The notes under the pieces: generated by a model | The model's input: the letters and a program-made list of their open reading frames with translations, nothing else | Database searches by the model: none | What the model was told of the DNA's origin: nothing | Shown: positions 1 to 53,236 of the stretch, in pieces | How positions within the stretch are numbered: the stretch's first letter is position 1 | Layout of the letters: each line of letters opens with the position of its first letter | Made by a program: the position numbers and the translations under genes | NCBI GenBank assembly: GCA_041740975.1 | Contig: JBGSKV010000114.1 | Span: forward strand, 1 to 53,236 | Direction: 5' to 3' | DNA length: 53,236 nt | Source of the DNA: Oligoflexales bacterium | Lineage (GTDB): Bacteria; Bdellovibrionota_B; Oligoflexia; Oligoflexales; JALZUQ01

Positions 1-206
1 TTAAAAAACTGCCGATCCTTTCCCAGTTATCACTACTGGTCTCTACTACGTAAGTTCGCAAATGACCCAAGCTTGCTTGACCAGTTCAAAGTCTCGGAAG
101 AAGATGATGAACCGCCGATGAGTAAGTTCGGTTGAATTCATTTAATGTTAGTGTATGACATGTATTTAGGGCTATATAATCCCACGTCGAATGTCGTTTC
201 AAGACT

Positions 207-243
207 TTGACAATAGTTATCATATAAGATAACTATAAAATGG
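207..243 (+). promoter_or_regulatory. Candidate promoter/operator: TTGACA (207-212) followed by 8-bp-arm inverted repeat TAGTTATC-N6-GATAACTA (214-235) and a TATAAAAT box
   Basis: Read directly from the sequence. It lies about 95 nt upstream of the HigA-like ORF at 336. A palindrome overlapping the promoter is typical of autoregulated TA operators. Confidence 0.35.
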
Positions 244-335
244 GAGACTTATATAGTCGAAGTCTCCGGATTTAGTGCCAATGGGGCGGATTTCACGCTG
301 GCCCGCAAATATTGGGCTGACTGGAAAAAGAGGGT

Positions 336-647
336 ATGACCATGCCAAAACGAAGCCAAGACTGGAACGAAAGTCTGAGCCTAGACTTGCGTGATCCAGA
401 GTTTACGCGCGAATTTATCCTTGCGAGTCTTGACGAGGGTACAGATCTCCAAAGCGTCCTCGGCAAAGTTGTTCGGACATATGGTGTAAAGGAATTTGCA
501 AAGAAAGTTAAAATGGCTAGTCCAAATCTTTTGCGCGTCATCGACCCCAAACATAATCCCACGCAAGATACACTCAACCGGATCCTCAAGCCGTTTGGAC
601 TAAAGCTGACTGTTGCGCCCATCGGTGATCATAAAAAAGCGGGCTAG
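336..647 (+). CDS. HTH addiction-module antidote protein (HigA-like, orphan, no adjacent toxin)
   Basis: 103 aa with N-terminal acidic and HTH content (SQDWNESLSLDLRDPEFTREFILASLDEGTD...) resembling addiction-module antidote proteins. No toxin ORF lies upstream within the window. Confidence 0.55.
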   Translation: MTMPKRSQDWNESLSLDLRDPEFTREFILASLDEGTDLQSVLGKVVRTYGVKEFAKKVKMASPNLLRVIDPKHNPTQDTLNRILKPFGLKLTVAPIGDHKKAG

Positions 648-891
648 TAATTTGGCGGTGTCCATCCAGCTCAATGCTTCGCGCGTCGGTACTCATTCAT
701 AGGTCCAATCTCGGTAGGTGGCGTAATTGAGTGGTCAGTGGCCGACAAATGCCCCTGCGTTTAACATTCAATTGTTCGTAGATTTTCGAATTAAAAGTAA
801 CCAAATATATCAATTACTTAGTCGTTAAAACTTAAGTGAGTTAAAGATTTTTCTGGATTTGCCGATAGGCAAATTGTATAAAGGAGTTCGG

Positions 892-1305
892 GTGCAAAAC
901 CCTCACTTTGAATTGGCTGAAATCCAGCGACTAGCAGCAGAGTGGAAGATTGAAAAAAAGTCAGGTTGGTTTAGCGCTCCATCATGTTCTACGGATTACG
1001 TCATCCATGTTTTTCAATGCTCTGAGATCGAAGCGGTAGAAATCATTCTTGAAGGTATTTCAATGCTGAAGCTCGAAGATTTCCAAGCAAGTGTGATGGT
1101 GTGGGATGATGTGGCTGATGAATATGGACTTTGTTCATATTTGGGTCGCAATTGGTATGTGAAGCTTCGAATTGATGATGACAATGTATTAAATGAAATT
1201 TCTTTTCATCCTTGTGAAAAAGACATGCAACTTCCATCCGGACGAATATTAACAGTTTCGATTGCCAAAGAAGATTTGCCCCCTTGGAGAAAAGTAAAAA
1301 AATGA
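892..1305 (+). CDS. MqsR-like type II toxin (mRNA interferase)
   Basis: The N-terminus PHFELAEIQRLA aligns with E. coli MqsR PHTRLSQVKKLV. The C-terminus NWYVKLRIDDDNVLNEISFHPCEK aligns with QVYLKITVIHDVLIVSFKEK. Start is a GTG 6 nt after AAAGGAG. The ORF-track start at 859 is an upstream TTG. Confidence 0.6.
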   Translation: MQNPHFELAEIQRLAAEWKIEKKSGWFSAPSCSTDYVIHVFQCSEIEAVEIILEGISMLKLEDFQASVMVWDDVADEYGLCSYLGRNWYVKLRIDDDNVLNEISFHPCEKDMQLPSGRILTVSIAKEDLPPWRKVKK

Positions 1306-1757
1306 CAGATCTTTCGAAAAAACGATGTGGAGAGTGTGGCGAAAAGGCCTACGAACGTCGCGCAATCAGAGGTCATTGGAAGAAGCCCTGGAAAGACTTT
1401 CCGTCTGTTTTCCTAACGAAGCAACTCGAACTGTGGGTTTGCCGGGCTTGTAAATCCCATGCGGTGTCGTCTGCTGATGCGATAAGAATTGACGAAGCTA
1501 TCGATGCTTCTGTTCGCGATCAAGCCGCTCAGTTCTTGCAAGTTATAAAATCGAAGTCTGGATTGAAGTTTGAAATTATTGCCGAACGTTTGGGATATAG
1601 TCCGAACTACATTGCAAGCCTCAATAATCTAAACGCCACTCCCTCATTTAAGCTTTGGAATCAGCTAAAGTCGATATCTGTTAACCCCAAGTCCGAGATG
1701 GAACTACTTGATCCAAACTTTGACATCATTAAACAGAATCTTTTGCTGCGGGCATGA
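1302..1757 (+). CDS. MqsA-like antitoxin (N-terminal CxxC...CxxC zinc ribbon plus C-terminal HTH)
   Basis: ATGA start/stop overlap with the upstream toxin. Has CGEC...CRAC zinc-ribbon pairs and an HTH (LKFEIIAERLGYSPNYIASL). The toxin-first order matches mqsRA. Confidence 0.6.
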   Translation: MTDLSKKRCGECGEKAYERRAIRGHWKKPWKDFPSVFLTKQLELWVCRACKSHAVSSADAIRIDEAIDASVRDQAAQFLQVIKSKSGLKFEIIAERLGYSPNYIASLNNLNATPSFKLWNQLKSISVNPKSEMELLDPNFDIIKQNLLLRA

Positions 1758-1840
1758 TCTTGCTAATTGGTGGCGAAAAAAAATCGCAGCCAAAAGACAT
1801 CGAAACTGCACGAAAGAGAATGAACGAGGAGAGGTAATTA

Positions 1841-2200
1841 ATGTCTAAATTTTCCAAGAAAAAGATGGATCGATTTGATGATTATGAAGATATTCGCCGT
1901 GCCAGACTTGGTACGAAAGAGCGAAATAGAATAGACTTAGAAGCATCTGCAGAACTTGGGGCTCTCAAAGCTATGCAAGAGCTTTTGATTGAAGAAATGA
2001 AAGCTTTTATGATCAAAGAAGGAATTGGCATTGTCGAATTGACTAAACGTTTAGAAACAAGCACCAGACAAACCTCCCGAATCATGAAGGGTGAAGCCAA
2101 TGTAACGTTGGCTACATTGGCGGAAGTTGCGATTCATATAGGTAAAGTTCCAAGAATCGTGTTTGAAGATTTCAAGCAACCAGCTCGAAAAGCTAGATAA
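1841..2200 (+). CDS. XRE-family HTH DNA-binding protein (orphan antitoxin-like)
   Basis: 119 aa with a C-terminal HTH (IGIVELTKRLETSTRQTSRIMKGEANVTLATLAEVA). A GAGGAG RBS lies upstream of the ATG. Confidence 0.5.
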   Translation: MSKFSKKKMDRFDDYEDIRRARLGTKERNRIDLEASAELGALKAMQELLIEEMKAFMIKEGIGIVELTKRLETSTRQTSRIMKGEANVTLATLAEVAIHIGKVPRIVFEDFKQPARKAR

Positions 2201-2264
2201 TACATTCTCTATACTTTCGATATCGGTCCAGTTCAAAGTTTGGCGCGCCACTATCGGGAAGTAA

Positions 2265-2606
2265 TCAGGGATGTGGCGTAATGGCGATGATCGTAAGGCA
2301 ATGTTTTAGGACTTTAGGCTTCTTGCCTTTCTTCGGATTCTTTTCAAGCTCATATGGGCCGTAGTGCCAGAATATTCTGTAGGCACCCGAAGTTTTATTT
2401 TGAGCGTAGGACTCAAAAACGTCCTCATTGTTTTTACCAGTGAGCGAAGAGTATTTATGAGTTTGTAAGCTTGGGTGCTTAAGATTCGTTTGCATGAGCC
2501 CCAGAGCTTTTCGGACCTGCTTTAGGATATTTTTTTTGGCAGAATTCGCGACGAGTTCATCGTAATTCTCTTGTGCCTCATCGGTAAATTTCAAACAGAA
2601 CTGCAT
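2265..2606 (-). CDS. YhaV-like / RelE-superfamily toxin
   Basis: GKNNEDV...GAYRIFWHYGP resembles YhaV GKNKDW...GRYRLFFRY. It lies 15 nt downstream of the AbrB-fold antitoxin gene on the same strand. Confidence 0.45.
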   Translation of the reverse strand: MQFCLKFTDEAQENYDELVANSAKKNILKQVRKALGLMQTNLKHPSLQTHKYSSLTGKNNEDVFESYAQNKTSGAYRIFWHYGPYELEKNPKKGKKPKVLKHCLTIIAITPHP

Positions 2607-2621
2607 TTAGTACCGCAAAAT

Positions 2622-2888
2622 TTAGTCTTGATCTACGTATTCAGAAAAATCTTCGGGAGCATCGTTAGTTTTCCCAGCAGCCGAATCTGCCAATCCTCTC
2701 TTGACGCTTTCAAGAGCTTTTTTATTGCGAAAGAGCCAGACTTCTTGAGCCGGTACTTCGATCAGTGGCTTTAAAAGGAGATTGCCGTTTGTAAGTTCTT
2801 CAACTTCAAAACTAGAGGCTCCTTTAGCGAGGGCACCGAGGGTGATGCGGCCTTTATCCCCAACAGCTAATTTTTTTAAGGATGACAT
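2622..2888 (-). CDS. AbrB/MazE/PrlF-family antitoxin (swapped-hairpin DNA-binding domain)
   Basis: The N-terminus KLAVGDKGRITLGALAKG is an AbrB/SpoVT-type motif. An acidic C-terminal tail is present. It precedes the toxin gene. Confidence 0.55.
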   Translation of the reverse strand: MSSLKKLAVGDKGRITLGALAKGASSFEVEELTNGNLLLKPLIEVPAQEVWLFRNKKALESVKRGLADSAAGKTNDAPEDFSEYVDQD

Positions 2889-2904
2889 TGTTGTACTCCA
2901 AGCT

Positions 2905-2924
2905 CCGATATTCTCCCATATCGG
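2905..2924. promoter_or_regulatory. Inverted repeat CCGATAT-N6-ATATCGG upstream of the PrlF/YhaV-like operon
   Basis: Perfect 7-bp arms seen in the sequence, immediately 5' of the minus-strand antitoxin start. Confidence 0.3.
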
Positions 2925-3109
2925 TATTTTCCCACTTTTCTTTAGTGGGAATGCCTATCGAATATAGCTGGGACCAGTAAAAATGCAAGATCTCATGCTA
3001 ACTATCTGATAATTAATGAAAATATTCAGGCACAGAGGCCGTGCTACGCCCGAAGTCATTGGGCGATATCATCGACCAGCATCACAACTCTTCTGCAACT
3101 ATAGACTAA

Positions 3110-3126
3110 TACGTATAAAATACGTA
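3110..3126. promoter_or_regulatory. Inverted repeat TACGTAT-AAA-ATACGTA overlapping a TATAAAAT -10-like box upstream of higB
   Basis: Perfect 7-bp arms seen in the sequence, about 17 nt upstream of the HigB start. Confidence 0.35.
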
Positions 3127-3142
3127 CTATCCGAGGAGCGGC

Positions 3143-3421
3143 GTGATGCAAATTCTTTTGTCTCGTACTGCAAAGAAGCAGCTTCTCCTATGCCCCAAGT
3201 ATATCGCGCGCAAGTTTGATTACTGGGTTGATATGCTCGACACGGTAGGCCTGCGGGAGGCCAGAAAGCACCGTGGGTTTCAGGATGAGCCCTTGCAAGG
3301 TGATAGACAGGGGCAACGATCGGCTCGACTCTCAAAAAGCTACCGAGTCATTTACCGCGAAGTTGGCGAGAGAGCATTCGAGATCATCGAAGTGCTGGAG
3401 GTAAACAAACATGAATACTAA
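3143..3421 (+). CDS. higB: HigB toxin (plasmid-maintenance killer, RelE/ParE superfamily)
   Basis: C-terminal signature PLQGDRQGQRSARLSKSYRVIYREVGERAFEIIEVLEVNKHEY matches the HigB-family LQGD...W...YR....VDY..YH pattern. A GAGGAG RBS is present. Confidence 0.75.
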   Translation: MMQILLSRTAKKQLLLCPKYIARKFDYWVDMLDTVGLREARKHRGFQDEPLQGDRQGQRSARLSKSYRVIYREVGERAFEIIEVLEVNKHEY

Positions 3422-3674
3422 AAAAATGGACTTATCGTTGGGCGAGTTTCTGCGAGTACATCGAATGGGCGAGGATTTGTCTCAGGTAGAGCTTGCAAAG
3501 ATTCTCGGAATCTCCAAGCAACGTCTTTGTGATATCGAGCACGATCGTTTTTCCGTGAGTTTAAAGCTCGCGAAGGATATCGCCAAAAAGTTGAAAATGC
3601 CTCCAGAGTGGCTCGCAAAACTCGCTCTACAGGATCAGATTAGAAAAGAGCGGCTCAATCTCAAAGTAAGTTAG
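3411..3674 (+). CDS. higA: HigA antitoxin (XRE HTH)
   Basis: Overlaps the higB stop by 11 nt. HTH: LSQVELAKILGISKQRLCDIEHDRFSVSLKLAKDIAKKL. Confidence 0.7.
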   Translation: MNTKKMDLSLGEFLRVHRMGEDLSQVELAKILGISKQRLCDIEHDRFSVSLKLAKDIAKKLKMPPEWLAKLALQDQIRKERLNLKVS

Positions 3675-3856
3675 GTGTAAATTAGGTCTAATGACCCTCA
3701 TTCCCGCTCTTAATTTCGCCCAATGTGTCAGTGGACGACCTGCTACTAACCATTAAACTTCCTATACGATGATGGGGGCTATCTCCCTGAAATCGATACT
3801 TTTATCCAATTAATAATTCTCAGCTATATACCGATAAGGTATATCATAGGTATCCT

Positions 3857-3955
3857 ATGAAATTTGAATGGGATTCGAGAAAGAGTTCTAAAAACAAAGA
3901 AAAGCATGGCATTGATTTCCTAGATGTCGAGGAACTTTGGCTCCAGAAAAGATGA
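3857..3955 (+). pseudogene. Truncated BrnT toxin remnant (32 codons: MKFEWDSRKSSKNKEKHGIDFLDVEELWLQKR, then stop)
   Basis: The N-terminus matches the BrnT/DUF497 consensus (FEWD..K...N..KHG..F). The ORF stops after 32 codons, whereas full-length BrnT is about 90 aa. Confidence 0.5.
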
Positions 3956-3966
3956 GGTTGAGTTAT

Positions 3967-4224
3967 ATGGCTAAGTTGAAAAAGCAAAAAAATAAGAGTG
4001 CGGAAGAGTTTGAAAAGCGCTTCGACTCTGGCGACGAAATCATTAGTGAGTTCGATCTCGACACGGCGATCAAAAAAGTAAACGTCGATTTTCCTCAGTG
4101 GATGGTCAAGATTTTGGATTTTGAGGCGACGCGGCTGGGCATTCCAAGACAAGCCGTTATCAAGACTTGGATCAACGATCGAATCGAGTCGAACAAGCGA
4201 GATGAGCGTCGTTCCGTAGGTTGA
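3967..4224 (+). CDS. brnA: BrnA-like antitoxin (CopG/RHH-like)
   Basis: PQWMVKILDFEATRLGIPRQAVIKTWINDRI is typical of the BrnA antitoxin. It overlaps the truncated BrnT remnant in a different frame. Confidence 0.6.
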   Translation: MAKLKKQKNKSAEEFEKRFDSGDEIISEFDLDTAIKKVNVDFPQWMVKILDFEATRLGIPRQAVIKTWINDRIESNKRDERRSVG

Positions 4225-4315
4225 GCAGCCAACTGAACCCATCTATACAAAATATTTTGTCAGTAGCTGACACACATTCACCAGCTTATCTTCTGCGTAG
4301 GAAGTAGGAGGTCGA

Positions 4316-4612
4316 ATGCAGCCCGAAGTATCTCAAAAGCAAATCGGATTCATGGGGCTTGCGCTCGAAAATATCCTCGCATTGGATGCCTCTCTCAGAT
4401 CCAGGATAGGCGTCCAGCTTCTTAAGATTCTGGCGGGGATTCTTCCGCTGGAGTTGGAGTCAATGCAAGTGCTTGGCAACGGCGTTGTCGAGATCAAAGT
4501 CATGGGAGACGACGGAGCGGTAGCGAAGTCACTATTTATCGCCACACAAACGAGTGCAATGAGGAGGGTGCCAGGGGATGGCGCAGGAGAAGTTGGTTTG
4601 TGGGTTATGTGA
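4316..4612 (+). CDS. gp49-like (HigB/RelE-superfamily, phage-related) toxin paralog A, C-terminus diverged
   Basis: Strong paralogy to ORF 4691 over about 65 aa (RSRIGVQLLKIL...VLGNGVVEIKV vs KSRIGFQLRKVQ...TIGVGVLEIRV). AGGAGG RBS. The C-terminus lacks the usual ...LLHGF.KKTQKTP end. Confidence 0.45.
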   Translation: MQPEVSQKQIGFMGLALENILALDASLRSRIGVQLLKILAGILPLELESMQVLGNGVVEIKVMGDDGAVAKSLFIATQTSAMRRVPGDGAGEVGLWVM

Positions 4613-4642
4613 TCCCAAGCCTTAAGCTGCATTCTAAACACA

Positions 4643-4663
4643 TATATACAATCTATTGTATAC
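4643..4663. promoter_or_regulatory. Inverted repeat TATACAAT-CT-ATTGTATA between the two gp49-like genes
   Basis: Perfect 8-bp arms seen in the sequence, about 30 nt upstream of ORF 4691. Likely an operator. Confidence 0.3.
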
Positions 4664-4690
4664 AAATAAACGTATATCGGATATGTTGAT

Positions 4691-5042
4691 ATGACCAAGG
4701 GCGAAACTCGTCGCAGAAAAATTTGTTTCGTTGGGTCCTCTTTATCAGACTTGAGGAAGCTGGATGAAACGGTGAAAAGCCGTATAGGTTTTCAGCTTCG
4801 CAAGGTTCAAGAGGGGCTGCTGCCGGACGATTACAAGCCAATGTCGACGATTGGAGTAGGTGTTCTTGAAATCCGAGTAGAGAGCGAGGATGGGAAAAAA
4901 TGTCGGCCGTTGTTTTTACGTCGCAAAGTTTAAAACAGAAATTTATGTTCTGCATAGCTTTGTAAAAAAATCGCAGAAAACGTCGAGATTAGATCTAGCA
5001 AAAGGTCAGCAAAGATATCGGCAACTCATACGGGATTTGTGA
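4691..5042 (+). pseudogene. gp49-like toxin paralog B, disrupted by a single-nt frameshift near 4925-4932
   Basis: Frame 2 reads to ...CRPLFLRRKV then stop at 4933. The next frame continues KTEIYVLHSFVKKSQKTSRLDLAKGQQRYRQLIRDL, which carries the LLHGF.KKTQKT gp49 C-terminal signature. It ends at 5042 just before the HTH antitoxin. Confidence 0.5.
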
Positions 5043-5053
5043 AAAGAGATAAA

Positions 5054-5350
5054 ATGAGCATTGTAAAAATTGACAGCGAAAAGCTTTTTGAAAAATTAGG
5101 ATTCTCAGATGAGGATTCGGCGATACTGCGGTTCAAGGCAGACCTATACATAGAAATCTGTAAAATCGTCCAAAAGAAGAAATACTCTCGTCGTCAACTT
5201 GAAAAAATATTTGATGCCCCGCAGTCCAGAGTGTCTGAGCTTATGACTGGTAAACTAGACAAAATCTCAATCGAGAAGCTCATCAACTATATAGAAAAGC
5301 TTGGAGCTGTCGTTAAGCCGGTCGTGACAAAGGACCGGCGTGTTGCGTAG
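5054..5350 (+). CDS. HTH antitoxin partner of gp49-like toxin
   Basis: ...QSRVSELMTGKLDKISIEKLINYIEKLGAVV matches the HTH partner found with gp49/HigB-like toxins. It starts 12 nt after the toxin stop. Confidence 0.6.
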   Translation: MSIVKIDSEKLFEKLGFSDEDSAILRFKADLYIEICKIVQKKKYSRRQLEKIFDAPQSRVSELMTGKLDKISIEKLINYIEKLGAVVKPVVTKDRRVA

Positions 5351-5475
5351 GTTAAGCCTCGTTCTGCTAGCTTTCACCTAAGCTGATATTTTCACTAGGC
5401 TTCTTTCCTTGCTTTATATCGGCGGCGAAAAATCCATCAGAATATGCTATAGGAGATGCCTCAAGGAGGTTCTCC

Positions 5476-6345
5476 ATGAAAACAATCATTCTACTTTTGA
5501 GTTCACTTTTTAGTTTTACAGCTTTGGCTGCCGACCCGCTCGAAGCTCCCAAGATCTTCGAAAAAGACGGCTACAAGTACTACTCTTGCGAATACTCGAA
5601 AGACGCCGTGAACATCGCGCTCTACGAAGTCGATACTGAGTTTCGCGCCCTCGCACCGGGACTTAAACCCGATATTTGTTTTGGGCAGATAAAATGTGCC
5701 CGCCAGAATATCGATACAGGTAAAACATCTTGGGCCGAGTTTCTGATGTCATGCGATGCCAACCTCGGTTCTACCTGTCCGACAGCGATGGAATGCGGTT
5801 CGCGCGGTTCAAAAGTTGCACCGATGGTAAATACCGCGCCGCAAATTCAGACGCGAGCGGCAGCTTATGAAGGGTATGTCGATGCGCCTTCCACAGAAAT
5901 CCCAGCCTCATTCAACAAAGGCACCGAAGTTTACACGGCTTGCACGTACGAACAAAAAACGCCCGCGCTCCTCAAGGTTGTCAAAGACCCTAAAGCAAAA
6001 TGGAACCCTTCCATTTGTATGGGTCATACAACGTGCACCGGATTAAACGGTTTGCAAGGCAGAGGCACGGCGTTTTGCGCCGCCAATCCAGACGACTCGT
6101 GTCCGACGGCAATGGAGTGTATGACGCGACGCCACGATTTTTTCACGGGTTTCAATCCGGACCCGCGCATCCTTAGTAGTCGTGACGCACACACCGAAAT
6201 GCTCGCCGCACGCGATGCGGTAAAAATAGAAATCTCGCGGTTACAGAAGCTCGACTCCGGCGAAGCGCGCGAAGCTCTGCGCAAACTACAGGGCCAAGAG
6301 GCGTTCTATAAACTAGCCTTGGAAAACTGGATTTCAAATCAGTAA
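5476..6345 (+). CDS. Secreted Cys-rich protein with internal duplication (…STCPTAMECGSRG… / …DSCPTAMECMTRR…)
   Basis: Signal peptide MKTIILLLSSLFSFTALAADP. Repeated Cys motifs. No recognised family. Confidence 0.5.
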   Translation: MKTIILLLSSLFSFTALAADPLEAPKIFEKDGYKYYSCEYSKDAVNIALYEVDTEFRALAPGLKPDICFGQIKCARQNIDTGKTSWAEFLMSCDANLGSTCPTAMECGSRGSKVAPMVNTAPQIQTRAAAYEGYVDAPSTEIPASFNKGTEVYTACTYEQKTPALLKVVKDPKAKWNPSICMGHTTCTGLNGLQGRGTAFCAANPDDSCPTAMECMTRRHDFFTGFNPDPRILSSRDAHTEMLAARDAVKIEISRLQKLDSGEAREALRKLQGQEAFYKLALENWISNQ

Positions 6346-6380
6346 AGCGGGTTTCGGAGGACATCCTCCAAAATCCCGCG
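6346..6380. terminator. Compound hairpin (GCGGG...GGAGG-ACAT-CCTCC...CCCGC) between convergent genes
   Basis: Nested inverted repeats seen between the stop of 5476..6345 (+) and the stop of 6398..8065 (-). No clear U-tract, so weak. Confidence 0.3.
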
Positions 6381-6397
6381 CCAAATGAAATCTCTAT

Positions 6398-8065
6398 TTA
6401 TTCGTACTCGGTAAAAATCAGCGCGCTCATTTCGCCTGCATCGTCGCCGCGATTTTCAATACTTTCGTGTCCAAGGCGACCGGAGTTAGCGCGTCCCCAG
6501 CATTTGAGTCTGTCATCGTTGAATAACGCACAAGTATGCACGTTACCAGTCGCCACTAGCTTGGCGTCGCTGATACCTAAAACTGCGGGTAAGCTGGCCA
6601 TATCGCCCGGGCTTCCCCCCATGTTATTTGTATTGTCCGCTCCCAGTTGCCCGTGAAGATTGTTTCCAAAGCACTTCAGTTGATTAGTATTATTCAAAAC
6701 GCAAGTAAAGTAGCCGCTAGCGGTGACTTGCTTGATATTTGCAAGGTTAGAAATCACCCCGAGTCCCGTCATCTCTCCAACTTGCCGACCAATACTTGCC
6801 GTGTCGTCGCTACCAAGCTGTCCATCACTGCCTTCACCCCAACATTTTACATTTCCATCATTTAACAACGCGCAGGCATGGTAGCTTCCGGCGTGAACTG
6901 AGACGGCATTATCTATGCCGATAACCTCAGGCAAGGCTTCCATTTCACCTGGAAGGGAGCCGCGAGTTGCATCCGTACTTTCGATTCCGAGCTGACCGGC
7001 ATTGTTGTTACCCCAGCATTTGACCTTTCCGGTGCTCAAGCGAGCGCAATAAAAATGCGTGCCTGCAGTTATTTGCGTGGCATTGGTAATTCCTATGACA
7101 GAAGTCAACGTTGCCATTTCTCCTGGGGCGTCGCCTTGCGGCGTAGCGATATTGACGCCTAACTGACCTAACGTGCTTTGGCCCCAGCATTTTATTTCGC
7201 CGTTTGCGAGCAAGGCGCAGGTGTTACTGTATCCCGCGGCCACTTGAATGGCGTCACTAATGCCGATGACATCGACGGCGTCAGCCATCGCTGTGCCACT
7301 ACCGTTGCCTACACTAGTCGTAGAGTCGATGCCCAAGCGACCATTGGCATTACCACCCCAGCAGCGAATTTTGCCGGAGTCAAAGAGGACGCAGGTGTGA
7401 TTCAGTCCCGCAGAAATTTGGACAGGTGCACCAGAGCTTGAGCCAAGGTTGATATCAGCACCAACCCCGTTGGGGGGAGGCATGTGGTTTGCGGCCGCAC
7501 CTATCGAGTTAGTGGCATCAGTTCCTAGTTGTCCGGAAGTTCCGGAGCCCCAGCAGCGAACTCCTCCCGATCGTCGAATAATGCATGTATGGGCTTCTCC
7601 AAGGGCAAGATGTTTGGCGTTGAGTCCTTCCGGAGTGTCTACGGAAGTTTGAACGTACGAGGAGGTATTATTCGCGGCGTCTTTGACTAAAACATTGAAG
7701 TAGTATGTCTGATCGACATCTAAGTTTGCGACGAGTTCATTGGTCAAGTTTGGCGTCCAGTCTTTTACGACCACGCCATTACTCTCGGCATTGGCGACAC
7801 TATCAATGTTAGCGCTGTTCGAACGCACGACTTTATATTGTAGATTCGCGGCGGCAGTTTTATTATCGCTTCCCGCAGTCCATGAAATATTGACGGTCGT
7901 GTGGGTGACGTCCGAGATATTAAGGCTTCCGCTGGCGCCGGCAGTTGGCGCGGTCGTGTCCGCCGTGTCAGTTGGCTGATCTTTTTTGTCTTTTTTATCG
8001 GAAGAGGACTTGCAAGACAGGGCCGTTAAAAGCACAAGAACCGAAATCGCTACTCGCATATTCAT
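6398..8065 (-). CDS. Lipoprotein with N-terminal fibronectin-III-like domain and RCC1/BLIP-II repeats
   Basis: Signal/lipobox MNMRVAISVLVLLTALSC. At least 7 repeats of the ...CWG.....GQLG... type (RCC1). FN3-like LNISDVTHTTVNISWTAG. Confidence 0.7.
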   Translation of the reverse strand: MNMRVAISVLVLLTALSCKSSSDKKDKKDQPTDTADTTAPTAGASGSLNISDVTHTTVNISWTAGSDNKTAAANLQYKVVRSNSANIDSVANAESNGVVVKDWTPNLTNELVANLDVDQTYYFNVLVKDAANNTSSYVQTSVDTPEGLNAKHLALGEAHTCIIRRSGGVRCWGSGTSGQLGTDATNSIGAAANHMPPPNGVGADINLGSSSGAPVQISAGLNHTCVLFDSGKIRCWGGNANGRLGIDSTTSVGNGSGTAMADAVDVIGISDAIQVAAGYSNTCALLANGEIKCWGQSTLGQLGVNIATPQGDAPGEMATLTSVIGITNATQITAGTHFYCARLSTGKVKCWGNNNAGQLGIESTDATRGSLPGEMEALPEVIGIDNAVSVHAGSYHACALLNDGNVKCWGEGSDGQLGSDDTASIGRQVGEMTGLGVISNLANIKQVTASGYFTCVLNNTNQLKCFGNNLHGQLGADNTNNMGGSPGDMASLPAVLGISDAKLVATGNVHTCALFNDDRLKCWGRANSGRLGHESIENRGDDAGEMSALIFTEYE

Positions 8066-8582
8066 CCATCCTATGGAAAGTTCAACTAAGTTTCATGGAT
8101 TAATCTTATCCATATCTTACTCGATATATTTTGCTTATCCAAGGCGGCAGGCAAAAGTATTCCGGTTCAAAGCTCGACTTAAGAAACTGGATTTTGAAAT
8201 AACGTGGTATTTTTCACGGTGGCTTTGACGAGAAGCAAATCCTTCAAAACTTTGTCTTTAAATTTGGAGAAGCCACCTTCATGCCAGTTGGCAGTCAGAG
8301 TCTGAGCTGGCAAATTTGCGGGAAGGCAAAGTAAGGCCAGAAATAGAAATCGAATCATTTGGCATCTCGATTCGAATTGGGCTGATACTTTCGGTAAGAG
8401 CACGCGGCTTATCCGGCTTGACCAACGTTGCAATATTGCTCGAAAAGTTTTATATATACCTGTAATCATGATATAAAATACCATTCTTTAAAATACTTGC
8501 CTATTCTATGATTTTAATATAATAATCGACATTCTAATACAAAGTTCATGAAATAGTAAAAATATAAAAGAGACCTACTACT

Positions 8583-10199
8583 ATGATGTTTTCATCGTTA
8601 CGGCCCTGGCTTCACACTGTCGCTTTCAGTTTATTTGCCTTGGTTTTAACGGCCGGCATGCCCGCCTTTGCAGAAGGATCTTCCGAAATAACTCAACAAG
8701 TATCTGTAGCCGTTCCCGACCCAGGAGCGCTGCTAGAGAATTCTGATCGGCATTTTATTTTTAACGCTAAGCTCGACGAGCTTCCCCAGTTTATCGCGCG
8801 CACGCGAGAGCTCGCACCCGGTAAAAGAATTCGCGTCGTCATGATCACCCCGAGTGGCGAGCCGGAAGAAATTTTACTCGATAGCATTGGTGAGGTACTT
8901 CAACCTGAAGACCAAATCGGTTTTATAGAGTTTCAGCCTCCCTCCGAATCCCATCTCGAACCAGGCGAGCAGCTCTTAGATAGCGACCGGCAAGAGGGTG
9001 AGGAGTTTCACCGACACTGGCGATCAACCTGGCGAAATCAACTCGGAAAAATTAGAAAAACCACAAATTCACGCTTACAAAAATACCAGAAAATTACTGA
9101 GCAAGAATCTAAGGCTCGCGCGGCTTTTTCCGGTAAGATTAAAGCCGTCATTACCTCTACTGTTTGGGTGACGTCTTCGCTTTGGGCTGCATACCAAGCG
9201 GCTACTGGCGGATCGGAATACGCAGCGACGTATGCCACTTGGGCGATTATTTCTGGGATTATTGGCGCTCCCTCGGCTGCCTATGTAGACATGTGGTTTC
9301 ATGAAAACTTTTATGCTTATGCCATGTTTAAACGAAATCTCCGTATTCCAGTGGCTAAGATAAAGCTTGCATTAAACTCTATCGGTCGTGTGTCCAAAGG
9401 CCTTGCGAACACGCTAGAGCGCGGCGCGCACCGGTTTAATTCGGCCTACTGGTTCAAGTCTTTTGCGGGCAGCACGTTGGTTACTTCTGCTTTTACGATT
9501 ATATTCAGAGTACTTGCGGATATGCAGAAGCTCAATAAAGAAGGTGTTCCTGCTGTTTCATTCGAATGGTGGGTAGAGTTGTGGAGAGAAATGAAGCCGA
9601 CTTTATACTTGTTCGCACTTGGTTCCAAAACCGAGACCGCTCTTGCCACTCTAGAAGAAAAAGGTATGCCAAAATCCATTGCCTACGCGGCCTATGGATA
9701 TTTTAATTGGAACTTCTATATCATGGCGCAAATGCGAAATTTCTCTATTCCAAAAAGGTATCCCGTATATGGCGCTATGGTGTTTAACTTTTTATTTTGG
9801 ATGGAAATGGGTGTCCGGGCGATGACTATCAGTGCCTCGGCGGTTACTCCGATTATCTCGAATAGAGCTCGATATAATTCTAAAATATTGACGCAGTTTC
9901 CGCGAGACGATAAGACCATAGACGTTCTGCTTTTCTCCGACAAAATCCCCGTTGCGGATCAAAACAGTATCTTGATTTTGAATAAACGCACGGAGGCGTA
10001 CAAGCTCAACGATGAAGTCGCCAAAGGTGAAGGAAGTGAAAAGGATATCTTTGTCATTACCCAACAGTCCATGGATATCGTGACTGATGATATTCCACAA
10101 GAACTGTCAAGGCAGAGTATTGCGCAGACTTTGGCTCGCAAGATTCAGCGCGGCGTTCAAAGCATCAAGGCTTCTTGTGCGCAAGTTTTTGCTCCTTGA
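8583..10199 (+). CDS. Hypothetical membrane protein (signal peptide plus several TM helices)
   Basis: 538 aa. N-terminal signal ...LTAGMPAFAEG. Hydrophobic segments in the middle. No recognised domain. An AT-rich promoter region lies upstream. Confidence 0.5.
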   Translation: MMFSSLRPWLHTVAFSLFALVLTAGMPAFAEGSSEITQQVSVAVPDPGALLENSDRHFIFNAKLDELPQFIARTRELAPGKRIRVVMITPSGEPEEILLDSIGEVLQPEDQIGFIEFQPPSESHLEPGEQLLDSDRQEGEEFHRHWRSTWRNQLGKIRKTTNSRLQKYQKITEQESKARAAFSGKIKAVITSTVWVTSSLWAAYQAATGGSEYAATYATWAIISGIIGAPSAAYVDMWFHENFYAYAMFKRNLRIPVAKIKLALNSIGRVSKGLANTLERGAHRFNSAYWFKSFAGSTLVTSAFTIIFRVLADMQKLNKEGVPAVSFEWWVELWREMKPTLYLFALGSKTETALATLEEKGMPKSIAYAAYGYFNWNFYIMAQMRNFSIPKRYPVYGAMVFNFLFWMEMGVRAMTISASAVTPIISNRARYNSKILTQFPRDDKTIDVLLFSDKIPVADQNSILILNKRTEAYKLNDEVAKGEGSEKDIFVITQQSMDIVTDDIPQELSRQSIAQTLARKIQRGVQSIKASCAQVFAP

Positions 10200-10469
10200 A
10201 AGTTTTAGTTAAAAAAAAATAGTATTCACTCGGATTTCTTTTTTCTTTTATTTCTTTTGCATGATGCACGTCTTTTCTATCCGGCTTCTTGGATCCGTCG
10301 GGGTTTTTAAATGACCCGGTCAGACTGCACCGGTATCATTTTGACTTAGCTGACCTGAATTTCTGTTACCTCTTTTCACACCACATCAAATCTAACGCCA
10401 TTTCAGCTTGGCGCGCTTCTTGTAATACCCCTTATTGACGGAGAAATTACGGCATGAGGGGACCAGCCA

Positions 10470-11828
10470 ATGAAGATGGCAGTTGCGATTCTTTTATTCT
10501 TAGTTCCGGTAGTCAGTTATTCAGACGATATCGAAAGGCCCTTCCCCATCAATCGCAGCCCGGATGGGAAACAATCGCATTACAAAACTGTTGAGCGAGC
10601 GAACTGGGAGCATAACTACGCGGTTGAGTCGAGCATCTGCGCTTCCAAAGCCATGCATATCTTGGGACAGCTCGAAAGCATCATCAAAAACGATCTTTCC
10701 ACGGAAGCTAGCTCGAAGCCAGTCTTTCTCGAAGCTCAGCTTAGCAAGTTAGATGCGGGGGCGGTTGATGTTCAGGCGTTTGAGACGCTGGCCTTTCAAG
10801 CGGCATTGACCGGCTATACGCAACTTGATTCCTACCTCAGCGCAAACTACGACATGCGTCCACTGACCAACTTTCGGGCGTTGTTTTCTATTCAAGAGCG
10901 ATTCTTCGGTAAGGTTGTCGAGGCGATAGGCGCTCAGTTCGACGCGACTTCACGAGACGAGCTCATCGCCAAAATAAAAGAACTCGACCAAAAAAATGAA
11001 AAACTCATCGAAGTTCTCAATCGCCAGACCGTAGTCGATTCCGGTGCGTTGCAACTTCTATCACTCACGTCATCAAAGCTTCGCATGCTGAAAGGCGACT
11101 TCGACAATTACTACGATTATGTTTTATCGCCGTACTGTCTTTATCAGCCTTTTACGAAATACGTCACGCCTGCACGCGAGGCGGTTGATGAATGGATAGC
11201 TGAGTTCGAGACGTTGGAGCATCACGTCAACGCCGAACAAACCATGCGGAGCCGCATCGTTGATATGATTCACTCTTCCACTCGACTGTACTTACAAGTC
11301 TTATGGGCAGCTTCGGCTAATGAAGATATTTCCACTCTTCGCCAAGAACTCAAAAAAGTCATGGCACTCGACTTGCTGTCACATGAATTAAACCAGTGGT
11401 GGAACAACATCGCCTCGGGTGGCATCACCGGAGGACTTCATACGCAGTTTCTTCAGTATGAAGCATCGCTTTCTCGCTTGAAAATGTATCGTGGCAAACT
11501 CGATCAGTTTCGACGCCGCATGGAAGCGCTTTCCATTCCTTCCGCACAGACCCAAACGTTTCTTAAAGATCGTTTGAAGCTCATTGAAACAGAAATTTCT
11601 TCGGCGGAAATGTCCGTTCGCCAACAAGGCTGGAAGGGTATGCATAAGCGCCAGCGCTTTCTTAATGAAAAACGCCTCAACGTGATCGATCAGTTTGTGC
11701 CTCAGTGCAAATTTGCCATCGCAGCTTACCAAGCGCTGGACTCTGACTCCATCGATGAAGACGGCTACAAATATCTCGAAGCCCAATACCGAACCGTGGT
11801 CGCTGCGTGCAAAGGAGCGCAACAATGA
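10470..11828 (+). CDS. Hypothetical secreted, helical protein. Stop overlaps the start of the ART toxin gene (ATGA).
   Basis: Signal MKMAVAILLFLVPVVSYSDD. 452 aa with no recognised domain. Translationally coupled to the next gene. Confidence 0.5.
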   Translation: MKMAVAILLFLVPVVSYSDDIERPFPINRSPDGKQSHYKTVERANWEHNYAVESSICASKAMHILGQLESIIKNDLSTEASSKPVFLEAQLSKLDAGAVDVQAFETLAFQAALTGYTQLDSYLSANYDMRPLTNFRALFSIQERFFGKVVEAIGAQFDATSRDELIAKIKELDQKNEKLIEVLNRQTVVDSGALQLLSLTSSKLRMLKGDFDNYYDYVLSPYCLYQPFTKYVTPAREAVDEWIAEFETLEHHVNAEQTMRSRIVDMIHSSTRLYLQVLWAASANEDISTLRQELKKVMALDLLSHELNQWWNNIASGGITGGLHTQFLQYEASLSRLKMYRGKLDQFRRRMEALSIPSAQTQTFLKDRLKLIETEISSAEMSVRQQGWKGMHKRQRFLNEKRLNVIDQFVPQCKFAIAAYQALDSDSIDEDGYKYLEAQYRTVVAACKGAQQ

Positions 11829-13915
11829 AAAACCAATATTTGTTTCTAGTTTTACTTTTTTTAGGATTTAGCCAAGTTATCACAAGAGACGCAAACGGTG
11901 ATCCAGGTGATTCAACTCACTGGGACTTTGATGAAAATGGTAATCCTCAACATGGCGATGGCCACGGCGGATTTGGCGGCGGTATGGGGCCCATCACTCC
12001 GGGCGGTGGAAATAGTGGCGGCGGAAACAATGGTGGCAATGGAGGCAACGGCGGAAATAATGGCGGAGGAAACAACGGAGGCGATGGCGGCGGAGACGAC
12101 GACTTCGATGATGACTTCGATGATGATTCGGGCGACGATGACAACGGAAATGGTTCAGGAGGCAGTGGAGGTAGTGGAGGTAGTGGAGGTGGATCGGGAG
12201 ATAACGATGGTCATTTTAATCCAGGAAATGGCGGCGGAGGCAATCAACCCCCGCCCAACAAAACTCTTATCAATGGCGAGTGGGTTGATGATGCCGATGT
12301 TCCTTGGGTTCGAGCCAAGATCGCCGAAGCGGAAGCAGCCAAAGAAAGATTCAAAGCTGATGCAAAAGCCTTAGAAGACAAATACAAAAATTTAAACTTA
12401 AAACAAACTAGTGACGAAAAACGAAAAGACTCAGCGCAAACTCGCATTGAAATAGCCAAGTCACATAACGATTACGTCAAGCAAGTTGAAGATCAGCTAC
12501 CAAATCCAGAAGATTTACCTGGTTCAGATCCTTATCCGTTCACCACACCCGCTTCGAGTGTGGATGGGCAGAAACTGAAAGAAATTCAGGACTACCGCGA
12601 TTACGTAAAAGGCGTCGTTGATCAAAGCAACGACGCTCCCTCCACCAAACAAGCACGTCAAGGCCTCGTAGATGTAGCGGACACCGCGATCCATACAGCG
12701 GATCACGCTTATTCATCTGGGGATCGTGAGGCTGGAGAAATTTCTAAAGAAATGGCCGAGACGACACTCGATCTTGCACTTAGTTTTACGCCAGGTGTGG
12801 GTTGGGCGAAGGATGTTTATGAAGCAGCTTCCGGAAAAAGCTTAGTGACTGGCGACGCGCTCTCTAACTTCGACAGAAACTTAGCCGTACTGGGAGCCTG
12901 CACGGGCGGCCTTGCTAGTAAGTTCAAAGTGTTTTCGAAGTCCGCCAATGTCATCAAAAAAATGGCTTCAAAGTTTCCGGGTAGCTCCACACTTTTTGCA
13001 GGATTAGGAAAGTTCTGGAAGAAAGGCTCACAACACGAGTCCGAACTTCACGCGGCAGCCGAAGCCTTCGAAAAAAACAAACACACATTCCCCGAAATAA
13101 CCTCGGCGAAAGAATACGTGAAAAAGGCGCACGATATTGCCAATAATCCAGCCGCAGACTCGTTTACTCATGTAGTTCCAGGTGGCGGCGAGCTTTATAT
13201 GGATAAGCTCAACAGGTTATACGTGGAAAAATACGGCTCGCTACCACAAAACATGTACAAACGTGCAGACGATGTGTTTGATGCGGGTGCTAAAGTGGAT
13301 TTGCCATCGGGCAGTGTGAATTCTAAATACTATAAAGCAGATCAAGATACCCTTAACAAATACAGAAATGATCCAAGCCATTTTGAAGATGGCGAACTTT
13401 CCAACTTTGATATCATCGACCAAAATGCATTAGAGTTGAAGGCCAAGCATCCGCATCTGGCTGAGTTAAGTAACGAAGAGGTCGATGCTTTGCGACGTTA
13501 CACGGGAATGGGACATGACAAAATCAACAAAGCTTTACGAAATGGCGACATGAGCGAACTGTCCAGACTTGATCCGCAGATTAAGGCGATACTCTCGGGC
13601 ATGAACAAGTTGCCGCCTTACAAAGGTAATGTCTTAAGAGGCGTGTCGATTCCCGACACGGAAATCGCAAAACATGTCGTCGGCCAGGAGATTACGATGA
13701 AAGCGTTCACAAGTTCCTCTAAATCAAAGGCCTGGACCGGCAACAACGTCTTATATACTATCAAGTCTCATCAAGGACGTGATGTCAGTAGTGTGGCCTT
13801 CTGGGCTAAAGAAGAAGAGGTACTGTTCCAAGCGGGCACTCGGTTCAAAGTCATTCAAAAAAATTATTCACCTACTTCTGGATCTTGGGTCATTCAAATG
13901 GAGGAGATTCTTTAG
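11825..13915 (+). CDS. Secreted polymorphic-toxin-like protein: signal peptide, Gly/Asn-rich and poly-Asp/Phe low-complexity region, pre-toxin TG-like domain, and C-terminal C3/VIP2/iota-type ADP-ribosyltransferase domain
   Basis: ATG at 11825 is 7 nt after AAGGAG. The ORF-track start at 11807 is an in-frame GTG. The ART motifs are in order: LRRYTGMGHDKINKALR (helix), YKGNVLRGV (Arg), FTSSSKS (S-x-S), and EEEVLFQAGTRFKV (ExE on the ARTT loop, implying arginine specificity). The PT-TG-like stretch is FTPGVGWAKDVYEAASGKSLVTGDALSNFDRNLAVLG (about 12783-12900). Confidence 0.7.
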   Translation: MKNQYLFLVLLFLGFSQVITRDANGDPGDSTHWDFDENGNPQHGDGHGGFGGGMGPITPGGGNSGGGNNGGNGGNGGNNGGGNNGGDGGGDDDFDDDFDDDSGDDDNGNGSGGSGGSGGSGGGSGDNDGHFNPGNGGGGNQPPPNKTLINGEWVDDADVPWVRAKIAEAEAAKERFKADAKALEDKYKNLNLKQTSDEKRKDSAQTRIEIAKSHNDYVKQVEDQLPNPEDLPGSDPYPFTTPASSVDGQKLKEIQDYRDYVKGVVDQSNDAPSTKQARQGLVDVADTAIHTADHAYSSGDREAGEISKEMAETTLDLALSFTPGVGWAKDVYEAASGKSLVTGDALSNFDRNLAVLGACTGGLASKFKVFSKSANVIKKMASKFPGSSTLFAGLGKFWKKGSQHESELHAAAEAFEKNKHTFPEITSAKEYVKKAHDIANNPAADSFTHVVPGGGELYMDKLNRLYVEKYGSLPQNMYKRADDVFDAGAKVDLPSGSVNSKYYKADQDTLNKYRNDPSHFEDGELSNFDIIDQNALELKAKHPHLAELSNEEVDALRRYTGMGHDKINKALRNGDMSELSRLDPQIKAILSGMNKLPPYKGNVLRGVSIPDTEIAKHVVGQEITMKAFTSSSKSKAWTGNNVLYTIKSHQGRDVSSVAFWAKEEEVLFQAGTRFKVIQKNYSPTSGSWVIQMEEIL

Positions 13916-14766
13916 TGACGAAACATAATGCGACGCAACTTCCGGATATTTTCGACCGCGAATTCTATTTTGATGGAATGAGTTTTCGTCGGATTGCGTC
14001 GCTTCGCGCGTCATTTTTGGAAAAGCTTGCCGAGATCGGTCCACAATCTTCCAGCATCGAGTTTGAAGGGCGAGTGAAAGACTTGTTTCTCGCGCTAGCT
14101 AACGAGGATGACCCGAAGCAACCTTTGGAGTTCGTGGCCACGGCAATGGGGTGCATTCGATTCTTTGAGCGCTCTTTACTTAAGGGCGTTGCTGATTTTT
14201 CATCGTGCTTGGAAGCTGAGTATCGGCGCTGGCAAGAACTGCAAGGAGGTCGTGATGAGGAATGCCTTCCTTTGTGTCGAGTTGTTCCTATTGGCGTGTT
14301 TTTTGCTCCGGTCGAAGCATTTGAGTACGGAAAGCAAAGCGCTCAACTGACGAGCGGGCAAAAGTCAGCAATTTTGTCGGCGGGATTTATGGCGGCACTG
14401 ATTTCGGGACTGCTACGAGGCGGAAATTTCTTCCAATCATATGATAAGGCAATGGCGATTTTCAAAAAAGAACTGGGCTGTAAAGAAATCGTCGAATGCC
14501 TTGCAGGAGCCGCAAAACTCGCCGCAGATCCATCCAAAACACACGAGGCTATTCGGTCCATAGGACCATGTCTTCAACCTAACCAGACAAAAGGCAGCAC
14601 CCCCGCTCGTGCGATCACAGCTAGTATTTATGCGGTAATGGGCCTTGAAAATTCGACTCGTCAGTCCGACACCAACCAGCTCAAAGACTACGATAAGCTT
14701 ACTGCTCTCGCCTCCGAGTGTTCTGATCTTCGGTCTACTCTTAATACCGACCAGACTCGCGCCTGA
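13915..14766 (+). CDS. Candidate immunity protein for the ART toxin (no recognisable domain)
   Basis: A GTG at 13915 overlaps the toxin TAG by 1 nt (taGtg), with GGAGGAG 8 nt upstream. 283 aa from this start. The ORF-track start at 13885 lies inside the toxin gene. Genetic linkage is the only evidence for the immunity role. Confidence 0.45.
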   Translation: MTKHNATQLPDIFDREFYFDGMSFRRIASLRASFLEKLAEIGPQSSSIEFEGRVKDLFLALANEDDPKQPLEFVATAMGCIRFFERSLLKGVADFSSCLEAEYRRWQELQGGRDEECLPLCRVVPIGVFFAPVEAFEYGKQSAQLTSGQKSAILSAGFMAALISGLLRGGNFFQSYDKAMAIFKKELGCKEIVECLAGAAKLAADPSKTHEAIRSIGPCLQPNQTKGSTPARAITASIYAVMGLENSTRQSDTNQLKDYDKLTALASECSDLRSTLNTDQTRA

Positions 14767-14912
14767 TCAAATCTATACCGTCTCAATCCAATCAAATGTG
14801 GCTTTTTCGACCTCTCCGTACGTTTTGGCGCAGTTAAGCGTTTGGAGGATTTTGGCAACCCAATTGCAATGTTGGTTCTATAAGAATTTTTTTGGCACTA
14901 AGGAGTAAACAA

Positions 14913-16316
14913 ATGAAATTCACCTTTTGGAAGGTATGGGGAGTAGCGAGTTTGGTTGCGGGATGCGGTTCGCTGGAGGATTCTGCACAGAATATTTCAA
15001 GCATTCAAGGTTACGAGCTGCAGGAACGGCGAGTTCCTGAGTGCGGCGTCGAGGCATATAAGTCGGGCGAGCATTCGTCATGCGGCATTCAATCCTATAA
15101 AGAAGCGCGATCCCCTGCATGTGGCGTTGAGCTTTACAAAAAAGTCAAGTCGTCCAAATGTTCGGGTTATCGGGCTAGTTCTGTTTATGAAAAAAGAAAA
15201 ACCTCAACTTGTGGGGGTTCCAATCCAAGGGATCATTTGAAATGCCCAGCCGGGGAGTTGCATCACTCTTACACTGCTTACACAGAAGACTGCTGGAAGA
15301 ACGCCTTCGACAAAAGCAAGCGCTGGAAGGGGATTCAAAAATGTACAATCCCAGAAATCATGAACTCGTGCCGGATGGCGGAGTTTGGCGTGGAAAAATA
15401 CAAATCCTGCAGGGCAACGGCGCATGGCATCGAACGCTACAAATCTTGTGCTCACGCATCCTTTGGGGTTGAAAAGTACAAAGCCTGTACCTTGCGAGCC
15501 ACAACAACGGAAGTTGAAGCCAAAATCGCCACTGTTAAGGCAAGCTACAAGGACTTTGCCCTCAAACTTTTGCAGTACCAAGCGGACTATTACGCACAAA
15601 TCGGCGGCAAGCAGTCTCTTGGATGCCTTATCACTCGCTACGAAAATGATCCTTTATACGTGGACATTGCGACCGACCTCAAAACCCTTTTCGCTCAGAC
15701 TTTTGGCGAAACGTATCAAGGGCCCTTCAGCTGTGACTTGCCGGTTTTGACGATGGACGTCTGTGACGTGGGTGACACGTCGTCTCGGTGCGCTTCATTG
15801 GCGGCCTACAAGAAGACGCGCCAATGGTTCACAGAAGAACTTCAGGTTTTGAAGAATCTTCAAGACGATGTTGTCGCTAGAGCGAATGCATCGATCAAAG
15901 GACAACTTGCCACTTTGTCGCAAGACCTTGCGGTGGAGTACGAGAAGTCACCGGTTATTGACGAAACATTTCAAAAAATGAACTTGAAAAATACAATGTC
16001 ATCGATCAACCAAGGCCATGCTGTCAAGTACAACTTCCGTCACGAACTCGAATGCAAAAACACATTGGATCAAGTCGTTTTACAAAGCATTGGCCGGACA
16101 GTTGCAAATGACACGGTTTTTAATATCGGAAGTCGATTGTCCGGGATCACCGCCAAATGCTTTTACCTTGTAAAAGGTGATATTGACGGCACCGTTCAAT
16201 GGTTCTCGGACCTTCCCGGTTTATTTTATGGGTCGAATATTTTCGAGGTGACAAGTGACGGAACCGTATCGACAGTCCCATCGATTTATACGGTTTACTC
16301 AGTCATTAGCAATTAA
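14913..16316 (+). CDS. Lipoprotein with tandem Cys-containing CGVExYK(S) repeats
   Basis: AAGGAG RBS, then MKFTFWKVWGVASLVAGC (lipobox VAGC). At least 7 repeats such as ECGVEAYKSGEHSS, CGVELYKKVKSSK and FGVEKYKSC. Confidence 0.5.
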   Translation: MKFTFWKVWGVASLVAGCGSLEDSAQNISSIQGYELQERRVPECGVEAYKSGEHSSCGIQSYKEARSPACGVELYKKVKSSKCSGYRASSVYEKRKTSTCGGSNPRDHLKCPAGELHHSYTAYTEDCWKNAFDKSKRWKGIQKCTIPEIMNSCRMAEFGVEKYKSCRATAHGIERYKSCAHASFGVEKYKACTLRATTTEVEAKIATVKASYKDFALKLLQYQADYYAQIGGKQSLGCLITRYENDPLYVDIATDLKTLFAQTFGETYQGPFSCDLPVLTMDVCDVGDTSSRCASLAAYKKTRQWFTEELQVLKNLQDDVVARANASIKGQLATLSQDLAVEYEKSPVIDETFQKMNLKNTMSSINQGHAVKYNFRHELECKNTLDQVVLQSIGRTVANDTVFNIGSRLSGITAKCFYLVKGDIDGTVQWFSDLPGLFYGSNIFEVTSDGTVSTVPSIYTVYSVISN

Positions 16317-17269
16317 TTGATTTGGCAATGGATGGTCTCGCGGCAGGATGTGCCGCGAGATTTCTTTTTCAATATGAATGTACGATGTGGATGCTTTTGG
16401 GTTTTCGAACTCCACTTCACTTTGGTCGCGACAATCCCTAAAGTCACTAGTCCAATTCCAATCCACTCCACTCGCGCCAAATTCTCGTCGAGTAACCAGG
16501 CTCCCAATAGTCCCGTAATCACGGGGACAAGTGGAACAAAAAAACTGACGCGCGCGGCGCCGAGATTTTTAACCGCCATGGCAAAAAAAACGTGGGCGAC
16601 AATGGAAGTGAGAACGCCTTGAAAAAAACCGTGGATCAATAAATTTGGCAGAGGCGTTTGAGTTAAGAACTCCGAGTGAAGAATCGTGTAGGGCAGTGCA
16701 AACAACAAAAACGACCAGGTGTTTACAGCCAAGATGGCATCGAATACCTGAATTTTCCATTTTTGCAGTAAGACACTATAAACGGCCCACATCGCTCCTG
16801 CGCTTATAAAAAATACGTCGCCAAGATTGAGTTTGGCAACGCCACCCATTAAGAAAAGTCCGATGATGACGGTGCCCACTCCACCAATGGTGGGTGCGGT
16901 GATTTTCGTACCGAAGACTTGGGCTGCGGTGAGAACGGAAACCAAAATCATCGAGCCATTAATGAATGTCGCCGCGTGGGCGGCGGAAGAATGTGCGATG
17001 CCGGTTGCTACCAAAAGCATGTAGGGAGCGCCCATGAATAGTGACAGTCCGACAAGTTTTTTGGAGAGTAGGCGTCTTCCTAACTTCATGATGACAAACG
17101 GTAAGAGTAAAATGCCCGCCACGAGGTAGCGCAAAGCCGACAAATCCAGTCCCGACAGACTACTTTGAGCAGCGTGCCGCGTGAGGAGCATCCAGCTGGT
17201 CCATATCGTCAAAGCTCCCAGTACGCCAATGTAACCCAGGTATGGCTTGGTTTGCGTGGTCATCGTCAA
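16313..17269 (-). CDS. DMT-superfamily (EamA-like) transporter
   Basis: About 10 TM helices in two EamA-like halves. Confidence 0.7.
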   Translation of the reverse strand: MTMTTQTKPYLGYIGVLGALTIWTSWMLLTRHAAQSSLSGLDLSALRYLVAGILLLPFVIMKLGRRLLSKKLVGLSLFMGAPYMLLVATGIAHSSAAHAATFINGSMILVSVLTAAQVFGTKITAPTIGGVGTVIIGLFLMGGVAKLNLGDVFFISAGAMWAVYSVLLQKWKIQVFDAILAVNTWSFLLFALPYTILHSEFLTQTPLPNLLIHGFFQGVLTSIVAHVFFAMAVKNLGAARVSFFVPLVPVITGLLGAWLLDENLARVEWIGIGLVTLGIVATKVKWSSKTQKHPHRTFILKKKSRGTSCRETIHCQIN

Positions 17270-17384
17270 TATCCTTTATATTAGAAATTTCCCCCATCTA
17301 GGACTTCCTAACCCCTTTTATGTTTTAAATCAAGGAAAGATCCTATATAGTGGAAACCGTCAGTACCCATATACGAGGCAAACC

Positions 17385-17930
17385 ATGGATTTCTCCTACA
17401 TAGGTCAGCAGCTTAAGCGCTACCGCGGTCGCTATGACCTTTCGCTCGAAACGTTTGCAGAAAAATCCGGCGTTAGCCGCTCGATGCTTTGTCAGTTAGA
17501 GATGGGGCGCACGACGCCCACCTTAACGGTCGCCCAGAAACTCGCTGTCGCCATGGATATGAGCCTCGGACAACTTGTCGACCCGGGGGTGCAAAACGAG
17601 ATCTCGCTGCTTGTGCCGGAGAGTTCAAAACCGAGTTTGAAGGATGCAAAGTCTGGTTATAAAGAATGGTTTTTGAACGAACAAAGCAGTCAAAGAGATA
17701 TCGAAGTATATCGCTGGTCCAGCGATAAGAAAACGTCACGCGAAGTTGGATTGTGTCGAACGCGCAAACGGTCACATCTTTGGCTACACAAAGGATCGTG
17801 CAAAATCATGTTGGCATCTGACGAAATCAAACTCTCAGCAGGGGACTATGTCGAAATTCGCACGCCGGCCTTCGGATATTCCGTAGAAATGAGTGCTGGG
17901 AGTGCGGGGATTTGGGTTCATGTTTATTGA
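17385..17930 (+). CDS. XRE-family transcriptional regulator with C-terminal cupin domain
   Basis: HTH FAEKSGVSRSMLCQLEMGRTTPTLTVAQKLAVAM. Cupin-like C-terminus. Divergent from the DMT transporter gene. The ATG at 17385 follows junk N-terminus in the ORF track. Confidence 0.65.
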   Translation: MDFSYIGQQLKRYRGRYDLSLETFAEKSGVSRSMLCQLEMGRTTPTLTVAQKLAVAMDMSLGQLVDPGVQNEISLLVPESSKPSLKDAKSGYKEWFLNEQSSQRDIEVYRWSSDKKTSREVGLCRTRKRSHLWLHKGSCKIMLASDEIKLSAGDYVEIRTPAFGYSVEMSAGSAGIWVHVY

Positions 17931-17952
17931 TCCGGTCAGAATTTCGGCTCGC

Positions 17953-18561
17953 CTAATCAGCGAATTTCGCGCGTTCATCTGAGGTCAAAACCTTAGGCTT
18001 TACAGGTATGATTCCACCAGGAGAAAAATAGGGTGAAGGCTGAGCTTGGCCCTTCAAAAATCCAACGGCAAACATTTTTAAGAACTTCATGGCGACCTTG
18101 GACTGAGTCATCACACTGGTTTTTGGCTGAGGGCGCAAGGCCTGATGCTCATTGCCGGTCATGGTGCGCGGACCGAGGATTTCGTTCTTGGTTTTGCCCA
18201 ATGCTTGAAAATCCATGAATACCGTAGGCATCCCCACGAAAGGTAGTTTCGCCCAAGGCATCGTATTGCCGATCGGAGTTTTGCAGCACTCGGTGTACCA
18301 GCGGTTCATGCCTTTTTCCGAAAGTTTGACGCAGCGCATTTGATCACTCCCGGTTGTGATGCGAACTTGCGATGGGGTGAACTGAAAAAGTTCTATTCCA
18401 CCATCTTCATCCAAGATATCTTTACGTCCGAGGTAGCGAATATAAGCTCGACAATCAATGCAGGTGCAGCGGCCATGGTTGCCACGCGAAGCCGAAACAT
18501 CGATGGCTTCACCACGTAGTTTTCCACATGTGCATTTGAGAGGAACAGTCGTCATGATCAT
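17953..18561 (-). CDS. GFA-family / Mss4-like zinc-binding protein
   Basis: CTCGKLRGEA....GRCTCIDCRAY Cys pattern typical of glutathione-dependent formaldehyde-activating-enzyme-like (CENP-V/GFA) domains. Confidence 0.5.
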   Translation of the reverse strand: MIMTTVPLKCTCGKLRGEAIDVSASRGNHGRCTCIDCRAYIRYLGRKDILDEDGGIELFQFTPSQVRITTGSDQMRCVKLSEKGMNRWYTECCKTPIGNTMPWAKLPFVGMPTVFMDFQALGKTKNEILGPRTMTGNEHQALRPQPKTSVMTQSKVAMKFLKMFAVGFLKGQAQPSPYFSPGGIIPVKPKVLTSDERAKFAD

Positions 18562-18618
18562 ATCGCCCCATTAAGGTAAACGAAATGATACATTCAAAAA
18601 GAGTTTTGGCAAATCAAT

Positions 18619-19236
18619 TTATTTTTTATATATGCTTGAGTATTCAAATTCAAAAGTTTCCAGCTCAGTCCGTACATTGAGCTGCATGGAGACGTCGTAA
18701 TCGACATTAGTGAAAGTCTCGGTTGTTCCCGCTAGGAAAGACGCAAAATCCATTTCTTTTTCAGCAATCAACTCTGAGCGCGCCGTGTCCGCTTCGAAGA
18801 ATTGGATTTTGATTTTGGCGTCTTTAGAGTTTTTCATTTTTAGTTTTTCGGCAGCGCGATTGATGAGAGTGCCAGTCGACCGAAATAAAAATGGTACTGT
18901 GATGTCTTGACCAGCGCTCGTAATCAAATATTTTGTAGAATACCGATTTGTCACTTCGCCTGAGTAAGCGCCTTTGAAATCCGAGTAGTAACCTTCAGAA
19001 AATTCGATATCCTGACATGCCTTATTTTCGCAGATTTGCATCTTTGCGAACAGTTCTAAAGAACTGTCAAACGCATCCTTCATAGTTCCGACTTTGACGC
19101 TATCTATCGACAAAAATATCTGTACGTCGTGACTGATGAGTTTTCTACTTCCGGCTGTATGGAGGGAGCTTTCCGATGTCGGTTTACACCCAACGGAAAG
19201 AAGGAGTATGGAAAGTGCGCCAAGAATCATTTTCAT
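18619..19236 (-). CDS. Hypothetical lipoprotein
   Basis: MKMILGALSILLLSVGCKPTS (lipobox SVGC). Confidence 0.45.
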   Translation of the reverse strand: MKMILGALSILLLSVGCKPTSESSLHTAGSRKLISHDVQIFLSIDSVKVGTMKDAFDSSLELFAKMQICENKACQDIEFSEGYYSDFKGAYSGEVTNRYSTKYLITSAGQDITVPFLFRSTGTLINRAAEKLKMKNSKDAKIKIQFFEADTARSELIAEKEMDFASFLAGTTETFTNVDYDVSMQLNVRTELETFEFEYSSIYKK

Positions 19237-19469
19237 AAGATCTCACCCTGCAAAATGGTTAGCATTGAGTTGGGCCGTTTCAGCCGCGACAGGCTTTCTG
19301 CAGGATACGTTCCATGGTGATATTGCATAACTAACTGTAAAGAAAGGAGTATTATGACTGAGCGGATGTAGGTTGTTTTGACAGGTGTCAGAGGAAGGAG
19401 AACCGGAGATTTTAAGGGGAGCCAACGCATGAAGTGAGGCCGATGCACTGCACGACTGGATACGTACTC

Positions 19470-19937
19470 TTAGGGTGCGGTCTTATCGACGCATACTCCG
19501 GCGCGACAGACGGCTATGCCGGAAGGGCAGTCAAAGGTTGCTAGGCAATTGCCGGCGTGACTTTTCTCGCAAAGCGCTTGGAGTTCATTATTATTTTTCA
19601 TTCGATATGCAAAACCCGAACCTTCGGATTGAGAAATGCCGAGGTCCGTACACTCGTTAGAGCAGCGGCTGGATTCGCCTTTGCTCACGCGGAAAGGCAC
19701 GTGGCCTGGGATAAAACAGTCGGTGTCTTGAGTGCAGTTTCGCTTGGAGGCTTTGACTTCCGAAGTAAAAATAGTCGTGATGCTTTTTCGGATATCTTCA
19801 CAATCATCTTCGGAAAGACTTCCGACAATCACCGACTCTTTATTGGCCGAATTTTCCGAAGACTTGTTTTTGGTGTCGCCGCCAAAATTCACGAGACCAC
19901 AACCTGAGACGAAGAGAGCTATAAACATAATCCGCAT
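19470..19937 (-). CDS. Hypothetical Cys-rich lipoprotein
   Basis: MRIMFIALFVSGCG lipobox. 10 Cys. Confidence 0.45.
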   Translation of the reverse strand: MRIMFIALFVSGCGLVNFGGDTKNKSSENSANKESVIVGSLSEDDCEDIRKSITTIFTSEVKASKRNCTQDTDCFIPGHVPFRVSKGESSRCSNECTDLGISQSEGSGFAYRMKNNNELQALCEKSHAGNCLATFDCPSGIAVCRAGVCVDKTAP

Positions 19938-20179
19938 AAAAAGAGCCTTCGGTTTGATTTGATAGCCGTATCGGTCGATTTCTCAATTTCCTTGAGATTG
20001 GGCCGAGTTCCAGTGCTAAGACTAAACGCAATGATCGGAAACTTTTAGCATTTCAGAAGTCTGTCAGCTTTAGAAAACATTTTGTCAGATCGGCATGACA
20101 CTTGCAATTAACAAATTGACAAGCCGAACGATGGAAAAGTTTTGAACCCGAATTCATTTAGATAAAGGAGAGAAAGAAA

Positions 20180-20704
20180 ATGAAGACAAGAATAAATAGC
20201 ACGGCCATAAGCACAATGGTGGGCCGCCTAGGCCTCACACTCTTGTTAGGAACCATTGTATTTTCATGCACGCGAAATGCGACGGATCAGAATAGCGAAA
20301 ACCAAGTGGAGCCTCGTACCGACACCATGTCTGGCGCTGTAGTCGATCCCCCAGAAGTTGAGAGTATGGAAACAGTTGAAGACGGACAAACCATGACGGG
20401 AATAGAAGCGGGAGAGAACGTGCAAGTTGCGCCTGATGCAGATAACCAAAAAGCAGCTAGTCAAAATGCTGTAAAGCAAGGCGATAAGAGCTTTGTGACG
20501 AGCAAATGCCCCCCGGGATATAAGAAACTCGACGAAACCTCGGAAGAAAACCGAATCGATGCGTCGGCAACCTCAGACACACCAAGCCAGAATGAGCATG
20601 CATCGAACAATGCCATGAACTCGGGTAACCAGGTGCATGGGAATGTTCCGGGATGCACGCCCATCCTTAGTAAGACAGCTAACAAGGCAAATGACCGAGG
20701 TTAG
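20180..20704 (+). CDS. Hypothetical secreted low-complexity protein
   Basis: N-terminal hydrophobic segment. Polar, low-complexity body. Confidence 0.4.
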   Translation: MKTRINSTAISTMVGRLGLTLLLGTIVFSCTRNATDQNSENQVEPRTDTMSGAVVDPPEVESMETVEDGQTMTGIEAGENVQVAPDADNQKAASQNAVKQGDKSFVTSKCPPGYKKLDETSEENRIDASATSDTPSQNEHASNNAMNSGNQVHGNVPGCTPILSKTANKANDRG

Positions 20705-20755
20705 TGGATCTTTCATAGTGCAATCAAAGGTTGCGGTGCGATGACCTGACCACCT

Positions 20756-21355
20756 CTAAGGGGTGGGCGGATCGGGGTATTCATCGTAGGATTTTTTGGG
20801 ATCAACCAATATCCAAATCTCAAACTTGGACAAGTCTTTGTCGCCGTTCCATTCTTCAAATAAATTATAGTCGATGCGCCGATTGATGAGGTGAATATCA
20901 ACTCCATCCACAAATTCTACTTTATCCAAGTTATCGACGATTCTGCCTATGCGGATATCACTATGAACCTTGGTACGTAGATATAGGCTGTCCTTTGCAA
21001 TAAACAGAGTTGGTGTGCCGAATCTAATGTTAACAGTGAAGATATTACTGTCATTTACAAAAAGATTGGAGGTGGCTTTGATGTCGACGAAATGCTGGCC
21101 ATTCACAGGTTTTTTTATTCCGGCCATATAACGCAAGACCACGGGCTTCAGTTTGCCATCGCGCGGAACGTTTACGACTTCTTTACCGTTTTGATAAAAG
21201 AGTACATAAGCTTTTTCGTTGTGTGTAGCAAGTTCGTCGTTGTATTCAGTTTCGTTGATATAAGATTCGTAAGGGGAGGGGCTTTTGCAACTGAATCCGA
21301 TCAACAGGACAATGAAATAAAAATGCTGCATAGAACGCCCTAAATGTAAAATCAT
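20756..21355 (-). CDS. Hypothetical lipoprotein (start may be the internal ATG at 21331)
   Basis: MQHFYFIVLLIGFSC signal. Confidence 0.45.
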   Translation of the reverse strand: MILHLGRSMQHFYFIVLLIGFSCKSPSPYESYINETEYNDELATHNEKAYVLFYQNGKEVVNVPRDGKLKPVVLRYMAGIKKPVNGQHFVDIKATSNLFVNDSNIFTVNIRFGTPTLFIAKDSLYLRTKVHSDIRIGRIVDNLDKVEFVDGVDIHLINRRIDYNLFEEWNGDKDLSKFEIWILVDPKKSYDEYPDPPTP

Positions 21356-21449
21356 GTGCGTCCTCCATTATACCGCATTCCAATCTTGGAGTCATGCTGG
21401 GGGTCCCTCAAATCACAGGCAGAATTTCGTTCTTTTGAGTTTTGCCCAT

Positions 21450-21920
21450 ATGTTGGGGCTTTCGGACGGTCCAAGTGTGCCGACAAGCCTTCTCATGGAA
21501 TCTTTATTCAAATTAAATCTGAGACCTGAAGCGGCCGATCGATTTTGGCCCTTGTTTCGCAGCATTGGCGAAACAAATCTGGCTGACATGCGCCAGAAAC
21601 TGCGCGCCTTTGTAGCGGTTTCTGAAGACCATATCAAAAAGTCTGAAAATGATCTTGTGGCGTCGCAAATAAGGCACTTAGTAACTGAAGCCAATAGTTT
21701 GTTAGACCTTTGCGAATCAGAACCCGACGCGGAATTTGTTCCCTACGTTTTGGCGGCCGTCGAATACTTGGTCCTGCTGGACGATGCAGAAAATGACTTC
21801 GAATCCATTTTTGGGTTCTGTGACGATGCGGCTATATTGGTAGAAGTCATGCGTGCGTTTAACCTTGAAGAAAGAATTGCATTTACAGTTAATAGTCAGA
21901 AAGCAAGAAAATCAGCCTAA
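21450..21920 (+). CDS. Hypothetical protein
   Basis: The ORF-track N-terminus is probably 5' read-through. An internal ATG at 21450 is a more plausible start. No recognised domain. Confidence 0.35.
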   Translation: MLGLSDGPSVPTSLLMESLFKLNLRPEAADRFWPLFRSIGETNLADMRQKLRAFVAVSEDHIKKSENDLVASQIRHLVTEANSLLDLCESEPDAEFVPYVLAAVEYLVLLDDAENDFESIFGFCDDAAILVEVMRAFNLEERIAFTVNSQKARKSA

Positions 21921-21928
21921 ATGAGGAT

Positions 21929-22852
21929 TTGAGTATGGACATGATCTTTGGTAGCGTCACGACCGTCTTTGTTATGCTGGGAATCATATACTTAGTCTTC
22001 TCCATATACATCGTCCATGAACAAGAAGCTGCGGTGATCGAGCAGTTCGGTAAGTTCCATAGGATTGCCAGTCCAGGTCTGCATTTCAAGATTCCGATCA
22101 TCCATCAAATCAAAGAAAGAGTGAATCTTCGCATTCAACAGCTCGATGTAAAAGTGGAAACCAAAACATCTGATGACGTCTTTCTGCATACGACGGTCTC
22201 CGTCCAGTATTATGTCATTCCGTCGCGCGTGTACTTTGCCTTCTACCGCCTTCAAAACCCAAAAAGCCAGATCACTTCATTTGTGTTTGACGTCGTTCGT
22301 GCCAAAGTTCCCAAAATCGAACTCAATCACGTTTTTGAAAAGAAAGACGAAATTGCCAAAACAGTCGAGGGTGAGCTTACGGGCATGATGTCACAGTTTG
22401 GCTATGGAATTGTCAAAACTCTTGTGACTGATATCGAGCCAGCGCGTATCGTCAAAGAGTCGATGAATGAAATCACCGCGGCTCAAAGGCTTCGCGTTGC
22501 CGCTACCGAAAAAGGTGAGGCTGAAAGAATCTTAAAAGTTAAATCTGCCCAGGCCGAAGCAGAAAGCAAAGCCTTGCAAGGTCAAGGTATCGCCAATCAA
22601 AGGACAGCTATTATAAACGGTCTGCGAGATTCGATAGATGAATTCTCGAAAAATATTCCTGGGGCAACGCCAGCAGATGTCATGAACCTCGTGTTGATCA
22701 CGCAGTATTTTGATACCTTAAAAGACATTGGCGCCAACAACAAATCAAGTGTCATCTTGATCCCTCATTCTCCGGCAAATATCACGGATATCAAAGATCA
22801 GCTACGGGATGCAATGATTACGGCCCATCAAATCGACCGCAAAGTTGCTTAA
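21929..22852 (+). CDS. SPFH/Band-7 (stomatin/prohibitin-like) membrane protein
   Basis: N-terminal TM segment followed by an SPFH core (EQEAAVIEQFGKFHRIASPGLHFKIPIIHQ...). Confidence 0.75.
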   Translation: MSMDMIFGSVTTVFVMLGIIYLVFSIYIVHEQEAAVIEQFGKFHRIASPGLHFKIPIIHQIKERVNLRIQQLDVKVETKTSDDVFLHTTVSVQYYVIPSRVYFAFYRLQNPKSQITSFVFDVVRAKVPKIELNHVFEKKDEIAKTVEGELTGMMSQFGYGIVKTLVTDIEPARIVKESMNEITAAQRLRVAATEKGEAERILKVKSAQAEAESKALQGQGIANQRTAIINGLRDSIDEFSKNIPGATPADVMNLVLITQYFDTLKDIGANNKSSVILIPHSPANITDIKDQLRDAMITAHQIDRKVA

Positions 22853-22876
22853 TAGACTAAAATAAAGCGAGAGCGC

Positions 22877-24520
22877 CTAGCTTACGCGTTGACGCGGAAT
22901 ACTGTGTTTATCTTTATCTAAAACAAAATCAATGCGTCCAATCAGTTCTTCGGGTAGCATTTCGTACCAACTGGACATCCCAATAGTGACATTAGGCTGT
23001 TTTTTAAGCGTTTCAGCGAGTTCAAGTCCGTTCATTTGGCTATTCTTGAAGTGAAAGTCCGTTATGATGAGACTGTTTTCTAAATCAGAAGCCACTACTG
23101 TATCAAGAAGTTCCTCGGGTGAAGCGAAAGACTTAAAAAAGAGAGTCGGATTTTTATCGATCCAATTTTGACGGGCGAAGGCGCTATCCTCAACCAAAAA
23201 AATATGTTTCCAGGGATATCGGCGACGCTCATTAATAATGATTATCGGTTCGTTCGGCGCGAGCTGCAGTGATTTTACAGAGGGAAGCATGACTTTGAAC
23301 TCGGTGCCGGAGCTGACGCTTGACGTTACTTGGATTTGCCCGGTGTGGGATTCGATAACATCTTTGACTAACGCTAGACCAACACCGGACCCGTTTTCGC
23401 GCTTGGAGAACCCGAGCGAAAATAGAGTCTGGATATGGTTTGGTTCAATATAACTTTTGTCATTGAATATACGAACAGTAACATTATGGTTGCCGTCCGG
23501 ACCGGTGTCATCTGCGGTCGAAATACGAATCAATCCATTTTCGCCATTGATTTGCAGCGCGTTGGTGATGAGATTGATGAGCATTCGAGCAAGCATAATC
23601 CGATTACCTAAAACTTGCTCTCGATGATTGAGGTTAATCTCTATGCGTTGGTCTAGTCTGGGCACAATACGCTTTGAACGGCTGACAGAACCGTTGATGA
23701 TCTCACCAATATCAATAGCTACCAAGGGGGCCGTTCTTTCCGAGTTGTGAGTTTGAATTTCGTTCTGTATAGCGGCTTCCATAAAATCAATATCGTTTAA
23801 AATATCGGATGCCTCTTTGGCAATTGATTCATAATCATTTTTTGCAGCCAAGCCGACGACGTCTTTCGATAGCTGAAGTGCGCTTCTCATATCATGGATA
23901 AACATTTTCTCAGAGGACTTAAGCTGGCGAAACTTCATGATAAGCTGCTGGCGTTGTTCCATAAAAGCAAGGCGATTGATGCTGGAGGTTATGATTACGA
24001 GGCCCGTGAATCCTGCGATGATTATCGTTGAATGTGTGAAGTCCCAGAACGCAAAGACCCCAATAGAAAAGATATACACAGCCGTCATATCTAATAGAAT
24101 CCCAGGAAAAGGCAGCATTAAAAGAAATCCGGCCGACTGAAAAGCGAGGAAAACTGTCGCGAAAAGTCTTATGTCGGAGCTATGACTTAAGTTCACGGCC
24201 GCAGCTATAGACAGAAAGCAAAAAATATTGACGAGAAAAGTGCCCATGGCAAGTTTCGCAGCATTGTTTCGGTACACCAAGCCCAGTAGCAGTAAAGACG
24301 CAAACATTGCCAAATGGGTGACGTTTATGATTTCGGTGATATCTGAGGGGGCTTGCGCCAAATGAAAAGCAAGGGGGGCAAGGCCGGCCATAATCAAAGA
24401 GGAAAAATAGTTAAAGGTGATCAAATAGCGACTGCGCTTCGAAAGGATATCCGCGCAGAAGGTTTCTTCACGGGCATCATCGAATTTGGTTTTGAAGAAA
24501 TGGTGTTTTTGAACGAACAT
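22877..24520 (-). CDS. Hybrid sensor histidine kinase (multi-TM sensor, HisKA, HATPase_c) with C-terminal receiver domain
   Basis: H-box FIHDMRSALQ. G-box GSGVGLALVKDVIESHTGQIQV. Receiver IFLVEDS...IITDFHF. The likely start is the internal Met (MFVQKHHFF). Confidence 0.7.
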   Translation of the reverse strand: MFVQKHHFFKTKFDDAREETFCADILSKRSRYLITFNYFSSLIMAGLAPLAFHLAQAPSDITEIINVTHLAMFASLLLLGLVYRNNAAKLAMGTFLVNIFCFLSIAAAVNLSHSSDIRLFATVFLAFQSAGFLLMLPFPGILLDMTAVYIFSIGVFAFWDFTHSTIIIAGFTGLVIITSSINRLAFMEQRQQLIMKFRQLKSSEKMFIHDMRSALQLSKDVVGLAAKNDYESIAKEASDILNDIDFMEAAIQNEIQTHNSERTAPLVAIDIGEIINGSVSRSKRIVPRLDQRIEINLNHREQVLGNRIMLARMLINLITNALQINGENGLIRISTADDTGPDGNHNVTVRIFNDKSYIEPNHIQTLFSLGFSKRENGSGVGLALVKDVIESHTGQIQVTSSVSSGTEFKVMLPSVKSLQLAPNEPIIIINERRRYPWKHIFLVEDSAFARQNWIDKNPTLFFKSFASPEELLDTVVASDLENSLIITDFHFKNSQMNGLELAETLKKQPNVTIGMSSWYEMLPEELIGRIDFVLDKDKHSIPRQRVS

Positions 24521-24685
24521 CCCGAGTAAAATGCAAGACTTCGACCAATAATTATAGCTGTTAAAACAATGAATTGTGATGGTTTGTAGTGTAAAAAGCT
24601 TTGTCAGCGTGGATTCAATTATCGGTCTGGCTTGAGGCGATGGACGCGCGCCAGAATGATTTCGCATGTGCCCGATCTCGTCATC

Positions 24686-25069
24686 CTAGAGTGGTTTTAA
24701 CACGAACCTTCCATAAGCTACAAACGCAGACATGCCGCTTAACATCATCGTCCACATTGCCGGGTTGGTGGGAGTGACGGCGAGTCCAAAATAATTCACA
24801 TGCAACGCTGTGATCAAAAGCATCTCAATGGTGAGGGCTCCAGCTGCCATAGCCGTCAATTTCATTTTCATTTTCAGAAGACCAGGGATGATGAGGCAAA
24901 GAGCACAAACAATTTCGAAAAATGCAATGGCCATCCAAGCACTGTAGGGGAGTGCTGCTATGGATCCGATGGCCTTGGCGGCTTCTTCAAAATTCAATAG
25001 CCGCCAAGTTGCGCCGGAAATACAAAAAAAAGCGATGACAACCTGCAAAATCCACAAAAGAATATTCAT
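24686..25069 (-). CDS. DoxX-family membrane protein
   Basis: 127 aa with 4 TM helices. DoxX-like topology. Confidence 0.55.
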   Translation of the reverse strand: MNILLWILQVVIAFFCISGATWRLLNFEEAAKAIGSIAALPYSAWMAIAFFEIVCALCLIIPGLLKMKMKLTAMAAGALTIEMLLITALHVNYFGLAVTPTNPAMWTMMLSGMSAFVAYGRFVLKPL

Positions 25070-25150
25070 CTAGGTCTTCTCCAACATCTTAAGTTCGGGT
25101 CCAGTCGAGTGTCCCCAGAAAACAGAATATCAGAAAATCCGATAACATCA

Positions 25151-26287
25151 TTATTTCTTATTTGCGTTGTCAATAAGCGCGCGAAGTTCTTTGAGTTTGG
25201 CTTGAACCTCAGAATCTATCGGTTCAGATGGCTCCGTATAGTCTAGCTGGAAATTATTCATGATTGCGACGAGTGACTTCCGAGCCCATTTCGATTTGGG
25301 ATTAGCGCGTATGGACTGCTCAAAGTACAAGTCTTGATCGCGTATCCAAGATGTCATGGACAAATAGCCTTCGGTACAACCCAGAAGGTAGTAAATCTCT
25401 GACAAATTCTCAGGCGAGTTCTTGTTGGAGTCTAAAAGGGTATGGAAGATATGTGAAGCGCTGAGAAGGTAAGGAAGTCCCGACTCGTCACTTGGATAAT
25501 CGTTTATGACGCCCGCTTTTTTCAGCAGGGATTCGGCCGTCGCGAGGTTAAAATTGCGCGGCACGTTCATTTTTTCAATATCGGCAATGGCCATCTGCCA
25601 ATTGCGCAAAACTTCATATAGTTCGACGTTCTTTTGAAGGTCCCGAGATAGTGATCCTAAAAAGTTAGAAACACGTTTGAGGTCGAATTTTACCCGAATA
25701 GCCAGACGCATATATTCAAAGAAACTTTGGCTGTCCAGAGTGCTTGGATCACGTCTGAATTCGGCTTCATAGGCATTGAGAGCATCGTCAAAACGTCGTC
25801 CCATCACCATAAAATGCGCCAAATCAAAGCCTGTTAGCCCCAGCTTGTTTTTTTCTGAGAAATGAACCTGCAAACCTTGGCCCACACTCTCATTCTTCAG
25901 ACGAGTATGACAATTGACGCAATTTTCGGTAAGCCCGTGCAAAACGTAGCGAGCCCGTGCATAGTCCGCAGATTTATAAAGGGCGTTCAGTTCCTCAATA
26001 TCATAAGCGAGGTTCAGGGCAGCAATTTTGTTACTTTCATTGCTAGTCGATGCGACGTGTTTTGAGAGTATGCCGACATTTTCATTTAAGATTGTTAATT
26101 GCTTTTTTATAGTCCCGACATTTTTGGGATTGCTAAAATCTTCAAGCTTTACACTCAGCGGAAGCAGTGTGTTCACAGACGCAAAAACACTATGCATGAT
26201 TTTGCGAGTGTCACTGTTTTGTATGGATGATCCTAGAAGAACCAATGGTGCTAAGCTTAACAAAATAATTTTTTGAAAATTCTTCAT
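25151..26287 (-). CDS. Secreted protein with single CxxCH heme-binding motif (putative c-type cytochrome-like)
   Basis: Signal peptide. Motif ENCVNCHTR. Confidence 0.45.
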   Translation of the reverse strand: MKNFQKIILLSLAPLVLLGSSIQNSDTRKIMHSVFASVNTLLPLSVKLEDFSNPKNVGTIKKQLTILNENVGILSKHVASTSNESNKIAALNLAYDIEELNALYKSADYARARYVLHGLTENCVNCHTRLKNESVGQGLQVHFSEKNKLGLTGFDLAHFMVMGRRFDDALNAYEAEFRRDPSTLDSQSFFEYMRLAIRVKFDLKRVSNFLGSLSRDLQKNVELYEVLRNWQMAIADIEKMNVPRNFNLATAESLLKKAGVINDYPSDESGLPYLLSASHIFHTLLDSNKNSPENLSEIYYLLGCTEGYLSMTSWIRDQDLYFEQSIRANPKSKWARKSLVAIMNNFQLDYTEPSEPIDSEVQAKLKELRALIDNANKK

Positions 26288-26335
26288 ACTAACCTCAAAA
26301 AAGGGGGCAGCGCCGTGAAGCGCTGCCCTGGAGTT

Positions 26336-27115
26336 CTAGTGCAATGGGACGTAGCGGTTTACAGAGTGGCCGTTGATTGAGCGAGCATGAATAAGAAGGT
26401 CTTTATCAGAGCTGAAGTCTTGATAAAGACGCTTAGCAAAGTACCGACCATTGTTAAGTTCGTCGGGGCTGCATTCGTTCGTATCGACTTCTTTCATGAT
26501 GGGAAGGACAGTCAACACGTCATCGCTGTCAAACAGAGTTTCCACTCTATCTAGTCCCAAGCACTTGCCTTCCATAGGTGGAAAACGGCCTTGAATCTCA
26601 AAGTTCAAAGAGGCCTTTTTATCCTTTAGAAGATGGATGCTATCTACTTGTGCGTAAAGAAAGTTGTCAGTTGTTGTCGCATCTGCGGGTTTTACATTAA
26701 GAGTCTTGGTAAGGAATTCATCACTGGGTTTCTTAACCTGAAGAGTATAAGCGCCGGCCTTTAGATTGCCGAGTTTTACGGTCTCGACAAAAGTAGAAGT
26801 TACGGGCAAACAAATCTCATTTTCTTTTACGAAGCTGATGACGTACAAATGATATGTTTTGCTTTCGGCGTCGTACTTGGACTCTGCACTACTTACTGTC
26901 CAACAAGAATTTGGTAAGCTTCCTTTGACTACCACTTCACTGAGGTCGTTGTCGTCAAAACCGCCAGGCACAAACAGTTCTTCAATGGGCACATTAGAAA
27001 AACTCGTGATCTTGTCCTTCGTAGGTGGTCCGGGTAGAACCGGATCAGTTTGTTGACCGAGAGCCGATGTGGCTGTGATAAGCGTCGCGAACAAAGCAGT
27101 CCTTGCTAAAATCAT
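26336..27115 (-). CDS. Hypothetical secreted protein
   Basis: Signal peptide ...ATSALGQQ. Confidence 0.45.
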   Translation of the reverse strand: MILARTALFATLITATSALGQQTDPVLPGPPTKDKITSFSNVPIEELFVPGGFDDNDLSEVVVKGSLPNSCWTVSSAESKYDAESKTYHLYVISFVKENEICLPVTSTFVETVKLGNLKAGAYTLQVKKPSDEFLTKTLNVKPADATTTDNFLYAQVDSIHLLKDKKASLNFEIQGRFPPMEGKCLGLDRVETLFDSDDVLTVLPIMKEVDTNECSPDELNNGRYFAKRLYQDFSSDKDLLIHARSINGHSVNRYVPLH

Positions 27116-27179
27116 CTCAATTTCTCCTCTAAAAGTTTAGTAACCTCATAAAACACCTATTGAATTTTCTAACCTACAC

Positions 27180-28151
27180 TCACTTATAAGGTACGATAAA
27201 GACCGGGCAGTCAGCTGCCATCATAGACTCGAATGCTACTTTGCCGAATGCATTGCCGTGATAGGACTGATGTTGCCCGTAAATTTCAATGTCCGGGTTC
27301 GTTTTTTTGCGGACTGTATCTATCTCCTCACCAGGATGACCTTGTAGCAAGTAGGGTTTGTACTTAGTGCCACTCAGTTCAAGTTCGTGACCCCATCTAT
27401 CAAACCGTTTCGCCATGGTTTCTGTCAAATCTTCTAATAATTTGTCATGAAGAGATTGGACTGTCGGATAATTTTCACCACTGTTTTGAGTTCCAGCCAT
27501 GGCAAGCTGGACGCTACGCTCAAGGACAAGAGGCGTAATGGGCGTAACATGGGCGTGGGCTAGTTCGCTTTGTTTGAACCGACTGACAAACCAAGCCGTA
27601 AAACTTGCGGCTTCCATTGTGTGATCTTCTAGGTCGTCGGCGAAAAGCACCCGCAAATTTTTTGCAGGATAAGAAAAAGGGGTTTCGCTAGGTACGACTG
27701 CGACAGGTCCCTGGCATTGGGCTAAAACTTTATAAACCGTTGCGACTTTTCTCAGGAAGCCATATTTGGACTGCTGCGCAGTCATCACAGTAAAAGAAGA
27801 CGAAGCCGACTCGGCCGAAATCCACTTTGCAGGTTCGCCATAGTAAGCCTGAGTGTTCACTTCAACATCACTGTAGAGCGAATTGTTAGTGAAAGACTGG
27901 ATCGTTTTTTGAATCTGAGCTTTAGCGGTTTCAAGTTCTTTCGTAACATTGGGAACGATTGAGCGCAAAGAAGGAATCATTGGAATAAATTCCCAATTAG
28001 GCACAATATGAATGACACGCAATGGGCGTTTCAAGGAGCTGGCAAGCCAAAAAGCAAATTCCGTTGCTCTGGTTTCGTCTTTTGATTTTTCTAGCGCAAG
28101 GGGCAACAGAACTGGATTTGCGTTCGAATATTTGTTTAGCATCGTACTCAC
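27180..28151 (-). CDS. Tandem universal stress protein (UspA-like) domains
   Basis: Two repeats each ending in a USP-like ...G.VA....C/QCPV.VVP motif (QCQGPVAVVPS and AADCPVFIVPYK). Confidence 0.45.
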   Translation of the reverse strand: MSTMLNKYSNANPVLLPLALEKSKDETRATEFAFWLASSLKRPLRVIHIVPNWEFIPMIPSLRSIVPNVTKELETAKAQIQKTIQSFTNNSLYSDVEVNTQAYYGEPAKWISAESASSSFTVMTAQQSKYGFLRKVATVYKVLAQCQGPVAVVPSETPFSYPAKNLRVLFADDLEDHTMEAASFTAWFVSRFKQSELAHAHVTPITPLVLERSVQLAMAGTQNSGENYPTVQSLHDKLLEDLTETMAKRFDRWGHELELSGTKYKPYLLQGHPGEEIDTVRKKTNPDIEIYGQHQSYHGNAFGKVAFESMMAADCPVFIVPYK

Positions 28152-28335
28152 TCCGTGGTTTTGGTCTTCGATTCCTGCTTTTACTTCTGAGTTTGCAATC
28201 TCTTTGCCACAATAAGACTCCTGTAATATCAGGATGATACGCTACTCAACTCAACATTTGCCAATCGTCTTGAGCTGAATCACGCAATAGTGTGGTTTAT
28301 ACCGCATACTCAACATTATCTTCCCTAAAACCTAA

Positions 28336-28626
28336 TTAAGCCTGGTCAGCAAAATAAGGTATGCGACAGCATACAATAGATTCGCCAATAAGTTTTGCAA
28401 TTTCTTCCGGCCTATCATGCAATGAACAAAGGGTTTTGGAGTCAGGAAAGTTAAAACCGGAAGCTTCTACTTTTTGCCTCAGCTTTTCAATGGCATCAAG
28501 CGCCTTCGTGCTAGTGCCCATGTGTTCATCCTTAGACAAAATTTCCATAGCTGTTTTCAAAACACCACAAGCAAAGTTTTGATCGCAGAACTGACAAGCG
28601 TTATGTTCATTTTTTTGCACGCTCAT
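28336..28626 (-). CDS. Small hypothetical Cys-containing protein
   Basis: 96 aa. CQFCDQNFAC plus a CC pair. Confidence 0.35.
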   Translation of the reverse strand: MSVQKNEHNACQFCDQNFACGVLKTAMEILSKDEHMGTSTKALDAIEKLRQKVEASGFNFPDSKTLCSLHDRPEEIAKLIGESIVCCRIPYFADQA

Positions 28627-28812
28627 GGGACCTCCGTTGTTCTATCTTTAGACTATAGAATGCAATGTCAGTGCCATGATGAGATCAACCTTGTTGAGCA
28701 AGACAGAAATCAGTTCGCGATTATAGCGCAGTTTAGAGTGAAAAGACGCAGAAGTGTAGAATAGAATATGATGGAAGGTTCAGTGATTTGATAGAAAAAG
28801 TGGTACGGCAAC

Positions 28813-31527
28813 TCAATTTTTGTGACACGGAGTCGTAGTCTTTAAAATATTTGACGTTCCATCCGAGAACATTTGTCCGATTGCCATAATCTGGCTCCCA
28901 TTCTCTTTAGAGCAAGTATCCATAACCGCTACGTCACGAAGTGTTCCCATACACGTACTTGCCAAAGTGCTCTTCAGTTTTTGCAAACTGTCGTTATAGG
29001 TTGTTTCGCCCTTTGCAGTATTACCGCTACAATCCTTGGCGTTCTTATTGGATGCATAGAGAACAAATCGATTTGCCAGCTGCCGTTCATCGGAATCACG
29101 TGAAAGATTCAAATTTAGTGTCTGCAATGAGTTTTGGTAGGTGTCAATAAACACCAAGACATTGTCAGAACGTAAGCTCGCATTCGTAAAATGTTCGCCC
29201 TCAACGGAAGTCAAGTCGTGGGGTGTGCCACTGATATTGAATGAACAGTGGGCCGGAAAACAAGGTAGACGTTTTGCGCGAACTGCTAATTTTACTTCGT
29301 ATCCGCCCTTTGATTTTGGTTTTGCAATAAAAATATCGCCCGCCTTACCTTCGACGATGACGATTTGGCCGTCTTTACCTACTGAAATGGACTCGACCTC
29401 ACATAAGTGCATGAGCTTACCCGTACTAGGGACTGTATATGGTTCGCGGAAGCTAAATAGCGTTTCAATGCTACCGTTTGCTTTGATGACTTTGAACTTG
29501 GTAGGTGTTTGGCAATAAACAGAATCTTCGTATGACATCAAGACATCCGTGAAGATGACATCCGTGTCATTCAGAGCTCCAATATTTTCGGCAACGCCTT
29601 CTATATGGCCATTTGATTCGCCAGTTTCTGTATTCTTATGCGCAAGAACTTCCGGTTTTTGATTAGGTCGAACTCGCACAATCTTATTGTTAAGTGAATC
29701 GCGTGGAATAAAAAACAAAATGTCATTTTCCAAAGTGACAAATGAAGACACACCCCATTCTTCGATACCCATATACTGATCTGACCACGAATCCGCAAGA
29801 TCTGGGAAGGAAGAAGGTTTGAACTGAGCTTTGACCATGGAATCTTTATCGTGAACCCTCAGAATATGCCTCGAACGCTGATCATAAAACTGCAGATTGC
29901 CATTCGCTGAAAAGCTTAAACTTGAAGGTGATACGATCAAATGCGAAGGAGGCATTTCCTTAAACACATCGGAGCTAACATACGTAACAACAGGTTGTTC
30001 GTTGGCTTTGACTTTGCCAAAGACGTAGTAGAATTTTGCATTGTGCCACTTCACTTCTGCGATATAAATTTCGTCTTGAAACTTAATCAATGGAATTTGA
30101 GGCATGGTATAGGAAAACTGATAAGTTGGGTGATTAGGGGGGGTCAACTTCGTTATCTCTGGGGCGATCTCACTTGGTACCTTAACCACGCTTTCAACGC
30201 CTGTTATCGTATCAAAAGCCAAAAGTTTTTGTGTACTGTTTGGCGTGAAGTAGTAATACTGTCCTGCTTTTTTGATGTCACTAAAACTATGCAAGTTAAA
30301 GGTTTTTTCACCAGTGACGACCTTCTCGCTCCATGTTTTCTTGTTCAAATCAAAGAGGTATGTTTGACCATTGAATGTGGTACCATTAACTGTGAAATCA
30401 GTATCCAAATGTATGAAGATAGATTCGTCGTCATGAGCGATGACATGGAATGAAATGTATTCGATCCCTGGCCATTTTTGGGCTATTTCAGCAGGCGAGC
30501 CAAAAAGTTGTTCAACCGACTTCGTTTCCAGGTTCAGCGCGAATATTCCGGCTCTCTGATAGTTGCCAGCCGAAAAGTAGTAAAATTTTCCTAATACGAC
30601 GCCAGCCTTGGAAATCTGAAAATCAGTTGGCAAAAGTGGAGCTAGATCAATAATGACAGGTGGACTCTCAAAACCAAGTTCAATTAGTTTTTGCTCGCTT
30701 TGGGCGAACACCTTGTCTTCGGAACAAGCCAAATAGGGTTCCTTGAACTTTATTCTTAAACGATGGGTTGGATCTTCTTGCAGTTCTTTGAGTTGGCCCG
30801 CGTAGTGATAGCTACGATTACTGTTCAAATCTAGAAAGTAGATGTTGGTGCCTTTGCTGTAGAAAATTCCGGATTTGTGAGCGCAGTAACTTTGCGCACT
30901 GCCTCGGCCGAAGTCTTCCGGGCGAAACGATTCACGCTGAAGTCCTAAAGCAATAGAGTTTTGTTCTTTGAGTTCTTCAGGAGTTGAAAAGACGCCCAGT
31001 CCGAAGGCTGGCGTAAACCCGACACCCACTTCAACGGAGTAAGGCAACAAGACATCGTCCGACTCGGACTTTGTTTTCTTTTGCAGACTAAACTTCGCTT
31101 CAAACTTTAGACGAACAACATTTGCCGTGACTAAACACTGTAATGTAAATCGTCCGGCGCCTTCACTGCATGATAACGAGTCGTAAGTACCTTGTTGAAC
31201 CACTGGCGCTAACCATGCAATACTGAGACCTTTTTCGATTTTGTCGGCAAACTCTTCAGACCCTGCGGCGTTGATGGCAACAGTATAGCAATTCACTTCA
31301 TATTGTTTTTGACTCAGGTCCTTGATCTTGTATGCGCAACGAACTCGACTATTGTGATAGGTGAGTTGTGCGCCTGTTACGGGAACGGGTAACTGTACAA
31401 CATCTTCACCGTCACTGCGTTCATTCAAACTGGAGAGATCCGTACAACCAAAAATGAAAAAACCAAGTATCCCAAGGTAAAATGGGAACCATTTTATTGA
31501 ACTGTTTTTTGAAGCAGCCATTGTCAT
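28813..31527 (-). CDS. Large hypothetical lipoprotein (904 aa)
   Basis: Signal ...LGILGFFIFGC. No recognised domain. Confidence 0.5.
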   Translation of the reverse strand: MTMAASKNSSIKWFPFYLGILGFFIFGCTDLSSLNERSDGEDVVQLPVPVTGAQLTYHNSRVRCAYKIKDLSQKQYEVNCYTVAINAAGSEEFADKIEKGLSIAWLAPVVQQGTYDSLSCSEGAGRFTLQCLVTANVVRLKFEAKFSLQKKTKSESDDVLLPYSVEVGVGFTPAFGLGVFSTPEELKEQNSIALGLQRESFRPEDFGRGSAQSYCAHKSGIFYSKGTNIYFLDLNSNRSYHYAGQLKELQEDPTHRLRIKFKEPYLACSEDKVFAQSEQKLIELGFESPPVIIDLAPLLPTDFQISKAGVVLGKFYYFSAGNYQRAGIFALNLETKSVEQLFGSPAEIAQKWPGIEYISFHVIAHDDESIFIHLDTDFTVNGTTFNGQTYLFDLNKKTWSEKVVTGEKTFNLHSFSDIKKAGQYYYFTPNSTQKLLAFDTITGVESVVKVPSEIAPEITKLTPPNHPTYQFSYTMPQIPLIKFQDEIYIAEVKWHNAKFYYVFGKVKANEQPVVTYVSSDVFKEMPPSHLIVSPSSLSFSANGNLQFYDQRSRHILRVHDKDSMVKAQFKPSSFPDLADSWSDQYMGIEEWGVSSFVTLENDILFFIPRDSLNNKIVRVRPNQKPEVLAHKNTETGESNGHIEGVAENIGALNDTDVIFTDVLMSYEDSVYCQTPTKFKVIKANGSIETLFSFREPYTVPSTGKLMHLCEVESISVGKDGQIVIVEGKAGDIFIAKPKSKGGYEVKLAVRAKRLPCFPAHCSFNISGTPHDLTSVEGEHFTNASLRSDNVLVFIDTYQNSLQTLNLNLSRDSDERQLANRFVLYASNKNAKDCSGNTAKGETTYNDSLQKLKSTLASTCMGTLRDVAVMDTCSKENGSQIMAIGQMFSDGTSNILKTTTPCHKN

Positions 31528-31764
31528 ATTGTAAAAACCCCATGAGCTAAGACTTCCATCGGACGAAGGGAGTGCGGCCCTTTAGGGCAATATTAAGACG
31601 TCTTTTTTTTGTATTGATATCAGTGAGATACATCATGAACTTGGGCTATTAAGGTTTAACACTGATGTGGTATGAGAGCGATTTGGGGAAGCCGTCTTAA
31701 CTGAAAATACGAACAACAGCGCCAACTTAAGAAATGAGACTCGGACCGGAGGCTACCAATATAC

Positions 31765-32418
31765 TTAGTCCGCGAAACAGTTTACAAGCGCATCTGAAGT
31801 ACGTGGATCGACGACTGGTACCGCCGAAAAATCTTCGTACATGTACCAATGATCGTGAAAGTAGAGTGAGTAGTTGTTTGGTTTTTTGCAATAACGAGTC
31901 GGAGGTCGGCTTCCGAAAAAGTTCGAATCAACGCCTTCTTGCCAAGTGAGAGAAGTGTGCGATGACAACATGCTAAGAGTAAAACAAGTGGCGCGATTTG
32001 TAGGACCACCGCTTTTGCAGCTTCCCGGGCTCAATTGATAAAAATATCTGAGATTCTCACAATCATTCATCTGAAGACCCATATCGTCTTGTGGTAGAAG
32101 GGGAAATGCACCATTGCAAAAGCTGAGTGTCTTTCCGCCATCATCAAGTACTGGAGATAGTTCAGTGAATACACCCCAAGTGCCGCCTGGATAATACGAA
32201 GTTTCGGCATGGAATCCATGTGCTGCTGTGGCAATGATGCGGCCATTGTATTGCATTTCGGCCCTAGCAGCCTTGATCTTGAGTGTGATGATATTGGGTA
32301 AAGCCATTGACACAACTAACATAATAATCGAAATGGCAACCGACAACTCGATTAGTGAGAAGGCGGACTCTTTCCGCAAACCACCTATGTGAAAAAAACT
32401 TTTCAAGGTTAGCTCCAT
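31765..32418 (-). CDS. Type IV pilin-like / pseudopilin protein (prepilin N-terminal methylation motif, atypical Ala at -1)
   Basis: SAFSLIELSVAISIIMLV with Glu at +5. Paralogous to ORF 33108-33647. Confidence 0.5.
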   Translation of the reverse strand: MELTLKSFFHIGGLRKESAFSLIELSVAISIIMLVVSMALPNIITLKIKAARAEMQYNGRIIATAAHGFHAETSYYPGGTWGVFTELSPVLDDGGKTLSFCNGAFPLLPQDDMGLQMNDCENLRYFYQLSPGSCKSGGPTNRATCFTLSMLSSHTSLTWQEGVDSNFFGSRPPTRYCKKPNNYSLYFHDHWYMYEDFSAVPVVDPRTSDALVNCFAD

Positions 32419-32767
32419 ATGACCTTTCTTAGGCCCATCTCTATCCTATAAGTAAAGGATCGCTTACTTTTCAAAAAAATGTAGTAATTTAAAAAAAGAC
32501 TTGCAAATCAAATGCTTAGATTGGGGCGAGACGTACTCCTCCAACTCCTGTTGATCCGGCATTGTCATCTGCGCGGTGAAATCAGACTGACCAAACTGAT
32601 GAGAAATAATTGCTTCATATCTAAATCATATTATGAAGCCAATTCACTTCCAATTGGGGATAGGTAAGGGTTTGGCTCGTGACATCTATTCGTTCATTGG
32701 CCATTCTGATAAAATGGAAAAAGAAATAATAGATGAGCTGAAAAAAAAGAGACGGGGAAGCATCTAT

Positions 32768-33043
32768 ATGAAAAATTTACAATTTCTTAAGATGGCTTTA
32801 GTCATAGCGATGACTGGGTTTTTGGCGGCTGAGATCAGCGCACAAGAATATCAGGATCGCAGTAGGCAGACCCTCTTGGGCACCCACACTGTGCTTGAAA
32901 GTTTGGACGATAAATCTAAAACCGAATGTGAACGAACATGCCGCCGAGAGTATACAAAATGTTTAGAGCTATGTTCGGACCCGGTTTGTTCCGAGATATG
33001 TCGGCAAGAATACAGAGTATGTCTTGAGAGCTGTGAAATTTGA
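32768..33043 (+). CDS. Small secreted peptide with four CxxxC pairs
   Basis: MKNLQFLKMALVIAMTGFLAAEISAQ signal. Mature peptide has CERTC-x6-CLELC-x4-CSEIC-x6-CLESC. The ORF-track start at 32633 is upstream read-through. Confidence 0.4.
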   Translation: MKNLQFLKMALVIAMTGFLAAEISAQEYQDRSRQTLLGTHTVLESLDDKSKTECERTCRREYTKCLELCSDPVCSEICRQEYRVCLESCEI

Positions 33044-33107
33044 TTCGGCGTTAAATGACTGATTTTATACTTTGGAAATAATACGTAATCAGTCGGGTGT
33101 CCCCTGA

Positions 33108-33647
33108 TTAAAAACATTCTTTAATGGCGTCTTTTATGTGGCTGAGGACTTTGTTCTGGTCGATGCTCCAAGAATCCATTTTATTGCACCAGGCGGGAAG
33201 TATGCCTGATTGAGCCGGCTGTTCGGGAAAGGGAAGAAACGGTGATGCTTCTCGGAAAGCGATTGCTCTAGAATGTGCGTAGCCGGCAAATTCGCCGTTA
33301 CCGAATGATTCAAGGCCATAGTAATATCTTGCCTGCGGGCAGTTCGTCACCACAAAACCTAATTCATTCTTCTCGCCACATTTATCGCCATTCAAGCCAC
33401 CATTATAAAAAACAGGTTCGAATGGTGTTGAAAAAAGGTGATCTGGGTTTTCGTCCAAAAAAGCCGTGGTCAATGTATAAATGACACTTAAATTCTGCTT
33501 GGCTTCGACTTGCTTGGCCTTAGCAGAAAAGATGACAAACTTCGAGTGAGCAAAGGCGACTAACACCGCAATGATGCTGATTACGACCATTAACTCAATC
33601 AAGCTAAAGCCTTCACATCTATTCCGTTTTAAACTTAAATAGCTCAT
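33108..33647 (-). CDS. Type IV pilin-like protein (canonical G/FSLIELMVV prepilin motif)
   Basis: MSYLSLKRNRCEG|FSLIELMVVISIIAVLVAFA. Confidence 0.65.
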   Translation of the reverse strand: MSYLSLKRNRCEGFSLIELMVVISIIAVLVAFAHSKFVIFSAKAKQVEAKQNLSVIYTLTTAFLDENPDHLFSTPFEPVFYNGGLNGDKCGEKNELGFVVTNCPQARYYYGLESFGNGEFAGYAHSRAIAFREASPFLPFPEQPAQSGILPAWCNKMDSWSIDQNKVLSHIKDAIKECF

Positions 33648-33748
33648 GCCGAGGTGTCGGTCATAACCGACCGAATGTTTAACTACATTGTTTAACTTAA
33701 TAATTGCAGCGAGATAGGTCGAAATCCACTCGACTCTATGCGCAAGGA

Positions 33749-36022
33749 TTACTGAAAAATATCGGTAAACTTTACTTTCTCTCCTGCCACCGCAAATATT
33801 GTCGGCGGAAAGTTTTTCGTGTTCTCTAGTAGAGTTTTGTAATACTTAGCATATGCCTCTTCGGTTTCGTCAGGCTCGATCAGTCGCATACCCATCAACA
33901 CCAGGTCACTGTTACGCGAGGCTTCAAAAATCCCTTGAAACGGATTGCTATGTACAAAGACGTGGTGTTCGGCCACTATCCGACTCTTTTCCAAATATTC
34001 TTGCAGATAGGATTCGGCCGAGTCTTTTTCAGACTCGGAGGTAATGACTGAGTTTAAGCTTAAGATGGATCCGTACCATTCAGGACTGTTTTGCAGCAAA
34101 TATCCAAGAGCCAACATGAACCCAGCGTTTTGGCGCTCTCGCCCCCACCAAACATCAATGCGTCTTTTCTTGGAGCGAGGTTTATGATCCACCCCTTTGC
34201 GAAAAACTACCAAGTTGCGATTGTTCTTGGCCACCACCTTCAAGACATGTGCAAACTGTGCAATCGTCGCTTCTTTCTTGGCGTCCCCAACAACGATGGT
34301 GTTGGGGACGAGCGGACCCATTCCATAATTGTTGATCATGGACTCCAAGCCATCAGGAACCGAGTCGCTACTGACAATTTTGACCAGGGCAGGGACATGA
34401 TTTTTGTGCATAAAATCTTTGAAGCTTCTTTTCAGGCTATCACTTCGACGGTCTTGTTCTGAGTCTTTAGCGACGACGGCAGCAACTGTCAAAAAACCTT
34501 TTCCGTGCGAAATCGCATCCGCAAGTTCAATAAGATACCAACGAGTCGTGGGCGTTCCACTGAGAACCAAAAAATGGGGGCGCCAGGTTTTGGCGTCAGG
34601 CACAAGCTCGTCAAGCTTGTAAACGGAGTAGCGTGCCAAAAGCATGAGAATGCTTCGTCGCATATCACCCCATTGCGCGCGCATTTTGCGTCTTTGCATC
34701 AGGTAATAAACCAAAAACGTCAGGAAAATAGCTATGATCGTCGCACCGGGATCGATCATAAACATGGCCGCACAACAGCCCGCTGCACCAGCGAGTGAAA
34801 GTGTTGCAGGGGTTCGAAACTTGGGACGCCAAGATGGGGTCGATATAAGTCCTTCCATTCCGGCGACGAGATTGAGCGCGCCGTAGGAAGTCAAAAAGAA
34901 CATGGAAAGTATGGGTGCAATGGCATTTAGATTTCCGAGCAAAACTCCAGCCAGTGCAATGATAAAAGTTATGACCGTGGCGATGCGTGGCTCATCCTGC
35001 GGACCAAATCCCGTTGCTAAAAAAGAAGGAACAACGCGGTCGCGTCCCAAGGCTTGCAAGGTTCGAGGCGCGCCCAATATGCCGCCCAGTGCGCTAGAAA
35101 GCGTGGCACCCCAGATTCCGGCCATGATTAAAGAGCCGTATGCTGCGACGTCGCGCAAGATCATCGAGTTTGTTTGCAAGGTTTCCGAGTCGACGCGTAG
35201 ATAAAGAACATAAGGAATGGCCATATAGACGACATATCCCAACACGACAGCAGAAATGGTGCCGAGTGGCAATGACTTTGCCGAATTCTTTAAATCTCCA
35301 GACATCGAAAGGCCAGCTTCGACTCCCGTGACAGCCGGAAAAAATACGGCGAATACGACCCAAAATCCCGCTTGGCGCGTGAGTTGCTCGGTTGCTTCCA
35401 CTGGGTTGATGGGGACATTGCTATTGCCCATGAAAAATGAAACGAGTGCGGCGATGATGAGAAGAAGAATGAAAAACTGGAACTTCAAAACAGCATTAGT
35501 CGAAATGTAGGCGACGACCGTCAAAGCAACCAATGCAACTGCAGCAATAAAAACGGGGTTCAGCTGGGGGATGAGGCTGGCGATGGACTCTGCAAAACCA
35601 GCCAAGTAAAAAGAGATCCCTAAAGCTTGCGCCAAATAAAGAGGAATCCCAACAGCAGCACCAGCTTCCAATCCCAGCGATCGCGACACGATGTAATAGG
35701 CCCCGCCACCTCCCACTTTCATGTTGGTGGCTGCGGCAGAAATCGAAAGGGCAGTGATAAAGATGAGGCCAGACGCCAATGTGACGATGACAAAAGTCTG
35801 AAAGATCCCGACATTGCCGACGACCCATCCGAGTCGCAAAAACATGATAACGCCAAAAATCGTCAAAAGACTCGGAACAAAAACCCCTTTGAACGTCCCA
35901 TATCCTAGCGAATCTGCCTGAGGATTATTCTGCTTCGACGTTGGCGTGTCCGCGAACTGCGTAACCGGTACTTTTTTGGGTTTGATCCGAAAGAATTTTT
36001 TTAGCATAGGCCTATGATACAT
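33749..36022 (-). CDS. APC-superfamily amino-acid/cation permease fused to C-terminal tandem UspA-like domains
   Basis: 12 TM permease core followed by about 300 aa of USP-like sequence. Confidence 0.6.
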   Translation of the reverse strand: MYHRPMLKKFFRIKPKKVPVTQFADTPTSKQNNPQADSLGYGTFKGVFVPSLLTIFGVIMFLRLGWVVGNVGIFQTFVIVTLASGLIFITALSISAAATNMKVGGGGAYYIVSRSLGLEAGAAVGIPLYLAQALGISFYLAGFAESIASLIPQLNPVFIAAVALVALTVVAYISTNAVLKFQFFILLLIIAALVSFFMGNSNVPINPVEATEQLTRQAGFWVVFAVFFPAVTGVEAGLSMSGDLKNSAKSLPLGTISAVVLGYVVYMAIPYVLYLRVDSETLQTNSMILRDVAAYGSLIMAGIWGATLSSALGGILGAPRTLQALGRDRVVPSFLATGFGPQDEPRIATVITFIIALAGVLLGNLNAIAPILSMFFLTSYGALNLVAGMEGLISTPSWRPKFRTPATLSLAGAAGCCAAMFMIDPGATIIAIFLTFLVYYLMQRRKMRAQWGDMRRSILMLLARYSVYKLDELVPDAKTWRPHFLVLSGTPTTRWYLIELADAISHGKGFLTVAAVVAKDSEQDRRSDSLKRSFKDFMHKNHVPALVKIVSSDSVPDGLESMINNYGMGPLVPNTIVVGDAKKEATIAQFAHVLKVVAKNNRNLVVFRKGVDHKPRSKKRRIDVWWGRERQNAGFMLALGYLLQNSPEWYGSILSLNSVITSESEKDSAESYLQEYLEKSRIVAEHHVFVHSNPFQGIFEASRNSDLVLMGMRLIEPDETEEAYAKYYKTLLENTKNFPPTIFAVAGEKVKFTDIFQ

Positions 36023-36134
36023 GGGGTGTACCTACAGGCAAACGAATAACTCTGGAAGCATCTAAATTTAATGCACTCAAAAATCTGAGGATCGGGTGAG
36101 AACTTTATAGCTTAGGAATTTAGACTCCTAGAAA

Positions 36135-36512
36135 CTATTTTGTTTCTGACCCGTCATCAATATTGGCTTCAATAGGATCCGATAAGGTTTCACCGGGGGC
36201 ATCGCGCAAGGTTTGGGAGGTTTTATCCAGCAATCGGACAATTTTGTCGGTCGCTGCATCCAGCGCCTCTGCTACGGAGCTGGCTTCATGACTGACGTTC
36301 AATGGTCGAAGACCTGCAGGACGGACTTCTATAAGGCAACGTTTGTCGTTGGAGTTCGCTTTTGTATTTCCATTTTCGTCACTCAAATGAACTTCGACTC
36401 TGGTGATCCAATGGCTGAAACGCGAAAGGGCGCTGTTCAAAAGATCTTGCACTTGATTGTTTAGGCTCTCGCCGCCTTGAATATTCTTATCTGTGTTGAC
36501 CTGAATTTGCAT
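36135..36512 (-). CDS. hpf: Ribosome hibernation promoting factor (HPF/RaiA family)
   Basis: MQIQVNTDKNIQGGESLNNQVQDLLNSALSRFSHWITRVEVHLSDENG... is a classic sigma-54 modulation / HPF fold signature. AAGGAG sits 6 nt before this ATG. The ORF track extends upstream. Confidence 0.75.
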   Translation of the reverse strand: MQIQVNTDKNIQGGESLNNQVQDLLNSALSRFSHWITRVEVHLSDENGNTKANSNDKRCLIEVRPAGLRPLNVSHEASSVAEALDAATDKIVRLLDKTSQTLRDAPGETLSDPIEANIDDGSETK

Positions 36513-36656
36513 AAGCATCTCCTTGTTGAGGAATTCATACCATAAAAGAGGGCTAAATTCTGCCTTTTTTGCAGATAGGGAACACATTCACCAAGTTACT
36601 TTGAAATGAGGAGCGGGAGGAAAGGGCGAAATCTAAAAGTTATACATTTGATATTA

Positions 36657-37436
36657 TTATGGCTGCTGCTTTTGCTGCTGCTGATTCTGGATTTGCTGAT
36701 CTTGGATGCCTTGCTGTTGTTGTTCAGACTGTTGCTGTTGCTGTTGTTGCTGTATTCTTATGAGTTCTCGCACATTTCGTCTGACTTCTGGGGTTTGGAA
36801 ATTTACCGAAACATCGATTCCTATGCTGATAGTGTCTTCAAAAACTTCATTCTTTTCCTCTTCTTCTACTTCACCTTCGGAAGAAAAATTTGTGACGACA
36901 TCACAAGTCATTTGAAGTGATTGATTTGAAAAATTGCAACCAATGGCTGTGCCCTTAAAGGTTGTGCTAGGAGGAATCCACTCAATTTCAAGGCCTGGGG
37001 TAACGGATTTTACATCTTCCAAAATACCAGCTGCGGACTTGGTTTTGATTCTGCAGTTCAGTATAGATTGCGCGAAGCTTGGCCCGATGGCAGTTTGTTT
37101 GTCTTCGCACAGGAATACGCCCGATTGAGCGGTAAGATGTCCACCAGAAACGCGTCCTGGATTTACAGCGCGATCAATTTCGTCGCTAGTCGATGAGGAC
37201 TCGATAGATTCAATTTTCGAAGTCGTTTTGGACCTATTTTGCGAGCTAGAGACTTTTTTATCATTGGCATTTTCCGTTTGTACGGAATTATTTTTCACCT
37301 GATTCGTAGTAAAGTTGTCGTTGGCGCCGAGATGCGCTAGCGTACGGGAGTTAGATTCAGTTGAATAACTACCGCTGCAAGCTGCTAAAAAGCTCAATAA
37401 TGCAATTAGTCCAGAAATTTGAAAATGTGCATACAT
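36657..37436 (-). CDS. Lipoprotein with Ser/Asn-rich linker and poly-Gln C-terminal tail
   Basis: MYAHFQISGLIALLSFLAACSGS lipobox. C-terminus QQQQQQQQSEQQQQGIQDQQIQNQQQQKQQP is encoded by (CTG/TTG)n. Confidence 0.5.
   Translation of the reverse strand: MYAHFQISGLIALLSFLAACSGSYSTESNSRTLAHLGANDNFTTNQVKNNSVQTENANDKKVSSSQNRSKTTSKIESIESSSTSDEIDRAVNPGRVSGGHLTAQSGVFLCEDKQTAIGPSFAQSILNCRIKTKSAAGILEDVKSVTPGLEIEWIPPSTTFKGTAIGCNFSNQSLQMTCDVVTNFSSEGEVEEEEKNEVFEDTISIGIDVSVNFQTPEVRRNVRELIRIQQQQQQQQSEQQQQGIQDQQIQNQQQQKQQP
36661..36760. repeat. Imperfect trinucleotide (CTG/TTG)n simple-sequence repeat (codes the poly-Gln tail on the minus strand)
   Basis: ggctgctgcttttgctgctgctgattctggatttgctg...ctgttgctgttgctgttgttgctg read directly. 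Confidence 0.7.
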
Positions 37437-37624
37437 GGACAGACTTCCTTTGAAAACCGATCCTATGCCATCGGCAGAGTTGTACGCAATATTGTATTTT
37501 TTGTAGCTGTTCTGATTAATCGTATGAAGTTGACAGGTTAAGCGGACTGGGGGGAGCCTATTTGTCAGCCTATCCAAAGACCAGGGGAGTGTTTCTATTG
37601 GTTTAGATTTGCCAGACCTGGTTA

Positions 37625-38518
37625 TCAACAACCATCATTGGTCAGTGCAGCACTTGGTTTTTCAGATGCATCTGTGGTCGTGATGTCGGCACCTTGAGAG
37701 ATGGCGTCTTGAATAAAACTTTGAATGCTAGCGCTGTTTAAGTCTGCATAAGCGCTTTGATCTATATTTCGATTGGTCTCGGATGGTCCTCCACCGGACA
37801 AAACACCGGCGATTTTCCCATCGACAAATAATGGACCACCCGAATCGCCCGAAGCAGTCCCGGTATTTTTTGAGTAAAAACTTCCGCCTGAATACGGACT
37901 GAGGATAGCTAGTCCAAAAGATTCGACGTTGAGCGTATTAAAACCAAATTGCTTCGAATCGATTAGACTCGCTTGCGACGGATCGACTTTGTCCATACCA
38001 AAACCAACCACTGTGACTTCTTCTCCAGAATTCACTTGCCGGTCTATGATAGGTGCCACGGCAGGCGCAACAGTCTGAGAAAAAATAAGAATGGCCACGT
38101 CTGCGCGCGCATCTTGTTTAGTCCAGTTTCGATTGTTGATATAGGGATCTTTGTTCAGAACCTTTGTCGCTGGAATAAAGCTCGCCATCACTTCTTGGTC
38201 GTTCGATCCATTGGCATAGATTCTAGAGGCTCGACTGATCCCAATCGTTTCATTAGCCGTGATACAGTGAGCTGCTGTGATCACTGTCTTGGGACCAATA
38301 AAAGTTCCAGTGCAAGTTCCCATTATTTTTCCCTGTTTGTCTGTGGAGATAAGCAATGTGACTTCTGGGTAAGCTGAGGTGCTTTGGCCATGGACGATAT
38401 TGAAACAATTTGCATTGGTGGTCAATGCGCCGCGTTGTGGCAATATAACTTCTTTTTGCGTCGATGAGCACGCAAATGAAAGACAAATCAAAAACGCACT
38501 TAAGATGCGAATGAACAT
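37625..38518 (-). CDS. Secreted trypsin-like serine protease (S1 family)
   Basis: Signal/lipobox MFIRILSAFLICLSFAC. Catalytic motifs TAAHC and GDSGGP. Confidence 0.75.
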   Translation of the reverse strand: MFIRILSAFLICLSFACSSTQKEVILPQRGALTTNANCFNIVHGQSTSAYPEVTLLISTDKQGKIMGTCTGTFIGPKTVITAAHCITANETIGISRASRIYANGSNDQEVMASFIPATKVLNKDPYINNRNWTKQDARADVAILIFSQTVAPAVAPIIDRQVNSGEEVTVVGFGMDKVDPSQASLIDSKQFGFNTLNVESFGLAILSPYSGGSFYSKNTGTASGDSGGPLFVDGKIAGVLSGGGPSETNRNIDQSAYADLNSASIQSFIQDAISQGADITTTDASEKPSAALTNDGC

Positions 38519-38672
38519 CTGTTTAATCCTCTAAAAATAAGATTGGTCCTATACTAATATCGGTAATGAGTATGGTGATTGTGACTAAATGCTAAAAGAC
38601 TCGAAGTATCGGTGTCTTATCGCAGTGAGTTTCCGCAAAGTTGGATGGTCAGAAACGGGGAAATTTTCAGAT

Positions 38673-39578
38673 TCACGATTCTGCTGGCACAGAAGTTTTT
38701 CGGCAAAGCTTTCTGATCGACGTCGATAGTTTTTTCAGTACGGCGTCTTCTTGGTCAGCAATTCGCTTTACCATATACACTGTGTACGTCGTTTTGAGAT
38801 TTAAACCTGGTATCGTCAACGGTACCAATTGGCTGTCGGGATTAACACTTTTGTTATGCAGCGCCACCGTAAAACTGGGGCAATACACTGCAGCAAGTCC
38901 TTGCCTGGCGATTGCAAGAGCGGCATCCATTCCCGAAACTCGGTAGATCACCTTGCGTGGCAACTGTTTGTGTGCCCAGCCATCGATCGTCTGAACGTCT
39001 TGGGTTGAACCACTCACTTCAGCTGTTGAGGCTACGAACGGAATATTTTCGAAAGAAAGATCGGCAAATTTTCCCTGTAAGACGAAAGCTTGCATTTCAA
39101 ATTCTGTGATAGGTAAGAAATCAAGTCCTTTTTTAACAAAGGGTATGTAAGTCAGTCCGATATCAACCGAGTGATTGAGAACAGCCTCTTCCAAATCATT
39201 GGGTGCTATGCGGCTTTGCCGAAGTTCGAGGTTGTCAAAACCAGCCCCAAGTACGGCATCGAGTAAGTAAGTCGTAAAGGTGCAGTAAGTGCCTAGGCGC
39301 AGCAACTTGCGATCTTTTACTGAGTTTGCAGTCAGTGTTCGGGATAACTCTTCATAGTCTAGTAGGAGTTTGCGACTGCGCTTATAGAGGATGCGGCCGG
39401 CTTCGGTCATAGCGAGCTTATTGCCGGAATGCGCGAAAAGCTCGACGCCAAATTCGTTTTCCAAATGTTTAATTGATTTGGAAACTGCTCCTGGACTGAG
39501 GCGTAAAGTCTCAGAGGCCTGACGCAAGCTTGAGGCGTCCGCTACGGCACAAAAATATTTTAATTTATGGAGATCCAT
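38673..39578 (-). CDS. LysR-family transcriptional regulator
   Basis: N-terminal HTH MDLHKLKYFCAVADASSLRQASETLRLSPGAVSKSIKHLENEFGVELF plus a substrate-binding domain. Confidence 0.8.
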   Translation of the reverse strand: MDLHKLKYFCAVADASSLRQASETLRLSPGAVSKSIKHLENEFGVELFAHSGNKLAMTEAGRILYKRSRKLLLDYEELSRTLTANSVKDRKLLRLGTYCTFTTYLLDAVLGAGFDNLELRQSRIAPNDLEEAVLNHSVDIGLTYIPFVKKGLDFLPITEFEMQAFVLQGKFADLSFENIPFVASTAEVSGSTQDVQTIDGWAHKQLPRKVIYRVSGMDAALAIARQGLAAVYCPSFTVALHNKSVNPDSQLVPLTIPGLNLKTTYTVYMVKRIADQEDAVLKKLSTSIRKLCRKTSVPAES

Positions 39579-39667
39579 GGATAAGTGTTTACCAAATGGA
39601 AACGCTTCGTGAAAGGAATAAAATATAGCTCTTAACCAAAACCTGGCAGTGTAAAAATAACAAGGAG

Positions 39668-40105
39668 GTGCTTATGCTGTGGATTTTAGGGATCATAGTG
39701 AGTTTGGTAGGCGTTCAGTCTTTTGTTGTACAGGCAGGGGATATGAATTTTAGAGAGGTCGCGTGTGGGGTGATGTCGGAGCCGGGTGCCAATGGGCGAT
39801 CTCCAGTGACTGTGGTCTTAACTCGTCAGCTTGCAAAGCAAAGTGGACAGAGTCATTCGTATAAAGTGGTCATTAGGAACTTGGAGCCAGATCAAGAAGA
39901 CAATTACGAAATCGTTGCGACTTATGACGTGGTGATTCTCGAGTCACGCAGAGAACAAAATGGTTTGTATGTGGAGTTCGGATCGTTAGATGAAGTCGAG
40001 CCATTCCATCTCAGTCTGCGGCCAGGACCATATTTGCCTCTGGCGGACGTTTATATAGACGGGGAAGTGACTTTCAAAGTTCTCGAATGTTCCGTTCGCA
40101 ACTGA
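39668..40105 (+). CDS. Hypothetical secreted protein
   Basis: Signal peptide. Divergent from lysR. Confidence 0.4.
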   Translation: MLMLWILGIIVSLVGVQSFVVQAGDMNFREVACGVMSEPGANGRSPVTVVLTRQLAKQSGQSHSYKVVIRNLEPDQEDNYEIVATYDVVILESRREQNGLYVEFGSLDEVEPFHLSLRPGPYLPLADVYIDGEVTFKVLECSVRN

Positions 40106-40199
40106 GACTTCGGCGGCACAACGAATGCCAATGCATTCTACTACGCTGTTTTCATGAAATAAAAAAGACAAAGTCAAGTTCCTAGTCTACAATTGCAAA

Positions 40200-41093
40200 A
40201 TGGATATTCAAACCAAATCGGAAGAGTTGTGGCAGAAGGTTCTCCAGATTTGGGATCATTCTCTGTTTAAACTCGGCACTTTTTCCGTAAGTTTGCACTC
40301 TATTGTGTACCTCATAGGGCTTTTGGCTCTTCTCTATTTTGTTTCTAGCCGCTTTCGTCGATTTATGATGGGACGATTAGCAGGTTATCGGGCAAGCAAT
40401 CCCAATGTTGAGACTGTGCTGTCGTTGGCGCATTATTGTATTTTATTCCTCGGTGCCGCAGTGATCTTGAATTCTGCTGGCCTCAATCTCAGTGCTTTAG
40501 CAGTGTTAGCCGGTGCTATTGGTATAGGTTTGGGGTTTGGACTTCAAAATATTGCCGACAATTTTATTAGTGGTTTGATCATTATGTTTGAGCGGCCCAT
40601 CAAGGTGGGCGATCGAGTCGACGTTGGAGAGATTACGGGCCAGGTTCGACGCATCGGGATGCGTTCTACAACAGTTCTGACCAACGATAATATTTCGACG
40701 ATCATTCCCAATTCGAAGTTTGTCTCTGATCAAGTTATCAACTGGAGCCATTCGGGTGGCATCGTTCGATTGCGTATTCCGATCAGTGTTTCCTACAAGT
40801 CAGATCCTAAACATGTCGTCAAAATTCTCGAAGAGGTGATCAGCAACTCACCGAAAGTTTACAAAGAAGATAGATCGGATGTCATCCTAGACAGCTTTGG
40901 CGATAGTTCAATTAATTTTACGATGCGCGTTTGGACCAGAGATTTGGCGAAACGGCCGGGCGCATTAAGGCACGATATCAATATGGCCGTATGGGAAGCC
41001 TTTAAGGCAGAAAAAATTGAGATTCCTTACCCGCAGTTGGATTTGCACGTGCAACGGTCCATTGCTTCAAAATCAAAGCATCCAGACGATTAA
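40200..41093 (+). CDS. Mechanosensitive ion channel (MscS family)
   Basis: 3 TM helices plus the conserved MscS beta-domain (GLGFGLQNIADNFISGLIIMFERPIKVGDRVDVGEITGQV). Confidence 0.75.
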   Translation: MDIQTKSEELWQKVLQIWDHSLFKLGTFSVSLHSIVYLIGLLALLYFVSSRFRRFMMGRLAGYRASNPNVETVLSLAHYCILFLGAAVILNSAGLNLSALAVLAGAIGIGLGFGLQNIADNFISGLIIMFERPIKVGDRVDVGEITGQVRRIGMRSTTVLTNDNISTIIPNSKFVSDQVINWSHSGGIVRLRIPISVSYKSDPKHVVKILEEVISNSPKVYKEDRSDVILDSFGDSSINFTMRVWTRDLAKRPGALRHDINMAVWEAFKAEKIEIPYPQLDLHVQRSIASKSKHPDD

Positions 41094-41138
41094 TCGTCTG
41101 GATGACGACGGCCGCGAAGCGACCGAATGCCTAAAAAT

Positions 41139-42050
41139 CTAGGGATAGTTTCTCAGCTTGGTATTTGTCGCTTCTTTAAACCACATCCATAGTTTTTCAG
41201 CTTCACGTTCCGTAAAATTTCTTTGGACCGGCATACCAGAGTCAAAATAGTTGCCCTTATATTTAGGGTATTTGACATGAAGAAAAAGATCACCCGGTTG
41301 GCGTTTCTTGTAAAGCGGAATAGGACCATTGATGTTCCAGCCAAACTGCGCCCCTAAGCCATCGACACCGTGGCAATACTGGCAGCGTTTCAAAAAGACC
41401 TTTACTCCTTCAATGGATTCAGTCGTTTTTCCGGTAATAAACTGGTCCTCATAGGCTTCTCTGACAACGTATTCAATGCCAACTAATGTTGACATGGATT
41501 GCCATGGACTAAAGTCTTTTTTAGCTTCCCAGTCCGTGTAGGGATGGGCGCCAGACGCTACAACGACTTTATTCTTCTCAAAAGTAATGGGAAGTGGCGT
41601 CAAATACATGTGATGCATTTTTCGAGACTTCGGAAAACTATCTTCCCATATTTTGTCTTCTTTAATTCTGGTCGCAATAAAAACGGTTTGACCAAACTGC
41701 TTTTCGGCATCACGCAAAGGGAGGGGGATGAGAGTTTTATTGGTAAAATGCAGAATGATTTGGTCTTCTCTTCCTTTTGGGAAATGAGCCAAGAGATCCT
41801 TCAAGTAAAATCCTTCATAATTTACCGAGCGTTCGTACTGCATATCGAGAAGCTTCTTTTGTGTTTTTTTCTGCTTTGCAAGATCAACGACTTTGAGATC
41901 TAACTTTTTTCCCTGACCAACTTGATAGTTTCCGGGACCTCTTCGCCACATTTCAATTGTGGAACCATCTTGGGCTATGGCAATAGCACTCAAGTGGATG
42001 CCGAGAACTATGAAAAAAGTACGAAAAAAAAGATTGTGAATTTTGGTCAT
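41139..42050 (-). CDS. c-type cytochrome family protein (single CxxCH)
   Basis: Signal peptide. Motif KRCQYCHGVDG. Confidence 0.5.
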   Translation of the reverse strand: MTKIHNLFFRTFFIVLGIHLSAIAIAQDGSTIEMWRRGPGNYQVGQGKKLDLKVVDLAKQKKTQKKLLDMQYERSVNYEGFYLKDLLAHFPKGREDQIILHFTNKTLIPLPLRDAEKQFGQTVFIATRIKEDKIWEDSFPKSRKMHHMYLTPLPITFEKNKVVVASGAHPYTDWEAKKDFSPWQSMSTLVGIEYVVREAYEDQFITGKTTESIEGVKVFLKRCQYCHGVDGLGAQFGWNINGPIPLYKKRQPGDLFLHVKYPKYKGNYFDSGMPVQRNFTEREAEKLWMWFKEATNTKLRNYP

Positions 42051-42341
42051 GATTGAGACTCTCGTTTCTAAAGTTTGTTTATAACTTCTGATTAAAAAGT
42101 TACGAATATAAACGGCTATGCCTTTATTCTAACACCTTAAAACTGCACCTGCTAATTCATATATGAAAAGACGCATCTTGAGTGACAACGAACTTTTTCT
42201 GTGTCAAATTACTCAAGAGTGAATTCGATATATGCAAGAATGTCTGTCCAAGCGTAAACTCAATGAGTGCAAAAAACTTTTCCTTGCCTCTGCCGTTAGG
42301 CGGTTTGGTTTGACTAAGATTCTAAAAGCGGGAGGTCTATC

Positions 42342-42758
42342 TTGAAAAAACTAATGGTATTGATAGCGTTTTTTGTGGTTTCTTGCGGAAGTGACAACGC
42401 CAAAAAGGGACAATCATTTGATCCCGATGAAGAAGATGGGCCCAAAATCGCATACCTTGTCGGCAAAACGATTGTCATGTCGTTCGACGAAGAGAAAAAG
42501 ACTATGGAAGTGAAAGTCGACTCGGCGAGTGCGTATTCTGGCACTTTACCCAATGGTGATCCCATTGCTGGATCCTTCGTTTACTCGGTTGATCAGTTTG
42601 GGTCAAAACTTCAAATGACTCAAACATCACAAGACGGTGGCACAGGCTCAATGAGCTTAGGCTGGAGTGATGCAGCAAGCGGAATCTGCACTTACATGTT
42701 CAAAGCTTCGGGAGAAGAAATCGGCGAAGCGGATTCTGGGCTTTTCGTTTTGGAGTGA
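42342..42758 (+). CDS. Hypothetical lipoprotein
   Basis: MKKLMVLIAFFVVSCGS lipobox. Confidence 0.45.
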   Translation: MKKLMVLIAFFVVSCGSDNAKKGQSFDPDEEDGPKIAYLVGKTIVMSFDEEKKTMEVKVDSASAYSGTLPNGDPIAGSFVYSVDQFGSKLQMTQTSQDGGTGSMSLGWSDAASGICTYMFKASGEEIGEADSGLFVLE

Positions 42759-42832
42759 CTTTACGCAAGTTCACCAAAGAATAGTTAAATGAACAGAAAG
42801 CCGATTTTATCAGTACTCAGAGGTTCAATCAC

Positions 42833-42846
42833 CTGCACCGGTACAG
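42833..42846. repeat. Variant copy (CTGCACCGGTACAG) of the 14-bp palindrome, 10 nt 3' of the HNH gene stop
   Basis: 13/14 match to CTGCACCGGTGCAG. Confidence 0.6.
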
Positions 42847-42855
42847 GCGGACACA

Positions 42856-43788
42856 TCACTGTGTCCAGGTTTGCATGAACTCGCCTCCCAAAGCTTGAGC
42901 TGCTGCAAGTCGATTATGTGCTGGACACAGCAACCTTAAGTTATTTGCTGAGTGCTCTCCTCCAAAACACCACATCGTCTTGTGATCCATTTGAAGATTT
43001 GCCGTCTCACGACATTGTCGTCTTTCCGGGCTTAAGTAACTGCACCGGTGCAGTTGAGATTGATATACTTGGTGACGAACTTCAGCTGGAATATACCGGG
43101 ATCGAAGATTAGTCGGTTTATTGTCGTTGAGAACTTGAACTTCATCTGCACCGGTGCAGGTGGTGGAATGGGTTTGTTTTTTCTGCTGGCGAGACCTGGC
43201 GCGTTCAGCCTTGCGGGCAGGGTCTTTCTTATCAAGGAGAGCTTCCAAAGCTTGTAGGATGACCGTATCTCTGGTGACCTTCTCATTGCCTTTTTGTAAA
43301 AGCCCTTGCGCTCGTTCCAGTTTCTCAACGACATCTAATGGTAAGCGCAGTGTGATCTCGACTTTTGGTTCCGCGTCACGAATGGATCCATCGCCTTGAA
43401 CTTGCAACAGAAAGCCTTCAAGATCACGCTTGGAAAGATCAGGTAAGCGGTCCAATATCACCTCGGCGTTTGCTGGCGTAATATGGGGCGAAAGAAGACT
43501 TAGATGAGTCAGATGCGTTTCATTATTTTTCAGAAGTTCCATCGCTTTTGGAAAAAGGCTTATAACATTAGCTGCCTGCGATAACCGCCAAGCCCGATCC
43601 TCAGAAATCTCCAGGTAATCTGCGCAGAAACTTGCCAAGTTATGAAATCCCATTAGAACATGGAGTTTTCGTTGTTTGATTTCTCGCAAGTGGCTAAGTA
43701 AAAGCACTTCTTTTTTCTTTAGATCGTTCGCTAGATTTTTTGCTGATGAGACCAAAGCTTCGTTTGAAATAACTTCGAGATTTTCCAT
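42856..43788 (-). CDS. HNH endonuclease domain protein
   Basis: C-terminus HRCSYLSPERRQCRETANLQMDHKTMWCFGGEHSANNLRLLCPAHN has the C..C...H...N...C..H HNH motif. AAGGAG sits 6 nt before the ATG at 43788. The ORF track extends upstream. Confidence 0.65.
   Translation of the reverse strand: MENLEVISNEALVSSAKNLANDLKKKEVLLLSHLREIKQRKLHVLMGFHNLASFCADYLEISEDRAWRLSQAANVISLFPKAMELLKNNETHLTHLSLLSPHITPANAEVILDRLPDLSKRDLEGFLLQVQGDGSIRDAEPKVEITLRLPLDVVEKLERAQGLLQKGNEKVTRDTVILQALEALLDKKDPARKAERARSRQQKKQTHSTTCTGADEVQVLNDNKPTNLRSRYIPAEVRHQVYQSQLHRCSYLSPERRQCRETANLQMDHKTMWCFGGEHSANNLRLLCPAHNRLAAAQALGGEFMQTWTQ
43040..43053. repeat. Perfect 14-bp palindrome CTGCACCGGTGCAG, copy 1 (inside the HNH gene, coding LHRC)
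   Basis: Exact sequence match. It is self-complementary. Confidence 0.8.
43146..43159. repeat. Perfect 14-bp palindrome CTGCACCGGTGCAG, copy 2 (inside the HNH gene, in a different frame, coding CTGA)
   Basis: Exact sequence match. Confidence 0.8.
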
Positions 43789-44040
43789 GTTTTCTCCTTT
43801 ATGACAGGAGTGACCATAGCATGGGTTTTTAAAATCAAGTTTTATACTAAGGTTTAATCGCTCGAGATAACGGTTCTCAGCGCGCAAACGCTGTCAGTAA
43901 CAATGCAAAATAAAATTTTGAAGAAACATTTTCAAAAAAAAGAAAAAGGCGTTTAGAGTTTGATTGTGAAGTCGAAAAAACCTGTCAACACAAAAATACA
44001 TATTTAGAAAGAAAACATCTAATGACATGACTTGTCTAAA

Positions 44041-44054
44041 CTGCACCGGTGCAG
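44041..44054. repeat. Perfect 14-bp palindrome CTGCACCGGTGCAG, copy 3 (intergenic, about 250 nt upstream of the HNH start)
   Basis: Exact match. The shared flank AACTGCACCGGTGCAGTTG matches copy 1. Confidence 0.8.
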
Positions 44055-44362
44055 TTGCCTAAAGTAACCTCGACGATCACTGGTGGACGATAACATCTGA
44101 AGTAGTGATGATGGCTGAAAGGTCGCAACCCCCAGCCAGCATTTATTTCTGGCTCTTTCAGAGTTGGCTGTTCATTCAACTATATAAAAATAGTAATTTT
44201 CAGTAGTTCTTTGGTATTCGAACCAAAAAAAAATGATTAGAACTTAATCATTATCACAATAGGCGAAAACCTTCTCGATAAAGGCTTTGGCGGTCTTTTT
44301 TATATTTTAACGTTCTCTTACTTTGAAACCAGCCGAAAAACTGAGAATATAATCACTTCAAA

Positions 44363-45409
44363 ATGAATAAAGGGACATTTATGAAATTGGTTTCAATGCT
44401 AATTATTTTGGCCGTGTCGATATGGTCATGCGGTAAGGACGACAAAGATAAAAAAAGCGGCGGTTCTTTTGACAGCGGTATCCCCGCTATAACACCAATC
44501 ATTGCAAGCACGCTGCCTGCAACATTCAAAGAAGGCTCGCTTGTCCTATTAAAGACCTTTAATGGTTGCGGTGCAATCGCAACTCCGGAAGACGCCGTCG
44601 AATGTCTAAAGAGCCAGGTTTTCAATAAACCTACCACTGGCAGTGACAATACTTTTTATTTGAAATGGGTAAGCCAACTAGATGAGCGAATTGCTGAAAT
44701 GGAAAAAAGATTTTCAGAAATTCCACCATGCTTTAAGGCGACAGCCGTCACCTTCCAAGCGGATTTCGCGCTTAATACCGCAGTAAGTGAAACCTTCAAG
44801 TTGCAGTGCTGGGAGAGTTTAACGTCCCCTCCGGGAGTTGAGGCTCAAAAAATGGCGGTAGGCGTCGATGCTCAAGGTAACTTTAACCTTGTGCTTGTGA
44901 CTAAATTCACTAGCAATAGCGGCATCGTACTTCTTGGTAAAGCCAAAGCCAACGGCAAGTCTGCCGATGTGTGGGTTCTGAATACGAGCGCTACTGATAC
45001 AAATGTCACTAGAGTCATTGCCGATAAAGATTCGAATTCTTTTGTATTCAACTTTGCAGCGACGGATTCAAATGGCAATCGGTTTTGCGATATTTTCGCT
45101 CACAGTAATGGAACCGATATTTTTATGGCTGCTACACCGGGCGGAGTATCATGCGGTAGTGCTGTCGCGTTTGCCAATAGCGGTTGTTTAAGCGCCAGCG
45201 ATATCACTCAAAATGGCACGGATTGTTCGGCGATCAATACCTTCCCTGCCGAGTTCACACCAGCAGAAGTGACTTTGACCTCACATGTTTCTGCAACAAC
45301 AACAACAAATGCGATGTCCATCATCAATACGGATTTTGCGGCATTGAATATTGGCGAACTCAAGGCCAACACACCAGACGAAGAAGGTGACGGCGACGAT
45401 AAGAAATAG
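44363..45409 (+). CDS. Hypothetical lipoprotein
   Basis: MKLVSMLIILAVSIWSCG lipobox. Confidence 0.45.
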   Translation: MNKGTFMKLVSMLIILAVSIWSCGKDDKDKKSGGSFDSGIPAITPIIASTLPATFKEGSLVLLKTFNGCGAIATPEDAVECLKSQVFNKPTTGSDNTFYLKWVSQLDERIAEMEKRFSEIPPCFKATAVTFQADFALNTAVSETFKLQCWESLTSPPGVEAQKMAVGVDAQGNFNLVLVTKFTSNSGIVLLGKAKANGKSADVWVLNTSATDTNVTRVIADKDSNSFVFNFAATDSNGNRFCDIFAHSNGTDIFMAATPGGVSCGSAVAFANSGCLSASDITQNGTDCSAINTFPAEFTPAEVTLTSHVSATTTTNAMSIINTDFAALNIGELKANTPDEEGDGDDKK

Positions 45410-45491
45410 TTTACATGCGTCAACCAGAGCGAAGCGAAGGATATCGTCATCCGTTATCCTTCGCTTCTCTCAGCAAGGCGAAACTCAACTT

Positions 45492-45956
45492 TTATTGCGT
45501 GATATTTAGCTCAAAATTTTCACGATAAACTCTGATTTCGAGTCTCGTGCCAGAAACAGTTGTTACGCCCAATCCAAAACCGCTGCGATCCCGAACAAAA
45601 GCTTGAGCAAAATCCGGCCCGCCATGGAAGGACAGAGCTCGTCCATTGATGTCAAAATGTGTGCCGCTATGTGAACTATAAAACTTCGCCTTACAGCTAT
45701 ACTCACCGGTGGTTTTGGCGATGCACTTCCACTGGAACAGTTGTTCTCTCCAACCCTTCGCCATGCCAACACCTTCATCTACTGCATTCACATGCTTCAT
45801 TCTTTCATAAAGCTTGGCAGCCGCTCCGTCTTCGCCACCTTCAATATAGAGCAGAGCAGCGGCATAACCATCTTCGAATAGAAAAGTAATCTGATCATTT
45901 GATGCAAGGGCATTCCCGGCCATCATGAAACTAACGAACAAAATCCATGTGCGCAT
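45492..45956 (-). CDS. Hypothetical secreted protein
   Basis: Signal peptide MRTWILFVSFMMAGNALA. Confidence 0.4.
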   Translation of the reverse strand: MRTWILFVSFMMAGNALASNDQITFLFEDGYAAALLYIEGGEDGAAAKLYERMKHVNAVDEGVGMAKGWREQLFQWKCIAKTTGEYSCKAKFYSSHSGTHFDINGRALSFHGGPDFAQAFVRDRSGFGLGVTTVSGTRLEIRVYRENFELNITQ

Positions 45957-46389
45957 ACTCTCGATCTCCTAGGCAGAAATATGTAAGAAATTCTGCATCA
46001 GTGTATGCGAGATCCTCCGAAAAATCATTCCAATTCATTCGTTCGGTTTTCTTGGCCATGATGCCCTCGTGTAAAATATTGTTCCGTTTGTAGCAAAATT
46101 TGCTGGTTTTTTATTCAGCTCATGTGGACCCAGTGGAGCGCTCCTCTAATGGCTGTGTTACTATCTCCTTCTTAGTTTGGTAATTTTCTTCCATGTAGCG
46201 GATGCGGTTTTTGCAATGGTTAGTGACTAAGGAAGACAAAAAAGTTTCGGTCTTGCTAGAGGTGTCTCGCCAACCGTCCTGCATGATTCAAGTAGAAAAT
46301 TAACAGACAAGAATTAAATGAATGCAAAAACCTCTGACGACACTGATATATTCGTATTGTCCTAGTGTTTTGAAGAAACAGGGCTTCCT

Positions 46390-48159
46390 ATGTTTATGAC
46401 CTATGTTCCTATTGTACTGCTCACTGTTTTACTGGCGTTGTTTGTTTGGAATAAATGGCGCTATGATGTGGTCGCTGTTTTCGGCTTAGTGGTGGCGGTC
46501 ATCATCGGCATCGTTCCGGCCAACAAAGCATTCGAAGGATTCGCGCACCCGGCGGTTATTTTAGTTGCGGCGGCACTGATCATTAGTCGAACTCTGCAAC
46601 TGTCTGGTGCATTGCACGCAGTCCTTGGCTTTTTGCCGGTGAAAGGCAAACCACTCTGGGCTCAGCTTCTTATTGTTTGTTCAGCGACTATGTTTTTGTC
46701 GGCATTTATAAACAATGTTGCTGCTGTCGCCCTTATGATCCCATTTGTTATTTCTTTGGCTTATCAGTCCAAAACATCGGCCCGACTATATCTGATGCCA
46801 ATCGCTTTTTCTTCGATTTTGGGTGGGATGATCACGCTCATTGGTACGCCGCCGAATATCATCATCGCTACTTTTCGTGCACAGGCCGGCAAAGCTCCCG
46901 CTTTCTCGATGTTTGACTTCACGCCTGTCGGAATCACTTTGGCGCTGGTTGGTTTGGTTATCATTTGCTTCGCGGCGCGCCGACTCATCCCGGCGAAAGC
47001 AGTAGTAGAATCAACCAGCCTTATGGCAGGCCTTCGCGAATATCTGACGGACCTTCTGGTTAGTCCGGAAAGTCCCATGATTGGAACGACCATCCGCGAG
47101 TTTATCGAAAAATATCCAGAAGTGGTTATTTTGGGGGTGCGACGTTCAGAAAAAACGTATCTCGTACCCGCACCCTACGAAAAACTACAAGCTGAGGATG
47201 TGCTTATCATCGAAGCTCCATCGGATAATATTGGAATACTCGTTTCCGATGAGAAGTTCGTCATTCAGGCCAATATCAGTACAAATGAAAAAAACAATGT
47301 TGAGGAGATGATGATTGTTGAACTCATCGTACCATCGAGCTCAGCTTCCTTGGGGCGTTCCTCGAAACAGTTAGATATAAGATGGAAGTACGGCGTTAAC
47401 GTTTTGGGAGTCGCACGTTCGGGCCATCGCATGAGTCGACACCTGGCGGATGTCATATTTACTGTTGGCGATATTGTACTAGTACAAGGAAGCGGCGAAA
47501 GAATAACGCAAATCGTTGAGGATATGGGTTGGGTTTTTATATCTGAGCAACCGAAGGTCGAAATAAGAAAGAAAAATGTTATTTTGCCAATAGTTCTTTT
47601 TGCCAGCGCGATTTTGGCGAGCTATCTTGGTTTTTTGAATATCACGATTGCATTCGTCGGCTGCGCTTTAATTTATGTGGTGCTAGGACTGCTGCGACCA
47701 AATGAAGTTTATGACGCTGTCGAATGGCCTGTTATCGTCTTACTGGCCTGTTTGATTCCGATCGGCGTAGCAATGGAGACATCAGGATCTTTGCAGCTTA
47801 TTGCAAACTTAATCGGTGGGCTCGGAAAATCCTTAGGTCCTGTTAGCGTACTTGCCATTTTAATGCTGGTGACTATATTTTTGACGAATATTGTCAATAA
47901 TGCCGCAGCGGCAATCGTCATGGCACCAGTTGGACTACGGCTAGCAGAGCAACTGCAGGTCTCACCTGACACCATGTTGATGGCAGTTGCTATTGCCTCT
48001 TCAACGGCATTCATCACGCCAATTGCCCATCAGTCGAATACTCTGGTCCTGGAACCGGGAGAGTATAAGTTTCAAGAATATGCATATTTGGGATTGCCGC
48101 TGACCATTTTTGTTTTCATAGTCTCCATTCCAATGTTGCTACTGTTCTGGCCTCTTTAG
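46390..48159 (+). CDS. SLC13/DASS-family anion permease with two central TrkA-C (RCK_C) domains
   Basis: Transmembrane halves flank two TrkA-C-like segments (e.g. MIGTTIREFIEKYPEVVILGVRRSEK...AEDVLIIEAP). Confidence 0.75.
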   Translation: MFMTYVPIVLLTVLLALFVWNKWRYDVVAVFGLVVAVIIGIVPANKAFEGFAHPAVILVAAALIISRTLQLSGALHAVLGFLPVKGKPLWAQLLIVCSATMFLSAFINNVAAVALMIPFVISLAYQSKTSARLYLMPIAFSSILGGMITLIGTPPNIIIATFRAQAGKAPAFSMFDFTPVGITLALVGLVIICFAARRLIPAKAVVESTSLMAGLREYLTDLLVSPESPMIGTTIREFIEKYPEVVILGVRRSEKTYLVPAPYEKLQAEDVLIIEAPSDNIGILVSDEKFVIQANISTNEKNNVEEMMIVELIVPSSSASLGRSSKQLDIRWKYGVNVLGVARSGHRMSRHLADVIFTVGDIVLVQGSGERITQIVEDMGWVFISEQPKVEIRKKNVILPIVLFASAILASYLGFLNITIAFVGCALIYVVLGLLRPNEVYDAVEWPVIVLLACLIPIGVAMETSGSLQLIANLIGGLGKSLGPVSVLAILMLVTIFLTNIVNNAAAAIVMAPVGLRLAEQLQVSPDTMLMAVAIASSTAFITPIAHQSNTLVLEPGEYKFQEYAYLGLPLTIFVFIVSIPMLLLFWPL

Positions 48160-48265
48160 GAGTCGGATGTTCGGGAAAAACAGGATTACCCTAGACTTTT
48201 CCCGCGAATCTTGATTAAACCGATATAGAAATTCGTTTTTCAAAAAAATCTAGAGGAGCTGCTTA

Positions 48266-49276
48266 ATGCTTAAGCTTATTCTTTTGTTCGTGTTGGTGTC
48301 GACTGGCGGGACAGCGAATGCTGCCGAAGAGTTTTTATACAGAGCTTATCACTACAAATCTACAGTCGAAAATGGTTGTGCAAGCGAAGCCGATGCCCTT
48401 GCTCAGAAGTTGGCACTTGAGACAGGCGTCGAAGTTGTAGGGGGCGCATGCGCCTTTGATAGTTATACTGATCAAACAACTTTGGTAGTGCGATATAGAG
48501 CCGACGTGGAGCTCAATCTGGTATCGACCTATAATCCGGCTCGCTACTTGGTTCCCAATAGTTTTTATAAGAGCCAAGATGCATGCCTTGCTTCCTATGA
48601 TCGAGACTTGGCTATCTTTAAAGAGCAAACTGGTTTGGAGCCTTTTGTTTCTTACTGCGCTCAAAGAACCCAGCACGATTCTTTGGGTTGGTATGTCCAT
48701 ATTGATGCCTTCGGCACCGCACAACGAATACCGCAGTTTGTCGGATGGTATAGTTCGCAAGTTTATGGGATGACGTTCGCCGAGTTTTACCAAGCCATTA
48801 GTCAAAAGCTCTCCAATGCTGGTTATCCTCTGAGTCACCTGGCATGGCGTCCAAGCGTCGCTCATAATTCCGTTTCGGTCCAGGTATGGCGAGAGCCTAC
48901 ACAAGAAGAGTTGGAGCTCCGATCCGAAGTTCTATTGACGGTTCCTGGGTTAGAGGTTTGTCAGGCCTTGGCTGATGACATTGCTTCGCAATTAGGGACG
49001 CGTTCGGATGTCTTTCATTTGGCGTCTTATTGCACGTCGCCTTACTCGGGTCCTCGACATTTTGACTTAGTTACCGTAACGAATGTTGTTGTGACGCGCG
49101 TAAATTATTCTGCCGAAAAATATCATTCCAAATCCGAATGTGACCTTCAGCTTGGGTCTATGTTGCAGCAACAACGTGTTCTGCACGGCGATCGAGTGTT
49201 GGCGGGCGTTTGTGGTTTACCGAGGTATCAGGCGAGCAGTAGCCACGGCTATCGCGGCGTGTTTTTGCTAAAATAA
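48266..49276 (+). CDS. Hypothetical secreted protein
   Basis: Signal peptide MLKLILLFVLVSTGGTANA. Confidence 0.4.
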   Translation: MLKLILLFVLVSTGGTANAAEEFLYRAYHYKSTVENGCASEADALAQKLALETGVEVVGGACAFDSYTDQTTLVVRYRADVELNLVSTYNPARYLVPNSFYKSQDACLASYDRDLAIFKEQTGLEPFVSYCAQRTQHDSLGWYVHIDAFGTAQRIPQFVGWYSSQVYGMTFAEFYQAISQKLSNAGYPLSHLAWRPSVAHNSVSVQVWREPTQEELELRSEVLLTVPGLEVCQALADDIASQLGTRSDVFHLASYCTSPYSGPRHFDLVTVTNVVVTRVNYSAEKYHSKSECDLQLGSMLQQQRVLHGDRVLAGVCGLPRYQASSSHGYRGVFLLK

Positions 49277-49461
49277 ATCGCTGAAGTAAAAAGTTAAGTG
49301 CGCCAGTCATTGATGGCAGTCAGGCCAGAATGTTAGCGTATTTCTTTGCCCAAAACATTTTTCGAAAATAAATCTGAATTTCAATTGACTATCAATTTCC
49401 GATCGTTTACAAACTCTCCAAATTCATTCTCATATCTATATTTCTCGAAAGGAAATTAATC

Positions 49462-49911
49462 ATGAAGGTCATTCTTGCATCCTTAATGTTTCTGACTTCC
49501 ACTGCGGCTTTATCCGTCAACGCGGACGGATGCTTTGTGACCTACGTAGTCGGGGCCATGTACCCAGCGATTTGCGTATCAGGATCCAACGAAGAAGCTG
49601 CCTTCCCGACCACTCGCGTGGCGATATTCGGAACGAACACTGACAACGTCGCCTGGTGCGCTAGAGTCAATTCTCAAGCTCGATTAAGTTATGAAAAAAA
49701 CGAAAACCACGTTGAGTTTGGTTTCGACCACGCAACAGGGATGAAATCAATCTTATTTAATGGCAAAGCGGAAGGATCGCGCGAAAAAGGTTCCATTATT
49801 TTTAATGAAGTCAAAGAATCTATAGAGCTCGAGTACAGCCGATTAGACGAAGAAACCACTAAGAGACTTCTCGTGGAAATGTATAAGTCTGAAAAGTGCG
49901 ATAATCTTTAA
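49462..49911 (+). CDS. Hypothetical secreted protein
   Basis: Signal peptide. Confidence 0.4.
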   Translation: MKVILASLMFLTSTAALSVNADGCFVTYVVGAMYPAICVSGSNEEAAFPTTRVAIFGTNTDNVAWCARVNSQARLSYEKNENHVEFGFDHATGMKSILFNGKAEGSREKGSIIFNEVKESIELEYSRLDEETTKRLLVEMYKSEKCDNL

Positions 49912-49986
49912 TATCCTAGAGACCCCCGACTGGATCCGATTGACTTGAGATCGGGTTCAGTCAGGAGCGGTATGTTTCAAATCAAA

Positions 49987-50448
49987 TTACCGACAAGGTT
50001 TGACAACCGTCAAATACAGTTCCGTGCCATCACCCTGTGGTCCGAGGTCCGAAAGGATCAGGACATCTTTGCTTTTTTGACTAGCTTCATACGCTTCCCA
50101 CTCCTCAATGAGATCGCTATGATTGGTTCGAATTTCGTAGGCAACTTCTTCTTCTTTAGTCGTCAAATAAAAATAAGCCGCATTGTAAATAAATAGCGAA
50201 TGCTGGAAGCGAATGGCTTGGATACCTTGATCACGATGGAGGATGGATTCGTCAGAACTCATCATGTCTTCAATCAAACTAGGGACGTCTTTGGCGACGC
50301 CGCGGTAACACATTTTGGGCATTTCATAGAGATAGGCCTGCGGTTCAACTCCGCGTTTGTTGAATTCGATTTTTGTCTTTGGTTTTTCCGCAGAGTAAGC
50401 CAATGTTGTGAAAAGCAAAGCTGCCAAGCCGGCCAAGATTAGGTTCAT
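49987..50448 (-). CDS. Hypothetical secreted protein
   Basis: Signal peptide MNLILAGLAALLFTTLAYSA. Confidence 0.4.
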   Translation of the reverse strand: MNLILAGLAALLFTTLAYSAEKPKTKIEFNKRGVEPQAYLYEMPKMCYRGVAKDVPSLIEDMMSSDESILHRDQGIQAIRFQHSLFIYNAAYFYLTTKEEEVAYEIRTNHSDLIEEWEAYEASQKSKDVLILSDLGPQGDGTELYLTVVKPCR

Positions 50449-50542
50449 GGTTAGGTCCTTTTTTTTGATTTTGCGGAGTTTTCATAGCATATGATCTGAA
50501 TAGGAAGCAAGGCATGCGACAAGTGATGCCGGAATAATCTCT

Positions 50543-51649
50543 TTACTCTATGAATTCGCAAACTTCCTTAGCTGCAAGTTTAGCCCATCTTTGGATCCCA
50601 ATAAGAGTTGCAGCTGCAAAACCAGTCCAATCGCCATAGCCTAATAACCACAAAGCCGGTTTTGCGATGGAGCGAGAATTTGCCACGTCAATTTTGCCAG
50701 CCGAATTGATGACGTTCAAAGAACTTAAGTGACTTAAGTCGTTTCTAAAGCCGGTGCACCATATGATGGAGTCCACGTTTTCTTGCCGATCCTTCCATAA
50801 AATGGTCTGTCCGCGGATCTCTTGGAATGGTTCATACGCCGTTAGCACTCCTCGCTCTCTCGCGTCCTTCACGGAGTCAACCATCACGATTTTGGCGAGA
50901 TCATGGGCTTCTTTTAAAGTTTCACCTTTAAGCATGGCCTGATATTTTTTCGTCGCCAATTCAAACAAATACCTGCCATCTACATGATCCGGCAGATACT
51001 CTGGGGGTTCTTTCGTTACCCAAATCGTTTTCGTTACTTTCGAGACTTCGGCAAGTATCTGCGCGGCCGAGTTGCCTCCACCTACGACCATAACTTTTTT
51101 CTCTCTAAACTTTTCTGGATTAAGGTAGTGAGCAGAATGAATCTGATCACCTTTAAAACTTTCAATCCCAGGATAATCCGGAATATAAGGATGAGACCAG
51201 TTACCGGTGGCGCTGATCAGAGCTCTTGATGAAAACTCGCCTTTCGAAGTTTGAATATGAAAAACATTGTCTGAAAAAGTTACGTTCTCGACCTTCGTCG
51301 ATCGTCGAACTTTGAACTCATATCTTTTTTCGTACTCGCTTAGATAAGATATGATTTCTTCTTTAGTAGGGTAGGTGTCCATCGTCTTGGGCATCATCCA
51401 GCCTGGTAGTGAGCTATATTCTTTAGGTGAGAATAGTTTCAGTGAATCCCAGGTATGCGTCCACGCCCCACCGGGAGTTTCGTTAGCGTCTAGAATCAAA
51501 AAATGAACTTCGGCTTTCTTCAGAAAATAGGCCACGGCGAGGCCGCTCTGCCCTCCACCGATGATAATAACGTCGCAATGCATGTTCGTACTTTTCGCAG
51601 TTAAGCAATCGGAAAACCCAGTCAGTTCCCAATCAGGATTCATTTGCAT
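50543..51649 (-). CDS. FAD/NAD(P)-binding flavin-containing monooxygenase-like oxidoreductase (CzcO-like)
   Basis: Two dinucleotide-binding motifs: DVIIIGGGQSGLAVA and KVMVVGGGNSAAQ. The start may be the internal Met at 51583. Confidence 0.65.
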   Translation of the reverse strand: MQMNPDWELTGFSDCLTAKSTNMHCDVIIIGGGQSGLAVAYFLKKAEVHFLILDANETPGGAWTHTWDSLKLFSPKEYSSLPGWMMPKTMDTYPTKEEIISYLSEYEKRYEFKVRRSTKVENVTFSDNVFHIQTSKGEFSSRALISATGNWSHPYIPDYPGIESFKGDQIHSAHYLNPEKFREKKVMVVGGGNSAAQILAEVSKVTKTIWVTKEPPEYLPDHVDGRYLFELATKKYQAMLKGETLKEAHDLAKIVMVDSVKDARERGVLTAYEPFQEIRGQTILWKDRQENVDSIIWCTGFRNDLSHLSSLNVINSAGKIDVANSRSIAKPALWLLGYGDWTGFAAATLIGIQRWAKLAAKEVCEFIE

Positions 51650-51855
51650 TCAATCACTTTTTTGAATGGAATGTCATTCTCATAAATGGCTACAGTCTGA
51701 AGTTTCGCGCGCAGGGTCCCAAGGGTCTTCTGCAGTAGAGAGACGTGGACGGCCTGATGGGCAAGCCTTTGGAATGTGTTAGGTTAGGCGGATGTCATGC
51801 TATAATTCAGATGCGAACTCTTTCAACCTTGAACTGCATGCCGGGAGTGATTTCT

Positions 51856-52566
51856 ATGCGACTGTTGACACCCATAGTATTAACGATTCTTATTTTGATG
51901 GGCTGTCGTGTTCGTGAGTCGGGATCTGATGCGAAGGACTATCCCGGGCAAATCGCTGTGTCGAGCACGGTGACGACCGATAAAGTCACTGGATTCTTTA
52001 ATGACGGAGTCGCGGATGGTGCGGACGGCAGACTGACTAAACAAACTTCAAAGTCACTTAAATCATGCAAGCTCACGAGGGGTAATAAAGTCGATATCGT
52101 TCAAGAAAAATTTCCCGCTATTCTCGAAGGCTCGGTTGATCTCAATCATATTACATTTTCATTGACGGTCGAAGGCATCACGCAAGAGTCTCCCAAGCAC
52201 AATGCAAAGTCTGCATCAGCGGTTTTCTTTGATGCCAAAAACTTTACTGAGCTTATGGCCGGTGAAAAAGTGCTGTTCCATAAAAAACTGGAAACTAAGA
52301 AGCATAAAACGAGGTTGGATACTGAGTGGAATCTCGATGGCAAGCGTCTTACGATACTCTTGAGTGGCATTGAACCAGGTTATTACAAAGCTCGTACCAT
52401 GATGAACGTGGAGTTTGTCAATGAAGTGAAAACCTTTGATGATCTCATGTATGGACCTGTAAAAGGGGTGGAAGTCGTAAATTTTGTTCAGAATGCCGGC
52501 AATCTTTTCGGTTGGAAGGCAGAAGAAGAAGTTTCTAAGGTGTCCTGTAGCGATTTTGTAAATTAG
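51856..52566 (+). CDS. Hypothetical lipoprotein
   Basis: MRLLTPIVLTILILMGC lipobox. The ORF-track start at 51745 is upstream read-through. Confidence 0.45.
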   Translation: MRLLTPIVLTILILMGCRVRESGSDAKDYPGQIAVSSTVTTDKVTGFFNDGVADGADGRLTKQTSKSLKSCKLTRGNKVDIVQEKFPAILEGSVDLNHITFSLTVEGITQESPKHNAKSASAVFFDAKNFTELMAGEKVLFHKKLETKKHKTRLDTEWNLDGKRLTILLSGIEPGYYKARTMMNVEFVNEVKTFDDLMYGPVKGVEVVNFVQNAGNLFGWKAEEEVSKVSCSDFVN

Positions 52567-52642
52567 TAAAACATTCGGTGAACAGTTAATGCCAAGCCCT
52601 TAAGGGCTTGGCATTTTGAATATCTCAGCGTCGTCCGCAAGC

Positions 52643-52960
52643 TTAAATAAATTCGCGGTAAAGCAAATGGCGTACTTCGCGCAATTCCATAATTAACTCA
52701 TACTGATGATCTGCCGTCGCGGCTTCGTCGAAATATTCATCCGCCGTATCGATTTGACGTATAAGGAGCTCAACCGCCTCGATGACGTCTGGAGAAAGTG
52801 ATCCACGCGAACGAGAAAGCGATCGGACTTTACCCGCGTGCAACTTTACCGGAAGAAAATAATCACCGTATTCTTCGTACATAGTCAATGGGCGAAGCTT
52901 TTCAACGAGACGAATGATCTGATTTGCATACTTTGCGACAGGGCTGCGCGAAGGATTCAT
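52643..52960 (-). CDS. Hypothetical protein
   Basis: 105 aa with no recognised domain. Confidence 0.35.
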   Translation of the reverse strand: MNPSRSPVAKYANQIIRLVEKLRPLTMYEEYGDYFLPVKLHAGKVRSLSRSRGSLSPDVIEAVELLIRQIDTADEYFDEAATADHQYELIMELREVRHLLYREFI

Positions 52961-53236
52961 GATCGAGTCTATCTAAGGTTCCGTGTTGAGTGCGCCTGAA
53001 TTAGCATGGGAAGCTGGGCCATTTCAATCAAATAGAGATCGAATCGTCCCACTATTTTCTCTTCTACGGGTTGATTTGAGACGATGTTGAGACGTAGAAA
53101 GTGACATCATTGACTAATGTTTCAATTTCACAGAGAGAATCCGATTCACTTGAATTTACTGACTATTCGGGCTATTCAGGGAAGGTGTTCCCTCTAGCAC
53201 TTATCGACGTGACTGTGCTTCATCTGGTACTTTTGC

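What the first reader, a model, noticed from the sequence alone, without database searches (positions are those of the whole stretch)
1..5400. Compact toxin-antitoxin island: seven TA-type modules in 5.4 kb, several visibly decaying
Adjacent, mostly co-directional modules from different families are packed into 5.4 kb. They are an orphan HigA-like antidote, MqsR/MqsA-like, an XRE HTH orphan, YhaV/PrlF-like (minus strand), HigB/HigA, BrnT(truncated)/BrnA, and two gp49-like toxins with one HTH antitoxin. Nearly every module has its own palindromic operator, at 214-235, 2905-2924, 3110-3126 and 4643-4663. This density, together with truncated or frameshifted toxins, is the hallmark of a TA/defence-island hotspot rather than a core-genome region.
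Basis: partly seen in the sequence, partly recalled or inferred. Interest (0 to 1): 0.6.

Follow-up and report, generated by a model that had tools for sequence, protein, structure and literature searches.

The report
Eroding toxin-antitoxin gene cluster
The first 5.4 kb of this Bdellovibrionota-like contig is a tight cluster of seven small toxin-antitoxin modules, about half of them with a broken or missing toxin gene; this is a well-documented pattern, so the finding is real but ordinary.

Summary
Window 1-5400 carries 13 small genes or gene remnants forming seven type II toxin-antitoxin (TA) modules.

- **Apparently intact pairs (3):** a distant MqsR/MqsA-like pair; a YoeB/RelE-fold toxin with a probably AbrB-type antitoxin; a RelE-family toxin with an XRE-HTH antitoxin in HigBA order.
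- **Eroded toxins (3):** BrnT is cut to 26 of 77 profile positions next to an intact BrnA. One Gp49-family toxin is split by one extra A in an A6 run. A second Gp49 paralogue lacks its C-terminal half and has no homologue elsewhere.
- **Orphan antitoxin-like HTH genes (2):** neither has a toxin partner.
- **Palindromes:** eight perfect palindromes lie in 1321 nt of intergenic DNA, against 0.7 expected. One or two precede every module except the second orphan.

One family label is wrong in detail. The "YhaV/PrlF-like" pair is a YoeB/RelE-fold toxin from a large unannotated family.

The "hotspot, not core genome" reading could not be tested. The window is a whole contig that starts inside the cluster. 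The nearest genomes found share only one gene with it. There is no tRNA, integrase, attC site or known defence gene.

TA clustering with toxin-first erosion is already described (Belot et al. 2026). Verdict: a new member of a known kind, of low interest.

The parts
1..135 (+). 3' end (44 codons plus stop) of a gene cut off by the contig start; identity unknown
   Evidence: Translation; no Pfam hit. The window is the whole contig.
213..236 (.). Palindrome ATAGTTAT-N8-ATAACTAT, candidate operator overlapping -10-like TATAAG/TATAAAAT boxes upstream of O1
336..647 (+). O1: orphan HI1420-type (HigA-like) HTH antidote; the start may be ATG 342. No toxin gene lies upstream within the contig.
   Evidence: Pfam dnstrm_HI1420 26.9 bits (cut-off 27); TIGR02684 E 8.6e-8; phrog_4268 E 1.5e-10. 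No toxin remnant in 136-335.
857..874 (.). Palindrome ATTTGCC-GATA-GGCAAAT, 18 nt upstream of the O2 start; candidate operator
892..1305 (+). O2: distant MqsR-like toxin (137 aa; GTG start preceded by AAGGAG)
1302..1757 (+). O3: MqsA-like antitoxin with a Zn ribbon (C9, C12, C47, C50) and a C-terminal HTH; its ATG overlaps the O2 stop (ATGA)
   Evidence: TIGR03830 E 1.6e-5 over positions 1-121 of 127. Cys residues conserved in the partner of a homologue. The pair is conserved in L003-L006.
1841..2200 (+). O4: orphan HTH protein (119 aa), antitoxin-like, with no partner and no upstream palindrome
   Evidence: HTH_26/BetR E 0.01-0.03; HigA TIGR02607 E 0.034; phrog_1373 E 5e-6, the same PHROG family as O13.
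2265..2606 (-). O5: YoeB/RelE-fold toxin (113 aa) with a 15-residue loop insertion relative to most of the family
   Evidence: More than 1167 homologues, mostly 'hypothetical'. Invariant E65, R77 and H112. AF2 pLDDT 91; top PDB hits are YoeB, YafQ, RelK and ParE. No YhaV model hit.
2622..2888 (-). O6: antitoxin partner of O5, probably with an AbrB/MazE-type N-terminal domain (motif D.KGRI.LG)
   Evidence: Family of 514 representatives. Weak MazE/MraZ hits in 5 of 45 members. Always found immediately upstream of O5 homologues.
2905..2951 (.). Two palindromes, CCGATAT-N6-ATATCGG (2905-2924) and TTCCCACT-N7-AGTGGGAA (2929-2951), upstream of the O6-O5 operon
3110..3126 (.). Palindrome TACGTAT-AAA-ATACGTA overlapping a TATAAAAT box upstream of O7
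3143..3421 (+). O7: RelE/StbE-family toxin (likely start ATG 3146), placed first as in higBA
   Evidence: TIGR02385 31.1 bits (cut-off 27.9); ParE_toxin E 3e-4; phrog_1213 'RelE-like toxin' E 1.2e-9.
3411..3674 (+). O8: XRE-HTH antitoxin overlapping O7 by 11 nt
   Evidence: HTH_3 36.3 bits; HTH_19 30.3 bits.
3826..3844 (.). Palindrome ATATACC-GATAA-GGTATAT upstream of the BrnT remnant
3857..3955 (+). BrnT toxin remnant of 32 codons; the C-terminal two thirds or so are deleted
   Evidence: Pfam BrnT_toxin positions 1-26 of 77 only. No continuation in any frame. Identical in the independent assembly L012.
3967..4224 (+). BrnA antitoxin, intact
   Evidence: NF047399 80.2 bits (cut-off 60), positions 2-70 of 70.
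4247..4260 (.). Palindrome ACAAAAT-ATTTTGT upstream of O11; it shares the ACAA..TTGT core with the palindrome at 4645-4662
4316..4612 (+). O11: degenerate Gp49-family toxin paralogue. Only the N-terminal ~76 residues are recognisable, and no antitoxin follows.
   Evidence: Gp49 positions 2-51 of 90, E 0.013. phrog_2523 positions 4-64 of 108. 38% identity to O12 over residues 4-76. No homologue other than itself in the 5.8-billion-protein search. No C-terminal motif in any frame.
4645..4662 (.). Palindrome TATACAAT-CT-ATTGTATA upstream of O12
4691..5042 (+). O12: Gp49-family (HigB-like) toxin split into two frames (4691-4933 and 4890-5042) by one extra A in the A6 run at 4895-4900
   Evidence: Gp49 positions 2-56 (30.7 bits) and 50-89 (42.8 bits) in different frames. 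The sequence with one A removed matches phrog_2523 positions 4-106 of 108, 96 bits.
5039..5350 (+). O13: HTH_37 antitoxin, intact; its GTG overlaps the O12 stop (an alternative ATG lies at 5054)
   Evidence: HTH_37 55.3 bits (cut-off 27); phrog_2339 E 4.6e-15.

Best explanation
The region is a chromosomal cluster of independent type II toxin-antitoxin operons in a Bdellovibrionota-like genome assembled from a metagenome. The modules were probably gathered by repeated insertion into one permissive spot and are now in different stages of erosion.

**How each intact module is expected to work (inferred from family knowledge, not shown here).**
- It is a small bicistronic, translationally coupled operon.
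- The antitoxin binds DNA through an XRE-HTH, Zn-ribbon plus HTH, AbrB-like or BrnA-type domain. It binds the palindrome that overlaps its own promoter and represses transcription.
- The antitoxin also neutralises the toxin by direct binding.
- When the labile antitoxin is lost, the toxin cleaves mRNA and stops growth. Every toxin here has a RelE-like ribonuclease fold: MqsR-like, YoeB/RelE-like, RelE/StbE, BrnT or Gp49/HigB-like.

**State of the modules (shown by sequence).**
- Three pairs look intact: O2-O3, O6-O5 and O7-O8.
- Three toxin genes are inactivated: a deletion in BrnT, a +1 frameshift in O12, and loss of the C-terminal half of O11.
- Two antitoxin-type genes (O1 and O4) have no toxin partner.
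- No antitoxin gene is visibly damaged.

This is the toxin-first decay expected once addiction is no longer selected.
For: - **Family and fold assignments** for 12 of the 13 genes come.
- **Operon features.** The gene junctions are ATGA or GTGA overlaps, an 11-nt overlap, or gaps of about 11-15 nt.
- **Conserved stand-alone pairs.** The O2-O3 and O6-O5 pairs recur as two-gene modules in unrelated contexts in other assemblies. This shows they are autonomous modules.
- **Operator candidates.** Eight perfect palindromes lie in 1321 nt of intergenic DNA against 0.72 expected (0 of 300 shuffles). Six of the seven modules have at least one.
- **Erosion.** BrnT covers 1-26 of 77 profile positions. 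O12 is restored by removing one A. O11 has no homologue anywhere and matches only half of the profile.
- **Independent assemblies** confirm 1694-3085 and 3741-4669.
- **Patchy taxonomy.** O5 homologues at 53-58% identity occur in Verrucomicrobiota, Chlamydiota, Alpha- and Gammaproteobacteria and Bdellovibrionota, which fits horizontal spread.
- **Composition.** GC3 of the island genes ranges from 0.32 to 0.57.
- **Confined to the cluster.** No TA family was hit among the 45 larger ORFs tested elsewhere in the window.
- **Literature.** In Photorhabdus, type II TAs cluster in small genomic spots. Toxin-only pseudogenisation (N = 185) far outnumbers antitoxin-only loss (N = 8) (PMC13617665).
Against: - No toxicity, neutralisation or DNA binding has been measured for any of these genes.
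- Several assignments fall below curated thresholds: MqsR 14 bits against 26.2, MqsA 24.7 against 61.8, O1 26.9 against 27. O4 and O6 have only weak hits.
- The idea of repeated insertion into a permissive, variable spot is inferred. No close relative was available. No mobile-element gene, tRNA or repeat boundary was found.
- The left border lies beyond the contig end.
- The O12 frameshift sits in a homopolymer and is not independently verified.
- With 3 of 6 toxins and 0 of 7 antitoxin-type genes damaged, the asymmetry is only suggestive (hypergeometric p about 0.07, my own calculation).
Confidence: 0.85

Rival explanations
1. The cluster is the edge of a mobile element (integrative island, prophage remnant or plasmid-derived segment) whose integrase and attachment site lie beyond the contig start. 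In that case the TA modules are its stabilisation cargo. This partly overlaps with the best explanation.
For: - The cluster abuts the contig end, and a truncated gene runs off at position 1.
- Homologous TA pairs in other assemblies also sit within 1 kb of contig ends.
- Gp49 and RelE-like families have PHROG (phage) counterparts.
- In Photorhabdus, TA clusters are sometimes associated with integrases or transposases (PMC13617665).
Against: - No integrase, transposase or phage structural gene was found among the window ORFs tested.
- There is no tRNA.
- There is no DNA similarity to 50,697 phage or 72,556 plasmid records.
- GC content of the cluster (0.43) is close to the rest of the contig (0.45).
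Confidence: 0.25
2. The array is a cassette array of a sedentary chromosomal integron. In such arrays TA cassettes with their own promoters are common and mostly co-directional.
For: Six of the seven modules are co-directional, compact and carry their own promoter-proximal palindromes. The analogy with TA cassettes in Vibrio superintegrons is from my own knowledge.
Against: - No R'' (RYYYAAC) and R' (GTTRRRY) core-site pair lies at 50-160 nt spacing on either strand of 1-5600.
- No repeated intergenic sequence family was found.
- No intI-like gene was found among the ORFs tested.
- One module is inverted.
Confidence: 0.02
3. The two 'orphan antitoxins' (O1 and O4) are ordinary stand-alone transcription regulators that happen to lie among TA modules, rather than remnants of TA pairs.
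For: - O4 has only weak, generic HTH hits and no upstream palindrome.
- O1 also matches a phage 'transcriptional repressor' PHROG family.
- No toxin remnant is detectable next to either gene.
Against: - O1's best matches are the HI1420 'addiction module antidote' models over nearly their full length.
- O4 matches the same PHROG family as the bona fide antitoxin O13.
- Both are embedded in a run of TA modules.
Confidence: 0.3
4. The apparent decay, or the juxtaposition itself, is an assembly or sequencing artefact. Examples are a chimeric contig end or a homopolymer error that creates the O12 frameshift.
For: - This is a metagenome-derived contig with the cluster at its end.
- The O12 lesion is a single base in an A6 run.
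- No independent contig covering 4670-5475 was found.
Against: - Logan assemblies of two runs reproduce 1694-3085 and 3741-4669 at 99.9-100% identity. These stretches include the BrnT truncation, BrnA, O11 and the O4-O5-O6 arrangement.
- Base composition is continuous across the junction with the flanking genes.
Confidence: 0.07

Closest known systems
Chromosomal type II TA clusters with toxin-first erosion (Photorhabdus laumondii TT01; Belot et al. 2026, PMC13617665)
   Same: - Several unrelated type II TA modules are packed into one small spot, without other defence systems.
- Toxin genes are truncated or frameshifted while antitoxins persist.
- Orphan antitoxins are present.
   Different: - The phylum differs (Bdellovibrionota-like MAG rather than Gammaproteobacteria).
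- No pangenome is available here to show turnover.
- No associated recombinase is seen.
E. coli MqsR/MqsA (PDB 3HI2; Brown et al. 2009, PMC2791442)
   Same: - The toxin gene comes first.
- The antitoxin has a four-Cys zinc ribbon at the N-terminus and an HTH at the C-terminus.
- A palindrome lies upstream.
   Different: - The toxin is 137 aa rather than 98 aa and only 17% identical.
- Both proteins score below the curated thresholds of the MqsR and MqsA models.
- The family has conserved Cys/His motifs that were not compared with MqsR.
- The palindrome sequence differs from the E. coli mqsRA operator (E. coli operator recalled from my own knowledge).
YoeB/YefM, YafQ/DinJ and YhaV/PrlF (RelE-superfamily toxins)
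   Same: - O5 has the RelE/YoeB fold (TM 0.78 to 6n90_B).
- It carries an invariant Glu, Arg and near-C-terminal His.
- The antitoxin comes first in the operon.
- An AbrB-type antitoxin paired with a RelE-fold toxin is the PrlF-YhaV arrangement.
   Different: - There is no significant sequence match to the YoeB, YafQ or YhaV models.
- The antitoxin is not Phd/YefM or RHH.
- The AbrB assignment for O6 is weak.
- The window's copy has a 15-residue loop insertion.
HigB2/HigA2-type and HI1419/HI1420-type modules (Gp49 toxin with an HTH antidote)
   Same: O12-O13 has the Gp49-family toxin first, followed by an HTH_37 antitoxin. O1 is an HI1420-type antidote.
   Different: The O12 toxin is frameshifted. 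O11 is a half-length paralogue without an antitoxin. O1 has no toxin.
BrnT/BrnA (Brucella abortus)
   Same: BrnA is full length and above threshold, and the brnT-brnA gene order is retained.
   Different: BrnT keeps only its first ~30 residues.

Membership tests
Type II toxin-antitoxin module (generic) | Two small adjacent co-directional genes with a short gap or overlap, one with a toxin fold and one with a DNA-binding antitoxin | tested here: met
   O2-O3 (ATGA overlap), O6-O5 (15-nt gap), O7-O8 (11-nt overlap) and O12-O13 (GTGA overlap), with the family and fold assignments.
Type II toxin-antitoxin module (generic) | Palindromic operator in the promoter region for autoregulation | tested here: met
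   Eight perfect palindromes in 1321 nt of intergenic DNA against 0.72 expected. Actual binding was not tested.
Type II toxin-antitoxin module (generic) | The toxin arrests growth and the cognate antitoxin neutralises it | not testable with these tools
   Needs kill-rescue assays.
MqsR/MqsA | Toxin with the MqsR (RelE-like) fold | tested here: met
   [not shown]
MqsR/MqsA | Sequence match to the curated MqsR_toxin (PF15723) and MqsA (TIGR03830) models above their cut-offs | tested here: not met
   MqsR_toxin 13.8-14.2 bits against a cut-off of 26.2. TIGR03830 24.7 bits against 61.8.
MqsR/MqsA | Antitoxin with an N-terminal four-Cys zinc domain and a C-terminal HTH-XRE, encoded downstream of the toxin | tested here: met
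   CGEC...CRAC (C9, C12, C47, C50) is conserved in the homologue's partner. The HTH lies at residues ~82-112 of the 157-aa ORF. Gene order. Defining features taken from PMC2791442.
YhaV/PrlF | Toxin matches the YhaV family model and antitoxin matches the PrlF model | tested here: not met
   Neither O5 nor O6, nor 31 and 45 family members respectively, gave a YhaV or PrlF hit at E <= 1.
RelE/ParE superfamily (YoeB-like) | RelE-type alpha/beta fold with conserved catalytic-type Glu, Arg and His | tested here: met
   pLDDT 91; the top 22 PDB matches are superfamily toxins. E65, R77 and H112 are invariant in 31 sequences. Their equivalence to the YoeB catalytic residues is inferred, not aligned.
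AbrB/MazE/SpoVT-type antitoxin (O6) | Swapped-hairpin AbrB-like N-terminal DNA-binding domain | tested here: inconclusive
   Only 2 of 45 family members hit MazE_antitoxin (best E 0.0023) and 3 of 45 hit MraZ. There was no PDB profile hit, and no structure model was made.
HigB/HigA-type (O7-O8) | RelE-family toxin encoded upstream of an XRE-HTH antitoxin | tested here: met
   RelE_StbE 31.1 bits (cut-off 27.9); HTH_3 36.3 bits (cut-off 23); toxin-first order. HigA TIGR02607 scores below its cut-off (26.4 against 47.7).
BrnT/BrnA | Full-length BrnT toxin together with BrnA antitoxin | tested here: not met
   BrnA scores 80.2 bits (cut-off 60), but BrnT covers only profile positions 1-26 of 77. 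This is a remnant module.
Gp49 (HigB-like) / HTH_37 | Intact Gp49-family toxin ORF followed by an HTH antitoxin | tested here: not met
   Both halves of Gp49 score above the cut-off but lie in different frames. The ORF is intact only after removing one A. The antitoxin is intact (55.3 bits).
Integron cassette array | attC recombination sites between cassettes, plus intI/attI | tested here: not met
   No R''/R' core-site pairs, no repeated intergenic family and no integrase among the ORFs tested. The region to the left of the contig could not be inspected.
Defence island | Co-location with known anti-phage systems | tested here: not met
   PADLOC gave only generic HTH hits for the island proteins. 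The neighbours are a secreted Cys-rich protein, an RCC1-repeat protein and a polymorphic toxin locus.
Variable genomic spot (hotspot) | Presence or absence, or content variation, between conserved flanking genes in close relatives | tested here: inconclusive
   Only two relatives were found, sharing the flanking gene at about 65-71% amino-acid identity. They share no other gene of window 1-31 kb near it. The metagenome scan found nothing.

The most novel reading that the evidence does not exclude
The surviving antitoxin genes are O1, O4, BrnA and O13. Each still has an intact reading frame, and three of the four keep an upstream palindrome, while their toxins are gone or broken. They may not be leftovers. 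Selection may maintain them as an 'antitoxin bank' that neutralises matching RelE-type toxins arriving on mobile elements. In a predatory Bdellovibrionota cell those toxins could also be released from consumed prey. The evidence here does not exclude this reading, but nothing here supports selection beyond the intact ORFs.
Probability: 0.07. Interest if true: 0.65.

Novelty: new member of a known kind. Interest (0 to 1): 0.22.

Why it matters
- **A worked example in a little-studied phylum.** The cluster shows the acquisition-and-erosion life cycle of chromosomal TA modules, with intact pairs, damaged toxins and orphan antitoxins side by side in 5.4 kb.
- **Two unannotated families flagged.** One is a 134-137 aa MqsR-fold toxin with an MqsA-like partner. 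The other is a YoeB-fold toxin family with more than 1000 members and a probably AbrB-type partner. Current Pfam and NCBIfam models miss both, so genome annotation could be improved.
- **No change to understanding.** The finding does not alter how TA systems are thought to work.

Tried and rejected
- **Single-sequence and profile HMM searches of O2, O3, O5 and O6 against PDB sequences.** Nothing significant came back. MqsR was not recovered by sequence. Predicted structures were needed instead.
- **Integron hypothesis.** No attC core-site pairs and no repeated intergenic family were found, so it was rejected.
- **Phage or plasmid origin.** No DNA match was found in either collection at blastn sensitivity.
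- **Comparison with relatives.** The genome scan with the flanking gene gave only two distant loci without synteny. The metagenome scan gave nothing. The variability test therefore failed for lack of data.
- **Upstream context and independent check of the O12 frameshift.** Exact-product look-ups failed for O1, the RCC1 protein, the annotated O2, the O12 fragment and both O13 start variants. Only short Logan contigs were retrieved.
- **Sigma-70 promoter scan.** It found fewer sites than the shuffles and was uninformative.
- **Rfam.** No RNA family was found in the window.
- **O4 as a third component of the MqsRA-like operon.** Rejected, because homologous loci have no third gene.
- **Cluster look-up for organism names.** It returned none.

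Full report
**Origin and setting**

The window is an entire NCBI contig of 53,236 bp. Proteins identical or 99% identical to window ORFs are recorded on a single contig of exactly that length.

The gene just right of the cluster (5476-6345) has its only detectable relatives in two Bdellovibrionota MAGs, at about 65-71% amino-acid identity.

Short Logan contigs from runs SRR28170464 and SRR28170465 reproduce parts of the cluster.

The cluster starts at the very end of the contig. A 44-codon gene fragment of unknown identity runs off at position 1.

**Gene content**

ORF listing and sequence reading give thirteen small genes or remnants in 5.4 kb. About 24% of the region is non-coding.

1. **O1 (336-647, +)** matches the HI1420-type addiction-module antidote models over nearly their full length.
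   - Pfam scores 26.9 bits against a cut-off of 27. TIGR02684 gives E 8.6e-8. phrog_4268 gives E 1.5e-10.
   - No toxin gene or remnant precedes it.

2. **O2 (892-1305, +) and O3 (1302-1757, +)** form a distant MqsR/MqsA-like pair. The O3 start overlaps the O2 stop (ATGA).
   - O2 has only a faint MqsR_toxin hit (E 0.06-0.08).
   - It belongs to a family of about 25 unannotated proteins of 133-137 aa.
   - O3 matches the MqsA family model TIGR03830 over positions 1-121 of 127 (E 1.6e-5, below the cut-off).
   - O3 has the CxxC...CxxC zinc ribbon followed by an HTH. The four Cys are conserved in the partner of a homologue. This is the defining MqsA architecture (PMC2791442).
   - The two genes recur together, 54% and 65% identical, in unrelated contexts.

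3. **O4 (1841-2200, +)** is a weakly supported HTH protein.
   - Pfam and NCBIfam give E 0.01-0.03. phrog_1373 gives E 5e-6, and the true antitoxin O13 hits the same family.
   - It has no partner. The MqsRA-like homologue loci have no third gene.

4. **O6 (2622-2888, -) and O5 (2265-2606, -)** form an antitoxin-first pair.
   - O5 belongs to a family of more than 1167 proteins, nearly all labelled 'hypothetical'.
   - Some family members give weak ParE_toxin or Gp49 hits, and none gives a YhaV hit.
   - The O5 model (pLDDT 91) matches YoeB, YafQ, RelK and ParE toxins in its top 22 PDB hits. The best is 6n90_B with target-normalised TM 0.78.
   - E65, R77 and a near-C-terminal H112 are invariant.
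   - O6 belongs to a family of 514 representatives. Only 5 of 45 members give weak MazE or MraZ (AbrB-fold) hits.
   - The pair is conserved as a stand-alone module in other Bdellovibrionota MAGs.
   - 'YhaV/PrlF-like' is therefore right only as an analogy. It is a RelE-fold toxin with a probably AbrB-type antitoxin, not a member of those families.

5. **O7 (3143-3421, +) and O8 (3411-3674, +)** are a RelE/StbE-family toxin and an XRE-HTH antitoxin.
   - O7 scores 31.1 bits against a cut-off of 27.9. O8 scores 36.3 bits on HTH_3.
   - The toxin comes first, as in higBA, and the genes overlap by 11 nt.

6. **A 32-codon BrnT remnant (3857-3955) precedes an intact BrnA (3967-4224).**
   - The remnant covers only positions 1-26 of the 77-position BrnT model.
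   - No continuation exists in any frame.
   - BrnA scores 80.2 bits against a cut-off of 60.
   - An independent assembly is 100% identical across this stretch.

7. **Two Gp49-family (HigB-like) toxin genes share one HTH_37 antitoxin.**
   - O12 (4691-5042) has its N- and C-terminal halves in different frames.
   - Deleting one A from the A6 run at 4895-4900 gives a 116-aa protein that matches phrog_2523 over positions 4-106 of 108, at 96 bits.
   - O13 (5039-5350) is intact at 55.3 bits.
   - O11 (4316-4612) is 38% identical to O12 over residues 4-76.
   - O11 lacks the C-terminal half in every frame and matches only positions 4-64 of 108 of the PHROG model.
   - O11 has no homologue but itself among 5.8 billion proteins.
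   - No antitoxin gene follows O11.

**Operator candidates**

A systematic count found eight perfect inverted repeats (arms of at least 7 nt, loop of at most 8 nt) in the 1321 nt of intergenic DNA.

- The expectation from 300 dinucleotide-preserving shuffles is 0.72 +/- 0.89, and none reached eight.
- Only 3 such repeats lie in 4019 nt of coding DNA.
- The eight lie at 213-236, 857-874, 2905-2924, 2929-2951, 3110-3126, 3826-3844, 4247-4260 and 4645-4662.
- They sit directly upstream of O1, O2, O6 (two), O7, the BrnT remnant, O11 and O12. Several overlap TATAAT-like boxes.
- The O11 and O12 palindromes share an ACAA..TTGT core, which fits an old duplication of that module.
- Only O4 lacks a palindrome.

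**What it is and how it works**

The best explanation is a cluster of autonomous type II TA operons.

- **Shown here:** gene order, coupling, folds and families, palindromes, and the lesions.
- **Inferred from the families:** the antitoxins repress their own promoters at the palindromes and neutralise their toxins, and the freed toxins are mRNA-cleaving ribonucleases.
- All six toxin genes or remnants belong to RelE-like ribonuclease folds.
- Three toxins are damaged, two antitoxin-type genes have lost their partners entirely, and no antitoxin is damaged.
- This direction of decay matches Photorhabdus. There, type II TAs cluster in small spots (14 co-localised pairs against 2.67 expected). Toxin-only pseudogenes (185) vastly outnumber antitoxin-only ones (8) (PMC13617665).

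**Hotspot or defence island?**

This part of the interpretation stays open.

- PADLOC finds no defence system.
- There is no tRNA and no Rfam hit.
- There are no attC sites or repeated spacers.
- There is no similarity to phage or plasmid DNA.
- The rest of the window encodes ordinary chromosomal functions, such as transporters, LysR, MscS, proteases and a hibernation factor. It has no recombinase and no further TA family among 45 ORFs tested.
- Next to the cluster lie a secreted Cys-rich protein, an RCC1-repeat protein and, at 11.8-14.8 kb, a PT-TG/ADP-ribosyltransferase polymorphic toxin with an ADP-ribosylglycohydrolase. The first ~15 kb may therefore be conflict-rich accessory DNA.
- In the nearest genomes, only the flanking gene is shared. 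Nothing can be concluded about variability.
- Indirect hints of horizontal acquisition exist:
  - O5 relatives have a patchy taxonomy.
  - GC3 of the island genes is heterogeneous, 0.32-0.57.
  - The cluster, and homologous pairs elsewhere, sit at contig ends.

**Verdict**

The phenomenon is already described, so this is a new member of a known kind and of low interest.

Two side results have modest annotation value. Current profile libraries miss both the MqsR-fold toxin family with its MqsA-like partner and the large YoeB-fold toxin family with its AbrB-like partner.

Noticed in passing
window 11807-14766: A 702-aa protein has a PT-TG pre-toxin domain and a C-terminal ADP-ribosyltransferase. 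Its 3' end is overlapped by an ADP-ribosylglycohydrolase gene. This looks like a polymorphic toxin with its immunity or antidote gene, 6 kb from the TA cluster.
   Followed up: no
[not shown]
   Followed up: partly
window 2265-2888; loci L008, L011: The O5 toxin family has more than 1167 members across many phyla, nearly all unannotated. It has a YoeB/RelE fold and a conserved upstream partner of about 90 aa. The window's copy and one relative (P0028) carry a 15-residue loop insertion.
   Followed up: partly
window 1; L004 and L008 contig ends: The cluster sits at the very start of its contig. Homologous TA pairs in other assemblies also lie about 330-570 nt from contig ends. Assemblies may tend to break at such modules.
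   Followed up: no
window 2352 (O5 codon 85); L013: A co-occurring variant in run SRR28170464 differs by one base in 1258 nt. It gives Y85N in the loop of the O5 toxin.
   Followed up: yes
window 3025-3054: A terminator-like GC-rich hairpin on the minus strand lies in the 254-nt spacer between the divergent O6 and O7 promoters. No gene upstream of it on that strand would need terminating.
   Followed up: no
window 6398-8065: A 555-aa protein with seven RCC1 repeats and a lipoprotein-like N-terminus lies next to the cluster.
   Followed up: no
window 17247-17930: A 227-aa HTH_3 protein is 31% identical to the antitoxin O8 over 75 residues. It is the only other XRE-type gene noticed in the window.
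   Followed up: no
window 1-5400 versus the rest: GC3 of the island genes spans 0.32-0.57 (lowest in O2, O4 and O6). Fourteen large genes elsewhere span 0.43-0.56. Overall GC is 0.43 for the island against 0.45 for the contig.
   Followed up: partly

Follow-up and report, generated by a model that had tools for sequence, protein, structure and literature searches.

The 53,236-nt stretch of DNA analyzed here (the window) carries four co-directional + strand ORFs, found where an initial annotation had placed them: gene 1 (538 aa; 8583-10199), gene 2 (452 aa; 10470-11828), gene 3 (696 aa counted from the ATG; 11825-13915), and gene 4 (283 aa counted from a GTG start; 13915-14766). An in-frame upstream GTG at 11807 is an alternative start of gene 3 and would yield a 702-aa product. 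The overlaps that had been reported between these genes are both real: genes 2 and 3 share an ATGA at 11825-11828, and the start codon of gene 4 and the stop codon of the toxin gene have 1 nt in common (taGtg, 13913-17). A 270-bp gap separates genes 1 and 2 (10200-10469), as described. Gene 4 has a Shine-Dalgarno sequence of its own, GGAGGAG, ∼8 nt 5′ of its start. An independent assembly, Logan SRR28170464 (L001), is 100% identical across window positions 13787-15838, so the junction between genes 3 and 4 is no assembly artifact. The earlier end of the locus, at 14766, was set too early because it excluded gene 5 (14913-16316, + strand), a 467-aa Cys-rich lipoprotein gene recognized by its ORF, lipobox, and tblastn matches, whose homologs adjoin the toxin gene in both related Oligoflexia loci. 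Downstream of gene 5, a strong terminator-like hairpin (16334-16362, + strand; 12 bp with 7 GC pairs, followed by T-rich sequence) is the probable end of the transcription unit; no comparable hairpin was found in the interval between genes 4 and 5.

The product of gene 3 consists, in order, of a signal peptide, a Gly/Asn/Asp spacer, a helical region, a PT-TG domain, a segment resembling PDB chain 8ey4_A, and an ADP-ribosyltransferase (ART) domain. The N-terminus, MKNQYLFLVLLFLGFS/QV (11825-11884), is hydrophobic and signal peptide-like by hydropathy and sequence inspection, in agreement with the Sec-type signal originally proposed; by eye and hydropathy, such N-termini are found in genes 1, 2, 3, and 5. 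Inspection of residues 1 to 40 revealed no Cys and thus no lipobox Cys, and because Cys is lacking in and after the signal peptide, the gene 3 product is not a lipoprotein. The spacer (aa 25 to 145; 11897-12259) is of low complexity, with 50 G, 20 D, and 18 N in 121 residues, and is encoded by tandem-repeat DNA; homologs in two of the related loci, L004 and L005, also possess G/D- or G/S-rich stretches after the signal peptide. The PT-TG pre-toxin domain (12758-12934), which contains GVGWAKDVYE, matches PF14449 with an E value of 7.5e-14 and 51.9 bits against a cutoff of 23.5. This domain had been missed previously. Between it and the ART domain lies a segment (13070-13264) similar to 8ey4_A, an E. 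coli “PT-VENN domain-containing protein” (phmmer E values of 1.4e-5 and 2e-6), for which no Pfam family was matched.

Only four related loci were found, in two Oligoflexia MAGs (L003 and L004), a Bdellovibrio genome (L005), and a metagenome contig (L006). The pre-toxin regions of all four align with gene 3 (tblastn E values for its N-terminal part of 1.6e-27 to 4.8e-10 for L003 to L005 and 2e-20 for L006), and the WAKDVYE motif of PT-TG is invariant across the four homologs; the C-termini differ. Those of the L004 and L006 toxins are EndoU-like at E values, both below threshold, of 5.6e-5 and 8.4e-4, respectively, and those of L003 and L005 are unassigned. The downstream genes vary as well. 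The L003 toxin is followed by an overlapping 112-aa ORF together with Imm8 (5e-29), that of L005 by an overlapping 125-aa ORF, and that of L006 by a CdiI_4-like ORF (8.7e-4); in L004, no immunity gene adjoins the toxin. The features of a polymorphic toxin system in the Zhang/Aravind sense are thus present, namely, an N-terminal export determinant, swapped C-termini, a varying downstream immunity gene (except in L004), and a pre-toxin domain. Gene 3 is a polymorphic toxin, and it is the PT-TG domain that formally places it in this class. Judging from these sequence comparisons, genes 2 to 5 (10470-16316) appear to represent a type of toxin-immunity cassette that has so far been seen only in Bdellovibrionota/Oligoflexia-like bacteria.

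The C-terminal toxin domain of gene 3 (13460-13912) is an R-S-ExE ART, identified through Pfam, NCBIfam, and PDB matches. Every motif of the ART signature quoted in the initial annotation is present, in order: LRRYTG (residues 556 to 561 in the 696-aa numbering), VLRGV (603 to 607), FTSSS (628 to 632), EEEVLF (663 to 668), and AGTRFKV (670 to 676). Motif alignment identifies the catalytic residues as R605 (13637-13639), S630 (13712-13714) of the STS motif (S630-S632), and E663 and E665 (13811-13819); all are intact, and R, S, and ExE are invariant in comparison with the nearest homologs, P0002 and P0003. Among Pfam families, ADPrib_exo_Tox (8.8e-10) and ART (6.3e-07) both exceed their curated cutoffs, and the NCBIfam XopAI model was matched with an E value, under that model's cutoff, of 7.6e-19. 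The best PDB match by phmmer is Tre1 (6dre_B/6drh_B; 1.2e-11), with R, STS, and ExE aligned, followed by SpvB (2.3e-08), XopAI (6.9e-08), Vis, and ExoT. The Pfam and Tre1 E values are far beyond chance, and the analogy drawn earlier with Tre1 holds in that the nearest solved relative of this domain is indeed an interbacterial toxin. These matches support the prediction that gene 3 encodes a signal peptide-bearing ART toxin with an intact R-S-ExE signature. By analogy, the ExE motif suggests that the target residue is an arginine (PMC8120803).

Gene 4 is an ADP-ribosylhydrolase (ARH; DraG/Tri1-fold) protein, recognized by Pfam ADP_ribosyl_GH (E value, 3.8e-11); the statement that it has no recognizable fold was wrong. 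Its proposed role as an immunity-like partner survives and, given the ARH fold, is better grounded than before: translational coupling and the lack of a signal peptide support a cytoplasmic immunity-type partner of gene 3. No direct sequence match to PDB chains was obtained by phmmer at an E value of ≤1. An AF2 model yielded Foldseek TM-scores of only 0.42 to 0.45 and, being built from an ARH alignment, is biased toward the ARH fold.

In comparison with an independent ARH profile, the N-terminal 74 and C-terminal 33 residues of gene 4 are unaligned, and both metal-binding motifs lie outside the aligned part. In the family alignment, THGHP is changed to TSGQK, with both His residues replaced, the Glu of GDALGxPxE is apparently replaced, and gene 4 lacks both an ∼50-residue insert with RRAPGxTC and the last ∼40 residues of the family; moreover, the confidence of the AF2 model is <50 at residues 1 to 26 and 251 to 283. 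These observations raise the possibility of a catalytically dead, ARH-derived pseudoenzyme that would protect only by binding the ART stoichiometrically and occluding its active site, with no removal of ADP-ribose, and TriX is a documented case of nonenzymatic immunity to such toxins (PMC11606950). Conversely, MAFFT places EDD (64 to 66, with D65 and D66) beneath the family TDD and DYD (258 to 260, D258-x-D260) beneath DSD, so that four of the metal-ligand Asp residues may survive, and the ARH core is retained at 30 to 35% identity, which speaks for some selection on the scaffold. Loss of catalysis is accordingly a serious possibility that stops short of being the probable one. If gene 4 occludes the active site, it may do so with a short N-terminal plug: residue 75 corresponds to ARH profile position 64, which implies ∼11 extra N-terminal residues, and at most about 11 to 25, and a long Tri1-style N-terminal extension was not found in the 283-aa protein.

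DraT/DraG (PMC8120803) likewise pairs an ART with a neighboring DraG-family ARH, and on that model gene 3 would switch off a protein of the producer itself and gene 4 would switch it on again. A regulatory pair of this kind is very improbable here: besides its signal peptide, gene 3 contains a long nonenzymatic N-terminal region as well as PT-TG, other toxins take the place of the ART in its relatives, and the catalytic motifs of gene 4 appear eroded, contrary to the needs of a working regulatory hydrolase.

The toxins C3, VIP2, iota, and SpvB belong to the same Pfam ART families as gene 3 and have the same R-S-ExE layout. Their targets are actin or Rho of eukaryotes, none is accompanied by an immunity gene, and some require a separate component for binding. 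Together with the SpvB, XopAI, Vis, and ExoT matches, this kinship could indicate an exotoxin against eukaryotic cells, of the actin or Rho type, with gene 4 only as a safety device of the producer. However, the closest relative among solved structures, Tre1, is antibacterial; the locus has a PT-TG domain, an ARH partner, and polymorphic relatives, and this domain, along with the EndoU-like RNase domains and Imm8/CdiI-like partners of the homologs, is a hallmark of interbacterial toxins. A dedicated cytoplasmic antidote further implies that the target is present in bacteria as well, and Pfam revealed neither a binary B component nor a receptor-binding domain. A eukaryotic target is therefore improbable. 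A binary C2/iota/VIP-type toxin was considered separately and rejected: no PA-like binding component was found, and searches with genes 1, 2, and 5 against Pfam, NCBIfam, PADLOC, and PHROGs matched no family.

Genes 1 and 2 were originally described as lacking recognizable domains and as possible delivery or chaperone components. The first part of this description stands, given the absence of family matches; the second may hold for only one of the two genes. Gene 1 has no counterpart in any related locus and is set apart by the 270-bp gap, so it is probably unrelated to the toxin system. Gene 2 is linked to the toxin: in L003, its homolog lies directly upstream of the PT-TG toxin (tblastn E value of 7e-18, 22% over 232 aa). 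It is a singleton in a collection of 15 billion proteins, begins with an N-terminal hydrophobic signal, MKMAVAILLFLVPVVSYS, and is all-helical in a single-sequence AF2 model (pLDDT of 47). The positional counterpart of gene 2 in L004 is unsupported as a homolog (hhalign probability of 0.3%). Gene 2 is thus a candidate for a secreted, all-helical accessory protein, an export or delivery partner whose gene is ATGA-coupled to that of the toxin. Gene 5 has the lipobox VAG/C, repeated G-x-E-x-Y-K-x-C motifs, and 19 Cys residues in the 463-aa version of the ORF. Its homologs, detected by tblastn in L004 (4912-5745; 1e-12) and L003 (7622-7987; 6e-10), preserve the Cys pattern, and each is located two genes upstream of the toxin; gene 5 is therefore a conserved neighbor of PT-TG toxins in Oligoflexia and a candidate accessory or delivery partner. 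In L005, homologs of neither gene 2 nor gene 5 were found.

In the sequence of the toxin itself, a Pfam scan detected no PAAR, Rhs, or VgrG domain. The ORFs scanned in the window include no secretion machinery, be it gsp, T6SS, or TraA/TraB-like genes. The toxin homologs of L003 and L004 possess lipobox-like signals (FTLAC and LAAC, respectively), and, with the VAGC of gene 5, these signals suggest a contact-dependent route, in which the toxin, along with the gene 5 and gene 2 proteins, would be retained on the outer membrane and passed on at cell-cell or predator-prey envelope contact. Myxobacterial SitA toxins, which act through outer membrane exchange with SitI immunity, offer a precedent: they are modular lipoproteins in which conserved escort domains at the N-terminus precede polymorphic toxins at the C-terminus, and immunity is cytoplasmic (PMC8546572). 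Gene 3 resembles them as a predicted Sec-exported, modular toxin with a conserved N-terminus, a polymorphic C-terminus that would act in the cytoplasm, and a cytoplasmic immunity protein. The nearest relatives, moreover, are in Bdellovibrionota, a lineage that includes predators that attach to prey envelopes. Yet gene 3 itself, which lacks Cys both within and beyond its signal peptide, has no lipobox, shows no sequence similarity to SitA escort domains, and lacks a TraAB context; the SitA toxins in PMC8546572 are nucleases, whereas gene 3 is an ART. In B. bacteriovorus, furthermore, the toxin homolog is inserted between gspF and gspG of a T2SS cluster, an arrangement seen in a single genome that favors release. 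Envelope-anchored contact delivery is therefore possible but rather doubtful.

The explanation that we consider likely as a whole is a Sec-exported polymorphic ART toxin with an ARH-fold immunity protein and envelope partners, aimed at other bacteria. Under this explanation, gene 3 would be exported via Sec by its signal peptide and then probably cross the outer membrane. The spacer, helical region, and PT-TG domain are the part shared with the relatives, and the C-terminal toxin, here a Tre1-related R-S-ExE ART, is the exchangeable part. On reaching another bacterium, a competitor or prey, the ART would ADP-ribosylate an arginine of an essential cytoplasmic protein, and growth would stop. Gene 4, made in step with the toxin by translational coupling, would protect the producer and toxin-receiving siblings, neutralizing the ART by binding, by removal of ADP-ribose from modified arginines, or both. 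The secreted, helical gene 2 protein and the Cys-rich lipoprotein encoded by gene 5 may serve as envelope partners in export, display, or delivery of the toxin.

Several known systems share parts of this arrangement, and the claim that an ART toxin-immunity module with a Sec signal would be novel was overstated. In the 2012 catalog of Zhang, Aravind et al., Tox-ART-RSE toxins are listed with Imm-ADP-RGHD immunity (PMC3482391). This is the same class: an ART-RSE C-terminus, “T2SS” (signal peptide) export, ADP-ribosyl glycohydrolase immunity, and delta-proteobacteria are all listed, although the catalog is purely computational and does not describe a cassette with the gene 2-like and gene 5-like partners of the Oligoflexia lineage. 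Nor is the pairing itself new, as it exists outside this lineage. Tre1/Tri1 of Serratia proteamaculans (PDB 6DRE/6DRH), a T6SS ART effector with a bifunctional ARH immunity protein, shares the ART and DraG-like ARH folds with genes 3 and 4, and the Listeria monocytogenes Lmo0067 ART-ARH effector-immunity pair (PDB 8za7; compared by its PDB description) comes from a Gram-positive source. Tre1, however, belongs to the PAAR proteins and depends on T6SS for delivery; gene 3 instead bears a Sec signal and a PT-TG domain. In Tri1, whose PDB chain counts 366 residues, an active hydrolase domain is joined to an N-terminal extension, and a helix of this extension (residues 27 to 33) plugs the active site of the ART; gene 4, in contrast, is shorter by sequence length, has little room for such an extension, and has apparently eroded metal-binding motifs. 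A 2026 survey of PT-TG (PF14449) reported “PT-TG toxin” architectures without known trafficking domains in monoderm and diderm phyla and suggested multiple distinct secretion systems or unknown functions (PMC13483458). Gene 3, with a clear PT-TG ahead of its toxin, resembles these architectures, but the follow-up in that survey concerned T7SSb-linked W10XG toxins of Bacillota, and “ADP-ribosyl” and “Bdellovibrio” are absent from its main text. No description of the PT-TG, ART, and ARH combination as such was found in the literature searched.

A bolder reading, which we regard as unlikely, is that genes 5, 2, and 3 make up an undescribed Sec-dependent, multiprotein toxin delivery module specific to Bdellovibrionota/Oligoflexia, with a Cys-rich lipoprotein, a long-helix secreted protein, and a PT-TG toxin. 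Members of a predatory lineage could deploy it against prey or rival predators and arrest them, for example, through ADP-ribosylation of the division or translation machinery, and gene 4 would have turned in evolution from an enzyme into an antidote that acts purely by binding. In concept, such a module would be comparable to the umbrella toxin particles of Streptomyces or to myxobacterial SitA and outer membrane exchange, to which its sequences are unrelated.

An ART toxin with ARH-fold immunity is an established class of interbacterial weapon, of which Tre1/Tri1 is the studied example and the Listeria pair is represented in the PDB. The locus described here extends this pairing to a Sec-exported PT-TG toxin and to the poorly sampled Bdellovibrionota/Oligoflexia lineage, for which no ART toxin and no polymorphic toxin of the gene 3 type were found described in the literature searched. 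Concrete candidates for the export route come from genes 2 and 5 and from the Bdellovibrio homolog that lies within a T2SS cluster. Unless none of three possible lessons holds, in which case it would be one more member of a cataloged class, the locus may reveal how signal peptide-only polymorphic toxins of diderms exit the producer and enter the target, whether an antidote that only binds can arise by decay of an ARH enzyme, and whether predatory bacteria turn such toxins on their prey.

All four plus-strand open reading frames (ORFs) that the initial annotation had assigned to a candidate toxin locus at 8583-14766 are present in the sequence: gene 1 (8583-10199; 538 aa), gene 2 (10470-11828; 452 aa), gene 3 (11825-13915; 696 aa counted from the ATG), and gene 4 (13915-14766; 283 aa counted from the GTG). 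The two junctions described there were also recovered, namely, the ATGA overlap between genes 2 and 3 (11825-11828) and the taGtg overlap between genes 3 and 4 (13913-13917), just 5' of which lies a GGAGGAG ribosome-binding site at the start of gene 4. Downstream, gene 5 (14913-16316) encodes a Cys-rich lipoprotein. A contig from Logan SRR28170464, an independent read-set assembly, is identical to positions 13787-15838 of the window, and therefore, the region of genes 3, 4, and 5 is not an assembly artifact. No paralogs of genes 1 to 5 were found within the window.

Gene 3 encodes a polymorphic toxin with a C-terminal ADP-ribosyltransferase (ART) domain. The ART motifs previously noted are all in place and in order (LRRYTG, residues 556 to 561; VLRGV, 603 to 607; FTSSS, 628 to 632; EEEVLF, 663 to 668), and two Pfam families, ADPrib_exo_Tox (8.8e-10) and ART (6.3e-07), match above their curated cutoffs. 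The best PDB match of the C-terminal domain is 6DRE_B/6DRH_B (1.2e-11), which is Tre1, a type VI secretion system (T6SS) effector of Serratia (PMC8120803); SpvB, XopAI, Vis, VsdC, and ExoT rank below it. The catalytic Arg, STS, and ExE motifs of gene 3 align residue for residue with those of Tre1. A word-index search with the C-terminal 396 aa of gene 3 recovered just two ART proteins, P0002 and P0003, in both of which these motifs are unchanged. No ARH neighbor was found beside P0002, which comes from Nocardia, and the ORF downstream of P0003 is truncated by the contig end; the nearest ART homologs thus lack an ARH neighbor, and the ART-ARH pairing described below was therefore not co-inherited with them. 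Among the five genes, only the ART domain matches the PHROGs collection, where it resembles ART modules of phage virion proteins; a phage origin was nevertheless rejected because phage genes are absent nearby. A known antiphage defense system was rejected as well, given that PADLOC returned no match for any of the five genes.

Ahead of the ART domain, gene 3 consists of a signal-peptide-like N terminus, a Gly/Asn/Asp spacer, a helical region, a PT-TG pretoxin domain, and a segment resembling PDB entry 8ey4. The PT-TG domain, missed in the initial annotation, matches Pfam above the curated cutoff (7.5e-14). The N terminus is hydrophobic and, as judged by hydropathy and inspection, signal peptide-like, with no lipobox Cys. 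The spacer comprises 120 residues coded by tandem-repeat DNA, so its length may differ between strains. Tandem repeats were located at 12004-12190 (45 nt, 2 copies; 12 nt, 2.6 copies; 9 nt, 3.7 copies), and an ORF called in an alternative frame at 11898-12374 was dismissed as an artifact of the repetitive spacer DNA. The interval between the PT-TG and ART domains (residues 416 to 480, 65 in all; 13070-13264) resembles 8ey4_A (2e-6), an 88-aa Escherichia coli "PT-VENN domain-containing protein." Neither this segment nor 8ey4_A belongs to a Pfam family, and no plasmid match was found for the segment, which may serve in cell entry or may act as a second, small toxin.

The gene 4 product, to which no recognizable fold had been attributed, has the ARH fold, as its match to the Pfam family ADP_ribosyl_GH (3.8e-11) shows, and carries no signal peptide. 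It is highly divergent: clustering at 90% identity leaves it as a singleton, a word-index search recovers gene 4 alone, and the sequence by itself has no PDB match at an E value of ≤1. When 1.84 billion representatives were scanned exhaustively with HMMER, just 120 proteins had an E value of ≤1e-3, and every one of these matches only the central part (about residues 115 to 218), at 30 to 35% identity. A profile built from these relatives, in turn, matches DraG, ARH1, ARH3, and Tri1. The best ARH matches to gene 4 include three giant proteins (P0006, P0011, and P0024; 1,053 to 1,688 aa), each of which has two or three ARH domains, all complete, and lacks any further recognized Pfam domain. In a MAFFT alignment, E64-D65-D66 of gene 4 falls on the family TDD motif and D258-Y-D260 falls on DSD; the Glu of GDALGxPxE and both His residues of THGHP are substituted. 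Compared with the ARH family, an insert of ~50 residues is deleted and the final ~40 residues are missing. A profile of 30 ARHs from which gene 4 was left out aligns only residues 75 to 113 and 115 to 250 of gene 4 and, accordingly, reaches neither metal-binding motif. From these features, it is uncertain whether gene 4 is catalytically competent. Furthermore, whereas Tri1 plugs Tre1 via an N-terminal extension (PMC11606950), gene 4 has no extension of comparable length.

A search of one genome per species with the pretoxin part of gene 3 identified three related loci, two in Oligoflexia metagenome-assembled genomes (MAGs; L003 and L004) and one in Bdellovibrio bacteriovorus YOA24 (L005). Scanning metagenomes with an alignment of the PT-TG region added one contig, L006, which is incomplete at its upstream end. 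All four encode PT-TG proteins whose N-terminal parts can be aligned with gene 3 and in which WAKDVYE is invariant. Their C termini are EndoU-like in L004 (5.6e-5) and L006 (8.4e-4), both below the threshold, and are unassigned in L003 and L005. Downstream of the toxin, L003 carries an overlapping 112-aa ORF followed by Imm8 (5e-29), L005 an overlapping 125-aa ORF, and L006 a CdiI_4-like ORF. No suitably placed plus-strand immunity ORF of at least 30 aa was found in L004 between the EndoU-like toxin (6974-8662 of JALZUO010000180.1, from an Oligoflexales MAG) and a convergent gene for a 1,426-aa protein; the sole small plus-strand ORFs there, 8846-8947 and 8949-9056, are overlapped by the end of the convergent gene. 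Either the immunity gene of this toxin is located elsewhere or none is needed. Across these four loci, the only related ones found, the C termini are exchanged and the downstream genes differ, a combination that defines polymorphic toxin systems.

Comparison of the flanking genes revises the extent of the cassette. A homolog of gene 2 lies directly upstream of the L003 toxin (E value of 7e-18). The gene in the same position in L004 was considered as another, but this was unsupported (BLASTP E value of 0.049; hhalign probability of 0.3%), and we treat it as a positional analog only. The gene 2 alignment, used to scan metagenomes, gave no match, and the single-sequence structural model of gene 2 (pLDDT of 47) was too poor for a fold search. 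Homologs of gene 5 with a conserved Cys pattern are present in both Oligoflexia MAGs (1e-12 and 6e-10), each time two genes upstream of the toxin. No terminator-like hairpin separates genes 4 and 5, and a strong one follows gene 5 (16334-16362). Gene 1 has no family match and no counterpart at any related locus. Because homologs of genes 2 and 5, and none of gene 1, recur at the related loci and the hairpin follows gene 5, the functional unit is most likely 10470-16316; the range of 8583-14766 would thus be too wide at gene 1, and it stops before gene 5. A link between gene 1 and the toxin cassette is unsupported. Inspection of the gene 1 product shows a signal peptide of the classical type (..PAFA/EG) along with moderately hydrophobic stretches, of which there are three or four (about residues 214 to 239, 290 to 317, and 398 to 421). 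In the gap at 10200-10469, the frequency of promoter matches did not exceed that in shuffled sequence, and no promoter is proposed there.

Several other features of the window were recorded. At 300-5350, some ten small ORFs distributed over the two strands resemble a toxin-antitoxin island in their translations alone, with HTH/XRE-type antitoxin-like ORFs (e.g., 3411-3674), RelE/HigB-type toxin-like ORFs (e.g., 3143-3421), and an AbrB-like ORF (2622-2888); the sole ORF of this run scanned with HMMs, 2265-2606, matched no family. The plus-strand ORF at 5476-6345 encodes a Cys-rich, secreted protein of 289 aa that is internally duplicated ("CPTAMEC" appears twice) and has neither a Pfam family nor similarity to gene 5. 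Divergent from gene 1, a minus-strand gene (6398-8065) encodes a lipoprotein-like product in which an fn3-type domain precedes a propeller of RCC1 repeats (WD40_RLD, 2.4e-82). Finally, in the minus-strand region 28813-33647, the gene for a 904-aa protein without a Pfam family adjoins two genes (31765-32418 and 33108-33647) whose products resemble pilins and carry N-terminal methylation motifs.

The window encodes no type II secretion system (T2SS), T6SS, T7SS, or CDI machinery. In B. bacteriovorus YOA24, the PT-TG toxin and the overlapping 125-aa ORF (9446-11226 of NZ_JBLVRT010000003.1) are embedded in a complete gsp cluster (gspC-D-E-F ... G-H-I-J-K), where they separate gspF from gspG. In this single genome, the placement is consistent with export by Sec and then release by type II secretion. 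The pair is adjoined by two minus-strand genes with secreted or lipoprotein-like products. The L003 and L004 toxins carry lipobox-like signals, recalling outer-membrane-anchored toxins such as the myxobacterial SitA (PMC8546572). Of these putative routes, we consider release, whether free or mediated by a T2SS, slightly more likely than contact-dependent handover. That genes 5, 2, and 3 form a lineage-specific multiprotein delivery module appears unlikely.

Taken as a mechanism, the gene 3 toxin would be produced together with gene 4 and exported through Sec, with gene 2, gene 5, or both helping it to the cell surface or the medium. Once inside another bacterium, the toxin would modify an essential protein of the cytoplasm by ADP-ribosylating one of its arginines, while gene 4 would guard the cytoplasm of the producer by binding the ART domain or reversing the modification. 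The relationship to Tre1, the cytoplasmic antidote, and the EndoU-, Imm8-, and CdiI-type relatives point to a bacterial target, and the ExE motif and the ARH partner suggest arginine specificity. The analysis itself establishes the identities of the domains, the ART catalytic residues, the ARH fold of gene 4, the coupling of the genes, and the polymorphism of the relatives, whereas the target, its modified residue, the mode of immunity, and the route of delivery are inferred from sequence.

The kind of system is already known from the 2012 polymorphic toxin catalog of Zhang et al. (PMC3482391), in which ART-RSE toxins are listed with signal-peptide ("T2SS") export and with ADP-ribosyl glycohydrolases as immunity proteins, from Tre1/Tri1, which validated the ART-ARH pairing experimentally (PMC8120803), from a Listeria ART-ARH pair with a deposited structure (8za7), and from a 2026 survey of PT-TG proteins. 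The survey describes "PT-TG toxin" architectures without trafficking domains in diderms and suggests for them multiple distinct secretion systems or unknown functions (PMC13483458). Our literature searches found no description of an ART toxin, or of a polymorphic toxin of this type, in Bdellovibrio. What is new here is, first, the lineage; second, the ARH partner, which is both extremely divergent and eroded; and third, the recurring pair of secreted partner genes, genes 2 and 5.
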